Assembly (NCBI GenBank): GCA_965203055.1
Contig: OZ241863.1
Span: 512,001 to 576,000, forward strand
DNA: 64,000 bases
From: Spirochaetia bacterium
Lineage (GTDB): Bacteria; Spirochaetota; Spirochaetia; SZUA-6; Bin103
Reading direction: 5' to 3'
Shown here: positions 1-64,000 of the stretch, piece after piece
Numbering within the stretch: the first letter of the stretch is position 1
How the letters are laid out: every line of letters begins with the position of its first letter
Notes under the pieces: model-generated
What the model was told of the DNA's origin: nothing
What the model saw: only the letters and a program-made list of their open reading frames with translations
Database searches by the model: none
Position numbers and translations under genes: made by a program

Positions 1-158
1 AAGCCGCAGCCGTCCAGGCGCGCGGCCGCTTCCAGCCGGTCACGGCGGCGCGCGCACAACGCCGTGATGCGCGCCGCGTCCGGCGCCCCGCGCAACTCCG
101 CCCGATACGGCGTACCGATATAGCCGGTCGCCCCGATCACTCCCGCGTGAAACAACAT
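1..158 (-). CDS. Gfo/Idh/MocA-like NAD(P)-dependent oxidoreductase, N-terminal part (runs off window)
   Basis: Manual translation from CAT at 156-158: MLFHAGVIGATGYIGTPYRAELRGAPDAARITALCARRRDRL; Rossmann GxxGxxG motif. Confidence 0.65.
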   Translation of the reverse strand, partial: MLFHAGVIGATGYIGTPYRAELRGAPDAARITALCARRRDRLEAAARLDGCG

Positions 159-212
159 ACCGCGGCCTATCCTTACCCGAATCGGCGCCCCGCCGCCAGC
201 GCCGGATTGCCA

Positions 213-286
213 TGCTATTGTGGCCTCACGCAACGCCGGCCCGCCGGCTCGGCGTTGCGTATCAGCCGCTGAATTGTGGAGGTGAT
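213..286 (+). promoter_or_regulatory. Putative BREX operon leader: extended -10, stem-loop and SD
   Basis: TGCTATTGT at 213-221; 11-bp inverted repeat ACGCAACGCCG (228-238) / CGGCGTTGCGT (250-260); GGAGGTGAT at 278-286 before ATG 295. Confidence 0.45.
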
Positions 287-294
287 CCCCTGAT

Positions 295-792
295 ATGCGC
301 GAGGCCGGCTCAAGCGCTCCGGCTGACGACCCCGTTGCCGCGATCCTGTCCCGGATCGAAGCAGCCGAGGGCTGGTATCACCGGCTGATCCTGGTGGCCG
401 GCGCCGGCGGGTCAGGGAAGAGCGCGGCGCTGCGGGCGGTCGCGCAGGCCACCGGCGCGCCGGTGCTGAATCTCAACCTGGAGCTGTCCCGCCGGCTGCT
501 GGAGCTCACCGCGCGGCAGCGCGTGCTGCGGTTGCCCGGCCTGCTGGACGAGCTGATCCCGGGCGACCGCTCGCCGGTCCTGCTGGACAACACCGAGCTG
601 CTGTTCGAGCCGGCCCTGCGGACCGACCCCCTGAAGTTGCTGCAAGGCGCGGCGCGCAACCGCACGGTGGTGGCGGCCTGGAACGGCGCGCTGGCCGGCG
701 GCTGGCTGACCTGCGCTGAACCCGGCCATCCCGAGTACCGCCGCTACCGGCAGGACGGTCTGGTAATCGTCTCCCTGGGGACGGTACCGTAA
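295..792 (+). CDS. brxF: BREX type 3 P-loop protein BrxF
   Basis: 165 aa, Walker [35 protein letters not shown]; first gene of a BREX-3 gene order. Confidence 0.9.
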
Positions 793-808
793 AGGTGGAC
801 GACCCACG

Positions 809-3800
809 ATGACCTATCGCGACGTGATCCGGTTCGAGCCGATCGAGACCGTGGTGCAGTTGCGCGACGCCGACCACGAATCGGCCGCCCGCGCGCTGGT
901 TGCCACCTACGTGGTGAGCGACGAGATGGCGGAGAAGCTGACCGCCGTCCTGATCCCGCAGCTTCGGTTCGACCGCCCGGCCGACCACAAGGGCTTCCTG
1001 GTGGTGGGCAACTACGGCACCGGCAAGTCGCACCTGATGTCGGTGATTTCCGCGGTGGCCGAGCGCGGCGAGCTGCGCGACGCGCTCACCAACCGGGAGG
1101 TGGCCGCCGCGGCGCGTCCGATCGCCGGTCGGTTCAAGGTCGCCCGCACCGAGCTGGGCGCCACCACGATGGACTTCCGCGCCTTCGTCTGCTCGCAACT
1201 CGAAGAAGCGCTCGCCTCCTGGGGCGTCGCGTATCGGTTCCCCTCGCCTGACAAGATCCCGAACCACAAGGGGGCGTTCGAGGAGCTGATGGCGGCGTTC
1301 CACCGGCAGTACCCCGATCACGGGCTGCTGCTGGTGGTGGACGAGCTGCTCGACTACCTGAAGAGCCGCCGGGACCAGGAGCTGGTCCTCGACCTGAACT
1401 TCCTGCGCGAGGTGGGCGAAGTCTGCAAGGACCTCCGCTTCCGCTTCGTGGCCGGCGTGCAGGAGGCGATCTTCGACAGCCACCGCTTCGCCCACGCGGC
1501 GGACAGTCTGCGGCGCGTCCGGGATCGCTTCGATCAGCTCCTCATCGCCCGCGCTGACGTGAAGTACGTGGTCGCCGAACGGCTGCTCAAGAAGAATGGC
1601 CACCAGCAGGCGCAGATCCGCGGCTACCTGACGCCGTTCACCCGGTTCTACGGGAACATGAACGAGCGCCTGGACGAGTTCGTACGGCTGTTCCCGGTCC
1701 ATCCCGACTTCATCGACACCTTCGAGCGGATCACTTCGATCGAGAAGCGCGAGGTGCTGAAGGCGCTCTCCATCGCCATGAAGGCGAGTATCGACGAGGA
1801 GCTTCCATCCGACCGACCGGGACTGATCGCCTGGGACGCCTATTGGCGCACGCTGCGCGAGAACCCGGTGTTCCGCGCCGACCCCGACATCAAGGAGGTG
1901 ATCGATTGCAGCCAGGTGCTGGAGGCGCGCATCCGGCAGGCGTTCACCCGCCCGGCCTATCGGCCGCTGGCGCTGCGGATCATCCGCGGCCTGTCGGTGC
2001 ACCGCCTGACGCACCAGGACATCCACGCGCCGCTCGGCGCCACCGCGGCGGAGCTGCGCGACGGCCTGTGCCTCTACCAGCCGGGCATCGAGGACCTGGG
2101 CGGCGAGCCGGCCGACGATCTGCTCACCCAGGTGGAGACCGTGCTGCGCGAGATCCGGCGCACGGTCAGCGGCCAGTTCATCTCGGCCAGTCCCGACAAC
2201 GGCCAGCACTATCTCGACCTCAAGAAGACCGACGATTACGACGCCCTGATCGAGAAGCGCGCCGAGACCCTCGACGATGAGCAGCTCGACCGCTACTACT
2301 ACGCGGCGCTCAAGCGCGTGCTGGAGTGCACCGACGAGACCTACGTCAGCGGCTACCGGATCTGGGAGCACGAACTGGAGTGGCGCGAGCGCCGCGCCGC
2401 GCGGCGCGGCTACCTGTTCTTCGGGGCGCCCAACGAGCGCTCCACCGCGGTCCCGCCGCGGGATTTCTACCTGTACTTCATCCAGCCGCATGACCTGCCG
2501 CGCTATCGGGACCAGCAGCGCCCGGACGAGGTGTCGTTTCGGCTCACCGGTCAGGACGATGCCCTCCGGCACGCGCTCAGGAGTTGCGCGGCGGCCCTCG
2601 ACTTGGCGTCCCGCGCGTCCGGACACGCGAAGGAGGCGTACCAGGGGAAAGCGGACGGCTTCCTGCGGCACCTGACGAACTGGCTGCAGGAACGGATGAG
2701 CGCGGCGTTCGAGGTCACCTGCCGGGGACGGACCAAGTCCCTCATGGGGTGGGTCAAGGGGGTCCGGGGCGCGCTGACCGGAACCGGCGCGCGGGCCAAC
2801 GTGCGCGACTTGGTGAACGCCGTGGGGTCCGCGGCCCTGGCCGCCCACTTCGAGAACGAGGCGCCGGAGTATCCCGCCTTCGCGGACTACCACACCACGG
2901 CGAGCCGGCCGCAGGCGGTGGGCGGCGCGCTGCGGTGGATCGCCGGGGCCGGCACCAGCGCCGGCGCCGCGAAGACGCGGCAAGGAGCGAAGGTCCTCGA
3001 CGCCCTGGAGCTGCTTGACGGGGAACGGCTCGACCCCGGCCGCTCGCGGTACGCCCGGCACGTCGTCGAGCTGCTGCGCGGCAAGGGGCTGGGGCAGGTC
3101 CTGAACCGGGCGGAGCTGATCCACACGGTTCGGGACGTCGAGTACCTGGCCCCGGGGAGATACCGGCTGGAGCCGGAGTGGGTGGTCGTGCTGCTGGCCG
3201 CCCTGGTCTACTCCGGCGACCTGGTGCTGGCCATTCGCGGCAAGAAGATCGACGCGACCGACCTTGCGGGGCTGGCGGCCGCGCCGCTCGATGAGCTGGT
3301 CGACTTCAAGCACGTCGAACGCCCCAAGGAGTGGAACATCCCGGCGCTGCGCGCCGTATTCGAGCTGCTGGAGCTGACGCCGGGCATGGCGCAGCTCGTG
3401 GCGCAGGGCAAGGAGGAACCGGTGCAGGAGCTGCAGAAAGCCGTCACGGCCTGGGTGAACCGGCTGGTGACCGCGCAGCAGGCGCTGCGCGAGGGGGTGT
3501 ACTTCTGGGGACGGAACCTGCTCGACGAGCCGGCCGGCGGCCGCGACCCGCGCGGCGCGCTGGATGCCGCGAAGACGTTTCTCGAATCGCTGCAGCCGTT
3601 CTCAACCCCCGGCCGACTCAAGAACTTCCGGTACGAGGCGCACGACGTAGAGCGGCACCGGGCCGGCATGGAGGCCGTGCGCGAGGTGGAGTCCCTGCAG
3701 GAGTTGGCGGCGGCGCTGGGCGGCGCGGCGGCCTATCTGTCCGCGGCGGAGGCGATGCTGCCGAGCGGCGATGCGTGGACTGCGCGGATGAAGGACGGGC

Positions 3801-4552
3801 GGACGGCAGTCCTGGAACGGGTCGCCGATCCGGCGGCGCGGGCGCGGCCCGGGTTCCGGTCGGAGACGCAACGGGGGCTCGCGGAGCTCAAGGCGCGGTA
3901 TGTCCGCGCCTACCTCGACCTGCACGCGCGCGCCCGGCTCGGCGTCGACGACGACGCGCGCAAGCGCCGGCTCCTTACCGGCGCCCGCCTGCAGCAGGCC
4001 GCCGCGCTGGCGGCCATCGACCTGCTGCCCCGGCAGCGCCTGACCGACTTTCAGAACCGTCTGGCCGGCGTGCGGACCTGCTACGAACTTACCGAACAGA
4101 ACCTCGCCGCCGCCGCCGAATGTCCGCACTGCGGCTTCCGGCCGGCGGCCGAACCGACCCCGGCGCCCGCCGGCAAGGTGCTCTCGGCCCTCGACGACGA
4201 GCTCGACGCCATCCTCGCCGATTGGACCGCAGCGCTGCTCACCAACCTGGACGACCCCACTATCAAGGATCAGTTGGCACTGCTACGGCCGGGTCAGCGG
4301 GCGATGGTGCAGGAGTTCATCGCCTCCCGAACGTTGCCTGAGAAACTTGGCCACGATTTCATCGCCGCACTCCGCGACGCCCTCTCCGGCCTGACCAAGG
4401 TCACCGTGACCACAGCGGCGTTGCGCGCCGCGCTCGTCGCCGCCGGCTCCCCGGCTACCATCGACGACCTGAAGGACCAGTTCTCCGCCTACGTCGACCG
4501 GCAGGCGCGGGGGCACGACCCCGCCAAGGTCCGCATCGTCCTGGAAGAGTGA
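809..4552 (+). CDS. brxC: BREX type 3 ATPase BrxC/PglY (DUF6079 family)
   Basis: 1247 aa, Walker [10 protein letters not shown], Walker B LLLVVDE, C-terminal CPHC; follows brxF. Confidence 0.9.
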
Positions 4553-4560
4553 GGTCCTAT

Positions 4561-5517
4561 ATGGCCGAAACCGATGCCCATGAAATCCCCCGCATGTACG
4601 CGGTCACCGGACTGCGCGATTTCTTCCGCTATCATCGCGACGTCTACGTCTCCGGCAACCTGCTGATCTACTACGAGGAGGGCAACGTCAATGCCGCGGT
4701 AGCTCCCGACGTGTTCGTCGTGTTCGGGGTGCCGAACCGCCCCCGGCCGATCTACAATCTGTGGGAGGAGGGCAAGAGTCCCGACTTCGTGTTGGAGATT
4801 ACCTCGCGCCACACTCGGAACGAGGACCACGGGCCGAAGCGGGAGCTGTACCAGTGGCTGGGCGTGCAGGAGTACTGGCAGTACGATCCGACGGAAGGCT
4901 ACCCGGAGCCGCGGTTGCGTGGTATGCGTCTGGTGGATGGGAGGTACGAGGCGCTGGCGGCGACCACCGTTTGGGGGAGGTCTCTGTTTGTGTACAGCGC
5001 GGTGCTAGGGCTGGAACTACGGGTAATGGAAGGGGATCTGCGTTTTCACGACCCCCGGACGGAACACACTATATTGACTCTCACCGAGAGCGACGAGGAG
5101 CTGATGCGGGAACTAGTGGACCGGGGGTGGCAGAACCAAGAGCAGTTGCAGGTAAAGGAGGCGTGGCAGCAGGAACAACTGGCGCGGCAGCAGGCGGAAC
5201 AGGCATGGCAGGGAGTAGAGCAGGCGTGGCAGCAGGAGCAACTGGCACGGCAGCAGGCGGAACAGGAGCGGCAGCAGGCGGAACAGGAGCGGCAGCAGGA
5301 ACGACTGGGGCGGCAGCGGGCGGAACGAGAGCGGCAGCAGGCAGAAGACGCGCGCCATGCGGCAGAAGCGCAGGTGGCGGAGCTGCAGGCATGCTGGCGC
5401 GGCGCCACGAACCCGGCGCCGACTCCGGTCCCAGAGGGTAAACGCCCTGCGGCCACCGACTGCCTCCTTGCAAGACGCTGCCGCGGACCGCTCGACGGCG
5501 AGCTGCGGGAACCGTAG
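4561..5517 (+). CDS. Uma2 family PD-(D/E)XK endonuclease with repetitive coiled-coil tail (possible late frameshift)
   Basis: VAPDVFVVFGV, PDFVLEITS, LGVQEYWQYDP motifs; QQAEQER heptad tail. Confidence 0.85.
   Translation: MAETDAHEIPRMYAVTGLRDFFRYHRDVYVSGNLLIYYEEGNVNAAVAPDVFVVFGVPNRPRPIYNLWEEGKSPDFVLEITSRHTRNEDHGPKRELYQWLGVQEYWQYDPTEGYPEPRLRGMRLVDGRYEALAATTVWGRSLFVYSAVLGLELRVMEGDLRFHDPRTEHTILTLTESDEELMRELVDRGWQNQEQLQVKEAWQQEQLARQQAEQAWQGVEQAWQQEQLARQQAEQERQQAEQERQQERLGRQRAERERQQAEDARHAAEAQVAELQACWRGATNPAPTPVPEGKRPAATDCLLARRCRGPLDGELREP
5161..5345 (+). repeat. Degenerate 21-bp coding tandem repeats (CAGCAGGCGGAACAGGAGCGG-like)
   Basis: Repeated QQAEQER / QQEQLAR heptads in the Uma2 C-terminus. 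Confidence 0.8.
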
Positions 5518-5890
5518 GGCGAGGCCGACCGGTACGCGCTTGCCGAACAGCTCAGCCGAGCGGTGCCCCCGGGCAGCTTGGTCACTCGTCGAATGACCAA
5601 GCCAGCCGGCCGCACGTCAGGTTGGTCACTCCTCGGCTGACCAACCTGACCGCTGATCAGCGGCGGATCGTCGCCTTGTGCGAGGTGCGCCGGAATCACG
5701 CGCGTTCCTCATGTAGGAGACCGGACTTTCTCGGCGATCATCTCGTTGCCGCGCGCCGCGATCTGATCGACGCACTGGCACCGTACGTTCTTTCGACGCA
5801 AGCGTTTGGACCCGCTCGTCCAGGCCGGCCTGATCCGCGCGACGAAGCCCGGACGAGCCGCGCCACCCGGACCAAGTGCCTGAGCGCCTG
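5490..5890 (+). pseudogene. Degraded C-terminal region of an HTH-domain regulator (Fic-C-terminal-like winged HTH)
   Basis: Frameshifted fragments LVTPRLTNLTADQRRIVALCEV, LM*ETGLS and HRTFFRRKRLDPLVQAGLIRATKP / DEPRHPDQ (5779-5875). Confidence 0.55.
5576..5650. repeat. Two adjacent palindromes with core TTGGTCA-N9-TGACCAA
   Basis: GCTTGGTCA/TGACCAAGC (5576-5602) and a perfect 13-bp GTCAGGTTGGTCA/TGACCAACCTGAC (5616-5650), both with 9-nt spacers beginning CTC. Confidence 0.85.
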
Positions 5891-6094
5891 GCGGTCCGCT
5901 GCCGCCGCACGGACGATGCATGAAACGGCGGCCGACGAGGTTGGTCACTCCTGGCTCCCGGCTTGGTCACACGCGCGGTCGTCTGGGCGTGAGGACCGCC
6001 GATCCGTCGCAGGCGGGCGCCGTGGGGAATCGATTCGTCAGCCGTGACCGCCGCGCGTTGAAGCGCCGCAGACGGCCGGCCCGTTATAGGGGGC

Positions 6095-7147
6095 ATGGCC
6101 ATCCATCAGCCCCACGACCGTCTGTTCAAGCGCGTGTTCGGCGCCCCGGCGGAAGCCGCGTCATTCCTGCAAGCCAGGCTGCCCGCGCGGCTCAGCCGCT
6201 CCCTGCGCTGGCCCACGCTCAAGCGGCTCCCCGCTTCGTTCGTTGCCCCGGACCTCCGCGGCACCGCTTCCGACCTGCTGTTCGAGATCGGTTACGCCGC
6301 ACCCGGCGTCGCGCAGGCTCCGCTCTGGCTCTACCTGCTGTTCGAGCATCAGTCCACCCCGGACTACTGGCTGCGCCTGCGCCTGCTGGCCTACTGCTGC
6401 CGCATCTGGGAGCACGACCGCCAAGTCCACAAGGATGCCGGCTACCTGCGCCCGATCCTGCCGCTGGTGTTCTACCAGGGTCCCACCGGCTGGCAGCACT
6501 CCCCGCAGTTCGCGGACCTGTTCCCGGCCGCAACGCGGGACTGGCCATGGCTGCCGCGGTTCGAGCACGTGCTGTTCGACCAGACTCAGATGTCGCCGGC
6601 GCAGGCGGCCGGCAGCGTCCGGGCACGGTTGCTGCAACTGACGATGATGCACGCCTTCAGCCGCGCGATGCGGGAGGCGCGGGCGCGGATGCGGGCGCTG
6701 CTGGACGACTTGGAGCGGGAAGGAAGCGGCGGGCAGGACGACATGAAGATGTTCATGCACTATATCGCGGAGACGGGGCCTGAAGACACGCCCGAGGCGA
6801 TGGGCGATATACTGAGCCACACGGCGGCAGGAGGGGAGTTGATGACGAGCGGCGAGCGGCTGCGCCAGGAAGGGCGCGACCAGATGCGCGACCAGATGCG
6901 TAACGAGATGCGAGCGGTTGCCGAACAGCGGCACCGCGAGGGCCGGAGCGAGGGCCGGAGCGAGGGGCGACTCGAGGGCCGTCTGGAAGGCCAGCGCGAG
7001 GGGCGGCTGGAGACGATCGACGGTCTCCTGAGGACCGGCGTCGACTGGTCGTTGATCGAGCGGGCGACCGGGATCGGCGAGCAGGAGTATCAGAAGCTCA
7101 GGAGCCAACCCAACGGCGCGGCCGCGGCCGGCGGCGACGGGACCTGA
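6095..7147 (+). CDS. Rpn family recombination-promoting nuclease / putative transposase (PD-(D/E)XK)
   Basis: HQPHDRLFKRVF, SDLLF, LYLLFEHQS, PILPLVFYQG; EGRxEGR repeats at the C-terminus. Confidence 0.9.
   Translation: MAIHQPHDRLFKRVFGAPAEAASFLQARLPARLSRSLRWPTLKRLPASFVAPDLRGTASDLLFEIGYAAPGVAQAPLWLYLLFEHQSTPDYWLRLRLLAYCCRIWEHDRQVHKDAGYLRPILPLVFYQGPTGWQHSPQFADLFPAATRDWPWLPRFEHVLFDQTQMSPAQAAGSVRARLLQLTMMHAFSRAMREARARMRALLDDLEREGSGGQDDMKMFMHYIAETGPEDTPEAMGDILSHTAAGGELMTSGERLRQEGRDQMRDQMRNEMRAVAEQRHREGRSEGRSEGRLEGRLEGQREGRLETIDGLLRTGVDWSLIERATGIGEQEYQKLRSQPNGAAAAGGDGT
6842..7147 (+). CDS. Putative intragenic small Rpn (RpnS-type antitoxin), in frame with rpn
   Basis: GGAGGGGAG SD just upstream of in-frame ATG 6842, encoding MTSGERLRQEG. 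Confidence 0.6.
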   Translation: MTSGERLRQEGRDQMRDQMRNEMRAVAEQRHREGRSEGRSEGRLEGRLEGQREGRLETIDGLLRTGVDWSLIERATGIGEQEYQKLRSQPNGAAAAGGDGT

Positions 7148-7198
7148 CGACGCACCCAAAGGAGACCGGTCACCCGCCGTTCGCCGGGAGCGGCCGGC

Positions 7199-9085
7199 AT
7201 GGCTGAGCGAGACGACGGCTCCCAGAACAAGCTCTTCCGGACCGAGGTCGTTCCCGGTACGGCCGGCAGCGGACGCCTGTTCGACGAACAGGCGATGACG
7301 CCCGAACCGGTCGAGTGCCTGGGAATGACGTTCGCGTCCGGCGCCGCGCGGCGCGCGTACTTCATGGAGCGCCTGCGGGAACTGCTGCCGGAGCTGCGCA
7401 AGCGCCCCGACTTTCCCGCCGGCGATGACGAAGCCATCCTGCGGCTCTCCGATCCGCCCTGGTACACCGCCTGCCCCAACCCGTTCCTGGCCGACTTCGC
7501 GGCGCACTACGGCCGCCCCTACGACGCCGGCGAGCCGTATCACCGCGAGCCGTTCGCGGTCGACGTCAGCGAGGGCAAGACCGATCCGCTCTACCGCGCG
7601 CACGGCTACCACACCAAGGTGCCGCACCGGGCGATCGTGCCGTCGATCCTCCACTACACCAAGCCCGGCGACCTGGTGCTGGACGGGTTCTGCGGCTCGG
7701 GCATGACCGGCGTGGCCGCGCAGTGGTGCGGCACGGCGCCGGCCGAGTACCGGCGGAAGATCGAGCAACAGTGGCAGGCGGAAGGCCGCCCGGCGCCGGA
7801 GTGGGGTGGGCGCCGCGCGCTCCTGGGCGACCTGTCGCCGGCGGCGACCTTCATCGCCGCCAACTACAACACGCCGTTCGACGACGCCTTTGCCAAGGCG
7901 GCGCGGCAGCTCCTGGACGAGGTGGAAGCCGAGATCGGCTGGATGTACGAGACGCTGCATACCGACGGCAGGACGAAGGGCCGGATCAACTACACGGTAT
8001 GGAGCGAAGTGTTCTCGTGCCCGGAATGCGCCGGCGAAGTCGTGTTCCTCGACGCCGCGCTCGCCGGCGACCGGCGGACTCGGCCCGAGTTCCCGTGCCC
8101 GCACTGCTCGGCAAAGTTGACCAAGCGCAGTCTGGAACGGTCGTTCGAGACGTTCGTCGACCACGTTTCAGGTGACACATGGAGTCGAATACGGCTGCGG
8201 CCGGTGGCGATCAACTACGCGGTCGGCGCGTCAACCTGCGAGAAGGTGCCGGACGCTGACGATCTGGCGATGCTCGACCGGGTCACCAGCCTCCGGCGGC
8301 CGCTCGAAGTGCCGGTGAACGCCTTTGCCATCGACGAGATGTACCACGGATCGCGGCTGGCGCCGAAGGGATTTACCCACGTCCACCGCATGTTTCTGCC
8401 GCGATCTGCCCACGCCTTGGGGGCGATGTGGCGGCGCGCTACGGCGTGCGGCGAGCCGCGACTGCGGAACATGCTGCTGTTCTTCGTCGAGCAGGCGATC
8501 TGGGGCATGTCCGTCCTGAACCGCTATGGCCCTACCCACTTCTCCCAAGTGAACCGCCAGTTGTCAGGCGTCTACTACGTCGGTTCACAGATCGCCGAAG
8601 TCTCACCCCGGTATATCCTGGACGGCAAACGCGCCCGTCTGAGCAAGGTCTTCGCAGCGACTCACCGCCGGCACGACGTGACTGTTTCGACCGCCGACTG
8701 CGCGGCGACGACCCTGCCGGACGACTCCATCGACTACGTCTTCACCGATCCCCCGTTCGGCGAGAACATCTACTACGCCGACCTCAACTATCTCGTCGAG
8801 TCCTGGCACCGCGTCCTCACCGCCAGCCGCCCGGAAGCGATCATCGACCGCGCCAAGGGCAAGACCATCACCGACTATCAACGCCTGATGCAGCGCTGCT
8901 TCGCCGAGTACTGCCGCGTCCTCAAGCCGGGCCGGTGGATGACCGTGGTCTTCCACAACTCCCGCAACGCCGTGTGGAACGCCATCCAGGAAGCGATGCT
9001 CGCCGCCGGCTTCGTAGTCGCTGGGCATCCACATGTACGACCGCGTATCCGCCGTACTCGCCGAGTTAATCGCGAACTCATATGA
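7199..9085 (+). pseudogene. pglXI: BREX-3 DNA methyltransferase PglXI, C-terminally truncated at ~9020
   Basis: Motif I VLDGFCGSGMTG, motif IV FTDPPF, CPEC/CPHC; after AGFVVA the frame runs into foreign sequence and stops. Confidence 0.75.
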
Positions 9086-9113
9086 CGCCGACGCGACCAA
9101 GGTCTCACGATGA
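9021..9113 (+). pseudogene. Remnant of a GHKL/MORC-type ATPase N-terminus
   Basis: Manual translation LGIHMYDRVSAVLAELIANSYDADATKVSR*; ELxxNxxDA is the GHKL N-box. Confidence 0.7.
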
Positions 9114-10218
9114 GATAGTGAAGGTGTACCGTACCCAGACAGATCAGCGGCTTGATCTTTTGGTAGCCACGCCACCGTGCCAAGGAATGAGTTCTTCGAA
9201 TCCAAGCCGCGGGAGGAGGAGTACGAATCAGGGTCGCAAGGAAGATCTCAACAAGCTGATCCTCGAGGTCATTCCCGCGGCGACACGGCTTGGTCCCCGA
9301 ATCATCGTTGCAGAGAACGTCCGTCCAATCTTGACTCTTGAGGTGAGTTGTGGCGAACGTCGCCAGAAAGTCATCGACCACCTGAGAGACGGTTTGCCTG
9401 AATACCATTTCTTTTCCGGGATCATAAACGTCGCAGACTATGGTATCCCGCAGGACCGTCGCCGAGCGGTTGTAGTGGGTATCCGGCGCGACGAGCCGGG
9501 GCTTGGTTCGATTTGCGGCGCAAACGTCGTCCCATGGCCGCGGAGGACACACGCGGAATTTCCAGAGAATGGTCAATGCCAGTGGACGACTATCCGGCAG
9601 TGGATGGATTACGTGGGGTACGAGACTCTGGACTCGGCGTCATCAGCGGAGTCAATAGGCCGACACCCATTGCATTACGTTCCGAACTATGCCAATAATC
9701 CGGACCGTTACTTGCAGATTAGTCAGATTCCGCCGTATTCTGGTCGGAGCGCGTATGAAAACGACACGTGCCCGACTTGTCGTAGTCAGCCAATTCGCGC
9801 CGGAGTAGTCAAGTGCATACGTGGACACGTCATGCGCAATCGCCCGTACGTTCGCACCGGGAAGAGATTCAGACTCGTGAAGGGATTTCGATCAAGCTAC
9901 CGAAGAATGGCTCCCGACCAACCCGCCCGAACGATCACTACGAACACCAGCCACGTTGGCAGTGACTTCAAGATTCATCCATGGGAGAACAGGGTCCTGA
10001 GCACTCTCGAGTGCTCCGATCTCCAGACCGTCCCACGGTTTTTTAACTGGTCAAGTGCCATCGACGCTCAACCTAGGAGTAAGCGATACTTGATTAGAAA
10101 CTTAATTGGCGAGGCATTTCCTCCGTATTTCACTTTTCTCCATGGTAAGGTACTTGCTGAAGCGCTTCAGAACTCTCACTTCGATGCCAAGCACTTCGCC
10201 CATGACGTACGGCAGTAA
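9082..10218 (+). pseudogene. C5 cytosine DNA methyltransferase lacking N-terminal motifs I-III
   Basis: TPPCQG (IV), AENV (VI), YGIPQDRRR (VIII), RVLSTLEC..LQT (IX), IGEAFPP (X); no FxGxG motif. Confidence 0.75.
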
Positions 10219-10310
10219 ATCGTCTGTCGGCCGAAGTGACCAAGCCGGATCTTACGCGAGACGGCTATCAGTCAGATGACGATCTGAGCATCGATTGGAT
10301 TGGACTCTGA

Positions 10311-12965
10311 GTGTCGATCAGTCGAGGATCGGAAGACGTGATGCGCGTTGATGCCAGTGGCGCTTCCGGCTTGGATTTGCTGTCGCATCCGCTGGTGCTC
10401 AAGGGGGCTTGGATGCGCGTTGACGCTTGGTACCGCAGTGGTAATCTGGCACCCGAGCCGGAATTGTCACGCTGGCGACTCCATCCCGAAGCAGAACTGC
10501 GCGAGATAGGAGCAGCGCTGCGTGCCGGTAAGTGGCGTCCGAGCCTCTGGCAGCAGGTTCCGTACCCGAAGAAGGGAGCGTGTCTGCGCCACTACGTGGT
10601 GCCGACCGTCCGCGATCAGGTTGCATTTATGGCGTACATGGTGCTCCTTGGTCCCTTGGTGGATAGTCGTGTCCCGGATTTCGTGTTCGGCAACCGGTGG
10701 AACCGCAAGATCGTCTGGGATCGTCGGTGCGTCAAGCCGCAGTGGGTTCTGCATCCCTATCAGCTGCTGACCAACACCGCGTACTTGCCGTATTCACGAT
10801 CGCATGGCATGTTTCGGCGGGTCACGCACTGGACCGTGGCTCGTATGACCGGCGCGCGGATCGAGCACAAAGACTATGGCGGTTACGTGCAGCATCCGGA
10901 CGACTACGCATCCCGGCTTCCCCAATGGACCCGCAGAGAGTGGTCTCCGCCAAGCTCCGACAACGCGAGCGTCTACTGGGCGGCCCTCGATATCGAGCTT
11001 GCCTATCCCTCTATCTACCTTGGACGACTGCGTAAGGCGTTGGTCGAAATGCTGGGAAAACCTTCAACGGTCGAGGAACTGAAAACAATATATGGCGGTT
11101 ATCCACAGCCGATTCTTGTTGCGCTTGCTAATCGGAAAGAGGTCCAATGCATCGCAGGCGGTCTCGTGGACGCCCTCGAGAAGGTTGAGATCGACGCTGG
11201 ACCGATCCCTGAGAACTCCTGGCGTCCGAAACACGCGATAGGAAATCTGCCTCCCCAAAAGGACTCGGGTCTTCCCACCGGCCTTGCGGTTTCAGGCATT
11301 TTGCTAAACGTGGCGCTCCATCCTGCGGATCAATCGATCGAGCGTTATTTGCATGAACACCGTCACGAAGCCATCACTAGGTTTGCCGATGAAATATTCG
11401 TCCTGGCCCGCTCACTCGGTGGGCTGTTCGACCTCATGGAAGCCGTGTGGCGGGGGCTTGCCCAGGATGAGAACGCACGGTTGGCAAACCCTGAAACGGA
11501 ATCAAATCTCCATTTGAACTGGACCAAGATCGAGCCGAAGTCGATCCACGACATCATTGTTTGCTTCCTCAAGGCTCATGGTTGGAAAAAGTGTGAGCAT
11601 GGTACGGCTCTCTACTACTGTACGACCCCGGATCAAGTCTCGGGACTTCGCAAGTGGTGGTATGAACATCGCGAAGATCAGGAGTATGCTCGCATGTCAG
11701 ACGCCACCAAGCGTTCCGCCATTGGCTCTGGTGAAGTGGGACCATTTGTAACGACGTTGGTAGCTCGCATGAGCGAAATTGGCCGAGATACTTTGACCGA
11801 GCGGTTCGGCGAAGGGGCGCGGCAAAGGCTGATCCGGCTTCACGATTTGGCTAGATTCGACATCGACGACGTACAGGTAAGGTCGGACACCCGCCGCGCT
11901 TTCGCCGCGAACCGCCTCGTACGTGCCTGGCTACCTCCGGAGAGTTCACGCCGGGATCTTGCCGACATCCGCGACTCGGTCGCTCATGTGTTCCGAAACA
12001 CACCGTGGAAGTTCTCGCTCTGGCGGGCCGTCGTTCGCGCGGCCGCGCGCCGGCCGCAACGACCAAATCAGGCGGATGATCGCACTGCGCGGGACTGGCT
12101 GTCGAGTCAACTCGGATTGATAGCTGATCCGCCCGATGAGCGTCGCTTGGAGGTATGGATGACCACATGGCCGGAAGACAACGTCAGCGAGCAGCCCGAT
12201 CGGGATCCAAGTTGGCTTGGCCTGTACCTATCGTTCCACCGCACGGCGTTCTGGCAAGCATTGGCGGAGGGCCTCAGATGGCTATGGCGGCATGACGATG
12301 AGGCGTCCCACCCTGTCGCCGCCGGGTACGCCGGTCCCTCACCGAGTCGTTGGACCGTACGAGCTATACCACAGGGCGCGCACGCGAGCGTGCGCAGGCA
12401 TCTCGGCGCACTTGACCAATGGGTCGACGTACTCTACAAGCCTGATACGATTGAAGATCTTCGTAGATGGCCTTGGGAATTGAATCAGCTTACCGCCGCT
12501 GCTATTGCGTCGGCCTCACGCTACGACTTGGCCGTAACGTGGCGCCATGCCGAGCCTCCCGGTGACGCAGAGTTGAAGGTACCCGCCGGGCCACTTTGGC
12601 GGACCATACCGAAAACGATACAGTATCTCGAGCTGTTGGAACGCGTGAGTAGACACTCAACCGAACACGATCTTGACCTGTGCACTCTGCCGCACTTGTG
12701 GCTTGGCGGGCAGGATCGACGACTGGGTGATTTCCTTTTTCCTCGTGGTGGCGGGTCCCGAATTGACTCAAAGGAAGAACGTCCGCGCATCGTCGCGGCA
12801 GGCATATCGCTCGGATGCTCCGAGAGCATCAGCGCGGAGTTCGCGGCAGCGCTTGTGCCCAAACCTACCTGCGCGGGCAAATCGCTTCGCGATGATGGTC
12901 TTGCTCTGTGGGAGTATCACCGGGCACGGAGCATCCTTCTGGGACAGCCCGGAGAACTGCGATGA
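10311..12965 (+). CDS. UG/Abi-type (defence-associated) reverse transcriptase with long helical C-terminal region
   Basis: PYPKK..LRHY..PTVRDQVA, FGNR, LDIELAYPSI (motif A), GLPTGLAVSGILLN (motif B), RFADEIFVL (motif C), LNWTK; true start may be GTG 10338 or ATG 10341. Confidence 0.85.
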   Translation: MSISRGSEDVMRVDASGASGLDLLSHPLVLKGAWMRVDAWYRSGNLAPEPELSRWRLHPEAELREIGAALRAGKWRPSLWQQVPYPKKGACLRHYVVPTVRDQVAFMAYMVLLGPLVDSRVPDFVFGNRWNRKIVWDRRCVKPQWVLHPYQLLTNTAYLPYSRSHGMFRRVTHWTVARMTGARIEHKDYGGYVQHPDDYASRLPQWTRREWSPPSSDNASVYWAALDIELAYPSIYLGRLRKALVEMLGKPSTVEELKTIYGGYPQPILVALANRKEVQCIAGGLVDALEKVEIDAGPIPENSWRPKHAIGNLPPQKDSGLPTGLAVSGILLNVALHPADQSIERYLHEHRHEAITRFADEIFVLARSLGGLFDLMEAVWRGLAQDENARLANPETESNLHLNWTKIEPKSIHDIIVCFLKAHGWKKCEHGTALYYCTTPDQVSGLRKWWYEHREDQEYARMSDATKRSAIGSGEVGPFVTTLVARMSEIGRDTLTERFGEGARQRLIRLHDLARFDIDDVQVRSDTRRAFAANRLVRAWLPPESSRRDLADIRDSVAHVFRNTPWKFSLWRAVVRAAARRPQRPNQADDRTARDWLSSQLGLIADPPDERRLEVWMTTWPEDNVSEQPDRDPSWLGLYLSFHRTAFWQALAEGLRWLWRHDDEASHPVAAGYAGPSPSRWTVRAIPQGAHASVRRHLGALDQWVDVLYKPDTIEDLRRWPWELNQLTAAAIASASRYDLAVTWRHAEPPGDAELKVPAGPLWRTIPKTIQYLELLERVSRHSTEHDLDLCTLPHLWLGGQDRRLGDFLFPRGGGSRIDSKEERPRIVAAGISLGCSESISAEFAAALVPKPTCAGKSLRDDGLALWEYHRARSILLGQPGELR

Positions 12966-14704
12966 GGACAGTCTCGCTACACCGGCTGCTGTGGGGTGCC
13001 CTTGCGGAAACCGTTCCGCCACATGAGTGGCCTCTTCGACCTTGGGAACTCCCGGCGGTTGGACTTCCGGCTCGTGTTGCCGTCTCTCTGTTCAGTTCCG
13101 CGATAAGTGAGCTGCCTCCGAAGGACTGGGAAGCGACACATGGTCCGTTGTCGTGGACCGTCGGCCGCGGGGCTGACCTGCTCGCAATGGGAAGGCGCCA
13201 CCAGCTGGAACTTGCGGCAGGCGAGCCAACTGATGTCGATCCGGCTGAACCGGAGGTGCACAGGTCGTCGGACTGGGACGTACCGCCGCACGCGGCTTAC
13301 TTTCTACCTCGTCTAGCCACAACATCGGTTGACGCCAACAGTTATGCCGTCTATTGCGACGTATTGATGCTACTCACCGCAATCGACGGTGAGGAGTCGA
13401 TTCTCGATGCTATAGTGGACCATGGTACGGGTGCAGTGCCGTTTGAGGATCGATGGAGTTGGCGCTCTCGCATCCATCTGCCCAAAGAAGCGTGGCGTCT
13501 GATCGAGCGAACTCTGCGCTGGGCGGAGAACCCAGTCGAGGATGTCGAGCAGATCGTGAAGTCGCTTGCCGTGGCCTTGGAGGAATGGAGGCCCGCCAAG
13601 GTCGGGTTCGATGACTTCGTTCGCGAGCGAGTCGACGTGCTGCTGGACGCGAGAGACGAACACGAGGGCACGCGTACGGTGCGCCTCCCTGATTCACCTG
13701 ACTCGGAGCTACCGACCGAGTTAATGCTGCAGGATAGGCAACTCTACGATCAGTTTGTCGTGCGCATAGGGCAGATCGATGCCTGGACGCCGAAAGCGCA
13801 TGTCGTTGCGAACTTCCCTGCGATGGCTCCGGGATCGATACGTGGCATCATGGAGCAAGTAGCGTATGCGTTCCGATCTCCAAGCCACGGTAGCCCCGAT
13901 CACACACCCGACTTGGTTCTACTCCCGGAGGTCTCGATCCCACAGCCCGAAGTCCCGGTAGTGCGCGACTTGGTTGCAAGAACAGGTCGCGCGGCGCTGG
14001 CCGGCTTGTACTGGCAGGAGCTCAAGCCCGTGTATCGGGCATGTTACGGGACGGTGCCGGCCAGGAAGTGGTTCGTCAACGAAGCTGAACTCGTGATCCC
14101 TTTCGGACGCGACGATCGTGGTCCGCCGAGCATCCGCTGGTACCGCGTACGGAAGCCGCTGCCGGCGCACAATGAAACAGGTTTGGCGCAAGCCCTTTCC
14201 GCACAGTCGCCAGGTACGACGTGGCGCATTCTACGGGGCTACCGGTGGTACCGTTTCGTGCATCGCCGGTGGGGCGACTTTACGATTTCCATCTGCGCGG
14301 ATTTGATCGATACGGCTCCTTGGCGGTCACTACGCGGCGAGTTGCTCCATCTGTTCATGGTCGCCTTCAACAAAGACGTAGATCTCTATGATTCCCTCAC
14401 CTGGGTCAGGGCATACGAGACCTACGTGAACCTTGTCTCTGTAAATCACGGCCAATATGGTGGCTCCTTTCTCTGGACGCCGCGCCGAAGCCACTCCCAC
14501 GAGCTTGCTCGACTCCGGGGACAAAAGCTGTTCGTTACTGCCGACATCACCATTCCGGTGAAGGACCTGCTTGCGGCGCAGCGTCTCGGTGTTCGGGACG
14601 CTATCTCGACGGCAGCATGCGATTGGGCCGGGACTCAGCACCAACGGTCCGCGTTCAAGTCACCGCCTCCCGGATTCCAGCGACGAGCCCTTCTGATTGT
14701 GTAG
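12962..14704 (+). CDS. Carbon-nitrogen hydrolase (nitrilase) domain protein with ~250-aa unknown N-terminal region
   Basis: E-K-C triad in PDLVLLPEVSIP, RVRKPLPAHNE, ISICADL; FNKD and VNHGQYGGS; ATGA overlap with the RT stop and GGAG SD at 12951. Confidence 0.85.
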   Translation: MRTVSLHRLLWGALAETVPPHEWPLRPWELPAVGLPARVAVSLFSSAISELPPKDWEATHGPLSWTVGRGADLLAMGRRHQLELAAGEPTDVDPAEPEVHRSSDWDVPPHAAYFLPRLATTSVDANSYAVYCDVLMLLTAIDGEESILDAIVDHGTGAVPFEDRWSWRSRIHLPKEAWRLIERTLRWAENPVEDVEQIVKSLAVALEEWRPAKVGFDDFVRERVDVLLDARDEHEGTRTVRLPDSPDSELPTELMLQDRQLYDQFVVRIGQIDAWTPKAHVVANFPAMAPGSIRGIMEQVAYAFRSPSHGSPDHTPDLVLLPEVSIPQPEVPVVRDLVARTGRAALAGLYWQELKPVYRACYGTVPARKWFVNEAELVIPFGRDDRGPPSIRWYRVRKPLPAHNETGLAQALSAQSPGTTWRILRGYRWYRFVHRRWGDFTISICADLIDTAPWRSLRGELLHLFMVAFNKDVDLYDSLTWVRAYETYVNLVSVNHGQYGGSFLWTPRRSHSHELARLRGQKLFVTADITIPVKDLLAAQRLGVRDAISTAACDWAGTQHQRSAFKSPPPGFQRRALLIV

Positions 14705-14815
14705 CGAGATGCTCTACCCGTGTTGATCGACCGTCCGTTGTGGTTCCTTTGGATATGGGGCGAACCCTCTGCGATCGTGTGTGCGCTTTGAGCGCTAAGA
14801 GCGGGAGACGAGCCG

Positions 14816-17635
14816 GTGTTGCAACCCGGTGATTGGGCGTGGAGCCCCGCGCACCGGCAGGTTTGCCGGGTGGTCGAGACGCAGGACCTGTGGGGAGCGG
14901 CGCAGCGCCGGGTCTGGCTGCCGGCTTCCGAGGCGTTCGTCCGGGTTCGGTCGGACCAGCTCCGTCCGCTCTCGGAGTCGGCCGTCGCGGGGCGCTCGTG
15001 GCTGACCTACGCGGCAGCCGCGGCGCGGGTCGCCGGCGCGCTGGCGCAGGACGCGCTGCTGGCGCCGATCGAGTCGCCGGTCATCCCGTTGCCGCACCAG
15101 ATCAGTGCGCTGGCGCGGGCGACGGCGGGCAACCGCGTCCGCTATCTGCTGGCGGACGAAGTCGGACTCGGCAAGACGATCGAGGCCGGTCTCATCATGC
15201 GCGAGCTCAAGCTGCGCGGCATCGTACGGCGAACCTTGGTGGTGGCCCCCAAGGGGCTCGTCAACCAGTGGGTGGCGGAGCTGCGCACCCACTTCGCCGA
15301 GGAGTTTCGCGCCTTCCTGCCGAGCGACTTCCCCGCCTTCCGCCGCATCGCGCCGGCGGACAACGTCTGGCGAACCTGCGATCAGATCGTGTGCCCGCTG
15401 GATGCGGTCAAGCCGCTCGACGGCCGCCGCGGGTGGTCGCGGGAACGGGTGGCCGAGCACAACCGCGACCGGTTCGAGGACCTGACCGCCGCCGGCTGGG
15501 ACCTGATCATCATCGACGAGGCGCATCGCCTGGGCGGCAGCACCGATCAGGTCGCCCGCTATCAGCTTGGCCGCGGGTTGGCGGAGGCCGCGCCTTGTCT
15601 GCTCCTGCTCTCCGCGACCCCGCATCAGGGCAAGACCGACGCGTTCCATCGGCTGCTGTCGCTGATCGACGCGACCGCGTTCCCCGACCCCGGCGCCATC
15701 TCCAGCGAACGGGTCCGGCCATTCGTGATCCGCACCGAGAAGCGGCGCGCGATCGACGCCGACGGAAAGCCGTTGTTCAAGCCGCGCCATACCCGCCTCG
15801 AACCGATCGCCTACGATGAGCGGCACGCCGGCCAGCGCGCGCTCTACGAGGCGGTGACCGAATACGTGCGCGACGGCTACAACCGGGCGCTGCGGGAACA
15901 CCAGGGGCACCTCGGCTTCCTGATGATCCTGATGCAGCGGCTGGTCACCTCCTCGACCCGCGCGATCCGCGTCACCCTGGAACGCCGCCTCGAAGCGCTG
16001 GCCGCGCCGGGCGAGCAGCTCCTGCTGTTTCCCGAGCTGACTGACGAGGAATGGGCCGACCTCGACGGCCAGGAGCAGATCGACACGTTGCTCTCCAGCC
16101 GGTTGAGCGCCCTCAAGAACGAACGCGCGGAGGTGACGCTGCTCCTCGAAGCGGCCCGGCGGACGGAGCGCGCCGGCGCCGATGCCAAGGCGGAAGCCCT
16201 GCTCGGCTGGATCTATCGGTTGCAGCAGGAGGAGAGCGACCCCGATCTGAAGGTCCTGATCTTCACCGAGTTCGTCGCCACGCAGGAGATGCTGCGCGAA
16301 TTTCTGGCCGACCGGGGATTCCCGGTGGTCTGTCTCAACGGATCGATGGGATTGGAGGAACGCGCGCAGGCGCAGCAATCGTTCGCCGGCGCGGCCCGCT
16401 TCCTGGTGTCGACCGACGCCGGCGGCGAAGGTCTGAACCTGCAGTTCTGCCACGTGGTGGTCAACTACGACATTCCCTGGAATCCGATGAAGCTGGAGCA
16501 GCGGATCGGCCGCGTCGACCGCATCGGCCAGACCCACGCCGTGAGGGCCGTCAACTTCGTGGTCCGGGATACGGTCGAGCACCGCGTCCGCGAGGTGCTG
16601 GAGGAGAAGCTGGCGGTCATCCTGGCGGAATTCGGCGTCGACAAGACCGAAGACATCCTCGATTCGGCGCAGGCCGGACAGATGTTCGACGATCTCTACG
16701 TCGAGGCGATCGTCCGCCCACACGGTCTGCGCGCCCGGGTCGATGCCGTGATGCGCGAGGTCGGACGGCAAGGCCAGGCGGTCCGCGAGAGCGCCGCGGT
16801 CTACGGGAGCGCCGAAGCGCTCGATCCGGGACCGGCGCGGCGCCTGCGGTCTCACCCCCTGCCGCACTGGATCGAAACCATGGTCGTCAACTACCTCCGC
16901 GCGCACGGCGGCGCCGCAGACCGGAGCGGCCAGACCTGGAACCTGACGTGGCCGGACGGCGAGCGTCTGGAAGCCGTCTCGTTTGCCGCCGGGGGCGCGC
17001 GGGGCGCGCCCCGCGACCTGTCCGCCCGCCAGCTCACGCTCGACGACCCGCGGGTGCGCGCGCTCGTCGAGCGGCTCCCCCGGTTCGCCCCCGGCCAGCC
17101 GATCCCCTGCCTTGCGCTGGAACGATTGCCGGCCGAGGTGCGGGGCTTCTGGTCCCTGTGGCAGATCACGCTGCACGCCCCCGAGCGAGGCCGCAGCCGC
17201 GTCATGCCGCTGTTCCGCCACGACGACGGGCGGATATTCGCGCCGACCGCGCGGTTCATCTGGGACCGGCTGCTGGCCGGCGCGCCGGCTGCCGGCCCTG
17301 CTCTCCACGGGCCTGCTCTCCACGGCGCAGCGGCCGCCGCGGCGTTCGCGGCCGTCGAACGGTCGGCCCGCGAGCATGGCCGGCCGGTCTACCAGGAGCT
17401 GCTCCTCGCCCACCGCGCGGACGTCGCCGCGCGCCGCGAGCGGGGCGAATACTCCTTCGCCGCCCGGCGCCGCTCCATCGGGCGGATCGGGCTGCCGGCG
17501 GTGCGCAACCATCGCCTGGCGCAGCTTGCCGCCGAGGAGCGGTCGTGGCGCGCGGCGCTCGCGCGCGAGAACGAGTCCAGCCCGGACCTGGCGCCGCTGA
17601 TCGTCGTCCGGGTGGAGGGAGCGGGCGGTTCGTGA
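14816..17635 (+). CDS. brxHII: BREX-3 SNF2-family helicase BrxHII
   Basis: LLADEVGLGKT, DEAH, LLLSATP, STDAGGEGLNLQ, EQRIGRVDRIGQ; lies before pglZ. Confidence 0.88.
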   Translation: MLQPGDWAWSPAHRQVCRVVETQDLWGAAQRRVWLPASEAFVRVRSDQLRPLSESAVAGRSWLTYAAAAARVAGALAQDALLAPIESPVIPLPHQISALARATAGNRVRYLLADEVGLGKTIEAGLIMRELKLRGIVRRTLVVAPKGLVNQWVAELRTHFAEEFRAFLPSDFPAFRRIAPADNVWRTCDQIVCPLDAVKPLDGRRGWSRERVAEHNRDRFEDLTAAGWDLIIIDEAHRLGGSTDQVARYQLGRGLAEAAPCLLLLSATPHQGKTDAFHRLLSLIDATAFPDPGAISSERVRPFVIRTEKRRAIDADGKPLFKPRHTRLEPIAYDERHAGQRALYEAVTEYVRDGYNRALREHQGHLGFLMILMQRLVTSSTRAIRVTLERRLEALAAPGEQLLLFPELTDEEWADLDGQEQIDTLLSSRLSALKNERAEVTLLLEAARRTERAGADAKAEALLGWIYRLQQEESDPDLKVLIFTEFVATQEMLREFLADRGFPVVCLNGSMGLEERAQAQQSFAGAARFLVSTDAGGEGLNLQFCHVVVNYDIPWNPMKLEQRIGRVDRIGQTHAVRAVNFVVRDTVEHRVREVLEEKLAVILAEFGVDKTEDILDSAQAGQMFDDLYVEAIVRPHGLRARVDAVMREVGRQGQAVRESAAVYGSAEALDPGPARRLRSHPLPHWIETMVVNYLRAHGGAADRSGQTWNLTWPDGERLEAVSFAAGGARGAPRDLSARQLTLDDPRVRALVERLPRFAPGQPIPCLALERLPAEVRGFWSLWQITLHAPERGRSRVMPLFRHDDGRIFAPTARFIWDRLLAGAPAAGPALHGPALHGAAAAAAFAAVERSAREHGRPVYQELLLAHRADVAARRERGEYSFAARRRSIGRIGLPAVRNHRLAQLAAEERSWRAALARENESSPDLAPLIVVRVEGAGGS

Positions 17636-19614
17636 CGAGCTGGCGTGATTCGATCCTCGCGGAGCTCGCCCCGCACGCCGCCCGGCTCACGATCGCGGCC
17701 GACCCCGACGGCCTGCTGCTGGAAGCGGGGGTGCTCCAGGAAATCGCGGCGCGCGGGTTCGAGCTGATCACGGTCGAGGATCGCGTCGCGTTCCGCTTCA
17801 CCTACGAATCGCGCTACCGTTCGCGCGGGGACCGCGGCGAGCGCACCGGCCCGGGCCTCGTGCTGCGGACCGACGAATCGGACCTGGGCGCGCTGCCGTA
17901 CGATCTCCTGCACGCCGGCCGGCGGGTCTCGTTCAGCCTGGGCGCGCTGTTCCCGCACCTGAGCCGCGCGGTCATGAGCACGCTGGAGCGGAGCGACCTC
18001 GATGCCCTGTATCAGGCGCAGACGCGCGCGCCGCCGGCCCGCCCGCTCGGTGACGCTCAGACCGCCGACTTCGTCCTGCGCCACGTCTTCGGGATCGCGC
18101 CCGAAACCATCAGGCAGGAGTCCGATCTGCTCCGCTTCCTGTTGCGCCGGCACTACCGCGAGCTGCGCATTCCGGCGCCGCTCGACGATCACCTGCTCCG
18201 GCTGCTGGCGCGGAACCCGGCGTTCGCCGCTTGGCCGTTGCGCCGGATCATGGCCGACCGCGAGGCGTTCTTCGCGTTCCTGCAGGAGCGCTGGCCGGCC
18301 TTCCTCGACCGGCGCACGACCGACGCCGCCACGATACGCGATCCGGCCACCGCTTCCGAAATCTCGTTCGACCACCCCGACGTGCGAGTCTACCTCGACA
18401 ACCTCTTCCTGGAGGGTTTTCTCCGGCCCGTACCGCACCCGCGCGCCGCGCGGCTGGCCGGCTCGTGGGAGATCGCCGGCATCAGGCGCGACCCGGCCGC
18501 CGATCGGCAGCGCCGGCTGGCAGGGCTGCTGAACGCCGTCGAGACGTCGATCCCCGCGCCGACCGCGCGGCACCAGGAGTGGCTGGCGTTCGCGCGGCGC
18601 TGGGCGCAGGTGAACGCCCTCCGGTTCGGCGCCAACGGCGGCCCCGGCGCCGCTGAATCCCGGTCCCGGTACGCCGCCATCCGCGATCGGATCGACGCGG
18701 CCTTCGCGGCGTGGCTCGCACAGCGCTACGGCGCGCTCCACAACCAGCCGCCGCTGCCGCCGGTGATGGTCCACCACGTGCCGCGCATGCTCGCCCGGGC
18801 TCTGGAAGAATCTGCCGAGGCCAAGGCGGCGCTGGTGCTGGTGGACGGCCTGTCGCTCGACCAGTGGTCCACGGTCCGCGGCGTGCTGGCCGAGCAGCGG
18901 CCGGGCCTGCGGTTCCGGGAGGGCGGCCTGTTCGCGTGGATACCCACGCTCACCATGGTGTCGCGGCAGGCGTGCTTCAGCGGCCGCCCGCCGCTCTACT
19001 TCCCGTCCAGCATACACACCACCGACCGCGAGCCGGCCGCGTGGCAGCGGTTCTGGGCGGACGCGGGACTGTCCGCGGCCGAGGTCGGTTATCAAAAGAC
19101 CCTGCGCGACCGAGCCGATCTGGACCGCGCCGCGCAGCTCGCGTCGCATCCTGGCGTGCGCGTGGCCGGACTGGTCGTCGACGCGGTCGACCGGATCATG
19201 CACGGCATGACGCTCGGCCAGTCCGGCATGCACAACCAGATACGCCAGTGGACGAGGCGGGGCGTGCTGGCGGACCTGCTCGACCTGCTGCTCGACCACG
19301 GCTTCGCGGTCTGGCTCACCTCCGACCACGGCAACGTCGAGACGCGCGGCTGCGGCCGTCCGGGCGAGGGCGCCGCCGCGGACCTGCGCGGCGAACGGGT
19401 TCGCGTCTACTCCGATCCGGGGCTGCGCGCGCGGGTGGCGGAGCGGTTTCCGGACGCGGCGGCGTGGCCGTCACTCGGGCTGCCGGACGACTACCTGGCG
19501 TTGATCGCTCCCGGCCGAGCGTCGTTCGTCCGCCCGGCGGAGCGTCCCGTGGCGCACGGCGGAATCACGCTGGAAGAGGTGGTCGTGCCGCTGGTGCGGA
19601 TCGAACGGCAATGA
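17632..19614 (+). CDS. pglZ: BREX-3 phosphatase PglZ
   Basis: GTG start MTSWRDSIL overlapping the helicase stop; LVLVDGLSLDQW, PTLTMVSRQA, TSDHGN, HGGITLEEVVVP. Confidence 0.9.
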   Translation: MTSWRDSILAELAPHAARLTIAADPDGLLLEAGVLQEIAARGFELITVEDRVAFRFTYESRYRSRGDRGERTGPGLVLRTDESDLGALPYDLLHAGRRVSFSLGALFPHLSRAVMSTLERSDLDALYQAQTRAPPARPLGDAQTADFVLRHVFGIAPETIRQESDLLRFLLRRHYRELRIPAPLDDHLLRLLARNPAFAAWPLRRIMADREAFFAFLQERWPAFLDRRTTDAATIRDPATASEISFDHPDVRVYLDNLFLEGFLRPVPHPRAARLAGSWEIAGIRRDPAADRQRRLAGLLNAVETSIPAPTARHQEWLAFARRWAQVNALRFGANGGPGAAESRSRYAAIRDRIDAAFAAWLAQRYGALHNQPPLPPVMVHHVPRMLARALEESAEAKAALVLVDGLSLDQWSTVRGVLAEQRPGLRFREGGLFAWIPTLTMVSRQACFSGRPPLYFPSSIHTTDREPAAWQRFWADAGLSAAEVGYQKTLRDRADLDRAAQLASHPGVRVAGLVVDAVDRIMHGMTLGQSGMHNQIRQWTRRGVLADLLDLLLDHGFAVWLTSDHGNVETRGCGRPGEGAAADLRGERVRVYSDPGLRARVAERFPDAAAWPSLGLPDDYLALIAPGRASFVRPAERPVAHGGITLEEVVVPLVRIERQ

Positions 19615-20354
19615 CCATGGATGAGCGGCGCAGGATCATCGGCTTCGATCGCAAGCTCAGCTTGAGCTGGTTGGACGCGACCGCCGACTGGACGGCGCAG
19701 GGCCTGCCCGCGGCCGCGATACGGAAGCGGCTCGACCGCCTGCTCGACGGGCAGGTAGCGGGCGGCGGCCCCCACAGCGCGCGCGGCAAGACCATGACCG
19801 TGCTGCTGCATCTCTGGGTGCTGATCCCGGACGAACTCGGCCCCTTGCGGGACGATGGCATCGACCTGCTGCGCGGCCGCTCCGGCCGCGACCGCCTGCC
19901 GGTCCACTGGGGCATGTGCCTGGCCACCTATCCGTTCTTTCGCGACGTGGCCGCAACGACCGGCCGGCTCCTTGCTCTGCAGGGCCGCGCCGCGCTGGCG
20001 CAGATCGTCCGGCGCACCACCGAATCCTGGGGCGCCCGGAGCACCGTGACGCGCGCTGCGCAACGCATCGTCCGCTCCTTCGTCGGCTGGGGCGTTCTGG
20101 CCGAGACCGGCGAGCGCGGCATCTTCGCGCCCGCGCCAAGAATCGCCGTGCACGACGGCGGCACGGCCGCCTGGCTGCTGGAAGCCGGCATCGCCGCCGC
20201 CGGCCACCGGGAGTACCCGCTCCGCAGCCTTGCCGGTCAAGCCTCGTTCTACCCACTCGATCTGCGCCTGGCCGCCCGCGACGTCCGTCTCCGCCCGCGG
20301 CTGGCGCTCCATCATCGAGGGATCGACGGGCCGGTCGTTACCGGCGATGGCTGA
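19611..20354 (+). CDS. brxA: BREX-3 BrxA-like protein
   Basis: ATGA-coupled to pglZ; IGFDRKL..WLD, HWGMCLATYPFF; terminal gene position of BREX-3. Confidence 0.7.
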   Translation: MTMDERRRIIGFDRKLSLSWLDATADWTAQGLPAAAIRKRLDRLLDGQVAGGGPHSARGKTMTVLLHLWVLIPDELGPLRDDGIDLLRGRSGRDRLPVHWGMCLATYPFFRDVAATTGRLLALQGRAALAQIVRRTTESWGARSTVTRAAQRIVRSFVGWGVLAETGERGIFAPAPRIAVHDGGTAAWLLEAGIAAAGHREYPLRSLAGQASFYPLDLRLAARDVRLRPRLALHHRGIDGPVVTGDG

Positions 20355-20410
20355 GGCGGGATTGCGGCCGGGGCCGCGGCGGGTCAGCCGATTGCTCCGG
20401 CTGCTCAGTA

Positions 20411-22528
20411 CCTTTCCCACTCGGCGCCCTTGCAGGGTAAGCTGAAGGGCAACCTACGTAATCCCGTAAGAGGGGAGGTTCACATTATGCGTAAACCGTA
20501 CTGGGCAGCCCTTGCTGCCATCGTCCTGTGCGCCGGCACGGCGTTTGCCGCAGGCGAAACCGAAGGGGGCGGCAGCGACGCCGCCATGGGCGACATGGGC
20601 GGCGCCATGATGGTGGACTTCGAGCCTACCCGGCAGGTGGTGCAATACAACACCATCGCCGACTATGAACGCGCGACCGGGAACAAGATCAGCTCGTTCC
20701 AGCAGTCGCCGATGCTCGATCCGCTGGTGGCCAACGGCTCGCTGCCGCCGGTGGAAGACCGGCTGCCGGATGAACCGCTGGTGATGCAGCCGGCCGACCG
20801 CATCGCCGAGTACGGCGGCACCATGATCAACGGCCACGAAGGCAACGTCGACTTCCTCGAAGACCTGCTGCGCGAGTTCCCGCACGTGTACGGCTCCGAC
20901 ATGCAGGGCGTGCTGCCCAACGTGTTCATGCAGGCCGACACCAGCGCCGACGGCAGGACGACCACCTTCACCATCCGTCCCGGGATCAAGTGGTCGGACG
21001 GCGAGCCGTTCGGGGCGGACGACTTCATGTTCTGGTACGAGGCGGTCGCGCTCAACCAGGAGTTGCGGCCCAACGGGGTGAACAACATGAAGGCCGGCGG
21101 GGAGATGGGAACGGTCGCCAAGGTGGACGACAACACCATCGTGATGACCTTCCGGGCGCCGTACGGGGTGTTGCACGAGCGCCTCAACCGGTGGCGGCCG
21201 ATGCCGTACCGCCCGGCGCACTACCTGAAGCAGTTCCATCCCGGCTACACCGACGCCGGCGAGGTGGCCGCCGCCGCCAAGGAGAAGGGGTTCAACACCT
21301 GGGTCGAGCTGTTCTGGGACGAAGCCTACTGGTACAACAACCCGAACACGCCGACCATCTTCGCCTGGCGCACGCTCAACCGGGGCAACAGCGCGCCGGT
21401 GCAGGAGCTGGAGCGCAACCCCTACTACTGGAAGATCGACATCGCCGGCAACCAGCTTCCCTACATCGACCGCGTGAGCCGCCCCAACATGGGCGACCGC
21501 GAGGCGATTCTGCTCAAGGTGCTGGCCGGCGAGAACGACTACATGAATCCGTACACCCTCGGTTTCAGCACCAACTACCCGGTACTGAAGCAGAACGAGG
21601 AGCGCGGCGGGTACCGGCTCTATCCGCAGTTCGGCTGGTCGAACGTGGTGGGGGTCGTCGTCTTCAACATGTCGATCGACGATCCGGTGCTGCGCGAGCT
21701 GTTCCGCGACAAGGAGTTCCGCATCGCGCTGTCGATCGGCTACGACCGCGACGAGATCAACGAGGTGGTGTTCAGCGGGCAATACAAGCCGTCCCAGGTG
21801 GCGCCCCCCGACTCGTCGGTGTACGACGGCGGCAGCGCCGCCTTCAAGCAACACATCGAGCATGACCCGGACCGGGCCAACCAGATACTGGACGGTCTCG
21901 GCCTGACCTGGAACAGCGACCGCAGCCAGCGCCTGCTGCCGGACGGGCGTCCGTTCGAGCTGGTGGCGCAGGTGCATACCGGCTGGATTCAGCAGGTGCC
22001 GATCGCCGAGCTGATCGCGCAGGGCTGGGAAGACCTCGGCCTCAAGACCGTCATTCGGCCGCTGCAGGGCAGCGACCACTCGGCGCGCCGGTCGGCGGGC
22101 GACTACGAACTGCAGATTCGTCCGGTCAACTGGGCCGGCGTCGCGCCGATCATCGGCGCGCTGCGCTGCGAGCCGGTGCCGATCTGCCCCAACTGGTTGG
22201 TCAATCCGCCGTGGGCGCGCTGGGTCCTGACCGGAGGCGCCGACGGCGAGGAGCCGCCGGCGGGGGTGAAGCGGTTGTATCAGATCTTCGAGGAGTTCCT
22301 GGCCGAGCCCGACGCCCAAAAGCGGTTCGAGCTGGAAGCTGAGATGTACCGCATCCACCAGGACAACCTGTGGCTGATCGGCTCCATCAAGCAGCCGGCG
22401 GACCTGCTGCAGATCCGCTACGCGCCGTTCTCCAACCGCATGTACAACATTCCCGACCCGGTGGCGCCCGAGTGGTATTACTCCGCTCCCGAAACCTGGG
22501 CCTACCGCGCCGACGGCTGACCGGCGGC
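20411..22528 (+). repeat. Copy 1 of a ~2.1-kb direct duplication (oxidoreductase 3' tail, leader and SBP gene)
   Basis: Near-identical to 23533-25646, including leader and the 8 nt after the stop. Confidence 0.9.
20487..22520 (+). CDS. ABC transporter substrate-binding protein, family 5 (copy 1)
   Basis: Signal peptide; LPPVEDRLPDEP, GIKWSDG, ERNPYYWKID..GNQLPYID. Confidence 0.9.
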   Translation: MRKPYWAALAAIVLCAGTAFAAGETEGGGSDAAMGDMGGAMMVDFEPTRQVVQYNTIADYERATGNKISSFQQSPMLDPLVANGSLPPVEDRLPDEPLVMQPADRIAEYGGTMINGHEGNVDFLEDLLREFPHVYGSDMQGVLPNVFMQADTSADGRTTTFTIRPGIKWSDGEPFGADDFMFWYEAVALNQELRPNGVNNMKAGGEMGTVAKVDDNTIVMTFRAPYGVLHERLNRWRPMPYRPAHYLKQFHPGYTDAGEVAAAAKEKGFNTWVELFWDEAYWYNNPNTPTIFAWRTLNRGNSAPVQELERNPYYWKIDIAGNQLPYIDRVSRPNMGDREAILLKVLAGENDYMNPYTLGFSTNYPVLKQNEERGGYRLYPQFGWSNVVGVVVFNMSIDDPVLRELFRDKEFRIALSIGYDRDEINEVVFSGQYKPSQVAPPDSSVYDGGSAAFKQHIEHDPDRANQILDGLGLTWNSDRSQRLLPDGRPFELVAQVHTGWIQQVPIAELIAQGWEDLGLKTVIRPLQGSDHSARRSAGDYELQIRPVNWAGVAPIIGALRCEPVPICPNWLVNPPWARWVLTGGADGEEPPAGVKRLYQIFEEFLAEPDAQKRFELEAEMYRIHQDNLWLIGSIKQPADLLQIRYAPFSNRMYNIPDPVAPEWYYSAPETWAYRADG

Positions 22529-22530
22529 CT

Positions 22531-23562
22531 GTGATGCGTTTGGCAGCTCTTTCGTACAGTCATCATGGGCGCGGCATCGCCGCCGCCGCGCGCGACCTTG
22601 GCCATGAGGTGGTCGCGGTCATGGACCCGGAGGCGGAGCCGCGGCAGCAACTGGAGCAGCAGTTCCACTGTCCCGGCTACGCGGCGGCCGGCGCCTGCCT
22701 GGACGCGGCCCGGCCCGACGCCGCCATCGTGTGCGGCAAGCACGTCGCCATTCCCGGCTACGTGCAGGCGTGCGTCGACCGCCGGATTCCCTATCTGCTG
22801 GACAAGCCGTTCGCGGACTGCGCCGCGCGCCTGCGGCCGGCCGCCGAGGCCACCATCGCGCACGGCGTCCCGCACGCCCTTACCCTGCCCAACCGCGGCA
22901 GCCTGCTGGTCGAGAAGGTGGCGCGGATGACGGCGGACGGCAGTCTCGGCGACTTGATCCTGTACAGCAGCCGGCTCAACAACGGGCCGCCGACCCGCTA
23001 CGACCCGACCCCCTCCTACTGGCTCAACCTGCCGGCGCAGTCGGGCGGCGGCTCGTGGATCGTGGAGGCATCGCACGGCATCGACACCTTTCTCCAGTTC
23101 GCCGGCGCCGGGCCGGTCACGGTGGTGGGCGGCGTGCTCTCCAACCTGCTGCACCGCCGCGCGGTGGAAGACACCGCGGTGGGCGTGATCCGCACCGCAA
23201 CGGGAGTCACCGGGATCATCGAGTCGGGTTTCAACTACCCCTCCGGCGCGCGCGCCGGCGACCACTTCTTTCGCTTCGTGGGCAGCAAGGCAACGGTGAT
23301 CGAACGCTACGGCGACCGCGGCGAACCGCTGATCGAAGTGCACACCGGCGGCGGCGCGGCGATCACCCCGGACCTTGGCCACGGCGAACGGATGCGGCGC
23401 GTGGTGCAATGGGGCCTGGAGGCGATTGCCGAGGGGCGCAGCGGCGATCCCGACGTGATGCAGGCGGTGCGGGTGCTGGAAGTGCAGGACGCGGTGTACG
23501 AGTACGCGCGTACCACCGCCGCCGCGGCCGGCCCCTTCCCCCTCGGCGCCCCTGCAGGGTAA
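22531..23562 (+). CDS. Gfo/Idh/MocA family oxidoreductase
   Basis: LLDKPFA, SGGGSWIVEASHGID, VEDTAV motifs. Confidence 0.85.
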   Translation: MMRLAALSYSHHGRGIAAAARDLGHEVVAVMDPEAEPRQQLEQQFHCPGYAAAGACLDAARPDAAIVCGKHVAIPGYVQACVDRRIPYLLDKPFADCAARLRPAAEATIAHGVPHALTLPNRGSLLVEKVARMTADGSLGDLILYSSRLNNGPPTRYDPTPSYWLNLPAQSGGGSWIVEASHGIDTFLQFAGAGPVTVVGGVLSNLLHRRAVEDTAVGVIRTATGVTGIIESGFNYPSGARAGDHFFRFVGSKATVIERYGDRGEPLIEVHTGGGAAITPDLGHGERMRRVVQWGLEAIAEGRSGDPDVMQAVRVLEVQDAVYEYARTTAAAAGPFPLGAPAG

Positions 23563-25646
23563 GCTGGGCGGAACCTACGTATCCCGTAAGAGGAGGCTCA
23601 CATTATGCGTAAACCGTACTGGGCAGCCCTTGCTGCCATCGTCCTGTGCGCCGGCACGGCGTTTGCCGCAGGCGAAACCGAAGGGGGCGGCAGCGACGCC
23701 GCCATGGACGACATGGGCGGCGCCATGATGGTTGACTTCGAGCCCACCCGCCAGGTGGTGCAGTACAACACCATCGGCGACTACGAACGCGCGACCGGGA
23801 ACAGCATCAGTTCGTTCCAGCAGTCGCCGGTGCTCGATCCGCTGGTGGCCAACGGCTCGCTGCCGCCGGTGGAAGACCGGCTGCCGGATGAACCGCTGGT
23901 AATGCAGCCGGCCGACCGCATCGCCGAGTACGGCGGCACCATGATCAACGGCCACGAAGGCAACGTCGACTTCCTCGAAGACCTGCTGCGCGAGTTCCCG
24001 CACGTGTACGGCTCCGACATGCAGGGCGTGTTGCCCAACGTGTTCATGCAGGCCGACACCAGCGCCGACGGCAGGACGACCACGTTCACCATCCGTCCCG
24101 GGATCAAGTGGTCGGACGGCCAGCCGTTCGGGGCGGACGACTTCATGTTCTGGTATGAGGCGATAGCGCTCAACGAGGAGCTGCGGCCCAACGGGGTGAA
24201 CAACATGAAGGCAGGCGGGGAGATGGGAACGGTCGCCAAGGTAGACGACAACACCATCGTGATGACCTTCCGGGCGCCGTACGGGGTGCTGCACGAGCGT
24301 CTCAACCGGTGGCGGCCGATGCCGTACCGCCCGGCGCACTACCTGAAGCAGTTCCATCCCGGCTACACCGACGCCGGCGAGGTGGACGCGACGGCCAAGG
24401 AGAGGGGGTTCAACTCGTGGGCCGAGCTGTTCTGGGACGAAGCCTACTGGTACAACAACCCGAACACGCCGACCATCTTCGCCTGGCGCACGCTCAACCG
24501 GGGCAACAGCGCGCCGGTGCAGGAGTTGGAGCGCAACCCCTACTACTGGAAGATCGACATCGCGGGCAACCAGCTTCCCTACATCGACCGGGTAAGCCGC
24601 CCCAACATGGGCGACCGCGAAGCGATTCTGCTCAAGGTAATGGCCGGCGAGAACGACTACATGAACCCGTACACCCTCGGCTACGCCACCAACTACCCGG
24701 TGCTGAAGCAGAACGAGGACCGCGGCGGATACCGGCTCTATCCGCAGTTCGGCTGGTCGGACGTGCTGGGGGTCATCACCTTCAACATGTCGATCGACGA
24801 TCCGGTGCTGCGCGAGCTGTTCCGCGACAAGGACTTTCGCATCGCGCTGTCGATCGGCTACGACCGCGACGAGATCAACGAGGTGGTGTTCAAGGGACAG
24901 TACAAGCCGTCGCAGGTGGCGCCGCCCGACTCGTCGGTGTACGACGGCGGCAGCGCGGCCTTCAAGCAGCACATGGAGCACGACCCGGACCGCGCCAACC
25001 AGATTCTGGACGGTCTTGGCCTGACCTGGAACGGCGACCGCAGCCAGCGCATGCTGCCGGACGGGCGTCCGTTCGAGCTGGTGGCGCAGGTGCATACCGG
25101 CTGGATTCAGCAGGTGCCGATCGCCGAGCTGATCGCGCAGGGCTGGGAGGACCTTGGCCTCAAGACCGTCATTCGGCCACTGCAGGGCAGCGACCACTCG
25201 GCGCGCCGGTCATCCGGCGACTACGAGCTGCAGATTCGTCCGGTCAACTGGGCGGGCGCCGCGCCGATCATCGGCGCGCTGCGCTGCGAACCGGTGCCGG
25301 TCTGTCCCAACTGGCTGGTCAATCCGCCGTGGGCGCGCTGGGTCCTGACCGGCGGCGCCGACGGCGAGGAGCCGCCGGCGGGGGTGAAGCGGTTGTATCA
25401 GATCTTCGAGGAGTTCCTGGCTGAGACCGACGCCCAAAAGCGGTTCGACCTGGAAGCGGAGATGTACCGCATCCACCAGGACAACTTGTGGATCATCGGC
25501 TCCATCAAGCAGCCGGCGGACCTGGTGCAGGTCTACTACGCGCCGTTCTCCAACCGCATGTACAACATTCCCAACCCGGTGGCGCCCGAGTGGTATTACG
25601 CCGCTCCCGAAACCTGGGCGTACCGCGCCGACGGCTGACCGGCGGC
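23533..25646 (+). repeat. Copy 2 of the ~2.1-kb direct duplication
   Basis: Near-identical to 20411-22528. Confidence 0.9.
23605..25638 (+). CDS. ABC transporter substrate-binding protein, family 5 (copy 2)
   Basis: 677 aa, near-identical to copy 1. Confidence 0.9.
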   Translation: MRKPYWAALAAIVLCAGTAFAAGETEGGGSDAAMDDMGGAMMVDFEPTRQVVQYNTIGDYERATGNSISSFQQSPVLDPLVANGSLPPVEDRLPDEPLVMQPADRIAEYGGTMINGHEGNVDFLEDLLREFPHVYGSDMQGVLPNVFMQADTSADGRTTTFTIRPGIKWSDGQPFGADDFMFWYEAIALNEELRPNGVNNMKAGGEMGTVAKVDDNTIVMTFRAPYGVLHERLNRWRPMPYRPAHYLKQFHPGYTDAGEVDATAKERGFNSWAELFWDEAYWYNNPNTPTIFAWRTLNRGNSAPVQELERNPYYWKIDIAGNQLPYIDRVSRPNMGDREAILLKVMAGENDYMNPYTLGYATNYPVLKQNEDRGGYRLYPQFGWSDVLGVITFNMSIDDPVLRELFRDKDFRIALSIGYDRDEINEVVFKGQYKPSQVAPPDSSVYDGGSAAFKQHMEHDPDRANQILDGLGLTWNGDRSQRMLPDGRPFELVAQVHTGWIQQVPIAELIAQGWEDLGLKTVIRPLQGSDHSARRSSGDYELQIRPVNWAGAAPIIGALRCEPVPVCPNWLVNPPWARWVLTGGADGEEPPAGVKRLYQIFEEFLAETDAQKRFDLEAEMYRIHQDNLWIIGSIKQPADLVQVYYAPFSNRMYNIPNPVAPEWYYAAPETWAYRADG

Positions 25647-25688
25647 TTCCGGTAGCAGCCGACTGCCGGTAGCGGCCATCCCGCGGGA

Positions 25689-25713
25689 CCCCGCGCCGCC
25701 CGGCGGCGCGGGG
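25689..25713. other. Intercistronic GC stem-loop after the SBP gene
   Basis: CCCCGCGCCGC-ccg-GCGGCGCGGGG, 11-bp stem with no U-tract. Confidence 0.5.
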
Positions 25714-25813
25714 CTCCCCGGCAGGGCGCGCGGCGCCGGGCGCGGCAATCGAAATCGAAAGCCGCGCTGCGGCGCCGGGGCCCGCGGCCGCCGCCGGCGG
25801 ACAGGTCAATCTC

Positions 25814-26800
25814 ATGGCGCGCTTCATCGGCTGGCGGCTGCTGGTCATGATTCCCACGCTGATCATCATCAGCGTGGTGGGCTTCATCATCATTCAGGCG
25901 CCGCCCGGCGACTACGTGACCTCCTACGTCGCGGTGCGCGAGTCGCGCGGCGAGATGGTCGAGCCGGAACTGGTCGACGCGCTGCGCGCCAGCTTCGGCC
26001 TCGACCGGCCGATCCACGTCCAGTACTGGCGCTGGCTCACCAACCTGGTGCAGGGGCGGCTGGGCTACGCGATGCAACTCAAGGAGCCGGTGACCCAGGT
26101 GATCGCGGCCCGGCTGCCGGCCAGCATCTCCATCTCGCTGTTCTCGCTGATCATCGTCTACGTGATCGGGGTGCCGATCGGCATTCTGTCCGCCACCCGG
26201 CAGTACTCCGCGGCGGACTACGTGTTCACGGTGATCGGGTTTCTCGGCGTTGCGACGCCCAACTTTCTGTTCGCGCTGGTGATGCTCTGGCTGCTGTTCC
26301 TGTGGACCGGCAACGTGGCCGTGGGGCTCTACTCGCCGGAGTTCCAGAATGCCCCGTTCAGTCTGGCCAAGGTGCTGGACCTGTTGGGTCACATCTGGAT
26401 TCCGGCGCTGGTGGTCGCCACCGCCGGCACCGCGGAGCTGATCCGCACCATGCGCGCCAACCTGCTCGACGAGCTGCACCGGCCCTACGTGATCGTGGCG
26501 CGGGCGCGCGGCGTGGGGCCGACCAAGCTGCTCTACAAGTATCCGCTGCGCATTGCCTTCAACCCGGTGATCAGCACCGTCGGCTGGACCCTGCCGGCGC
26601 TGGTGGAAGGGGAGGTGCTGGTCTCCCTGGTGCTGGGGCTGCCTACCCTGGCGCCGGTGCTGTTGCGCTCGCTGCAGCAGCAGGACATGTTCCTGGCCGC
26701 CAGCATCGTGATGATCCTGGCGCTGCTGACGCTGGTGGGCACGCTGCTCAGCGACATCCTGCTGGCGGTGGTGGACCCGCGCATCCGGGAGGCGGTGTGA
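25814..26800 (+). CDS. Peptide/nickel-type ABC permease (DppB/OppB-like)
   Basis: FGLDRPIHVQYWRW, ARARGV (EAA loop), LLSDILLAVVDPRIR. Confidence 0.9.
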   Translation: MARFIGWRLLVMIPTLIIISVVGFIIIQAPPGDYVTSYVAVRESRGEMVEPELVDALRASFGLDRPIHVQYWRWLTNLVQGRLGYAMQLKEPVTQVIAARLPASISISLFSLIIVYVIGVPIGILSATRQYSAADYVFTVIGFLGVATPNFLFALVMLWLLFLWTGNVAVGLYSPEFQNAPFSLAKVLDLLGHIWIPALVVATAGTAELIRTMRANLLDELHRPYVIVARARGVGPTKLLYKYPLRIAFNPVISTVGWTLPALVEGEVLVSLVLGLPTLAPVLLRSLQQQDMFLAASIVMILALLTLVGTLLSDILLAVVDPRIREAV

Positions 26801-26841
26801 GGCGCCGCGGCCGCCGCGCGCGCCGCCGGGAGCGGGCGGAA

Positions 26842-27864
26842 GTGCCGGAGCTGGCCGGAGATGCGCTGCTCTCGGTGCGCAACCTGCAGACCTGGTTCTT
26901 TTCCCGCGAAGGTGTGGTGCGGGCGGTGGACGGGGTGAGCTTCGAGGTGACGCAGGGGGAGATTCTCGGCATCGCCGGGGAGAGCGGCTGCGGCAAGAGC
27001 GTCACCAGCCAGTCGATTCTGCGCATCGTGCCGGACAACGGCCGCATCGTCGGCGGCCGCATCCTGTTCCGCAGCGACGGCGCCGGCGCCACCCTCGACC
27101 TTGCCGCCGAGGAAGCGGACGGCGCGTTGATTCGCAGCATCCGCGGCAAGGAAATCGCCATGGTGTTCCAGGAGCCGATGACCTCGTTCAGCCCGGTGCA
27201 CACGATTGGCAACCAGATCATCGAAACGGTGCGCATCCACCAGCAGGTCAGCGAGCAGCAGGCGCGCGCCCAGGCGCTGGAGATGCTGCGCCGCGTCGGC
27301 ATGCCGAGCCCGGCGCAGAACATCGACCAATACACCTTCAACCTCTCCGGCGGCATGCGGCAGCGCGCGATGGTGGCCATGGCGCTGGCGTGTCAGCCCA
27401 AGCTGCTCATTGCCGACGAGCCCACCACCGCGGTGGACGTCACGATCCAGGCGCAGATGCTGGAGCTGATGCGCGAGATTCAGGCCGAGTTGGGGATGGC
27501 GATCATCATGATCACCCATGACCTGGGCGTGATCGCCGAGATGTGCGATCGGGTGATGATCATGTATCTCGGCAAGGAGGTGGAGTACGGCGCCGTGGAG
27601 GACATATTCCACCGCCCGCAGCACCCCTACACGCGCGGTCTGTTGGCCTCGATTCCGAAGATGGAGCCGGGGCGGGTGGAGATCGACCCGATCGAGGGGG
27701 TAGTGCCGAGCCCCTACGCGATGCCGGCCGGCTGCAAGTTCCATCCCCGCTGCCGCGACCTCATGGCCGGGGTGTGCGAGCGGCGCGACCCGCCGCTTAC
27801 CGACGTCGCCCCCGGGCACGCGGTGAGCTGCTTTCTGTACGGCGGCCGCGAGGAGGTAGCGTAG
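26842..27864 (+). CDS. ABC ATP-binding protein (DppD/OppD-like)
   Basis: GESGCGKS, LSGGMRQR, IADEPTT, C-terminal Cys cluster; start uncertain (26797 or 26842). Confidence 0.88.
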   Translation: MPELAGDALLSVRNLQTWFFSREGVVRAVDGVSFEVTQGEILGIAGESGCGKSVTSQSILRIVPDNGRIVGGRILFRSDGAGATLDLAAEEADGALIRSIRGKEIAMVFQEPMTSFSPVHTIGNQIIETVRIHQQVSEQQARAQALEMLRRVGMPSPAQNIDQYTFNLSGGMRQRAMVAMALACQPKLLIADEPTTAVDVTIQAQMLELMREIQAELGMAIIMITHDLGVIAEMCDRVMIMYLGKEVEYGAVEDIFHRPQHPYTRGLLASIPKMEPGRVEIDPIEGVVPSPYAMPAGCKFHPRCRDLMAGVCERRDPPLTDVAPGHAVSCFLYGGREEVA

Positions 27865-27865
27865 C

Positions 27866-28921
27866 GTGAGCGCGCCGCCGCCGATCGTGGCCGTACGCAA
27901 TCTGGTCAAGCACTTCCCCGTCGAGCGCGGCTTCCTGCGCCGCAAGGTGGGGTTGGTGAAGGCGGTGGACGACGTGAGCTTCGAGCTGAACTCGGGCGAA
28001 ACGCTGGCCCTGGTAGGCGAGAGCGGCTGCGGCAAGACCACCACCGGGCGCTGCGTCATCCAGGCGCTCAAGCCCACCTCCGGCGCCGTGTGGTTCGCGC
28101 TCGACGGGGCCGCTCCGGTCGATCTGACCCGCCTGGAGTTGCGCGAGCTGAAGCTGGCGCGGCGCAACATCCGCATGATCTATCAGGATCCCTATTCCTC
28201 CCTGAACGCGCGCATGACCCTGCTGCAGATCATCGGCGAGCCGCTGGTGATCAACCGGTTCACCTCCGGGCGCGCCGAGCTGCAGGAGCGGGTGGCGGAG
28301 CTGTTGCGCATGGTGCGCCTGGATCCGGCGCTGATGAACCGCTATCCGCACGCCTTCAGCGGCGGCCAGCGGCAGCGCATCGCCATCGCGCGCGCCCTGG
28401 CCCTGCAGCCCAAGGTGGTGATCGCCGACGAGCCGGTGTCCGCCCTGGACGTCTCGGTGCAGGCGCAGATTCTCAATCTGCTCAAGGAGCTGCAGACCCG
28501 GCTCGGGCTCACCTACCTGTTCGTGGCGCATAACCTGGCGGTGGTGAAGTACGAGGCGGAGCGGGTGGCGGTGATGTACGCCGGCAAGATCGTGGAAACC
28601 GCGGAGACCGAAGAACTGTACCTGCGGCCGCGCCATCCCTACACCGAGGCGTTGATGTCGGCGGCGCCCAACCCGGATCCCGCCACCCGCGACCGGCCGC
28701 GCATCGTGCTGCGCGGCGAGGTGGCGGATCCGAGCAATCTCCCGGCCGGCTGCGCGTTTCACCCGCGTTGCCACTACGCGCAGGAGCGGTGCCGCGCCGA
28801 GGCGCCGAGGCTGCGGGCGGTGGCGCCGCAGCGGGCGCAGGAGGCGCCGCATCAGGCGGCCTGCCACTTTGCCGAGGAGCTGGCCCTGGCCGGCATCAAG
28901 CCGCCGGAAGCGGTCGCATGA
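27866..28921 (+). CDS. ABC ATP-binding protein (DppF/OppF-like)
   Basis: GESGCGKT, FSGGQRQR, DEPVSALD, GCAFHPRC. Confidence 0.9.
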   Translation: MSAPPPIVAVRNLVKHFPVERGFLRRKVGLVKAVDDVSFELNSGETLALVGESGCGKTTTGRCVIQALKPTSGAVWFALDGAAPVDLTRLELRELKLARRNIRMIYQDPYSSLNARMTLLQIIGEPLVINRFTSGRAELQERVAELLRMVRLDPALMNRYPHAFSGGQRQRIAIARALALQPKVVIADEPVSALDVSVQAQILNLLKELQTRLGLTYLFVAHNLAVVKYEAERVAVMYAGKIVETAETEELYLRPRHPYTEALMSAAPNPDPATRDRPRIVLRGEVADPSNLPAGCAFHPRCHYAQERCRAEAPRLRAVAPQRAQEAPHQAACHFAEELALAGIKPPEAVA

Positions 28922-30075
28922 GCGATGGCCGCATGAGCGCGCCTGCTGCCACCGCGCCCGCCGCGCCCGCGGGCGCGCCCGCCCAGCGGCTGCTGGTCGC
29001 GTCCCAGTGGCAACTCATCCGCTGGCGCTTCGTCAAGCACCGCCTGGCGGTGGCGGCGCTGGTGGTGCTGGCGCTGTTCTATCTGGCCGGCATCTTCGCC
29101 GAGTTCGTGGCGCCCTACGACCCCTACAAGTTCGTCGACGAGCTGACCCTGGCGCCGCCGCAGCGCATCCACTTCCGCGACGCCGAGGGGCGCTTCCACC
29201 TGCGCCCGTTCGTGCACCCCCAGGTCAAGTCGCTGGACGAAGTGACCTGGGCGACGATCTACACCGAGAACACCGCGCTGCGCCATCCGCTGCATCTGTT
29301 CGTGCGCGGCGACCCCTACCGGCTGTGGGGGCTGTTCGAGAGCGACCTCCACCTGTTCGGCGTCCGCGATCCCGAAGCCCGCTTCTCGCTGCTCGGCCAT
29401 GACACGGTGGGCCGCGACCTGTTCACGCGCATCGTCTACGGCGCGCGCATCTCGCTGACCATCGGCCTGTTGGGCATTGCGGTGAGCTTCTTCCTCGGCA
29501 CCCTCATCGGCGGGCTGTCGGGCTACCTGGGCGGGCGCGTGGACATGGCGATTCAGCGCATCATCGAGTCGTTGCGCGCCATCCCGACGCTGCCGCTGTG
29601 GATGAGCCTGAGCGTGGCGCTGCCGCCCAACTGGCCGGTCACCAAGACCTACTTCGCGATCGTGGTCATCCTCTCGATCGTCGGCTGGACCAGCATCGCG
29701 CGGGTGGTGCGCGGGCGCTTCCTGGCGGTGCGCGAGGAGGACTTCGTGGGGGCGGCGGTGCTGGACGGCGCCGGCAACGTGCGCATCATCTTTCGCTATC
29801 TCTTGCCGTCGTTCATGAGCTACATCATTGCCCGGCTCACCCTGGCGATACCGCAAATGATCCTGGGCGAGACCGCGCTGAGCTTCATCGGCCTGGGGAT
29901 GCAGGCGCCGGCGATCAGTTGGGGAGTGCTGCTCAAGGAGGCGCAGGCGATTCGCGTGCTCGCCGAGTCGCCCTGGATCCTGCTGCCGGCGGCGTTCGTG
30001 GTGGTGAGCATCCTGGCCTTCAACTTCGTCGGCGACGGGGTGCGCGACGCCGCCGACCCCTACACCCGCGTGTGA
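28918..30075 (+). CDS. Peptide-type ABC permease (DppC/OppC-like)
   Basis: LGHDTVGRDLFTRIVYGARISL, ETALSFIGLG, FNFVGDGVRDAADP. Confidence 0.9.
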   Translation: MSDGRMSAPAATAPAAPAGAPAQRLLVASQWQLIRWRFVKHRLAVAALVVLALFYLAGIFAEFVAPYDPYKFVDELTLAPPQRIHFRDAEGRFHLRPFVHPQVKSLDEVTWATIYTENTALRHPLHLFVRGDPYRLWGLFESDLHLFGVRDPEARFSLLGHDTVGRDLFTRIVYGARISLTIGLLGIAVSFFLGTLIGGLSGYLGGRVDMAIQRIIESLRAIPTLPLWMSLSVALPPNWPVTKTYFAIVVILSIVGWTSIARVVRGRFLAVREEDFVGAAVLDGAGNVRIIFRYLLPSFMSYIIARLTLAIPQMILGETALSFIGLGMQAPAISWGVLLKEAQAIRVLAESPWILLPAAFVVVSILAFNFVGDGVRDAADPYTRV

Positions 30076-30079
30076 GGGC

Positions 30080-31030
30080 CTAGAAGCCGGCGCGTTTGTC
30101 GGTAACGTTCCGCAGCGGTTGACCGGCGAGGTAGCGCTCCAACTGCTCCAGCGCGAACCGGAAGGTCTCCGCCTGGCGCCGTTGCGAAAACCCGGCGCGG
30201 TGCGGCGTCACTACCAGGTTGGGCGTGGTCCACAGCGGGCTGTCGTCCGCCACCGGCTCCGTCTCGCACACGTCGAGGCCGGCCCCGGCGATGGTTCCGG
30301 CGCGCAGGGCGGCCATCAGCGCCGGCTCGTCGATGATGCCGCCGCGGCTGACGTTCACCAGGTAGGCGGTGGGCTTCATCCGCTCCAGTTCCGCGGCGCT
30401 GATCAGGTGATACGTCTCCGGCAGCAGCGGACAGGTCACCGCGACCGCGTCCGCGCGCGCCAGAAACGCATGCAGGTTGGCGCGCGTCGGCGGCAGCAAC
30501 TCGGCGACTCCGGGCGGCGCCGGGTCCGCGCTGCGCACCGGGTCGAGCGCCAGCACCGTCATGTCGTAGCCGGCGGCGCGCCGCAGGGTCTGCAGGCCGA
30601 ATCCCCCCAGCCCGATGATCAGCAGCGTGCCGCCGGTCAGCGAGGTCACCTCGTACCGCTCCCAGCGGCGGTCGACCGCGGCGCGCACCACCCCGCGGCT
30701 CAGCGCCAGCAGCAGCGCCCAGGCGTGCTCGCCGCCCTGCACCGCGTACTTGCCGGCCATGTTGGTGAGCGTGAACGGCAGCTCCGCCACCGCGGGCGTC
30801 AGCAGCGTGTCCAGGCCGGCGCTGAAGGAGTGCGCCCACTTCAGGTTGCGCGCCGCCAGCAGCAGCTCGGGGGTGAGGGCGCCCAGCGCCACTTCCACCT
30901 CCGGCGCCAGCGCCAGCGCCGCGGCCGCGTCGGGCGCGTATGCCACCTCGTGGCCGCCGCCGCGGCGCGCCGCGGCTTCCAGCTCGGCGCGCTGCTCGGG
31001 CGTGAACGAAAAGCTGACCAGAATCTTCAT
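30080..31030 (-). CDS. D-2-hydroxyacid dehydrogenase
   Basis: IIGLGGFG, PLLPET, VNVSRG, GAGLDV, TPHRAG; start MKILVSF. Confidence 0.9.
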   Translation of the reverse strand: MKILVSFSFTPEQRAELEAAARRGGGHEVAYAPDAAAALALAPEVEVALGALTPELLLAARNLKWAHSFSAGLDTLLTPAVAELPFTLTNMAGKYAVQGGEHAWALLLALSRGVVRAAVDRRWERYEVTSLTGGTLLIIGLGGFGLQTLRRAAGYDMTVLALDPVRSADPAPPGVAELLPPTRANLHAFLARADAVAVTCPLLPETYHLISAAELERMKPTAYLVNVSRGGIIDEPALMAALRAGTIAGAGLDVCETEPVADDSPLWTTPNLVVTPHRAGFSQRRQAETFRFALEQLERYLAGQPLRNVTDKRAGF

Positions 31031-31980
31031 GCCGACCTCCCGGCGCCGGCGGGCGCCTGAATCTCTTCCGGAGGGGGGAACCCATGCTGGTTGCGGTGCG
31101 GCGCGCTGTCGAAGTGCTGGGTGGACTTGTACCACTCAAGGCGCCCGTCCGCGGCCACCGGGCGCACGCGGCGCAGCAGCGCGTCCTGCTCGCTGCGGCT
31201 CATGGGGACGAAGTCACGCGCCGCGGCGCTGTTATGATCCACGATCTCCACCGAGGTCATGCCGGACACCAGCGTCGACACCGGCTGCGACAGAGCGAAC
31301 CGCAGGCACTCGGCCGGCGTCAGCCCCGCCGCGGTGAGGAACTGCGCGCGCCCGCCGAGCGCCTTCATGCCGATGACGCCGATGCCGCGCCGCTGCGCCT
31401 CCGGCAGCACGCTGCGGATGAAGCTCTTGTAGTGCGGGTCCATCACCGTGACCGGCATCTGCACCGCGGACCAGGGGAACTCGTGACCGAGCATGGCCAG
31501 CAGATAGGCCGGATCCTTGTGGCCGGTGCAGCCGACGTAGCGGACCTTGCCGGCGGCCAGCGCCTGGCGGGCCGCTTCAGCCGCGCCGTCCGCGGCGAAC
31601 ACCAGTTCGTCGTCGGTGGCGTAGTTGATCTCGTGGAACTGCCACAGGTCGATCACCTCGGTGCGCAGCCGGCGCAGGCTGTCCTCCAGGTTGGCGAGCG
31701 CGCCGCCGCGGTCGCGCGCGCATACCTTGGTCATCAGGAACACTTCGGAGCGGCGGCCCTCCAGCGCCTCCCCCATGAGCTCTTCCGAACGGCCGTCGTT
31801 GTACTCCCAGGCGTTGTCCATGAAGGTCACGCCGCGGTCGATGGCGCGGCGAATGACGCGCACCACTTCGCGGTCGGAATTGCCGGCGCCGGGGCTGGCT
31901 ACGTGAGCGCCTCCCATGCCGAGAATGGATACTTGTTCCCCGGTGGAGCCCAGAGGCCGTTGCGGAAGCGCGTCACTCAT
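31027..31980 (-). CDS. Aldo/keto reductase
   Basis: LGMGG, MDNAWEY..GRSE, SLRRLRTEVIDLWQFH. Confidence 0.9.
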   Translation of the reverse strand: MSDALPQRPLGSTGEQVSILGMGGAHVASPGAGNSDREVVRVIRRAIDRGVTFMDNAWEYNDGRSEELMGEALEGRRSEVFLMTKVCARDRGGALANLEDSLRRLRTEVIDLWQFHEINYATDDELVFAADGAAEAARQALAAGKVRYVGCTGHKDPAYLLAMLGHEFPWSAVQMPVTVMDPHYKSFIRSVLPEAQRRGIGVIGMKALGGRAQFLTAAGLTPAECLRFALSQPVSTLVSGMTSVEIVDHNSAAARDFVPMSRSEQDALLRRVRPVAADGRLEWYKSTQHFDSAPHRNQHGFPPPEEIQAPAGAGRSA

Positions 31981-32049
31981 ACCGCCCGGACCCTACACCA
32001 CCGGGCCGCGCCGGCGCCAGTGGGCGGGCGCCGGGGGCGGGCGCCGGCA

Positions 32050-32298
32050 TCAGCTTCCTTGGGTCTTCAGCTCGGCGGCGTGCTCGCCGATGAAGGCGCG
32101 GATGTCGTCGGCCACGTCGAGCAGCCGTTCCCACTGCTCCTTGTAGAGCGTGACCGGGAACCGGCCGAGCCCGTACACCGACACCGCGCCCTTGGCGCTC
32201 ACCCTGAGGGTCAGCGGCTTGGACTCGCGCGCCTTCAGGGCGGCGTTCTCCGCCCTGAGCCGCGCCAGTTCCGCCTGCATATCCTTGTCGTCACCCAT
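32050..32298 (-). CDS. Small hypothetical protein (82 aa)
   Basis: AAGGAG SD; coiled-coil N-terminus then KGAVSVYGLGRFPVTLYKEQW. Confidence 0.8.
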   Translation of the reverse strand: MGDDKDMQAELARLRAENAALKARESKPLTLRVSAKGAVSVYGLGRFPVTLYKEQWERLLDVADDIRAFIGEHAAELKTQGS

Positions 32299-32351
32299 GC
32301 TCGAACTCTCCTTCGCAGTAGTAGTTGTCGTGCAGGGCGCGCCGCCGCGCC

Positions 32352-33491
32352 CTACGCCCCGCCTTCGCCGGCGCCGGCGGCGCGCGCCTTCATGGCGCGC
32401 ATCTCGGGGTTCAGCGGCACGGCGCGGCCGGGATGGCGGCGCGCCGCGTCGTGCAGCCAGCGCCCCTGGTTGTCGCGCGGCACCGGCAGGCGGGCGGCCA
32501 TGGGCGGCGGCTCCGCCGCGGCCGCCGGCTCCGCGGCGTACCAGTACGCCGTCGAAGCCATCTCGTTGGCCAAGTGGTTGCCGTGGCCGTGCTCGATCGT
32601 CACCTTGATCTCCCGCCGGAAGCGCACCGGGTTCTCCAGGTGCAGCACGTAGCTGGTCTGGTAGCCGCCGGTGTGGTGCTCGTAGATCGACGAGCCGTTG
32701 CGCAGGAAGGCGTTGTCCTGCATGCCCCAGGCGTGGTTCAGGTAATCCTCGCTGCCGGTGCCGTGCAGGTCGGGCGGCCAGCGGTAGCCGTCCACCCAGA
32801 TCATGTCGTCGCCCTCGCCCCACCAGGTGCCCTGGAAGTTGGTCACCGACAGGTTGCAGCCCAGATAGTGCCCGCGCCCGCGCGTCTCCAGGATCACGTA
32901 GTTGTTGTCCCACGCTTCGCGCCCCCGGTTGACGATGTTGGCCTCCGGGGCGTTGACGCGGATCTCCGGTCCCCAACCGCCGAACGGGTTGGCGCGGCGA
33001 AACTCGGCGTGCAGGTAGCCCGCCTCCGCGCGCGCCGCCGGCAGCCGCTCGTAGTCGAGGTAGAAGTACTGCATGTGTTCTTCGGCGCTCTCGTTGACCA
33101 GCTCCACCAGCGCCCGCCGCCGAAACGGCATCGGCAGGTAGCTGTTCAGCGCGCACCCCTCGTTGAAGCGGTTGTTGGACCTGGTGGAGGCGCTGAACAA
33201 CGCCGACTGGTAGCTGTTGACGATGCCGTGGCCCAGGCCGAAGAAGTCGCCGAGCGGGACCAGCACGCTGGGCGCGGGGGCGTCGTCCCAGGTGATGCGC
33301 AGCAGGCACTCGCGGAAGTGGTTGCGCTGGGTGAACCAGAGATGGGTGATGACGCCGGGGCCTTCCAGGTCGGCGAGCACCCGCGTTTCGCCGGGCGCCA
33401 GCAGCCAGCGGTCCCGGTTGCGCCCGCTGGTGTCCCAGGAGGAGACCCGCCCGGTGCGGCCGTCGGTGATGGTGGCAAGGTGATCGTACAT
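32352..33491 (-). CDS. DUF2961 / glycoside hydrolase family 172-like protein
   Basis: GPGVITHLWFT, PLGDFFG, WWGEGDD, GTGSEDY, IEHGH. Confidence 0.85.
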   Translation of the reverse strand: MYDHLATITDGRTGRVSSWDTSGRNRDRWLLAPGETRVLADLEGPGVITHLWFTQRNHFRECLLRITWDDAPAPSVLVPLGDFFGLGHGIVNSYQSALFSASTRSNNRFNEGCALNSYLPMPFRRRALVELVNESAEEHMQYFYLDYERLPAARAEAGYLHAEFRRANPFGGWGPEIRVNAPEANIVNRGREAWDNNYVILETRGRGHYLGCNLSVTNFQGTWWGEGDDMIWVDGYRWPPDLHGTGSEDYLNHAWGMQDNAFLRNGSSIYEHHTGGYQTSYVLHLENPVRFRREIKVTIEHGHGNHLANEMASTAYWYAAEPAAAAEPPPMAARLPVPRDNQGRWLHDAARRHPGRAVPLNPEMRAMKARAAGAGEGGA

Positions 33492-33529
33492 GCGGCGCTA
33501 CTGTACGGCGCGCGGCGCGCGCTCCGCAA

Positions 33530-34357
33530 TCAGCCCATGTAGGAGCCGCCGGCCACGGTCAGCGCGATGCCGGTCAGGTACCCCGCCTCCCGCGACGCCA
33601 GGAACGCCGCCGCCTTGGCGATGTCGGCCGGGTCGGCCAGCCGTCCGAGCGGGATGTCGGCCATCGCCTGCGCGGTGAAGTCGCGTACCGCCGCTGCCGG
33701 CTCCAGGTCGGGGAACGCCGCCTTGGCCAGCGGCGGCAGGCGCTCGGTGGCTACCAGGCCGGGGCACACGGCGTTCACGGTGACCCCCGCCGGACCGAGC
33801 TCCGCGGCCAGCGCCTGGGTGAAGCCGATGACCGCGAACTTCGAGGCGTTGTAAGCGGAGTAGCGGGCGCTGCCGCGCTTGCCCGCCACCGACGACACGT
33901 TGATGATGCGTCCGCCGCCGCCCCGTTCCAGCATGTGCCGGGCCGCGGCGCGCGAGCACAGGAAGGTGCCGCGGATGTTGACCCGCTGCACCGCGTCCCA
34001 CAGATCCACTTCCAGTTCCGCCACCGGCACCCGGTCGCCGCCCACCAGGGTGCCGGCGTTATTCACCAGAATGTCGACGCGGCCCATGGCGGCCAGCGCG
34101 TCGGCCATCATGCGCTCCACCTGCCGCGCATCCCCAACGGCCGCCACCACGCTGGCCGCGCGGCGCCCCAGCGCTTCGACCTCGGCCACCACCGCGGGCA
34201 GACCGCCCCACTCGGCGTCGGCGTAGGGCCGGTCGGCGAAGTCGTTGACCACCACGTCGGCGCCCTCCTGCGCCAAGCGCAGGGCGATGGCGCGGCCAAT
34301 GCCGCGCTCCCCCCCGGCCCCGGTAACCAGCGCCACCTGCCCGCTCAAGTCATACAT
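33530..34357 (-). CDS. Short-chain dehydrogenase/reductase
   Basis: TGAG..GIG, NNAG, YNASK. Confidence 0.92.
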   Translation of the reverse strand: MYDLSGQVALVTGAGGERGIGRAIALRLAQEGADVVVNDFADRPYADAEWGGLPAVVAEVEALGRRAASVVAAVGDARQVERMMADALAAMGRVDILVNNAGTLVGGDRVPVAELEVDLWDAVQRVNIRGTFLCSRAAARHMLERGGGGRIINVSSVAGKRGSARYSAYNASKFAVIGFTQALAAELGPAGVTVNAVCPGLVATERLPPLAKAAFPDLEPAAAVRDFTAQAMADIPLGRLADPADIAKAAAFLASREAGYLTGIALTVAGGSYMG

Positions 34358-34450
34358 GTGCTATCCTCCCCGGCGTCCATCGTTGTGCCCTGCCACGCTA
34401 CCGGCGCCGATAACCGTGGTCAACCGCCGTCCTTGAGGAAAGAGGAAATC

Positions 34451-37400
34451 TTGCCGCGAATCCTGGACAACCTGAGCTCCGACGCCACGTTGCTGGCGGC
34501 CCTCGGCAGCACGCTGGGCTTGTCCGAGCGGGCCGACTTCTGCGTAGGCTACTTCAATTTGCGCGGGTGGAAGCACGTCGATCGATACGTGGACCGGTGG
34601 ACGGAGGAGGGCCAGCGGGCGCGCATCCTCATCGGCATGCAGCGACTCCCGCACGATCAGTTGCGCGATGCTCTCAGCCCGCTTGACGAACCACGCGTCG
34701 ACAACCGCACCGCGCTCCTGCTGAAGCAGCAGCTCGCCGAGCAGTTACGCGACCAACTGGTCCTTGGCATGCCGACCAACGCCGACGAAGCGGCCCTGCG
34801 GCGGCTGGCCCGGCAACTACGGGCGGGCAAGGTAGTGGTCAAGCTCTTTCTGAGGCATCCGCTCCACGCCAAACTGTACCTCTGCTTCCGCGACGATCCG
34901 GTCTGCCCGATCGTGGGGTATCTCGGCAGCAGCAATCTCACGTTCTCGGGGTTGTCAGGCCAGGGCGAGTTGAACGTCGACGTGCTCGACCAGGATGCGT
35001 GCGGCAAGCTGAGCCAGTGGTTCGAGGACCGCTGGAACGACCGCTACTGCACCGACGTCACGCAGGAATTGATCTCGATCATCGAGGAGAGTTGGGCGCG
35101 GCGCGAGCTGATTCCGCCCTATCACGTCTATCTCAAGATGGCGTATCACCTCTCTCATGAAGCCCGCGCCGGCTTGGCCGAGTTCAGGATTCCAAGAGAC
35201 TTCGGCGATCGGCTGTTCGAGTTCCAGACGGCGGCGGTCAAGATTGCCGCGCACCATCTGAACAAGCGCGGCGGCGTGCTCATCGGGGACGTAGTGGGAT
35301 TGGGCAAGACCCTGATGGCCACCGCCGTCGCCCGCATCTTCGAGGACGACTACGGTCTCGAAACGCTGATCCTGTGCCCGAAGAACTTGGTGCGCATGTG
35401 GGAGCACTACGCGCACGAGTACCGACTGCGCGCGCGGGTGCTGTCGCACAGCATGGTCATCGCCGAGCTGCCTGATCTGCGCCGCTACCGGTTGGTGGTC
35501 ATCGATGAGAGTCACAACCTCCGCAACCGCGAAGGCCGGCGCTACCGGGCCATCCGGGAGTACCTTCACGGCAACGACAGCAAGGTGATTCTGCTGTCCG
35601 CCACACCCTATAACAAGACCTACGTCGATCTTTCCAATCAACTGCGCCTGTTCGTCGATGATGAAGAGGATCTTGGCATCCGGCCGGAGCGGTTGCTGCG
35701 CCAGCTGGGGGACGTGGAGTTCAGCCGGCGGTTCCAGGCGTCGCCCCGCTCGCTGGCGGCGTTCGATCGCAGCCCGCATGCCGACGATTGGTGCGACCTG
35801 ATGCGGCGCTACCTGGTGCGCCGGACCCGCCGTTTCATTCAGGACAACTACGCGCAGACCGACCCGGACAGCGGCCGCAAGTTCCTGATCTACGAAGATG
35901 GCAGCCGGTCATACTTCCCCGCGCGGACGCCCAAGACCATCAAGTTCACCATCGACGAGTCAGACCCGAACGATCAGTACGCGCGCCTCTACGCGCCGGG
36001 CGTCGTTACCACGATCAATTCGCTGCATCTCCCTCGCTACGGATTGGCGAACTATCTTTCCGACTCCCCGGATACGCCGCCCACACCCGCCGAGGAACGA
36101 CATGTCAAGGACCTCTCGCGCGCCGGCAAGCGACTGATGGGATTCTGCAGAACCAACCTCTTCAAGCGCCTCGAGAGCAGCGGAGCGGCGTTCCTGCAGT
36201 CGGTGGAGCGTCACGTGCTGCGCAACTACGTATTCCTCCACGCGCTGCGATCCGGACTGCCGCTGCCGATAGGAACGCAGGATGCCGCGCTGCTCGACCC
36301 GCGTTTCACCGACGCGGATGCCGACGCCGGGCAGGCTGCGTTCGCGGACCCCGACGGCGAACAGGAGCAGGCCCACACCGCGGAACGCTTCGAGCAGCGC
36401 GCCGCCGAGGTCTACGCCCGATACCACGCCGATTATCGGGGGCGGTTCCGCTGGCTGCCGTCGTACCTCTTCGCCGTCGATTCCCTGCAACGGCAACTCG
36501 AGGCGGACTCCGCGGCGCTGCTCGGCATCCTCCGGGCGCACGGGACCTGGAACGCGGTATACGACGCCAAGCTGCGCGCCCTCCATACCCTGCTGACCGA
36601 GACGTTTCCGGACCGAAAAGTGCTGGTCTTCTCGCAGTTCGCGGATACCGTGCGCTACCTCGAAGCGCAGCTCGGACGCATGCGCGTGGACGCCATGGCC
36701 GGCGTGACCGGCGACGCGGATGATCCGACGGAGTTCGCGGGGCGGTTCAGCCCGGTGAGCAACGGGAGTCCGCTCGAAGACGCGCCGGGGCAGGAACTCC
36801 GGGTCCTGATCGCGACCGACGTGTTGAGCGAAGGGCAGAACCTGCAGGACTGCTCCATCGTCGTGAACTACGACTTGCCGTGGGCGATTATCCGACTCAT
36901 TCAACGCGCCGGCCGTGTCGACCGCATCGGTCAGAATGCGCAGGAGATACTGTGCCATTCCTTTCTGCCCGCCGAGGGCGTCGAGCGCATCATCACGCTG
37001 CGCAAGCGAGTGCGGGAGCGGCTCAAGGAGAACGCCGAAGTGGTGGGCGCCGACGAAGCGTTCTTCGAGGACGAGGCCGATCACCGGACCATTCTGAACC
37101 TGTACCACGAGCGTGCCGGAATCCTGGACGGCGACGCCGACGGCGAGGTCGATCTCGCTTCCCACGCCTTGCAGATATGGAAGAACGCCATCGACCGCGA
37201 TCCCGGCCTGGAGCACACGGTCGCCGCCCTCCCAGACGTGGTGTTCTCGTCGCGCGCGCACGAGCCGACCGAATCGCGGCCTGAAGGAGTCCTGCTGTTC
37301 ATGCGCACCCAGGACGGTAACGACGCGCTCGCCTACGTCGGAGGAGACAGCGCCAGCATCACCGAATCGCCGTTGGAGATCCTCTCCGCCGCCCAGTGCC

Positions 37401-37831
37401 TGCCGGACACGCCGGCGCAGCCTCGCCACGAGCGTCATCACCAACTCGTCGCCGCGGGCGTGAAGCACGTCGCCGCCGAGGAGAAGCGGGTAGGCGGCCA
37501 GTTGGGGCGGCCCACCGGCGCGCGATTTCGCACCTATACTCGGCTCAAGGCGTACGCCGACTCGGTCAAAGGGCAGTTGTTCGACGTCCCCGAACTGCAC
37601 CGCGCGCTTGATGACATCTATCGCTATCCGCTGCGGCAATCGGCGGCCGATGCCCTGAACCGGCAGTTGCGCAGTGGTATCGACGACGCCGCGCTGGCGG
37701 AATTGGTGATTGCGTTTCGCGACGACGACCGCCTGTGCCTGACCGGGGAGGATGATGCCGAGACCCGCGAGCCGCGTATCATCTGCTCGCTGGGGCTGCA
37801 CCGCGCCGCACCGCAAGCGCCGGCCGACTGA
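34451..37831 (+). CDS. Phospholipase D-like nuclease fused to an SNF2-family helicase
   Basis: TTG start MPRILDN with GAGG SD; HAKLY...GSSNLT; GDVVGLGKT, DESH, SATP, SEGQNLQ, QRAGRVDRIGQ. Confidence 0.88.
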   Translation: MPRILDNLSSDATLLAALGSTLGLSERADFCVGYFNLRGWKHVDRYVDRWTEEGQRARILIGMQRLPHDQLRDALSPLDEPRVDNRTALLLKQQLAEQLRDQLVLGMPTNADEAALRRLARQLRAGKVVVKLFLRHPLHAKLYLCFRDDPVCPIVGYLGSSNLTFSGLSGQGELNVDVLDQDACGKLSQWFEDRWNDRYCTDVTQELISIIEESWARRELIPPYHVYLKMAYHLSHEARAGLAEFRIPRDFGDRLFEFQTAAVKIAAHHLNKRGGVLIGDVVGLGKTLMATAVARIFEDDYGLETLILCPKNLVRMWEHYAHEYRLRARVLSHSMVIAELPDLRRYRLVVIDESHNLRNREGRRYRAIREYLHGNDSKVILLSATPYNKTYVDLSNQLRLFVDDEEDLGIRPERLLRQLGDVEFSRRFQASPRSLAAFDRSPHADDWCDLMRRYLVRRTRRFIQDNYAQTDPDSGRKFLIYEDGSRSYFPARTPKTIKFTIDESDPNDQYARLYAPGVVTTINSLHLPRYGLANYLSDSPDTPPTPAEERHVKDLSRAGKRLMGFCRTNLFKRLESSGAAFLQSVERHVLRNYVFLHALRSGLPLPIGTQDAALLDPRFTDADADAGQAAFADPDGEQEQAHTAERFEQRAAEVYARYHADYRGRFRWLPSYLFAVDSLQRQLEADSAALLGILRAHGTWNAVYDAKLRALHTLLTETFPDRKVLVFSQFADTVRYLEAQLGRMRVDAMAGVTGDADDPTEFAGRFSPVSNGSPLEDAPGQELRVLIATDVLSEGQNLQDCSIVVNYDLPWAIIRLIQRAGRVDRIGQNAQEILCHSFLPAEGVERIITLRKRVRERLKENAEVVGADEAFFEDEADHRTILNLYHERAGILDGDADGEVDLASHALQIWKNAIDRDPGLEHTVAALPDVVFSSRAHEPTESRPEGVLLFMRTQDGNDALAYVGGDSASITESPLEILSAAQCLPDTPAQPRHERHHQLVAAGVKHVAAEEKRVGGQLGRPTGARFRTYTRLKAYADSVKGQLFDVPELHRALDDIYRYPLRQSAADALNRQLRSGIDDAALAELVIAFRDDDRLCLTGEDDAETREPRIICSLGLHRAAPQAPAD

Positions 37832-40800
37832 TGACACCCGGCGTCGAGCAACTCCGTCCCTACCTCCACGCATTCGACTTTCATCGAGAGCCTCGGCTGG
37901 AACCATTACCGCGGCAGTCCGGTTCAGGCTGCCGCGCCGGACGGGCACGACTACTCGTTGCGCCCGCTGGCGGAGAAGGCCGGGTTCGTCATCTATCTCT
38001 GCAGCCCCGACGCCGCCGGCGGCGTGCCGCCCTATCCCGTGCGCCGCAAGATCGAGCGCGACGTCGCCAAGCTGGCCTTCGAGCACCTGATCATATTCGT
38101 CGACGCTGCCGGGACCACGCAGGTGTGGCAGTGGGTCAAGCGGGAGAGCGGTACCCCTGCCGTCTGCCGCGAACACGCGTTCCGGGCCGGGCAGAGCGGC
38201 GACCCGTTGCTGCAACGCCTGCGCACGCTCGCGTTCAGCCTGGACGAGGAAGCAGGACTGAGCATCCCGGTGGTGGCGGACCGCGTACGGCAGGCGATGG
38301 ACGTGGAGCGGCTGACCAGGCGTTTCTACGAACGGTTCCGGAAGGAGTTGTCCGCCTTCTCGGAGTTCATCGACGGCATCGAGGCGCACGGCGACCGCGC
38401 GTGGTACGCCTCGCTGATGCTGAACCGCATGATGTTCGTGTACTTCGTGCAGAAGCAGGGCTTCCTCGACGATGATCCCGACTACTTGCGCAATCGCCTG
38501 GCGATGGTTCAGGGTCTGCAACGCAGTAACGGCGATAGCCGCGACGGCCGCTTCCACCGGTTCTATCGCTTCTTTTTGCGCCGGTTGTTCCACGAGGGGC
38601 TGGGCCAACCCGAGGCCGAGCGCGCGCCGGAGCTGGTCGCGCTGATGGGCAGGATTCCGTTCCTCAACGGCGGCCTGTTCGAGGTGCACGATCTGGAACG
38701 CGACTATCCCGAGATCGACATCCCGGACGAGGCGTTCGCACGAGTATTCGAGTTCTTCGACGGCTACCGCTGGCACCTCGACGAGCGCCCCAGTCGCGCG
38801 GACAATGAGATCAACCCGGACGTACTCGGCTACATCTTCGAAAAGTACGTCAACCAGAAGCAGATGGGCGCCTACTACACGAAGGAGGACGTCACCGGGT
38901 ACATGGCGCGCAACACGGTGATTCCGTTCCTGTTCGACGCGGCGCGCAAGAAGTGCCCGGTGGCGTTCCAACCCGGCGGCGGGGTCTGGCGCCTGCTGCA
39001 GGATGACCCCGACCGGTATATCCACCCGCCGGCGGCGGAGGCTGGCGCCATTGCGCTGCGGGACCGGCGGCGGTACGCCGAGGTGCGCGCGAAGCTGGTG
39101 TCCGGCGAAGTTCGCACGGTCAATGACCTGATCACGCTGAACCTCGACATCGATCGCTTCGTCCACGATGCCATCGTGCGCAGCGAAGGGCCGGAGCTGC
39201 TGCGCGCGTTCTGGCAGGCCATGCGCGACGTTTCCGTGTTGGACCCGACCTGCGGGTCAGGCGCCTTCCTGTTCGCTGCGCTGACGATCCTCGAACCGTT
39301 GTACGCCGCCTGCCTCGAAGGAATGCGGGGGTTCCTCGACGACCTGCAGCGCACCGGGCGGCCGCATCACCCCCGCGCGCTGCAGGACTTTCGCGATGTG
39401 CTCGCCCAGGTCGACCGCCACCCCAGCGTCCGCTACTTCATTCTCAAGTCGATCGTCCTGAACAATTTGTACGGCGTGGACATCATGGAAGAGGCGGTCG
39501 AGATCTGCAAGCTGCGCCTGTTCCTGAAGCTGGTCGCGCAGTTGGAGCGCTACGATCAGATCGAGCCGCTGCCGGACATCGACTTCAACATCCGCACCGG
39601 CAACACGCTGGTGGGATTCACTTCGTTGGAGGCCGTCCGCCGCGCTATCAGCATGGACGGGGAGCAGGTTCGGGCGCTGTACGGAGAAGACCACGCTACT
39701 CTGGAGCGCATCGCCGAAACGGCCGAGATCGCCAGCCGCGCGTTCGACCAGTTCAGAATGCAGCAGACTGCCTTGGGCGGCTCCGTGACCGCCGCCGACA
39801 AGGCCAACCTGCGCCGCCGGCTGGATGCTCTGGACGCTGAGCTGAACCGCTTCCTGGCGAAAGAGTACGGCATCAAGCCTGCAGGGCGCCGCTACGACGC
39901 CTGGCGCGCCAGCCACCGCCCGTTCCACTGGTTCGTGGAGTTCTACGGCATCATGAACCGCGGCGGGTTCGACGTGGTCATCGGCAACCCGCCGTACGTA
40001 GCGAAGCGCACCGTTGCCAAGGTCTATCGATTGAAGGGGTTCGGTACCGGCGATTGTCCGGACATCTATGCGCCGGTTCTGGAGCGGAGCATCCACGTGT
40101 GCCGCGCCGGTGGCCGCATCAGCATGATCGTTCCGTTGAGCTTGACCTTCAGTTCCGGCTTTGCGCCATTGCGCACGCTGATATACGAGAGTGCGGAGCG
40201 CGGCTGGTTTTCGTCGTTCGGCCGGATTCCCTCCGCGCTGTTCTCATTCGACACCCGAGTTCGCAACACGATCTTCCTCGGACACAAGGGGCGTGCCCGC
40301 ACCACCGCTCGACGGTTCTTCACGACTCGGCTGCATCGCTGGTTCGACACCGAGCGGGCTACCCTGTTCGAACGCATGTCCTACTCAGAGTTTCTGCCGG
40401 CGCCGTTTGGCGGACTGGTTCCAAAGCTCGACAGCCCGCGGCTGATGCGGGCGTTCGAGAATCTGCTCACGAGCGGCGACTATCGTCTGAAGAGCGACTT
40501 GGCGCCATCGGCGGCCGCCGGCTATCCGCTGCATTTCAAGCAGACCGCCTACAACTGGTTGACGTTCTGCATCGAGAAGCCGCCCGCATCTGACCTTGAT
40601 GGTCATCCGGTACCTCAGACTAAGTACGGAACGGTACAATTCCTGCACGAAGAACAGCGCGATCTTTCATTGATCCTGGCCAACGGACTACTGATGTTTA
40701 CGTGGTGGATTCTCGCAGGAGACGACTTCGACGTGACCAGGGGTAACGTTGCATCAACTCCGTTTGGTCCCGGTCAACTCTCCGCGGAGCAGCAGGCGCT

Positions 40801-41032
40801 CGCACTGAGTTTGCGCCCCGAGCTGGAGGAGGAAATGCGCCGGAACCTGGTGTTCAAGCGCAATGCCGGCAAGAATATCGGCAACTACAACCTGGCCCGC
40901 TGCCGGCGCGTCACCGACGAGGCGGACCGGATCTGGCTCCACGCACTAGGTCTGGACGAACTATGGGAGGACCTGGCGACTGAACACGCGTTGGTGGTCA
41001 GGACGTCGTTCGACGACGAGAGCGCCGGGTAG
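37831..41032 (+). pseudogene. Eco57I-like (type IIG-like) amino-methyltransferase with a frameshift near 37880
   Basis: TGATG-coupled start MTPGVEQLRPYLHAFDF continues as FIESLGWNH in the next frame; GAYYT, LDPTCGSGAFL, IGNPPY. Confidence 0.8.
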
Positions 41033-41045
41033 AGTAGGGTAGACA

Positions 41046-41663
41046 ATGGTGCCAAGACGCTACGAACCTGGAGCGCCGGAGACTCCGAAGGCGTTACGGC
41101 GTTGGTTCGAGAGCGGGCACTCGGGCGCGGTCACGGCGCAGGGCGACGTCCGCATACTCGACGGCGCGCTCACCGGCTTCTTCTGCTCGGTCCGCTGCCC
41201 CGGCGACATCATTCTGCGCGTCTACGACCTCGCTCGCGAGCTGCGCAATACGGAACGAACGTTCATCGGCGGATTCCAGACGCCGCTGGAGAAGGAGTTC
41301 CTCGATCTGCTGCTGCGCGGCTCGGCCCGCGTCGTCGTGTGCCCGGCGCGCAGCATCGAGCACATGCGCATCCCGCAGGAGTGGCGGCCGCCGATCCGCG
41401 CCGGCCGGCTGCTGATCCTGTCTGCGTTCGACCGCGCGCACCGGCGCCCGACGGCCGCGCTCGCCGCGCAGCGCAACGACCTCCTGGCGGTGCTCGCAGT
41501 CGACCTCTTCATCCCCTACGCCGCCCCGGAGGGCAGAACCGAAGCCTTGGCCCGCAAGCTCGCGGCGGCGGGGAAGCCGGTCATCACCGTGGACAGCCCG
41601 TCCAACGCGAATCTGCTCACCTTGGGCGCGCGCCGCCACCCGGCCCCCGGCCACCCTGCCTGA
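41046..41663 (+). CDS. DprA/SMF-like (SLOG fold) protein
   Basis: FFCSVRCPG, IGGFQTPLEKE, VCPARS, AAQRNDLL, GRTEALA. Confidence 0.75.
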   Translation: MVPRRYEPGAPETPKALRRWFESGHSGAVTAQGDVRILDGALTGFFCSVRCPGDIILRVYDLARELRNTERTFIGGFQTPLEKEFLDLLLRGSARVVVCPARSIEHMRIPQEWRPPIRAGRLLILSAFDRAHRRPTAALAAQRNDLLAVLAVDLFIPYAAPEGRTEALARKLAAAGKPVITVDSPSNANLLTLGARRHPAPGHPA

Positions 41664-41751
41664 CGCGAACGACAAGCAAGCGCTCAGTTGAGTATGCTGG
41701 CCGCGGGGCCGCGGCCAGCTTCAGGCAGCAGTGCTCCGGGGAGAACTCGAC

Positions 41752-43197
41752 ATGCAATCGCCGGCCGCCGCGCGGCGGCCCAACATCCTGTGGGTGATGT
41801 GCGACCAGCTTCGGGGGGACGCCCTGGGCTGCACCGGCGGGGGCTACGTCCACACCCCGCGCCTGGACGAGCTGGCGCGCCGCGGCACGCTGCTGCGCAA
41901 CGCCTACTGCGCCTCTCCGGTGTGCTCGCCGGCGCGGGCGAGCTGGCTTACCGGCCTCTATCCCCACGCCACCGGCCAGTGGATCAACTACGGCCCGGAG
42001 CGCGCCGCGGCGCCCGGCGGGAAGCTGCGCGCCGACGCGGTCACCATCGGCGACGTGCTGGCCGGCGCCGGCTACCGTTGCGCCAACGTCGGCGTCTGGC
42101 ACCTCGGCGACGACGAGCGGCCGCAACACGGCTTCACGCACGGCTGGCACACCTATCGTTACTATCGCACGGCGGACGATCCGCTGGTGCGCTACTTCGC
42201 GGCCCAGGGGGTGGAAAACCTCTACCGCCGCGGCGCCCCGGGGGTGATCCGCTACGGGCCCAACACGCTGCCCTTCGGGACCATCGAGGATCCGCGCCAG
42301 CAGCGCACCACCTGGACCGTGGACCGCGCCATCGAGGTGCTCGACCGACTCGCCGGCGAACCCTTCTTCCTGCTGTGCGGGGTGAAGGACCCGCACCCCG
42401 AGATGCTGGTGGCGCCGGAACTGCTGGAGCGCTACCCGGGGCGGTCGATCCCGCTCCCGGCGTCCCGCGGCGACCAGCTGGCCGGCAAGCCGGCGTTCCA
42501 GCGCCGCGCCAAGTTCCGCATTCCCCCCGGCTCCCTCGACGACCACCGCTACCGCCGCATGCTGGCGCACTACTACGCCCTGGTGACCCACGTCGACGCC
42601 GAAGTGGGCCGGCTGCTGGACCACCTGCAGCGGCTCGGCGTGCGCGACGACACCCTGGTGGTGTTCAGCAGCGACCACGGCGAGATGCTGGGCGAGCACG
42701 GGTTCGTGGAGAAGTGCCTGATGTATGAGGCATCGGTGCGGGTGCCCTGCATCCTGTCGTGGCCGGCCGGGCTGCCCGCCGGGCAGGAGGTGCAGTGCCC
42801 GGTCGGCGGCGTGGACCTGATGCCGACCCTGCTGGAGCTGGCCGCGGCGCCGCTGCCCGGCCCGCTCGACGGGCGCTCGCTGGCGGCGCCGCTGCGGCGC
42901 GGCGAGGAGCCGGAGCCGGCCCCGGTGCTGGCCGAGATCGCCAGCCAGGACGCCATCTACGGCGGCAGCCGCGCGCCGGAGCAGCTCGCCGCCCACGTCA
43001 TGCTGCGCGCCGGCGACTGGAAGTACGTCCGCAACCGTCACGACATCGACGAGTTGTACGACTTGGCAGCCGACCCGGGCGAGCAGCGCAACCTGGCCGC
43101 GCACCCGGCGCAGGCGGCGCGGGTGGCGGAGCTGCGCCGCCGGATCGCGGCCCTGGTGCGCGTCACCGGTCCCGGCCCCTACGCCTGGTGCGCGTGA
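41752..43197 (+). CDS. Formylglycine-dependent sulfatase
   Basis: PNILWVMCDQLR, CSPAR, SSDHGEMLGEHG, ELYDLAADPGE. Confidence 0.92.
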   Translation: MQSPAAARRPNILWVMCDQLRGDALGCTGGGYVHTPRLDELARRGTLLRNAYCASPVCSPARASWLTGLYPHATGQWINYGPERAAAPGGKLRADAVTIGDVLAGAGYRCANVGVWHLGDDERPQHGFTHGWHTYRYYRTADDPLVRYFAAQGVENLYRRGAPGVIRYGPNTLPFGTIEDPRQQRTTWTVDRAIEVLDRLAGEPFFLLCGVKDPHPEMLVAPELLERYPGRSIPLPASRGDQLAGKPAFQRRAKFRIPPGSLDDHRYRRMLAHYYALVTHVDAEVGRLLDHLQRLGVRDDTLVVFSSDHGEMLGEHGFVEKCLMYEASVRVPCILSWPAGLPAGQEVQCPVGGVDLMPTLLELAAAPLPGPLDGRSLAAPLRRGEEPEPAPVLAEIASQDAIYGGSRAPEQLAAHVMLRAGDWKYVRNRHDIDELYDLAADPGEQRNLAAHPAQAARVAELRRRIAALVRVTGPGPYAWCA

Positions 43198-43284
43198 CCT
43201 GCCGGACCGGCGTGACCCGCCGCGGCGGCGCGTTGCGCGGCGCCGCCCGCTGTGGCACCATCGCGCCATGAAGCGAGGCTCCGA

Positions 43285-43656
43285 GTGTCGGTAGAGACTC
43301 ATCGCCGGGTGTTGATGCGCTTCCACGAAGAGGTGTTCAACCAGCGCAACCTGGCCGTCATCGACGAGGTGCTGCATCCCCGCTACGCGCATTACGACGC
43401 CGGCAGCAAGAGCGCCGACGAGCACAAGAAGATGCTCGCGGATCAGCTTGCCGGCCAGAGCGACTTCCGGGTCACCGTGGATCAAGTGATCATCGAGGGT
43501 GACAGCGCCGCGGTGGAGGTGTCCCACTATCAGGGCGAGCGCAAGTACCGCACCGGCGTGGCGCTGTTCAAGTTTCAAGACGGCCTCATCATCAGCGACC
43601 GCTTCTGGTACCGCCTGGTAGAAGGCGCGCCGGCGGCCGGCAGCGGCGGCGCGTAA
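43285..43656 (+). CDS. SnoaL/NTF2-like (ester cyclase) protein
   Basis: RFHEEVFNQRNLAVIDEVL, VIIEGDSAAV, FKFQDGLI. Confidence 0.7.
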   Translation: MSVETHRRVLMRFHEEVFNQRNLAVIDEVLHPRYAHYDAGSKSADEHKKMLADQLAGQSDFRVTVDQVIIEGDSAAVEVSHYQGERKYRTGVALFKFQDGLIISDRFWYRLVEGAPAAGSGGA

Positions 43657-43764
43657 CCCGTAAAGGACGCCGCGGCGCGGCGGCGGCCAGGTTCGCGCCG
43701 GCGGAGGTAAAGCGAGGCCGCGGTGTGGCCCGCGGCCTCGCATCACTCCAACGTGCTCCCGTGG

Positions 43765-45492
43765 TCAGCTACAGGTGTTGGTCTTACCCGGCGTGGGGGC
43801 CATGGTGACGAAGTCAGCGCCGTTGTCGTTGGTGTCGCTGCCGTTGGGACAGCGGCCGATCGACTTGTCCTCCGTGTCGCTCGGCGCAGGCGTGCCCTCG
43901 CCGGCGCCGTTGGCGCTCCCCTCGTACTGAACCGCGTCCATCACCTTCTTGGTGGAGATCTTCACGATGCGGACGAGGTCGGGGCCTTGCTGCAGGTTGG
44001 TGTCGAGGGCCAGCGTGACGGTGCCGACGGGCAGCGGCGGATCCGGCTGAATCACCGCCGTGTCGCCGATCACGAAGTACTTTCCGGCGCCGAGCTGGCC
44101 GCTGCCGGTGTAGGTGGCGTACGCCGCGCCGCGGGCGCCGTCGACCAGTTCGATGCGGTAGCCGCTCAGATCCACCGCGCTGGAGCCGGGATTCAGGATC
44201 TCGACGAACTCGGCGGTGTCGCCGTTGCCCTCCGTGTCGTAGTCGATCTCGTTGATCACCAGCTCCGCCGCCGGCAGTTGCAGGCCGTTGGGGAACAGGT
44301 TGGCCGGCACCTGGAAGCTGGCCGAGGAGCTGAGGGCGCCCTGAGTCGCGGTCACCTTCAGAGTGCCGGTCTTGGTCTGGTCGTAGCCGGTCAGGAGGGC
44401 GGGATTCGTGGTGGCGCTGCTGAACGAGGTGCCGGCGACCGGGGTGTTGGGCGCGCTGGTGAAGCTCCAGGAGTAGGTCACCGCCGTATCGCCCGCGCTG
44501 GATACTTTGGCGGACCATTGCACCCCGGCGGGTATCCTCCTGCCGGCCACGCTCAGCACCGCCGGTCCGAGGTTGGCCGCAAGGCGCGCCGGGTCGTCCA
44601 CGGGGATGCGGAAGTCCACCGCGACGCGGTTGCCGGCCGCATTCGTCACCACGACCTGCGCAGTATACCGTCCCTTCGCCCTCGGCGCAGTGTATTTGCT
44701 GGTGATGGTGGCGGTTCCGACGGCGCCGCTCTGCGGGCTGTCGGTGGTCACGCTTCCGCTGGACGGTGAGAAGGTGCCGTTCTTGAACTCGTACTTCAGG
44801 GTCTCGGCTTTCTTCCCGGTGACCGACACGGTCACGTTCCCGCTGCCTTGGGCCCGGATGGTCTCGACCGTGATCGCCGAGACTACCGGGAACTGGCCGG
44901 CGCCGGCGCCCGACACCGCGGAGAGGTTGATGGTCAACGCGGCGGTCCGGCGCGTGAGCGTGGCGGTGTGCGTGCCCCGGAACAGCACCGTATCGCTGGC
45001 GTCCTTGGCCTCCGCGGTGAAGTCGATCGGCGTTTCGAGGGTGATCCCGGCGAGGGTGCCTACCCAGCTCCCCTCCGACTTGGTGAGCTCTGCCTCGGCG
45101 AGCGACTCCTGCCGCACGCCGTTGGCGTCGTTCCCCGCGGCGGTGATGGTCACGGACTTCACGTCGGCATGACTGCCGACCGCCGAGGCGAGCCGCCCCG
45201 GCGCGTACCGTTGCGGCTCATGCCGCAGGTCGACCGGGTCGTCGTCGGCGCCTGGCATTACCACCGCGGCCGCCGGTCCGGCGGCGTGCACGGAGCGCGT
45301 CGCGACGGGTGCCGGGGTCAGCGTCGGGACGGCCACCCGCACCGCGAGGTCAGTGGTCTGATACTGCCGGGCGGGCGGGGTCGAAGCGAGTGCCGAGTCC
45401 GGAGCGGCCGGCATCAGTTCGGAACAGGCAGCAAGTGCTGCGGCGAGGACCGCCAACGTAAGGCGGCCCGAGATGATGGATATACGATACAT
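43765..45492 (-). CDS. Lipoprotein with Ig-like segments and a C-terminal lamin-tail domain
   Basis: Lipobox LAAC; LVINEIDYD..AEFVEILN..VDLSGY, SIGRCPNG..TPG. Confidence 0.75.
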   Translation of the reverse strand: MYRISIISGRLTLAVLAAALAACSELMPAAPDSALASTPPARQYQTTDLAVRVAVPTLTPAPVATRSVHAAGPAAAVVMPGADDDPVDLRHEPQRYAPGRLASAVGSHADVKSVTITAAGNDANGVRQESLAEAELTKSEGSWVGTLAGITLETPIDFTAEAKDASDTVLFRGTHTATLTRRTAALTINLSAVSGAGAGQFPVVSAITVETIRAQGSGNVTVSVTGKKAETLKYEFKNGTFSPSSGSVTTDSPQSGAVGTATITSKYTAPRAKGRYTAQVVVTNAAGNRVAVDFRIPVDDPARLAANLGPAVLSVAGRRIPAGVQWSAKVSSAGDTAVTYSWSFTSAPNTPVAGTSFSSATTNPALLTGYDQTKTGTLKVTATQGALSSSASFQVPANLFPNGLQLPAAELVINEIDYDTEGNGDTAEFVEILNPGSSAVDLSGYRIELVDGARGAAYATYTGSGQLGAGKYFVIGDTAVIQPDPPLPVGTVTLALDTNLQQGPDLVRIVKISTKKVMDAVQYEGSANGAGEGTPAPSDTEDKSIGRCPNGSDTNDNGADFVTMAPTPGKTNTCS

Positions 45493-45646
45493 CACCCTGC
45501 ACAACGGGGCCGATGTCCGCCGCGCTTTTACCGGCGCCGGGAAATCGGCGCCGGCGCCCGGTCACGGTAGGAAGGGAGCGCGTATCCCGCCCGGACGGGC
45601 GGGCATGCGTGGGGTGACGGCTCTGAGGCTGGCCCGCGCCGCCCGG

Positions 45647-46492
45647 CTACGGGCTGCGAAACACGCGGTCGGGGCCGTGTTGGGCCACGAAGCCCAGCTC
45701 CTCCTCGATGCGGCGTACGTCGTAGGCGCTGTCCCACTCGTGGCCGCGACGTTCGAACCAGCTCAGGTCCACCTCATCGCCCCACCACCGGCGCAGCACC
45801 TCGGCTACCGGCGCCGCCGCCCAGGCGCGCGGACCGGTAGCGTTGAGAATCCGCAGCCCCGGCTTCAGCGACGCCTCGACCGCGGCGGCGAAGGCCGCCA
45901 CCGCGTCCCGCAGGGTCATCATGGTGATGCTGCCCAGCGCCCACTCGGTGAGCGGCCCGGGCTGAACCAACGGGCGCGGCGCGGCGTCCGGGCACACCGA
46001 CGACAGCCGCAGGTTGATGATGTCGAGCCCCGCGTCCTGGCGCTGCACGTAGCGGGTGATCTCCTCCATCAGGTACTTGGACAGACCGTAGCCGTGGCGG
46101 TCCAGGCAGGGATGTTCGTCGGGAATCGGCAGCGCCGCGGGCCGGAACGCCTTGCTCTGAAAGCCCACCGCGGCGATCGAGCTGGCGGTCACGATCTTGC
46201 GGCAGCCGCGGTGGCGCAGGTAGTGGAGCAGGGTGCGGGTGCCAACCGCATTGACCATGATCGCGGTGTGTTCCGGGGCGCCGCCGGTCACCGCGCCAAG
46301 ATGCACCGCGCCGTCGAAGCGATGTTCGTCCAGCCGCAGCAGGTCCTCGTACTGCTGGAAGTCGCCGCGCACCGTCGGCACCCCCAGTTCCGGGCGCCCG
46401 CGCGCCAGCGCCACCACCTCATGGCGCTGCGCCAGCTCGCGCACCAGCGCCCGCCCAATGAACCCGCTTGCCCCGGTCACCAGAATCTTCAT
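45647..46492 (-). CDS. NAD-dependent epimerase/dehydratase
   Basis: TGASGFIG, YGLSK. Confidence 0.88.
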   Translation of the reverse strand: MKILVTGASGFIGRALVRELAQRHEVVALARGRPELGVPTVRGDFQQYEDLLRLDEHRFDGAVHLGAVTGGAPEHTAIMVNAVGTRTLLHYLRHRGCRKIVTASSIAAVGFQSKAFRPAALPIPDEHPCLDRHGYGLSKYLMEEITRYVQRQDAGLDIINLRLSSVCPDAAPRPLVQPGPLTEWALGSITMMTLRDAVAAFAAAVEASLKPGLRILNATGPRAWAAAPVAEVLRRWWGDEVDLSWFERRGHEWDSAYDVRRIEEELGFVAQHGPDRVFRSP

Positions 46493-46506
46493 GCGATCTC
46501 CTCAGA

Positions 46507-48183
46507 TCAGTGGGTGATGGCGCCGCGGCTGGCGGAGGAGACGAGGCGCGCGTACTTGGCCAGGGCGCCGCGGGTGTAGGGAATCGGACGCTCCGGCAGC
46601 GCTGCCAGCCGCCGGCGCAGCTCCTCCGCGGCCAACTCGACGGTAATCGACTTGCGCTCCAGGTCGATGGCGATGATGTCGCCCTCGCGCAGCGCGGCGA
46701 TCGGGCCGCCGGCCTGCGCTTCGGGAGCGATGTGGCCTACCACGATGCCGTGGCTGCCCCCGGAGAAGCGCCCGTCGGTGATCAACGCCACGTCGGCGAT
46801 CAGCCCGGCCCCGGCAATCGCCGAGGTAAGGGCCAGCATCTCGCGCATGCCGGGACCGCCGCGCGGCCCCTCGTAGCGGATCACCAGTACGTCGCCCTTG
46901 CGCACCTGCCCCTTCAGAATCGCCTGCAGCGCGCCCTCCTCGGCGTCGAACACCCGCGCCGGGCCGCGGTGGCGGCGCACCGTCACCCCGGACGACTTCA
47001 GCACCGCGCCTTCCGGCGCCAGGTTGCCCTTGATCACCAGGATGCCGCCGCTCTCCTTCAATGGCTTGTCCACCGGGTACACCACGTCCTGTCCTTCGAG
47101 CCGCACCTCGACCCCGGCCAGGTTGTCGGCCAGGGTGCGCCCGGTAACGGTGATGCAATCGCCGTGCAGGAGGCCGGCGTCGAGCAGCATCCGCAGCACC
47201 ATCGGCACTCCGCCCACCTGATCGAGGTCCTTCATCACGTAGCGGCCGGCAGGCTTCAGGTCGGCCAGCGTCGGGGTGCTGTCGGCGATCGGATTGAAGT
47301 CGTCGATGGAGAGGTCCACCTCCGCCTCGTGCGCGATGGCGAGCAGGTGGAGGACGGCGTTGGTGGAGCCGCCGAGCGCCATCACCAGGCGGATGGCATT
47401 GAGAAACGCCTCGCGGGTCATGATGTCGCGCGGCTTGAGGCCGCGACGCAGGCAGTCGATCACCGCTTCGCCGGCGGCGCGCAGGTCCTGTTCCTTGCGC
47501 GGGTCCACCGCCGGGATCGATGAGTTGCCCGGCAGCGCCATCCCCAGCGCCTCCACCGCGGAGGCCATGGTGTTGGCGGTGTACATGCCGCCGCATGCGC
47601 CCTGGCAGGGAATGGCGGCGCGTTCGATGCCGGCGCGCTCCTCCTCGTCGATGCGCCCGGCGCTGAAGGCCCCCACCGCCTCGAACGCCGAGATGATGTC
47701 GACGTCGCGGCCGCGGTACACGCCCGGCAGGATGGTGCCGCCGTAGACGAACACGCTGGGGATATTCATCCGCGCCATCGGCATCACCGTGCCGGGGATG
47801 GTCTTGTCGCAGCCGCCGATGCCGATGATGGCGTCGAACTGGTGGCCGATGGTGACCAGCTCGATGGTGTCGGCGATGGCGTCGCGGCTCACCAGGGAGG
47901 CCTTCATGCCCTCGTGGCCCATCGCCTCGCCGTCGGTCACCACGAAGGTGTTGTAGCGCAGCGGGAAGCCGCCGGCCTGGCGCACGCCGGCCTTGGCCTG
48001 CTCGGCGAGGTCGTCCAGGTGCATGTTGCACGGCGTCACTTCGGAGCCGGCGCTGGCGATGCCCACCAGGGCGCGGTCGAAGTCGGCGTCCTCCATGCCG
48101 ACGGCGCGCAGCATCGCGCGGTTGGGCGTGCGTTCGATGCCGGCGGTCATGTTGCGGCTGCGGCTGTTCAGGGGGGTGCTCAC
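46507..48183 (-). CDS. ilvD: Dihydroxy-acid dehydratase
   Basis: PCNMHL, GCDKTIPG, CGGMYTANTM, GGSTNAVLHL, TDGRFSG. Confidence 0.97.
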   Translation of the reverse strand: MSTPLNSRSRNMTAGIERTPNRAMLRAVGMEDADFDRALVGIASAGSEVTPCNMHLDDLAEQAKAGVRQAGGFPLRYNTFVVTDGEAMGHEGMKASLVSRDAIADTIELVTIGHQFDAIIGIGGCDKTIPGTVMPMARMNIPSVFVYGGTILPGVYRGRDVDIISAFEAVGAFSAGRIDEEERAGIERAAIPCQGACGGMYTANTMASAVEALGMALPGNSSIPAVDPRKEQDLRAAGEAVIDCLRRGLKPRDIMTREAFLNAIRLVMALGGSTNAVLHLLAIAHEAEVDLSIDDFNPIADSTPTLADLKPAGRYVMKDLDQVGGVPMVLRMLLDAGLLHGDCITVTGRTLADNLAGVEVRLEGQDVVYPVDKPLKESGGILVIKGNLAPEGAVLKSSGVTVRRHRGPARVFDAEEGALQAILKGQVRKGDVLVIRYEGPRGGPGMREMLALTSAIAGAGLIADVALITDGRFSGGSHGIVVGHIAPEAQAGGPIAALREGDIIAIDLERKSITVELAAEELRRRLAALPERPIPYTRGALAKYARLVSSASRGAITH

Positions 48184-48803
48184 TGGGTGCTCCTGGTGGC
48201 AAAGGCGTCAAGGTAGGGGAGCCGCGCCGCGGCCGCGGCGATTCGGTCCCGATTGGCGAGCAGCAGCGTGGTGGAATCCCAGGTGCCGCGCAGCAGGGCG
48301 CGCCGCGCCCCCTCCGGCAGCTCCGCGGCGCAGCTCAGCGGCCCGGCGTTGACCTGTCCGGCAGCCAGGTCGACCGTCACCTCGGTGGCGGGCTGCGCCG
48401 CCGCCAGCGCCTGCAGGCGTTCCCGGTCGGCGGCGGCGACGCGCACCGCCGGAATCCCCAGCACGGTGCAGTTGCCGGCGAAGATCTCTGCGAACGACTC
48501 GCCCACCAGAGCCCGGATGCCGAACCGCTGCAGCGCCTGCGGCGCATGCTCACGGGACGAGCCGCAGCCGAAGTTGCGCCCCACCAGCAGGATCGAGGCG
48601 CCGGCAAAGCGGGAGTCGTCGAACGGGTGGGTGCGGCCCGCCTTGCGGTCGGCGGCGCGCTCGTCGATGAACGCCCCTTCGCCCAGGCCGTCGAACGTCA
48701 CCTGCTTCAGGTAGCGGGCGGGAATGATGCGGTCGGTGTCGATGTCGTTACCCCGCATCGGGATCGCGCGCCCGGTGGTGACCGCGCGCCGGGCCTCGCT
48801 CAT
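48180..48803 (-). CDS. leuD: 3-isopropylmalate dehydratase small subunit
   Basis: DIDTDRIIPARYL, NFGCGSSREHA. Confidence 0.97.
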   Translation of the reverse strand: MSEARRAVTTGRAIPMRGNDIDTDRIIPARYLKQVTFDGLGEGAFIDERAADRKAGRTHPFDDSRFAGASILLVGRNFGCGSSREHAPQALQRFGIRALVGESFAEIFAGNCTVLGIPAVRVAAADRERLQALAAAQPATEVTVDLAAGQVNAGPLSCAAELPEGARRALLRGTWDSTTLLLANRDRIAAAAARLPYLDAFATRSTQ

Positions 48804-48867
48804 CGCCCACCTCCCGGCCCGTCCGCAGGCCGGATCGAACGACGGTAAGTAACTTTACTGTATAACA

Positions 48868-49533
48868 TTATACCTCCACGACAGGGGATGAACCAGATTG
48901 AACGAAGAACAAGCGCATCAACCAGCCAACAAGGACATCTACTTGGCTGACGTCCGGGTCAAGGAAACGCGCGCTGATGGCGCGGCCAAGCGGCATCCCG
49001 GGCTCCCTCTGCCAAGCGAGCCAAGTATGAATGGTCGCCTTGGGCTTCGCTACCGGCCTGAACCGGCGCTCGGCCGCCGGGATGGCGGCCACGCTCCTCT
49101 CCACGTGGTCGAACAGCACGCTCTGCGGTGGAATAAGGAATCTGAGGAAGTCCTCCATGATTCCGCCGGTCCGATTGTCCGGCATGATCCATATGCCGGC
49201 GCGCGGGAGACGCCTGCCTTCGGCAGCCTCGACAGACTCGAGAATAGTTCCATCGACTGCGGGTTGGTCAGGCACATCCTGGTATCCGGCGGCCTCGAGG
49301 GCATCGCGTACTTCACGCCAGCGGGTACTGATTTCGGTGTCGGCGTCCATGACGACGCCGACGACATCGTCTTCCGCGCTCGCTTTGAGTTGCACCGGTA
49401 CCGCTTCCAGGAGTCGCTCCACATTGCCATGCGGACGTACTTCGTCGAGATTCGGAACGTCACGCTTGCCGCATATGTGCTTCATGACGTGTTCGTCGTT
49501 CGGGCCCTCCACCAGGAGAATGTTGCGGGCCAA
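48868..49533 (-). CDS. DUF3226-like (TOPRIM-like) protein
   Basis: LLVEGPND, GVVMDAD, GIWIMPDN..GIMEDF, KATIHTWLAWQREPG. Confidence 0.8.
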   Translation of the reverse strand: MARNILLVEGPNDEHVMKHICGKRDVPNLDEVRPHGNVERLLEAVPVQLKASAEDDVVGVVMDADTEISTRWREVRDALEAAGYQDVPDQPAVDGTILESVEAAEGRRLPRAGIWIMPDNRTGGIMEDFLRFLIPPQSVLFDHVERSVAAIPAAERRFRPVAKPKATIHTWLAWQREPGMPLGRAISARFLDPDVSQVDVLVGWLMRLFFVQSGSSPVVEV

Positions 49534-50634
49534 TCAGCGCACCTCGATTCGTTCGCGCGCAGCGATGGCCACTTCCTTGTCCGCGAACACCGTAGGCACG
49601 ATCTGGTCCCCACTGCGGGCTAGACGCAGCAGGACACCGGTGTCGGGATGCTCCGCCGCGGCTTGCTGAAACGCCTCGATCGCATCCCAACTGTGGGTCG
49701 TCGCAAAGACCTGCGTGTCAAGGTTCCGAGCCAAGCGGAATATGATGCGCCAGGCATCCAACTGGACCGTGTGGTGCAGCCCATTCTCGAACTCATCGAT
49801 CAGCATCAGTCGCCCCCGAGCATTGAGGAGCGCGAGCATCATGGCGAACAGGCGATTCATCCCGTCGCCGAACAGGCGCAGAGGAACGGGGTGGGGGATG
49901 CGGCCAGTGCGTACGAACGCGGTCCGCCGGTGGTGCGAACCGTGGCCGCCAACCATGGTGACCCTGGAGACATGAGGATCGATGACGCGCAGCGCGTCCA
50001 CGACCTCCCGCTCGTTGTCGGACAGCGCGATTCCGTCCCACAGCACTCCCAGCTCGGCGGTGCTTTCGCCGCTATGGGCGCCAATGAAGAAGCAGCCCAC
50101 CCCGGACGGCCTCCTGCCCTGACGGACGGAAAGTTCTGTACGAAGGGTCTTGATCTCGTGAATACGAATTCCGTCCGGAGTAATGATGACGATCGAGGCT
50201 ACGCCTTCCGGTTCATCAGGACCATGTTCATTGTATACCAGATTTCCTTTCTCGTCCTGCTTCTGTGAGAACCAGCTCACGCTAATGGCGACTTCTCTTG
50301 GATGAATGTCGCCATCCGCTGAAATCACCAACGGTTCCGGCCGCTCCGCCATGTCGGGGAAGCCGTGGAACAGGCCGGAGAATTGAAGACCGCCGCCGGA
50401 ACCGGCAGGCAGTTCCGCTTCCGGACCGGTGGTGTACTCTTCGCGATCTTTCAGAATGTCCTGCAATTCGTCCAGCGCCGCACCGGTAGCGAGAATGCGG
50501 ATCCCTTCGAGCAGCGACGACTTCCCGGTGTTGTTCTTCCCGGTAATCAGGTTCACGCGACCGAGTCCCTGCACGCGCAACTTGCGGAACGCGCGAAACC
50601 TTTCAAGCGTTACGTTACCGAGCTTGATGGCCAT
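49534..50634 (-). CDS. ABC-type AAA ATPase (AAA_15/AAA_21-like)
   Basis: GKNNTGKS, FGDGM, LIDEFENGLH, ATTHS. Confidence 0.88.
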   Translation of the reverse strand: MAIKLGNVTLERFRAFRKLRVQGLGRVNLITGKNNTGKSSLLEGIRILATGAALDELQDILKDREEYTTGPEAELPAGSGGGLQFSGLFHGFPDMAERPEPLVISADGDIHPREVAISVSWFSQKQDEKGNLVYNEHGPDEPEGVASIVIITPDGIRIHEIKTLRTELSVRQGRRPSGVGCFFIGAHSGESTAELGVLWDGIALSDNEREVVDALRVIDPHVSRVTMVGGHGSHHRRTAFVRTGRIPHPVPLRLFGDGMNRLFAMMLALLNARGRLMLIDEFENGLHHTVQLDAWRIIFRLARNLDTQVFATTHSWDAIEAFQQAAAEHPDTGVLLRLARSGDQIVPTVFADKEVAIAARERIEVR

Positions 50635-50653
50635 GGAGGAACGCGAAACTCGG

Positions 50654-52060
50654 TCAGGCGAGCAGGTCGCGGACGTCGGTGATGGCGCCGGTGACGGCCG
50701 CGGCGGCCACCATCGCCGGGCTCATCAACAGAGTGCGGCCGGTGGGGGACCCCTGGCGGCCGATGAAGTTGCGGTTGGAGGAGGAGGCGCTCACTTGCTC
50801 CCCTACCAGCTTGTCGGGGTTCATCGCCAGGCACATGGAGCAGCCGGCGCCGCGCCACTCGAACCCGGCGGCGGTGAAGATTTCCGGCAACCCCTCCGCC
50901 GCGGCCTGCCGCGCGATCTGCTTGGAGCCGGGCACCACCAGCGCCTTGACCCGCTTGTCGACCCGGTTGCCGCGCACCACGCGCGCCGCTTCGCGCAGGT
51001 CGGTGAGGCGGCTGTTGGTGCACGAGCCGATGAACGCCACGTCGATCCTGGTGCCGGCGATCGGATCGTTTTCGGTCAGGCCCATGTGGCGGTAGGCCGC
51101 GGCGGCCGTGTCCTGCTCGTCCGCGGGCACCGCGCGCAGCCGCGGCAGCCGGTCGGACACCCCCAGCGACTGGCCCGGGTTGATACCCCAGGTCACCACC
51201 GGTTCGATCTCGTCCGCGTGCAGCGTCACTTCGTCGTCGAAGCGGGCGTCGGCCGCGGAGGCGATGCCGCGCCAGTACTCCTCGGCGCGGTCCAGCGCCG
51301 CGCCGGCCGGGGCGTAGCGGCGCCCGCGCAGATAGTCGGCGGTGGTCCGGTCGGGGTTGACGTAGCCGACCCGCGCGCCGCCCTCGATGCTCATGTTGCA
51401 GATCGACATGCGCTCATCCATCGACAGCGCCTCCACGGCGCTGCCGGCGTATTCGTAGGCGTAGCCGATGCCGCCCTTTACCCCCAGGGTGGCGATGATG
51501 GAGAGGATGATGTCCTTGGCGTACACGCCCGGCCCAAGCGCGCCGTCGACGCGGATGCGGCGCACCTTGGGCTTGGTCACCGCCAGGGTCTGGGTGGCCA
51601 GCACGTCGCGCACCTGCGAAGTGCCGATGCCGAAGGCGATGGTGCCGAAGGCGCCGTGGGTGGAGGTGTGGGAGTCGCCGCAGGCGATGGTCATGCCCGG
51701 CTGGGTAAGGCCCAATTCCGGGCCGATGACGTGCACGATTCCCTGATACTCGGAGTCCAGCCCGAAGAAGGTAATGCCGTGGCGGGCGACGTTGCGCTCC
51801 AGCGCCTGGTACATCTCCTCGGCGAGCGGATCGCTCAGTGGCCGCGCCTGCCGGTCGGTGGGCACGATGTGGTCCACCGTGGCGAAGGTGCGCTCGGGGT
51901 GCAGCACCGGCAGGCCGCGCTCCTCCAGCATCTGGAACGCCTGCGGCGAGGTCACCTCATGCACCAAGTGCAGCCCGATGAAGAGCTGGGTCTCGCCGGT
52001 CTCCAGAGTGCCGACGGCGTGCAGGTCCCAGACCTTGTCGAATAACGTAGCGTGCGACAT
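50654..52060 (-). CDS. leuC: 3-isopropylmalate dehydratase large subunit
   Basis: [47 protein letters not shown]; start MSHATLFDK. Confidence 0.97.
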
Positions 52061-52135
52061 TGATGCCGCAGGGTACCCGCAACGGCGGCTGCGCGGCAAC
52101 GCACGGCGTTTCGTTGTTAGCTGCATCTCCCGGCC

Positions 52136-52470
52136 ATGAATCGGCGGCGGGTCGCCGACGTCGCGCCGCGCGCCTGGGCCGCGATCTGCGATCTGGTCGG
52201 CGGCGCGCCGCGCGTCAAGCAGGGCGCCGACTATTCGTTCGGCGATTCCTTCATCATCAACTTCCATCACGGCGCGGACCAACCGTGGGAGCCGCCCTCG
52301 CCGCTGATGGCAGGTTGGCACAAGGATGGCGACTTCTTCCGCCACTTCCTGGACAGCCCCGAACAGGGGCTGCTGACCATCGTGCTCTGGTCGGACATCG
52401 CGCCGCGCAGCGGCGGCACGTTCGCCGCCACCGATTCGGTGCGGCCGATCGCGCAGTATCTGGTGCCTGA
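52136..52470 (+). pseudogene. Fragment of a phytanoyl-CoA dioxygenase (PhyH)-like gene
   Basis: [21 protein letters not shown]...GGT; similarity ends near 52465 before any distal His. Confidence 0.6.
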
Positions 52471-52498
52471 GGCGCCGCGCCGGCCGGCTGCGGTCCGG

Positions 52499-53509
52499 CT
52501 AGCGGGCCGGCCCGGCAGTCAGCGCCAGCAGCCGCGCGCTGTGGGCGTTCATCTCCTTCCATGCCTGGCGCAGGCTCTGCGGCGCCTCCCAGTGCTCGCG
52601 CGTCGCCTGATGGAACTTCTTCAAGCGATAGCAGGGAACGCCGGGGAAGGTGTGATGTTCCGTGTGCCACTCCATGTGCCAGTACAGGAACGAGGTGACC
52701 GGGTCGAGCTTCACCGACCGGCAGCTCTTGCGAAAGTCATCGGCCTCCGGTTCGCGGCCCACGTGCATCGTGTCGTGCACCAGGGTGTGGTACCAGCGCC
52801 CGCCGTAGAACCGCGGCAGGCTCACCACCACGATCAGGAACCACTCTCCGGCCGCGACCGCCCACACCGCAAACGCCGCGTGGAACAGGAACTGGGTGAG
52901 CTGCCGCCAGTATGCCTCGCGGCGCTCGCGCGCACTGGCCTGCTCATATACGTAGCGCGCCCACACGCTGCGCCGCGGGTTGCTCAGGTAGGGCCGGAAC
53001 AGCGAGTAGAGCTGATCGTACAGCGCCGTTACCAGGGCGCTGACGTCGACCACCTGAACGGCCTGCCGCAGCACCTGCTCGGTGGTCTCGGCGCGCGGAT
53101 GCACCCGCTCGCCCTCGCTGCGGCGGTGCAGGGTGTAGCGATGGTGATACTTGTGGCTCATGCGGTAGGTCGCGAGATTGCCGGTCCAGTGGACCAACCC
53201 GAAGACCCGCCCGAACAGACGGTTGAGCCAGCGGGAGCGGAACATGGTGCGGTGCGAGAGCTCGTGCGTCTGCGGGGAGAAGGCGAACAGGCCGCCGTGC
53301 AGGTAGAGCGCCGCCGCCAGCAGCAGCCATTGGCCGTTGCGGTAGCACCAGTAGCAGGCGGCGCCGGACGCGGCCAGAATCGCCAGCACGCCGAGGGAGT
53401 GCCAGATGCCCTGCAGATCGCTGCGCCGCATGAAGCGCGCCAGCAGCTCCCGGTCGATCGGCGGCCGCTTCCAGTTGACCCGGATCGGAGCGTAGGGGTA
53501 GGAGCTCAT
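52499..53509 (-). CDS. Fatty acid desaturase family protein
   Basis: His boxes HELSH, HKYHH, HTEHH; TM segments. Confidence 0.88.
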   Translation of the reverse strand: MSSYPYAPIRVNWKRPPIDRELLARFMRRSDLQGIWHSLGVLAILAASGAACYWCYRNGQWLLLAAALYLHGGLFAFSPQTHELSHRTMFRSRWLNRLFGRVFGLVHWTGNLATYRMSHKYHHRYTLHRRSEGERVHPRAETTEQVLRQAVQVVDVSALVTALYDQLYSLFRPYLSNPRRSVWARYVYEQASARERREAYWRQLTQFLFHAAFAVWAVAAGEWFLIVVVSLPRFYGGRWYHTLVHDTMHVGREPEADDFRKSCRSVKLDPVTSFLYWHMEWHTEHHTFPGVPCYRLKKFHQATREHWEAPQSLRQAWKEMNAHSARLLALTAGPAR

Positions 53510-53541
53510 GCCACGCTCCACTATAGCAGCACTCCGGGATG

Positions 53542-54411
53542 CTATCCGGTCCAGCTTGCGGCGGGGCGTTCTCCCTTGGGGGGTCTGGCCGCCAGCCGGG
53601 CGCCGGCGGACACGAGCAGAAAGATGGCCACGCACACCAGGGCGACGGCGGCGCCCGAGGCGACGCTGAAATAGTAGGACAGATACAACCCGGCGGCGCC
53701 GGAGGCGATGCCGATCGCGGCCGCCGCCAGGACCGTGTGGTGAAAGCGGCGCGTGATCTGCAGCGCGGCCGCGGCCGGCGCTACCATCAGGGTTACCACC
53801 AGCGCGATGCCGATGGTCTGCAGCGCCACCACGACCGCCAGGGCGATCAACAGGTACTGCAGACAGGTCAGCAGGGTGCTCCGGAGGCGCAGCGAGGCGG
53901 CGAACCCGCGGTCGAAGGTGACCAGCACCAACTCCTTGTACAGCAGCAGAATGACCGCCGTGATCACGGCCGACGCCGCGGCGATGCGAATGAGGTCGGC
54001 GCCGGTCACGCTGAGCACGTTGCCGAACAGGAAGTGCAGCAGGTCCACGGCGAAGCCGCGCACGGTGGAGATGATGGCGATGCCAAGCGCGAACATGCCG
54101 GCGTACACCACGCCGACCGCGGCGTCCTCGCCGATCCGCGAGCGGTGCACCAGGGCGGCCATTCCGAGCGAGGCGAGGATGGCGGTCGCCGCGGCCCACC
54201 AGAACAGGCGGTCGCGGTCGGGGCCGTCCAGCAGGTAGCCGGCGGCGATGCCGGGCACCAGGGAGTGGGCCAGGGCGGTGCCGATGTAGGACATGCCGCG
54301 CAGCACGGCGAAGGTGCCCACCAGGGCGCAGACCGCCGCTACCATGGTGACCGCCAGCAGCGCCCGGACGACGAACGGGTAGGCGAACGGAGCGAGCAGC
54401 AGCTCGATCAT
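53542..54411 (-). CDS. Metal (Zn/Mn/Fe) ABC permease
   Basis: ALAHSLVPG, LFGNVL, LYKEL..TFD. Confidence 0.9.
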   Translation of the reverse strand: MIELLLAPFAYPFVVRALLAVTMVAAVCALVGTFAVLRGMSYIGTALAHSLVPGIAAGYLLDGPDRDRLFWWAAATAILASLGMAALVHRSRIGEDAAVGVVYAGMFALGIAIISTVRGFAVDLLHFLFGNVLSVTGADLIRIAAASAVITAVILLLYKELVLVTFDRGFAASLRLRSTLLTCLQYLLIALAVVVALQTIGIALVVTLMVAPAAAALQITRRFHHTVLAAAAIGIASGAAGLYLSYYFSVASGAAVALVCVAIFLLVSAGARLAARPPKGERPAASWTG

Positions 54412-55307
54412 CCCGCGCCGGCGCTCTGCGGCGGGTGAACGGGGTGATCGCAATGGCTGTCGGGCAGGGCGTAACCGCCGCCGGCGTCGATGCGGCGCAG
54501 GTTGGCGCCGTAGGCGGCTGCCAGATGGTTCGCCGCCAGCGCCTCGTCCGGCGCGCCGGCCGCGATGAGCCGCCGGTTCAGCAGCAGCACCCGGCCCAGC
54601 CATTCGGCCACTCCCAGGTCGTGGGTAGCCACCATGATCGCCACCGAAGCGCCGATGGCGTCGAGGGTGGCGGTGAGCTGCCGTCTGGCTTCGGCGTCGA
54701 GGCCGGCGTACGGCTCGTCGAGCAGCATGATCTCCGCCTCCTGCGCCAGCGCGCGGGCGATGAACATGCGCCGCTGCTCGCCGCCGGAGAGCTCCCCGAT
54801 CGGCCGTCGGCGCAACCTGCCGATGGCGACCCGTTCCATGGCCTCGGCGACGATGGCGCGGTCTCTGCGCCGCGGGTAGCGGAAGTAGCGGACCCGGGCG
54901 ATGCGGCCCATCGCCACCACGTCCTCGACCGTGACCGGGAAGCGCCAGTTGATGGCCGGCCGCTGCTCGATGTAGGCGATGCACACGTGACGGTCGGGAG
55001 CGCTGCCGTAGACCCGCACCGAGCCGGCGGAAGGGCGGAGGGTGCCGGCGATCACGTTGAACAAGGTACTCTTGCCGGCGCCGTTGGGTCCCACCACCGC
55101 GGTGCGCTGGCCGGCCGCCAGGCGCAACGAAACCCGTTCCAGGGCGCAACGCCCGCCGTAGTGAGCCCACACGCCGCGGAGCTCCAGCAGGACGCTCCCC
55201 GCGGTATGGGCTGCCTCGCGCCCGTAGCTGCCCGTGGCGTGCGCCGGCCTGACCGCAGCCGCCGCAGCTTGACCAGCCGCCGCCCCGCCGGTTAGACCTG
55301 CACCCAT
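54408..55307 (-). CDS. Metal ABC ATP-binding protein
   Basis: GPNGAGKST, FPVTVEDVV, LSGGEQRR, LLDEP, C-terminal HCDH. Confidence 0.9.
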   Translation of the reverse strand: MGAGLTGGAAAGQAAAAAVRPAHATGSYGREAAHTAGSVLLELRGVWAHYGGRCALERVSLRLAAGQRTAVVGPNGAGKSTLFNVIAGTLRPSAGSVRVYGSAPDRHVCIAYIEQRPAINWRFPVTVEDVVAMGRIARVRYFRYPRRRDRAIVAEAMERVAIGRLRRRPIGELSGGEQRRMFIARALAQEAEIMLLDEPYAGLDAEARRQLTATLDAIGASVAIMVATHDLGVAEWLGRVLLLNRRLIAAGAPDEALAANHLAAAYGANLRRIDAGGGYALPDSHCDHPVHPPQSAGAG

Positions 55308-55348
55308 AAGAATGGTTCTCTCCGGCCCATCATGTCAAAATGATACAC

Positions 55349-55370
55349 TATTGAGAATCAATTATCAATA
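55349..55370. promoter_or_regulatory. Fur-family (Zur/Fur-like) operator
   Basis: AT-rich palindrome TATTGAGAATCAATTATCAATA (18/22 self-complementary) upstream of the metal ABC genes. Confidence 0.7.
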
Positions 55371-56135
55371 ACGATCAGGGCCGGGCTGACGCCGGCGCGA
55401 TTCGCGCAACACTTCATCCTCGATCCATTCGGGCAGTTCCCACAGCGGGCCGGTTTCGCCGCGTTTCCAGAAGACGAGGAAGTAGGAGTGGTTCTTTCTG
55501 GCGTGTACCTGGCGGACCGTACGGCTGACGCCGGGGCGATTGTTCCTTACGACGACGAACAGGTCTTCGGCGACGAAGCCAAACCGTTCGTAGTCGCGCA
55601 TGATCTCGACGTGCGTGAAGCGCTGTCGATTCGAGCAAATCTCGTCCTGGCACTTGACGATGAAGACGCCGCGTTCGCGCAGCACGCGGTACGCCTCCCG
55701 GCCGGCGTCCCGATACAGATCGAGGACCGCTTCGTGATATTTGCTCGCGGTCCGGTTGCCCGATCCGTTGTTGCGGTAGTGCTCCTCGAACGGCCGCTGG
55801 GTCGAATGCGCCGTTCCCCCCGGTGAATGCATGTAGGGCGGGTCGAGGACGACGCAATCGATCTCCCCGTCTCGGTAGGGGAGAGCGCGGCAATCGACGC
55901 CTTCCAGGAGATCGGTAGCACGGAGATCGTAGTCTCCCGGCTCCACCTGGCGCCAGAACACCCCCTTGCCGTACGTCACGTCGGCGACGACGCTGCCCGG
56001 CCTCACGTACAGGTCCAGGATACGCGGGAACACGCTCTCGTTCCCGTCCGCGTAAGCGCTCAGCACCAGATCGTTCGTGGCGGCGCCGTTGCGCACTACG
56101 CGCTTGATCTGGGTTCCGTCGCGGGTGACCATCAC
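55365..56135 (-). CDS. Small orphan amino-DNA methyltransferase
   Basis: VADVTYGKGVFW (motif I-like), VVLDPPY (motif IV), RVLRERGVFIVKCQD. Confidence 0.8.
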   Translation of the reverse strand: MMVTRDGTQIKRVVRNGAATNDLVLSAYADGNESVFPRILDLYVRPGSVVADVTYGKGVFWRQVEPGDYDLRATDLLEGVDCRALPYRDGEIDCVVLDPPYMHSPGGTAHSTQRPFEEHYRNNGSGNRTASKYHEAVLDLYRDAGREAYRVLRERGVFIVKCQDEICSNRQRFTHVEIMRDYERFGFVAEDLFVVVRNNRPGVSRTVRQVHARKNHSYFLVFWKRGETGPLWELPEWIEDEVLRESRRRQPGPDRY

Positions 56136-56187
56136 TTGACTACCTTACTACGAACACGCGCTCCCGGGCGCATGCGGCATCCTGGAC

Positions 56188-56718
56188 GGGCGCATTTCCA
56201 AATTGTGTAGGTAAAGCAACAGGCCGCTTGGCGGCCAATCCCAAGTCCAGCGTCAGATGACGTTTCTCGGCGTTGATTCACCGGTCTACCGCCCTGACGA
56301 TCCTCGCCGGGGCGGCCGAATCCGGCGCCGGCGTGGCGGTAGCGGTGATGGGCGGCGCACAGCAGCCGGAGATTGTTCGGTTCGGCGGCGCCGCCGCAGG
56401 CATACGGCACGACGTGATCGATCTGCAGCAGGTGTTGGGAGCCGCAGCGGCGCCCGCTGGTGCGGTCCACGTAACGGCAGCGGCCCCGGTCGCGCCGCCA
56501 CACCTCGCGCTTGACCGCCGCCGGGATGGTCGCGCTGCCCGTCTTCGCTGCCGAAGTCCGGGTCCGCGGCGGCGCAGCCGGCTGCTCGCAGGCCGTCGTC
56601 ATCGACCACCTGCGCGAGATCCAGAAGCGCCGCCTATACCTGCGGCGCGGGTTCTCGCGGCGTTGAGGGCAAGCAGGCGGGCGAGCGGGATCGGTACCAA
56701 CAATTTGGAAGTGCGCCC
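56188..56718. mobile_element. 531-bp non-autonomous element with 19-bp terminal inverted repeats and an 8-bp near-perfect flanking direct repeat
   Basis: GGGCGCATTTCCAAATTGT (56188-56206) vs ACAATTTGGAAGTGCGCCC (56700-56718), 18/19; flanks TCCTGGAC / TCCCGGAC. Confidence 0.7.
56286..56560 (-). pseudogene. HNH endonuclease C-terminal fragment
   Basis: IPAAVKREVWRRDRGRCRYVD..RCGS..LQIDHVVPYACGG..NLRLLCAAHH. Confidence 0.75.
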
Positions 56719-56789
56719 TCCCGGACCGGCGCACCGCACCGCCAGGCCGCTTCATTACGCGGACCCGCCGGGCTATCATCCGCTGAGCC

Positions 56790-57452
56790 GTGAGTGACTT
56801 CCGCAGTATCCGGCTGTTCCTGATCCGCCATGCGCAGGCGCGCAACGCCGCCGGCACCAGCTACGACGATGCTTCGCTGTCGGCGCTCGGCCGAGTCCAG
56901 GGCGGCGCCGCGGCCGGCGCCATCGCCGCGCGCCGGCCGGACGCGCTGTTCACGAGCCCGGCGCCGCGCGCCCGGCAGACCGCCGAGCTGATCGCGGAAG
57001 CCGCCGGCTTGCCGGTAACGGCGGACGAGCGGCTGCGCGAGTTCGTCTTCGGCAGCGTCGCCGACCCCGGCCTCACGCTGGAGCAACTGCGCGCGCGCCG
57101 CGACGATCTCCTGGTGTGGCACCCGGACCGGAGGCTGGCCGCCGACGGCGAGACCCTGCGCGAGTTCGCGCTCCGCATCGCCGCCGCGCTCGACGGGATC
57201 GTCGCCCGCCACGTCGCCGAGAGCGTGGCCGTGGTCGCCCACGCCGGAACCATCGACGGCGCGATCAACTGGGCGATGGGGCGCGGCCCCGGGGTGCCGT
57301 GGATGCACGACTTCCCGATCTCCAATGCCAGCATCACCGAGCTGATCCACTGGCCGCGCGGGCGCGTCGCCGGCGGCGCGCCGCGCTACACCGAATTCGT
57401 GAGCGTCGGATCGCTGGCCCACCTGCCGCCCGCGGTTCGCAGCGACAACTGA
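56790..57452 (+). CDS. Histidine phosphatase family protein
   Basis: LIRHAQ, SP..RARQTA, LRE, VAHAGTI. Confidence 0.9.
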   Translation: MSDFRSIRLFLIRHAQARNAAGTSYDDASLSALGRVQGGAAAGAIAARRPDALFTSPAPRARQTAELIAEAAGLPVTADERLREFVFGSVADPGLTLEQLRARRDDLLVWHPDRRLAADGETLREFALRIAAALDGIVARHVAESVAVVAHAGTIDGAINWAMGRGPGVPWMHDFPISNASITELIHWPRGRVAGGAPRYTEFVSVGSLAHLPPAVRSDN

Positions 57453-57469
57453 AGACGCGGAAACGCACT

Positions 57470-57498
57470 TTGACCGGCACTTGCCGGCCGGGTAGGGT
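57470..57498 (+). promoter_or_regulatory. Putative sigma70 promoter
   Basis: TTGACC-17 nt-TAGGGT upstream of ATG 57514. Confidence 0.5.
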
Positions 57499-57513
57499 TC
57501 GCGCCAAGCAATA

Positions 57514-58839
57514 ATGTCGCCTCCATCCGCTTCCGATTCCCCGCTCCCGCGCGCGCGCCGCGTGGACGTGATCCCGGTCGAGCAGCAGGGCAGACAGGGG
57601 TTCTACTTGCGCGATCCATTGGCGTTCGCATCGCAGCCGGTGATGCTCGGCGCCGCGGGATTGCTCGTACTGTCGCATCTCGATGGCCGGCACTCGATCG
57701 ATCAGGTGCGCGCGGTGCTGCGGCAGCGGCTGCCGGGCAGTGACGTCAGCGCCGCGCAGATCCGCGGCCTGCTGAACACGTTGAGCAAAGGCTGCTACCT
57801 GGACGACCAGGTGGCTGCGGCGCGCATCGCCGAGGTATGCGCGGAGTTCGAACGCGCCGCGGTGCGCCCGGCCTGGCACGCGGGAACCGCCTACCCGCGC
57901 GACCCGCGCGAGCTCGCCGCGCTGCTCGACCGTTTCTTCGCGGCCGCCGCCGCGGCGCCGGGCGCGGCCGGAGAAACGCCGCGCGACCCGGCGTCCCGGC
58001 TGGCGGCCGTGATGTGTCCGCACGTCGACCTGCGGGCCGGCGGCGAAATCTATCCACCCGCCTTCACGGCCCTGGCCGAGGCGGCCCGGAATGGGCCGCC
58101 CTTCGATCTCTACGTCATCCTCGGAGTGGCCCACAACGGCGGCACCGAACCGGGGCGGAGCTTCGCCATCGCCGCCGACAAGCACTACGCGACGCCGTTC
58201 GGGCAGGTGCCCACCAATTGCCGCGTAATCGAGGAATGGTCGCGCCGCGCCGGGCGCGACCTCACCGACCGGCAGTGGCAGCACCGCACCGAGCACTCGG
58301 TCGAGTTCCCGCTGCTGTTTCTCCAGTACATCCAGGCCCAGGCCGAGCTGCCGCCGTACGAGGTGGTGCCGGTCCTGTTGGGCAGCGTGGACTCCTACCT
58401 GCACGCCGGCAGCGACCCGCTGCAGGCCCCGGAGGTCGCCGCCGAGCTGGCCGCGCTGCGGGCCGCGGTGGCGGCCAGCGGCAAGCGCGCGCTCTACCTG
58501 CTCAGCGTGGACCTGGCTCACGTCGGCCCGAAGTTCGGGCACCCGGAGCGGGTGGACGACGACGCCGCGGCGGCGTGCGAACGGGCGGACCGCCGCTTGC
58601 TGAGCTTCGCGGAACGATTCGATGCGGCCGGCTTCACCGGCGCCCTGCACGCCGACCGCAACGGCCGCAACGTGGACGCCGTCTCCGGGCTATACTCCCT
58701 CTACCCGCTGCTGGCCGGCGGCGACTGCCGCGGCGCGCTGCTCCGCTACGGCCAGAACCGGCAGCCGGACACCGGTTCGCTGGTCAGCTACGCCAGCATG
58801 GCCTTCTATCACACTGCGCCGGGGAGGCAGCTCACGTGA
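57514..58839 (+). CDS. MEMO1 family protein (AmmeMemoRadiSam protein B-like) with N-terminal extension
   Basis: HAGTAYP, PHVD, GVAH, TPFG, EHSVEF, SVDLAHVG, VSYAS. Confidence 0.88.
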   Translation: MSPPSASDSPLPRARRVDVIPVEQQGRQGFYLRDPLAFASQPVMLGAAGLLVLSHLDGRHSIDQVRAVLRQRLPGSDVSAAQIRGLLNTLSKGCYLDDQVAAARIAEVCAEFERAAVRPAWHAGTAYPRDPRELAALLDRFFAAAAAAPGAAGETPRDPASRLAAVMCPHVDLRAGGEIYPPAFTALAEAARNGPPFDLYVILGVAHNGGTEPGRSFAIAADKHYATPFGQVPTNCRVIEEWSRRAGRDLTDRQWQHRTEHSVEFPLLFLQYIQAQAELPPYEVVPVLLGSVDSYLHAGSDPLQAPEVAAELAALRAAVAASGKRALYLLSVDLAHVGPKFGHPERVDDDAAAACERADRRLLSFAERFDAAGFTGALHADRNGRNVDAVSGLYSLYPLLAGGDCRGALLRYGQNRQPDTGSLVSYASMAFYHTAPGRQLT

Positions 58840-59657
58840 ACGAGATTCAGCGGTACGAATTCGACCGGCAGGGGTTTCTGGTCATCCGGAACCTGCTGGC
58901 GCCGGCGCAGGCGGCAGCTCTCGCGGCGGCGGTCGACGCGCTGGAGGAGCATGCGGTGGCGCGGCTCGACGCCCCGCCGCGCAAGCGCAGCCCGTGGGGC
59001 CGGGAGTACCATCGCGATCTCGACCTGGGGTATCACGTCCAGGGCTCCCGCGAGGAGGGGGACACGGTGATCGTCGAGGACTTCTGGAACGCCGACCCCG
59101 CCTTCGACCTGCTCATCGGACATCAGCCGACCATGGCCTGCGTGCGCGCGGTGATTCAGGGACGCCCCACGATCAACAACTCGGAGCTCCGCATCCGCTA
59201 CCGCGGCAACCAGAGCACCAACCACGGCGGCACGCGCGCGGCGAACGGCAAGTACCGCTACCACGTCAACCGGCACGGCATCGACTGCATGATGGTGCGC
59301 ATGGTCTATTTCATCCATGACGTCAGCAACGAACAGGGGGCGTTCTGCGTCGTTCCGGGGACTCACAAGAGCAACTTCGACTGCCCCTACGACAATGACC
59401 CCGACCTGGAGCCCGGGGTAGTCGGCCTCGAGGTCAAGGCCGGAGACGCGGTCTTCTTCACCGAGGCGCTGCGCCACGGCGGGCTGACCAACCGCTCCGC
59501 GCAGGTACGCAAGACGCTGCACGTCGGGTACGGCCCGCACTTCATGCAGTCGCAGAACATCGCGACCATGGATGAGGCGCCCTATCTCACCGCGGCCACG
59601 CGGGCGCGGCTGACGGCGGAGCAGCTCGACCTGTTCCGGGCCTACCCCGCGGGCTGA
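58836..59657 (+). CDS. Phytanoyl-CoA dioxygenase (PhyH)-like protein
   Basis: YEFDRQGFLVIRN, VVPGTHK, KAGDAVFFTEALRHG; GTG overlapping the upstream stop. Confidence 0.85.
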   Translation: MNEIQRYEFDRQGFLVIRNLLAPAQAAALAAAVDALEEHAVARLDAPPRKRSPWGREYHRDLDLGYHVQGSREEGDTVIVEDFWNADPAFDLLIGHQPTMACVRAVIQGRPTINNSELRIRYRGNQSTNHGGTRAANGKYRYHVNRHGIDCMMVRMVYFIHDVSNEQGAFCVVPGTHKSNFDCPYDNDPDLEPGVVGLEVKAGDAVFFTEALRHGGLTNRSAQVRKTLHVGYGPHFMQSQNIATMDEAPYLTAATRARLTAEQLDLFRAYPAG

Positions 59658-59751
59658 GCCGGCGCCGGACGGCGCGGGCGGGTTGCGCGGCCTGCGGTTG
59701 CGCGGCCACCGCCGCGGCGGCCAGCCGGGGGGACGCCCGGCGGCGCGCCGG

Positions 59752-60855
59752 TCAGCGCGCCAACCAGGCCGTGAAGCGTTCCTGCATTTCGTCGCCGTGG
59801 TCGCTCCACCACTCCCAGTCGCTGTGCAGCGCGCGGCGCATGTTGGCGGGCGCGGTCGGCATGTGCGGCGCCATCTCCACGCCGGTTTCCAGGTGAGTGG
59901 AGATCAGCGCCGTGCCGGACCGGCGCACCGGACTGTAGGAGATGTAGCGGCCCACCGCGGCCATCGATTCGGGGCGCGCGGCGAAGGCGATGAAGCGGCG
60001 CGCCAGGTCCAGGTTGGGGGTGCCGGCGACGATCACCAGTTGGGTGTTGTCGAACACCTGCCCGTCCCACACGATCTCGAACGGCTGATCCTCGAGCACC
60101 TGGGCGTTGAAGATGCGCCCGTTGTAGGCGGTGCTCATCACCACTTCGCCATCGGCCAGCATCTGAGGCGGCTGGGCGCCCGCTTGCCACCACACGATCT
60201 GATCCTTGATCGTGTCCAGCTTGCGGAACGCGCGGTCCACGCCGGCCGGCGTGCTGAGCGTCGCGTACACCTGATCCAGCGGCACGCCGTCGGCCAGCAG
60301 GGCGAACTCCAGGTTGTCCTCCGGCGTGCGCCGCATCCCGCGGCGGCCCGGGAACCGCTCCAGGTCGAAGAAGTCATCGATCGTCGCCGGTAACCGGTCG
60401 GGGAAGCGCTGCGGGTCGTAGGCGTACACGGTGGCGAAGAAGATCGTGCCCATGCCGCAGTCGGTCAGGGTGTCGGGAAAGAAGTCGTCCACCGCCGAGG
60501 TACCGTCCGCTCCCGGCGGCAGGTCCTCGACCGCGATGAATTCCAGCAGCCCCTCGTCGCAGCCGCGCACCGCGTCCGCCAGGTTCAGGTCGACGACGTC
60601 CCAGTGCACGTTGCCGGTCTCCACCTGGGCGCGGATCTGGGCCAGGCCGCCGTTGTAGTCCTCCAACCGCACCTCGATCCCGGTCTCGGCGGTGAACGGC
60701 TCATGATACGCCCTCTGGCTGGCGCGGGCGTAGGAGCCGCCGAACGAAACTACCGTCAGCGGCCCGTCGGCCGCCGCCGGCAGGCTTCCGCACAACGCGG
60801 CCAGCAGCGCCGCCGCGGCAATGCCGCGCCAAGCGCGCGGCCGGGTAATTCCCAT
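59752..60855 (-). CDS. Polyamine-type ABC substrate-binding protein (PotD-like)
   Basis: VSFGGSY, WDVVD, DFFDLERFPGRR, EFALLADGV. Confidence 0.88.
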   Translation of the reverse strand: MGITRPRAWRGIAAAALLAALCGSLPAAADGPLTVVSFGGSYARASQRAYHEPFTAETGIEVRLEDYNGGLAQIRAQVETGNVHWDVVDLNLADAVRGCDEGLLEFIAVEDLPPGADGTSAVDDFFPDTLTDCGMGTIFFATVYAYDPQRFPDRLPATIDDFFDLERFPGRRGMRRTPEDNLEFALLADGVPLDQVYATLSTPAGVDRAFRKLDTIKDQIVWWQAGAQPPQMLADGEVVMSTAYNGRIFNAQVLEDQPFEIVWDGQVFDNTQLVIVAGTPNLDLARRFIAFAARPESMAAVGRYISYSPVRRSGTALISTHLETGVEMAPHMPTAPANMRRALHSDWEWWSDHGDEMQERFTAWLAR

Positions 60856-60920
60856 GGGCCCCGATCATAGGGGCAGGCCGGCCCGCCGATCAAGGCCGAT
60901 TGAAAAAGGCCGGGTTGGGG

Positions 60921-60947
60921 TTGACATTGTTATCTGGACGGTAACTC
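60921..60947 (+). promoter_or_regulatory. Putative TA promoter/operator
   Basis: Perfect TTGACA at 60921 followed by an imperfect palindrome GTTATC-N5-GGTAAC; -10 element weak. Confidence 0.4.
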
Positions 60948-60953
60948 TTGCGC

Positions 60954-61223
60954 ATGGGATATGCGATCGAATACTCAGCGACGGCGATGAACCGGCTTCG
61001 CAGGCTGGACGCCAAGACTATCGGCCGCATCATGGCGAAGGTCACCATCGTAGGCGACGACCCCAGAGCACAGAATCCGAACGTCAAGCCCCTTACCGGC
61101 GTGGACGGCTATCGGCTGCGCGTCGGCGGCTGGCGGGTGATATTCGATCTGGATCACCGGGCGCGGCGGCTCATCGTCCGCGAGATTCGCGAACGTGGCG
61201 GCGCATACAGGAGGCAACGATGA
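60954..61223 (+). CDS. Type II TA toxin, RelE/ParE family
   Basis: YAIEYS..A...LRRL, VKPLTG, YRLRVGGWRVIF, RGGAY. Confidence 0.88.
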   Translation: MGYAIEYSATAMNRLRRLDAKTIGRIMAKVTIVGDDPRAQNPNVKPLTGVDGYRLRVGGWRVIFDLDHRARRLIVREIRERGGAYRRQR

Positions 61224-61603
61224 AGCTGGTGCAATTCGAAATTCAGGGCCGGCCGTGGGCTCTGCTGCCAATAGAGGACTACGACGAGCTTCGCGACCAG
61301 ATCGAGGATGCGGCGGACGCGGAAGCGTTGCGCAAAGCTCAAGCCCGCGACGAAGAAACGTTCCCTGCGGCGTTCGTCGAGCGCCTGCTGCTTTCCGGCG
61401 AAAACCGGGTCCGCGTCTGGCGCGAGTATCGAGGGATGAGCGCCGCGCAGCTTGCCCGCCGCGCCAATATCCCCAACGCCCAGCTCTCGGCACTCGAGAA
61501 CGGTAGTTCCGAAGGATCGGTGCAGACCCTCCGCCGCGTTGCCGACGCGCTAGGTACGACGATTGACAGCCTGGTCGAAGGGACTTCCGAGTCGTCTGGC
61601 TGA
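61220..61603 (+). CDS. XRE-family HTH antitoxin (HigA-like)
   Basis: ATGA-coupled; VWREYRGMSAAQLA...LSALENG...LRRVADALG. Confidence 0.88.
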   Translation: MKLVQFEIQGRPWALLPIEDYDELRDQIEDAADAEALRKAQARDEETFPAAFVERLLLSGENRVRVWREYRGMSAAQLARRANIPNAQLSALENGSSEGSVQTLRRVADALGTTIDSLVEGTSESSG

Positions 61604-61636
61604 CCGGCGTCGGCCGACCGTTTGCCGCGCGTCGGG

Positions 61637-62545
61637 TCAGCCCTTGCCCTTCCAGGGGATCAGCCAGGATTCGAGGGTGCGCATCAGCATCTCGATGGCG
61701 AAGCCGATGGCGCCGATGAGGATGATGCCGATCACCACCACTTCGGTCTGCAGGAAGTTCTTCGCGATCATCATCATGGAGCCGACGCCCTGGTCGGCGG
61801 CCACCAGCTCCGCGGCGACCAGCGTCCCCCAGCACACTCCCATCGAGGTGCGCAGGCCGGTGAACAGTTCCGGCAGCGCGTTGGGCAGGATGACGTAGCG
61901 CAGCACCTGCGCCTTGGACGCGCCCAGGGAGTACGCGGCGTGCACCTTGGAGATGCGCACCGAGCCGACGCCGGCGCGCGCCGCGATCAGCATGATGAAC
62001 AGCGCCGCCAGGAACAGCAGGAAGGTCTTGGCCGCCTCGTCGATCCCCAGCCAGAGGATCACCAGCGGGATCAGCGCCAGCGGCGGGATCGGGCGCACGA
62101 ACTCCACGATCGGGTCCAGGATGCCGCGCGCCGCCGAGTTCAGGCCCATGGCGAAGCCGAGCGGAATGCCCAGCAGCGCGCCGAACAGCACGCCCAGCAG
62201 CACCCGCCTGACCGAGGTCCAGACGTGCGTCCACAGCGACACGTTGCGGTAGCCGTCCGTCACCAGGCTGACGAACCGGTCGATCACGCCCGGCTTGGCG
62301 CGGTCGGGGTCCTCCCACGGGAACAGGCGGCCGTGCAGCGCCGGCCAGAACAGCGGGTCGAGGTACGCCGCGGCCGTGGCCGCCGCCCAGGCCGCCAGCA
62401 GCGCGAGCACGGTCACGATCGACCACAGCCGCCCGGAGTTCACCGCCGAGGCGTCGCCGAACCGCACGGTCTTCTGCCGGGTCAGCGGGTTGTCGGCGAC
62501 TCCCAGCCACGCGGCCAGCCGCCGAGGCTGCCGGCGGTTCTTCAT
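61637..62545 (-). CDS. tauC: Taurine/sulfonate ABC permease (TauC-like)
   Basis: RPIPPLALIPL, AAYSLGASK, LVAAELVAA. Confidence 0.75.
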   Translation of the reverse strand: MKNRRQPRRLAAWLGVADNPLTRQKTVRFGDASAVNSGRLWSIVTVLALLAAWAAATAAAYLDPLFWPALHGRLFPWEDPDRAKPGVIDRFVSLVTDGYRNVSLWTHVWTSVRRVLLGVLFGALLGIPLGFAMGLNSAARGILDPIVEFVRPIPPLALIPLVILWLGIDEAAKTFLLFLAALFIMLIAARAGVGSVRISKVHAAYSLGASKAQVLRYVILPNALPELFTGLRTSMGVCWGTLVAAELVAADQGVGSMMMIAKNFLQTEVVVIGIILIGAIGFAIEMLMRTLESWLIPWKGKG

Positions 62546-63369
62546 AGCTCCCCCTTCAGGCCGGCGTGCGCGCCGCCCATGATCTCCTCCTCCATCTCCC
62601 AGATCATGGACAGTATCTCCTCGCGCGCGGCGACGAAGTCCGGCTGCGCCTTGATCTCGCGCGCGTTGCCCGCAACCCCCTGCGCCGCGAACGGCAGGCG
62701 GTACTCCTGGTGGATGCGGCCCGGACGGGGCGCCATCACCACCACCCGTTCGCCCAGGAACAGGGCTTCCTCCACCGAGTGGGTGATCAGCATGATCGTC
62801 TTGCCGGTCTCCCGCCACAGGCGCAGCACCAGCCCCTGCATCTTCTCCCGCGTCAGCGCATCCAGCGCGCCGAGCGGTTCATCCATCAGGATCACGTCCG
62901 GGTCGTTCGCCAGGCAGCGCGCCAGCGCCACCCGCTGTTGCATGCCGCCGGAGAGCTGGTAGACCGGCTTGCCGGCGAACTCCCGCAGCGCCATCGAGTC
63001 GAGCAGGCGCCCGACCTGCGCCTCGGTTGCGGCGCGTCCCGCGCCGGCCATGCGCGGCCCGAAGCCGACGTTCTGCGCCACGCTCATCCACTCGAACAGC
63101 GCGCCCTGCTGGAATACCATGCCGCGTTCCCGGTGCGGCCCGGTGATCGGGTTGCCGTTGAGCAGCGCCTGCCCCGCGGTGGGCGCCAGGAACCCGGCGA
63201 TGATGTTCAGCAGGGTAGTCTTGCCGCACCCGGAGGGGCCGAGCACCGCCAGCAGCTCGCTCGGCGCCAGGTGCAGGGAGATGTCCCGGAGCGCCTCCAC
63301 CCGGCCGCCGCCCGGCAGGGTGAAGACCATCGACACGCGGTCGAGGAGGAGGCCGCGCGCGCGGTTCAC
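62542..63369 (-). CDS. tauB: Taurine/sulfonate ABC ATP-binding protein (TauB-like)
   Basis: GPSGCGKTT, LSGGMQQR, MDEPLGALD, THSVEEA; GTG start. Confidence 0.75.
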   Translation of the reverse strand: MNRARGLLLDRVSMVFTLPGGGRVEALRDISLHLAPSELLAVLGPSGCGKTTLLNIIAGFLAPTAGQALLNGNPITGPHRERGMVFQQGALFEWMSVAQNVGFGPRMAGAGRAATEAQVGRLLDSMALREFAGKPVYQLSGGMQQRVALARCLANDPDVILMDEPLGALDALTREKMQGLVLRLWRETGKTIMLITHSVEEALFLGERVVVMAPRPGRIHQEYRLPFAAQGVAGNAREIKAQPDFVAAREEILSMIWEMEEEIMGGAHAGLKGEL

Positions 63370-64000
63370 AGGAAGCTGGGATCTACCGCGAAGTCGTAGC
63401 TCTTGAGCGCCCGCTCCAGTTGCCCCTGCTCGGCGAAGAACTCCGCCACGTCCCGGATGTAGGCCTGCACCGCGCCGCCCATCCAGGCCGCGGACTTCTG
63501 CTCCTCCGCGGTGGGGAAGGTGGCGTCGGCCAGGAACGCCTGCGCCGCGGCCAGCTCCATGCCGGCGGCGCGGGCGATGATCCGTTCGAGCTCCTCCCGA
63601 TCCTGCGCCGCGGCGTAGGCGGCGTTCGCCTGCTCGGTGACCTCCATGAACGCGCGCACCAGGTCCGGATGCCGTTCGGCGAAGCGCTCGGTCACCGACA
63701 CCACGTCGAACACGTAGACGCCGATCGCCTCCTGCTCGGCGGCGGTCATCAGCACCGAGCCGTATTCCTTCATCCGCTGCACCGGCCCGCCGAAGCCGCA
63801 CGCCATGGTGACGTCGCCGCGCGCCAGGGCGACGGCGCCGTCGGCGCTGTTCATCTGCACCAGGTTGACCCGGGCGGCGTCGACGCCGAGGTGATCGAGC
63901 ATGCGCAGCAGCTTGTAGTGGGTGACGTTGCCGATCGGCGTGGCGACCCGCTTGCCTTCCAGCTCGCGGGCGTTGGCCTGGGTGATGCCGGCGCCGTCGC
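63366..64000 (-). CDS. tauA: Taurine/sulfonate ABC substrate-binding protein (TauA-like), partial
   Basis: LEGKRVATPIGNVTHYKLL, FAERHPDLV; runs off window. Confidence 0.7.
   Translation of the reverse strand, partial: DGAGITQANARELEGKRVATPIGNVTHYKLLRMLDHLGVDAARVNLVQMNSADGAVALARGDVTMACGFGGPVQRMKEYGSVLMTAAEQEAIGVYVFDVVSVTERFAERHPDLVRAFMEVTEQANAAYAAAQDREELERIIARAAGMELAAAQAFLADATFPTAEEQKSAAWMGGAVQAYIRDVAEFFAEQGQLERALKSYDFAVDPSFL

Follow-up and report, generated by a model that had tools for sequence, protein, structure and literature searches.

We propose that the two adjacent genes at positions 10311 to 14704 of the window (the whole 64,000-nucleotide stretch of DNA analyzed here) encode two subunits of one class-3 UG/Abi-type reverse transcriptase (RT)-nitrilase anti-phage system belonging to an unclassified lineage nearest UG6, a reading that we hold to be rather likely. 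The pair probably acts as a suicide system against phages, of a general type that is already known. A sequence-only reading had recognized an RT and nitrilase pair of the UG/Abi (DRT) type, and this is borne out by the conservation of RT motifs A, B, and C and of nitrilase residues E323, K398, and C445; as judged from the family alignments, the catalytic residues of both the RT and the nitrilase are clearly intact in the window pair.

The RT subunit gene (10311..12965; all features of the two subunits are on the + strand) had been read as encoding 884 aa, and an open reading frame (ORF) of that length does run from a GTG at 10311. However, its first 20 residues are poorly conserved in the family alignment (mean column identity 0.14), and a database protein of 874 aa (P0003) matches the window RT without a difference across the alignment, which covers 99% of the query, so the gene probably starts at the ATG at 10341 and would encode 874 aa. 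The RT core and adjoining helical segment (10368..11927, residues about 20-539) are the part homologous to UG6 RTs. D227 of motif A (10989-10991) and F358-A359-D360 of motif C (FADE, 11382-11393) are found without exception in all 117 aligned relatives; the GLPTG of motif B (11268-11282) is likewise invariant in the family alignment, and motifs B and C align with those of solved retron-type and group II RTs. Of the 117 relatives, 105 have D and 12 have E at position 361, so that FADE represents a variant seen repeatedly in the family rather than a lesion. The remaining residues (540-884; 11928..12962) form a family-specific C-terminal extension that is conserved inside the family, with many invariant tryptophans and arginines, and for which no Pfam match at E ≤ 5, no alignment to UG6, and no usable ESM Atlas match was found.

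The nitrilase subunit gene (12962..14704) encodes 580 aa and consists of an N-terminal region (residues 1-300; 12962..13861), a divergent C-N hydrolase (nitrilase) domain (13898..14683), and within the latter a conserved C-terminal tail (F565-R574; 14654-14683) in which F565, K566, P568-P570, G571, and R574 are near-invariant. In the nitrilase family alignment E323 (13928-13930), K398 (14153-14155), and C445 (14294-14296) are invariant and E405 (14174-14176) is at least 90% conserved, while C445 is the counterpart of the catalytic cysteine, C1116, in the alignment with DRT1 (PDB 9YFD), the sole PDB match of the nitrilase profile (A2). The best PADLOC matches, to RTasNitrilase (9.3e-34), RT_UG5-nitrilase (4.7e-23), and Drt1a (1.6e-11), cover only about residues 312-574 of the 580-aa protein, and database partners of the nitrilase are of about 580 aa with 47-98% identity. 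Pfam matched no segment, including the nitrilase domain, even at E ≤ 5, and CN_hydrolase was not among its matches. The N-terminal region had been described as about 250 aa without an assignment; the lack of an assignment stands, with no Pfam match, no hhalign match to the UG6 RT protein, and a best ESM Atlas score of 0.83 that is a lead only, but its length is about 300 aa, with invariant residues that include W11, G12, C132, H172, E222, and D225. The predicted ATGA overlap with its own Shine-Dalgarno sequence is confirmed at the coupling junction (12951..12965), where GGAG (12951-12954) precedes the nitrilase ATG (12962-12964) and the latter overlaps the RT stop codon TGA (12963-12965). Likewise, the spacer 3' of the nitrilase gene is 111 nt, too short for a membrane-protein gene, as had been supposed.

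While the division into two genes was taken to define a distinct two-component system, this does not hold, as the orthologous family takes the form of one fused ORF in 46 of 118 database relatives among the matches listed and in 19 of the 37 genomic loci with both parts (18 are not a single open frame), with at least 11 fission or fusion changes on the family tree. By sequence comparison the split pair is plainly orthologous to these single RT-linker-nitrilase proteins (~1,470 aa), which represent about half of the relatives; the best 120 RT relatives listed comprise 74 of ≤950 aa and 46 of ≥1,350 aa. The fused form is probably ancestral when the tree is rooted on UG6. In the fused relatives the nitrilase N-terminal region continues the RT extension to give a central region of about 650 aa, for which no similarity was found by Pfam or by profile comparison with UG6. 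In the 33 loci compared, all breaks fall in one variable linker of ~10 residues between ...EY.RARR.LLG and TLHRLLWG, and at least five kinds of junction occur (ATGA, TAAccATG, in-frame TAA, GTG overlaps, and TGATG). In line with the sequence-only reading, the split itself is conserved and is not an assembly lesion, since in the window's clade it is seen in 21 of 22 sequences, and 13 pairs of intact separate genes were verified on the DNA of other genomes. The RT and nitrilase trees are concordant at eight of nine strongly supported RT splits, and from their sequences the two halves can be firmly predicted to be translationally coupled and co-evolving. The related loci (L001-L041, n = 41) are all in uncultured-genome assemblies, and the family was not found in the plasmid or phage collections searched.

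The pair is situated within a type-3 BREX locus (295..20354, + strand) identified by PADLOC and Pfam, which contains brxF (295-792), brxC (809-4552), pglXI (7199..9085), brxHII (14816-17635), pglZ (about 17635-19614), and brxA (about 19617-20354), all on the + strand, together with inserted genes for an Uma2 nuclease (4549-5517) and an Rpn/YhgA nuclease (6095-7147). It was correctly placed in lower-GC DNA inside BREX-3, between pglXI and brxHII, but a C5 cytosine methyltransferase ORF (9082..10218, + strand) lies between pglXI and the RT gene, and pglXI is clipped. The latter is truncated to 628 aa (PADLOC PglXI model positions 6-591 of 919) and is without its C-terminal third (about 330 aa); by tblastn it corresponds to residues 18-637 of the 969-aa PglXI of the related locus L001 and ends at nt 9022, with no further tblastn match to the rest of PglXI in the window. 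The methyltransferase ORF is 5'-truncated, with PPCQ about 31 residues from its start and AdoMet-binding motif I absent (Pfam DNA_methylase positions 48-311 of 324; PADLOC MTase_II positions 54-333 of 344). Composition profiles delimit a low-GC island (about 9020..14750) made up of this fragment and the RT and nitrilase genes, the left edge of which falls where the pglXI homology breaks off, at 9022. The RT and nitrilase genes have GC contents of 0.59-0.60 (GC3 0.64-0.66), compared to 0.70-0.73 (GC3 0.87-0.92) for the BREX genes. The module probably entered the type-3 BREX operon as cargo of lower GC content, together with the C5-methyltransferase gene, and a subsequent deletion would have clipped pglXI and the methyltransferase gene.

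The relatives of the RT-nitrilase pair overwhelmingly adjoin known defense genes, as these are found by PADLOC (E ≤ 1e-20 or 1e-25) within about 6.5 kb in 26 of the 36 evaluable loci; L005, L010, L012, L014, L016, L020, L029, L036, L038, and L041 have no defense neighbor at these thresholds. In 9 of the 41 related loci the module is located, as in the window, between core genes of BREX-3 (L001, L003, L004, and L006), BREX-1 (L017, L019, and L025), Hma/DUF499 (L018), or DISARM (L033) systems, an embedding that recurs across several phyla, while HmaB is just 3' of the module in L021 and L022 and degraded copies of embedded arrangements are present in L027 and L030. This recurrence makes the earlier suggestion of BREX as an insertion hotspot plausible but the suggestion is incomplete, as start and stop codon overlaps with host-system genes, namely ATGA between nitrilase and pglZ (L006) and GTGA between pglXI and the inferred RT start (L001, L004, and L006), could also mean functional coupling. 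The RT-nitrilase might accordingly be an integrated arm of BREX-type methylation systems, either as a backup suicide effector that fires once a phage blocks BREX, Hma, or DISARM, or as a substitute for BrxHII. Such a role is suggested by the embedding and the overlaps, by the position of the module in the BrxHII slot in L003, L004, and L006, which have no BrxHII anywhere from brxF to brxA, and by the confinement of embedding to one RT clade (11 of 16 rows versus 0 of 10 in the other; Fisher p = 0.0007, although related rows are not independent). The order of identity to the window, L001 > L003 > L004 > L006, is also common to BrxC (75, 62, 59, and 54%), RT (69, 53, 50, and 46%), and nitrilase (76, 57, 53, and 48%), with L003 and L004 level for PglZ (68, 56, 57, and 52%), and the account of PMC12839542 argues that BREX loci take up backup effectors, of which PARIS is an example. 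However, the same account puts the absence of BrxHII at 23% of type-3 BREX systems anyway, and the family is common outside such loci, where one whole RT clade and at least 21 evaluable loci lie. Moreover, the BREX-3 cases are not one clade on the RT tree, on which embedding needs at least five changes, in 8 of the 10 loci examined all flanking core genes have a higher GC3 than the module (the exceptions are L001 and L003), and unrelated cargo (ShosTA, HEC-01, RmrA, SoFic, and Schlafen-type genes) occupies the same slots, which fits a hotspot. We therefore regard an integrated arm as unlikely.

It is less probable still that the window copy is an inactive relic within a decaying locus. The two neighboring genes clipped at the junction near 9022-9082, the E at position 361 that gives FADE in place of FADD, and a G at the near-invariant C431 (117 aligned relatives) could mean that it is decaying, and degraded copies are present among the related loci, with interrupted RT genes in L027, L030, L012, and L015 and a frameshift in L032. 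Yet both ORFs are full length and keep all invariant residues, of the 229 columns with at least 90% conservation the RT deviates at 7 (median 5 and maximum 23 among 117 sequences), the E is found in 12 of the 117 relatives, and other assemblies contain the identical RT and a nitrilase of 98% identity. Scarcely credible, in our view, is the absence of any defense role, in which a retroelement remnant would lie beside a metabolic nitrilase, or a split that arose artefactually, by assembly error or frameshift, from a fused gene. The weak matches to Pfam RVT_1 (below cut-off) and to a group II intron RT model would fit the former and the common, probably ancestral fused form the latter, but neither a maturase nor an endonuclease domain is present, Rfam shows no intron RNA, flanking repeats are absent, and the nitrilase matches DRT-associated nitrilase models only and not CN_hydrolase. 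The ATGA junction is, furthermore, shared by L001-L003 and independent database entries, and there is no slippery heptamer 5' of the overlap.

For the preferred reading, a two-subunit RT-nitrilase defense system, analogy with DRT1, DRT5S, and DRT5L, in which DNA synthesis is described as protein-primed and template-free (PMC13275509), and with DRT11 makes it likely that protein-primed DNA synthesis controls the nitrilase as an abortive-infection effector. The RT would use a protein side chain as the primer for template-independent synthesis of short DNA, and the DNA adduct would drive nitrilase-mediated oligomerization to a poised, dormant state, for which the conserved tail, FK(A/S)PPPGFxRR, may serve as an active-site lid. 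A phage cue would then free the nitrilase to destroy an essential C-N-bond metabolite and abort the infection. There is no room for a template RNA 5' of the RT in L001, L004, and L006, where its inferred start overlaps the pglXI stop, while at the window module Rfam gave no match and the folding of the flanking spacers is not stronger than that of shuffled sequences (z −0.51 and +1.61). According to PMC13275509, other class-3 DRTs do not conserve the priming serine of DRT1; Ser402 of DRT1 is not transferable to the window RT, in which no priming residue can be named. In the window the module is probably an autonomous second defense layer.

Among known RT-nitrilase systems UG6 is the closest. 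Alignment A1 matched the UG6 alignment (A3) in hhalign with a probability of 99.95 and an E of 1.2e-38 (RT residues 14-539, 24% identity), the best PADLOC match of the window RT is RT_UG6 (2.3e-22, 77 bits, model positions 138-348 of 925, or 23%), and the RT has group-II-like N-terminal RT motifs, as myRT reports for UG6. Nitrilase domains had been said to be typically fused, but according to Mestre et al. (2022; PMC9226505) UG5-small and UG6 encode the nitrilase as a separate ORF, that of UG6 being downstream and, as in the window, without a membrane partner; the defense prediction for UG6 is called inconclusive there. The window family differs in that its RT_UG6 scores are 58-103 bits, compared to 464-1107 for true UG6 RTs (703-1107 over the whole model for those of 1046-1087 aa and 464 for one of 789 aa), and in that homology ends at residue 539, the UG6 C-terminal domain having no counterpart. 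In addition, the window nitrilase has the extra 300-aa N-terminal region, the window family is also found fused, and Pfam and PADLOC revealed no DnaG-type primase gene near the pair. The PADLOC matches of both proteins are exclusively to DRT/RT models and, as the sequence-only reading expected, none covers either protein in full.

UG5-small (DRT5S, cluster 249) likewise has an RT and a separate nitrilase ORF without a membrane protein in the account of Mestre et al. (2022), but the window RT matches RT_UG5-nitrilase only at E 0.009, and the two differ in protein sizes and in the central region. DRT1 (UG1), in which RT and nitrilase mutants are reported to lose defense (PMC13275509), has the order of the fused relatives (RT, long middle, and C-terminal nitrilase) and, like the window nitrilase, a conserved C-terminal tail. 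It is, however, a single 1,229-aa chain, compared to two chains totaling about 1,454-1,464 aa, with nitrilase similarity limited to about 90 residues around the catalytic cysteine (E 8e-8), a remote RT match (E 0.0097), and drt1b membrane partners that are absent at the window pair. The BREX-embedded backup effectors described in PMC12839542 (PARIS/OLD-ABC, Schlafen, and GmrSD) are likewise located between core genes, oriented in the same direction and in many cases part of the same operon, and Schlafen-type genes, HEC-01, and ShosTA occur in the very loci that hold the module; that survey catalogs nucleases, and the terms "reverse transcriptase," "nitrilase," and "DRT" do not occur in its main text. 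DRT11 (UG5-large) from Sinorhizobium meliloti is fused, shorter, of the UG5 lineage, plasmid-borne, and outside BREX, but it is also a minimal, partner-less RT and nitrilase that suffices for an abortive-infection-like defense, which requires both catalytic centers and no membrane protein (PMC13436386), and hence provides a functional precedent for a module without a membrane partner.

We propose that the RT and nitrilase genes lying inside the type 3 BREX locus of the window encode two subunits of one class 3 UG/Abi-type RT-nitrilase anti-phage enzyme of an unclassified lineage. The RT search returned 274 relatives, and the best 120 of these comprise 74 proteins of up to 950 aa and 46 of at least 1,350 aa, the latter size being that of the two window proteins added together; the fused relatives are 1,350–1,690 aa long. 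When 185,579 species genomes were scanned for the motifs, 41 loci (L001–L041) were found, all in MAGs, from Spirochaetota, Myxococcota, Acidobacteriota, Gemmatimonadota, Pseudomonadota, Chloroflexota, Planctomycetota, Elusimicrobia and Bacillota, and both parts are found in 37 of them, as a single open frame in 19 and not in 18. In a FastTree phylogeny of 118 sequences the split or fused label switches at least 11–12 times, and the well-supported clade that includes the window has 22 members, of which 21 are split and one is fused. A sequence-only reading of this DNA had asked whether the two-gene split is conserved or whether all close homologues are fused, and this clade, together with clean split pairs at 13 loci, speaks for conservation. 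The same reading had viewed the pair as a distinct two-component system, and that part of its interpretation falls away, given the many single open frames and the repeated switching.

All of the breaks occur in a variable, roughly 10-residue linker that joins the motifs ...EY.RARR.LLG and TLHRLLWG. The junctions take the form of an ATGA overlap, a stop followed by two nucleotides and ATG, an in-frame TAA, GTG overlaps or TGATG, and because they differ among loci, fission or fusion has happened repeatedly. The RT and nitrilase trees are congruent in that eight of nine strong RT splits recur, the one conflict involving the long-branched L006, and the superfamily appears monophyletic with the fused forms deepest in a UG6-rooted FastTree (78 representatives, 54 fused and 19 split), whose long branches call for caution. 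The long extension between the RT and the effector is divided between both subunits in the window. Hence, at the level of sequence comparison, the two-subunit pair is shown to be the equivalent of the fused single chain, and it is the fusion evidence that suggests binding of the RT to the nitrilase subunit. Programmed frameshifting to give a fused product was considered and rejected, as no slippery site is present and the frame relation of the junctions varies among loci. Several loci are damaged: L032 has a frameshift, L027, L030 and L036 are degraded, and the RT is interrupted in L012 and L015. The two RT inserts (11710–13281 in L012 and 11938–13108 in L015) are of ~1.2–1.5 kb and each has an ORF, of 461 aa on the minus strand in L012 and of 346 aa in L015, and they are probably mobile elements that inactivate the system.

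All six BREX type 3 genes are detected in the window by PADLOC, and PADLOC and Pfam place them, all on the plus strand, as brxF (295–792), brxC (809–4552), a truncated pglXI (7199–9085), brxHII (14816–17635), pglZ (about 17635–19614) and brxA (about 19617–20354). Between pglXI and brxHII, at roughly 9020–14750, lies an island of 51–64% GC in a window of ~68% GC, and it holds three plus-strand ORFs, for a C5-methyltransferase (9082–10218), the RT (10311–12965, 884 aa) and the nitrilase (12962–14704, 580 aa). The RT stop TGA (12963–12965) overlaps the nitrilase ATG (12962–12964), with GGAG at 12951–12954, and the spacer between the nitrilase gene and brxHII is just 111 nt, too small for another gene. 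The probable RT start is the ATG at 10341, because the first 20 residues of the ORF are not conserved and a database protein that is otherwise identical is 874 aa long. These features bear out what had been noticed earlier, namely the ATGA overlap with its GGAG, the lower GC of the DNA between pglXI and brxHII and the lack of a membrane-protein gene downstream of the nitrilase. Taken as a whole, the observations of the sequence-only reading are confirmed, including the RT motifs and the nitrilase triad considered next, and its interpretation is borne out in part.

The catalytic residues of the RT are retained, since D227 of motif A and F358-A359-D360 of motif C are invariant among 117 aligned relatives. 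Position 361 is D in 105 of these and E in the other 12, and therefore, by this alignment, the FADE of the window RT is a tolerated variant. The window RT deviates at seven of the 229 columns with at least 90% conservation, against a median of five and a maximum of 23 for the aligned relatives. In the nitrilase, E323, K398 and C445 are invariant, E405 is nearly so, and C445 aligns with C1116 of DRT1, a residue whose mutation abolishes defence according to PMC13275509. The C-terminal tail FK(A/S)PPPGFxRR of the nitrilase is nearly invariant and may be likened to the conserved C-terminal lid of DRT1 described in the same paper. The RT-nitrilase pair of the window thus looks intact.

The module is flanked on both sides by core genes of BREX-3 in the window, L001, L003, L004 and L006, by brxC and pglX of BREX-1 in L017, L019 and L025, by Hma/DUF499 core genes in L018 and by DISARM core genes in L033. 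HmaB is just downstream of it in L021 and L022, L027 and L030 are decayed forms of embedded arrangements, and DrmMI-type genes are nearby in L023 and L040. Other PADLOC defence genes are close by in L002, L008, L009, L011, L013, L015, L026, L028, L032, L037 and L039; ten loci have no defence neighbour at the PADLOC thresholds used (E<=1e-20 or 1e-25, within about 6.5 kb), and five are too short or broken for the neighbourhood to be judged. In eight of ten loci the module has a lower GC3 than any of the core genes that flank it, the exceptions being L001 and L003, and the slots are shared with ShosTA, HEC-01, RmrA, SoFic and Schlafen-type genes. A conserved third gene was sought and rejected, as none is common to the loci beyond lineage-specific neighbours. 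An AAA-ATPase_like plus PDDEXK_9 protein of 604–716 aa adjoins the RT-nitrilase in three loci and is 4 kb off in a fourth (L018, 8057–9871; L021, 8143–9966; L015, 15795–17945; L022, 3886–5772), and it could be an accessory or separate cargo. In three gammaproteobacterial loci a minus-strand ShosTA pair, opposite in orientation to the module, lies directly downstream of the nitrilase gene and before the HmaB methyltransferase (L018, 14491–15949; L021, 14310–15915; L022, 14353–16339). Schlafen/AlbA_2 plus HATPase_c_4 proteins are found inside or beside BREX-3 loci (L001, 5169–7019; L003, 5156–7096; L004, 5257–7206; L006, 17278–18531), those of L001, L003 and L004 with a Fic-like C-terminal domain, and all four fit the class of ‘Schlafen backup effectors’ in a BREX survey of 2026 (PMC12839542).

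Such placement raises the question of whether the module is wired to its hosts, that is, whether BREX-3, BREX-1, Hma/DUF499 and DISARM have in this RT-nitrilase clade a dedicated companion, a co-operonic suicide arm that detects when the host system fails or is inhibited and that stands in for BrxHII in some BREX-3 loci. BrxHII, reported in 77% of type 3 systems by the same survey, which also describes embedded ‘backup’ nucleases (PMC12839542), is absent from brxF to brxA in L003, L004 and L006, where the RT-nitrilase lies between pglXI and pglZ (L003 has an extra gene for a 321-aa Peptidase_M78/IrrE-like protein before pglZ). Further hints of integration into the operon are that the nitrilase stop and the pglZ start form ATGA in L006, and that in L001, L004 and L006 a GTG that would fit the RT N-terminus overlaps the stop of pglXI, the RT starts there being inferred. 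The RT tree has two main clades, and every embedded case belongs to the same one (11 of its 16 rows, against none of 10 in the other); embedding requires at least five state changes on this tree. We regard a dedicated companion as unlikely; if true, it would be the first reverse-transcriptase-based component of any BREX-type system, and the main text of the survey makes no mention of reverse transcriptase, nitrilase or DRT. The repeated placement in BREX-3, BREX-1, Hma and DISARM does make it testable whether suicide modules are independent passengers or wired to their hosts.

For the two-subunit enzyme itself, the defence-gene neighbourhood and the intact catalytic residues are direct observations. 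No candidate template RNA was found by Rfam (at an E-value threshold over 8500–15200 and at the gathering threshold over the whole window) or by folding of the spacers, which is the one indirect hint at a DRT1-like mechanism. By extension from DRT1, DRT5S/L and DRT11, a DNA adduct would drive oligomerisation of the nitrilase into a dormant state, a phage trigger would then activate it, and hydrolysis of an essential metabolite would lead to abortive infection. No one priming residue can be named, as conserved Ser, Thr and Tyr residues are present and none stands out.

The BREX-3 system around the window copy may be disabled. The window pglXI corresponds to residues 18–637 of the 969-aa orthologue in L001, and the C-terminal third (about 330 aa) is missing from the window, while the C5-methyltransferase ORF begins ~30 residues before PPCQ and is without the N-terminal AdoMet motif I. 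A single deletion near 9022–9082 probably clipped both genes, and it is because of this truncation of pglXI that BREX function is doubtful here. Searches for repeats flanking the island gave only short, chance-like matches, and scans for promoters and terminators did not exceed shuffle expectation. A second cargo slot, between brxC and pglXI, holds Uma2-family (PD-(D/E)XK) and Rpn/YhgA-like nuclease genes (4549–5517 and 6095–7147). Elsewhere in the window, 33935–41032 encodes a PLD-nuclease plus SNF2-helicase protein (1,298 aa) and, after it, an Eco57I/MmeI-type methyltransferase (1,024 aa), which make up a second restriction-like pair. ORFs for an N6/N4 DNA methyltransferase and an HNH endonuclease lie side by side at 55365–56857 (minus strand) and are possibly a small restriction-modification pair. 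The 86-nt tRNA-Cys called by ARAGORN at 22081–22166, inside an SBP_bac_5 ORF (20430–22520), is probably false since Rfam reports no tRNA there.

The best PADLOC matches of the window RT are DRT/UG RT models, and all are partial, so that the pair is not, as had been considered, a full match to a described DRT model. The RT matches RT_UG6 with 77 bits over model positions 138–348 of 925 and the nitrilase matches RTasNitrilase with 115 bits (9.3e-34) over positions 174–397 of 397, with likewise partial matches in ten relatives, and the Drt1a matches are also partial (E 1.3e-6 for the RT and 1.6e-11 for the nitrilase). With hhalign the RT aligns to UG6 RTs with a probability of 99.95 over residues 14–539 only, at 24% identity, ending at RT residue 539 and UG6 residue 467. 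No match was found for RT residues 540–884 or nitrilase residues 1–300, Pfam gave nothing relevant for four protein segments at E<=5, the nitrilase domain did not match Pfam CN_hydrolase, ESM Atlas gave no usable lead, and neither PLSDB plasmids nor INPHARED phages gave a tblastn match to the RT at 1e-5.

In a whole-library profile search, E<=1e-3 was reached by 1,228 representatives and E<=1e-30 by 190 (50%-identity clusters), and the latter add a large unclassified lineage to the class 3 UG/Abi RT-nitrilase enzymes. It has so far been seen in uncultured bacteria only, which is probably why current DRT models miss it, and in the literature we found no description of it or of RT-nitrilase modules inside BREX. 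What is most interesting is that fission and fusion recur at one linker and that the module repeatedly resides in BREX-type operons. The natural one-chain and two-chain forms, with one linker broken many times, represent a ready system for studying RT-nitrilase crosstalk.

Assignment to class 3 follows because a nitrilase in a separate ORF has already been described for UG5-small and UG6 (PMC9226505; PMC13436386). The RT is of UG/Abi lineage by its PADLOC and hhalign matches, it is associated with a C-N hydrolase through the overlapping nitrilase gene, and the fused relatives are proteins of >1,000 aa with a long RT-effector extension. DRT1 (UG1) differs in being a single RT-nitrilase chain of 1,200–1,300 aa, PDB 9YFD (DRT1) is matched over about 90 residues only, and a UG5-lineage RT, as in UG5-small, is not indicated (RT_UG5-nitrilase, E 0.009). 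A PADLOC rescan of 36 of 150 representatives among the matches listed included eight true UG6 proteins (P0374–P0384; seven of 1,046–1,087 aa and one of 789 aa), which score 464–1107 bits on RT_UG6, the full-length ones over positions 2–921, versus 72–103 bits for the other 28 where E<=1e-20 was reached. The window RT lacks such a full-length profile match and the UG6-type kinase-like C-terminal domain, and the nitrilase subunit has no match to UG6 RT proteins. UG6 is associated with a DnaG-type primase gene (cluster 192) whereas the window locus has none, and no primase or Toprim was seen in window ORFs over 1–25 kb or in shared neighbour clusters, the loci being scanned mainly by PADLOC, which could miss one. 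In UG6 the nitrilase (cluster 285) has a downstream ORF of its own, and the window shows this gene arrangement with a nitrilase that may or may not be of cluster 285. On these sequence criteria the lineage is new within the class 3 UG/Abi RTs and lies nearest to, but outside, UG6.
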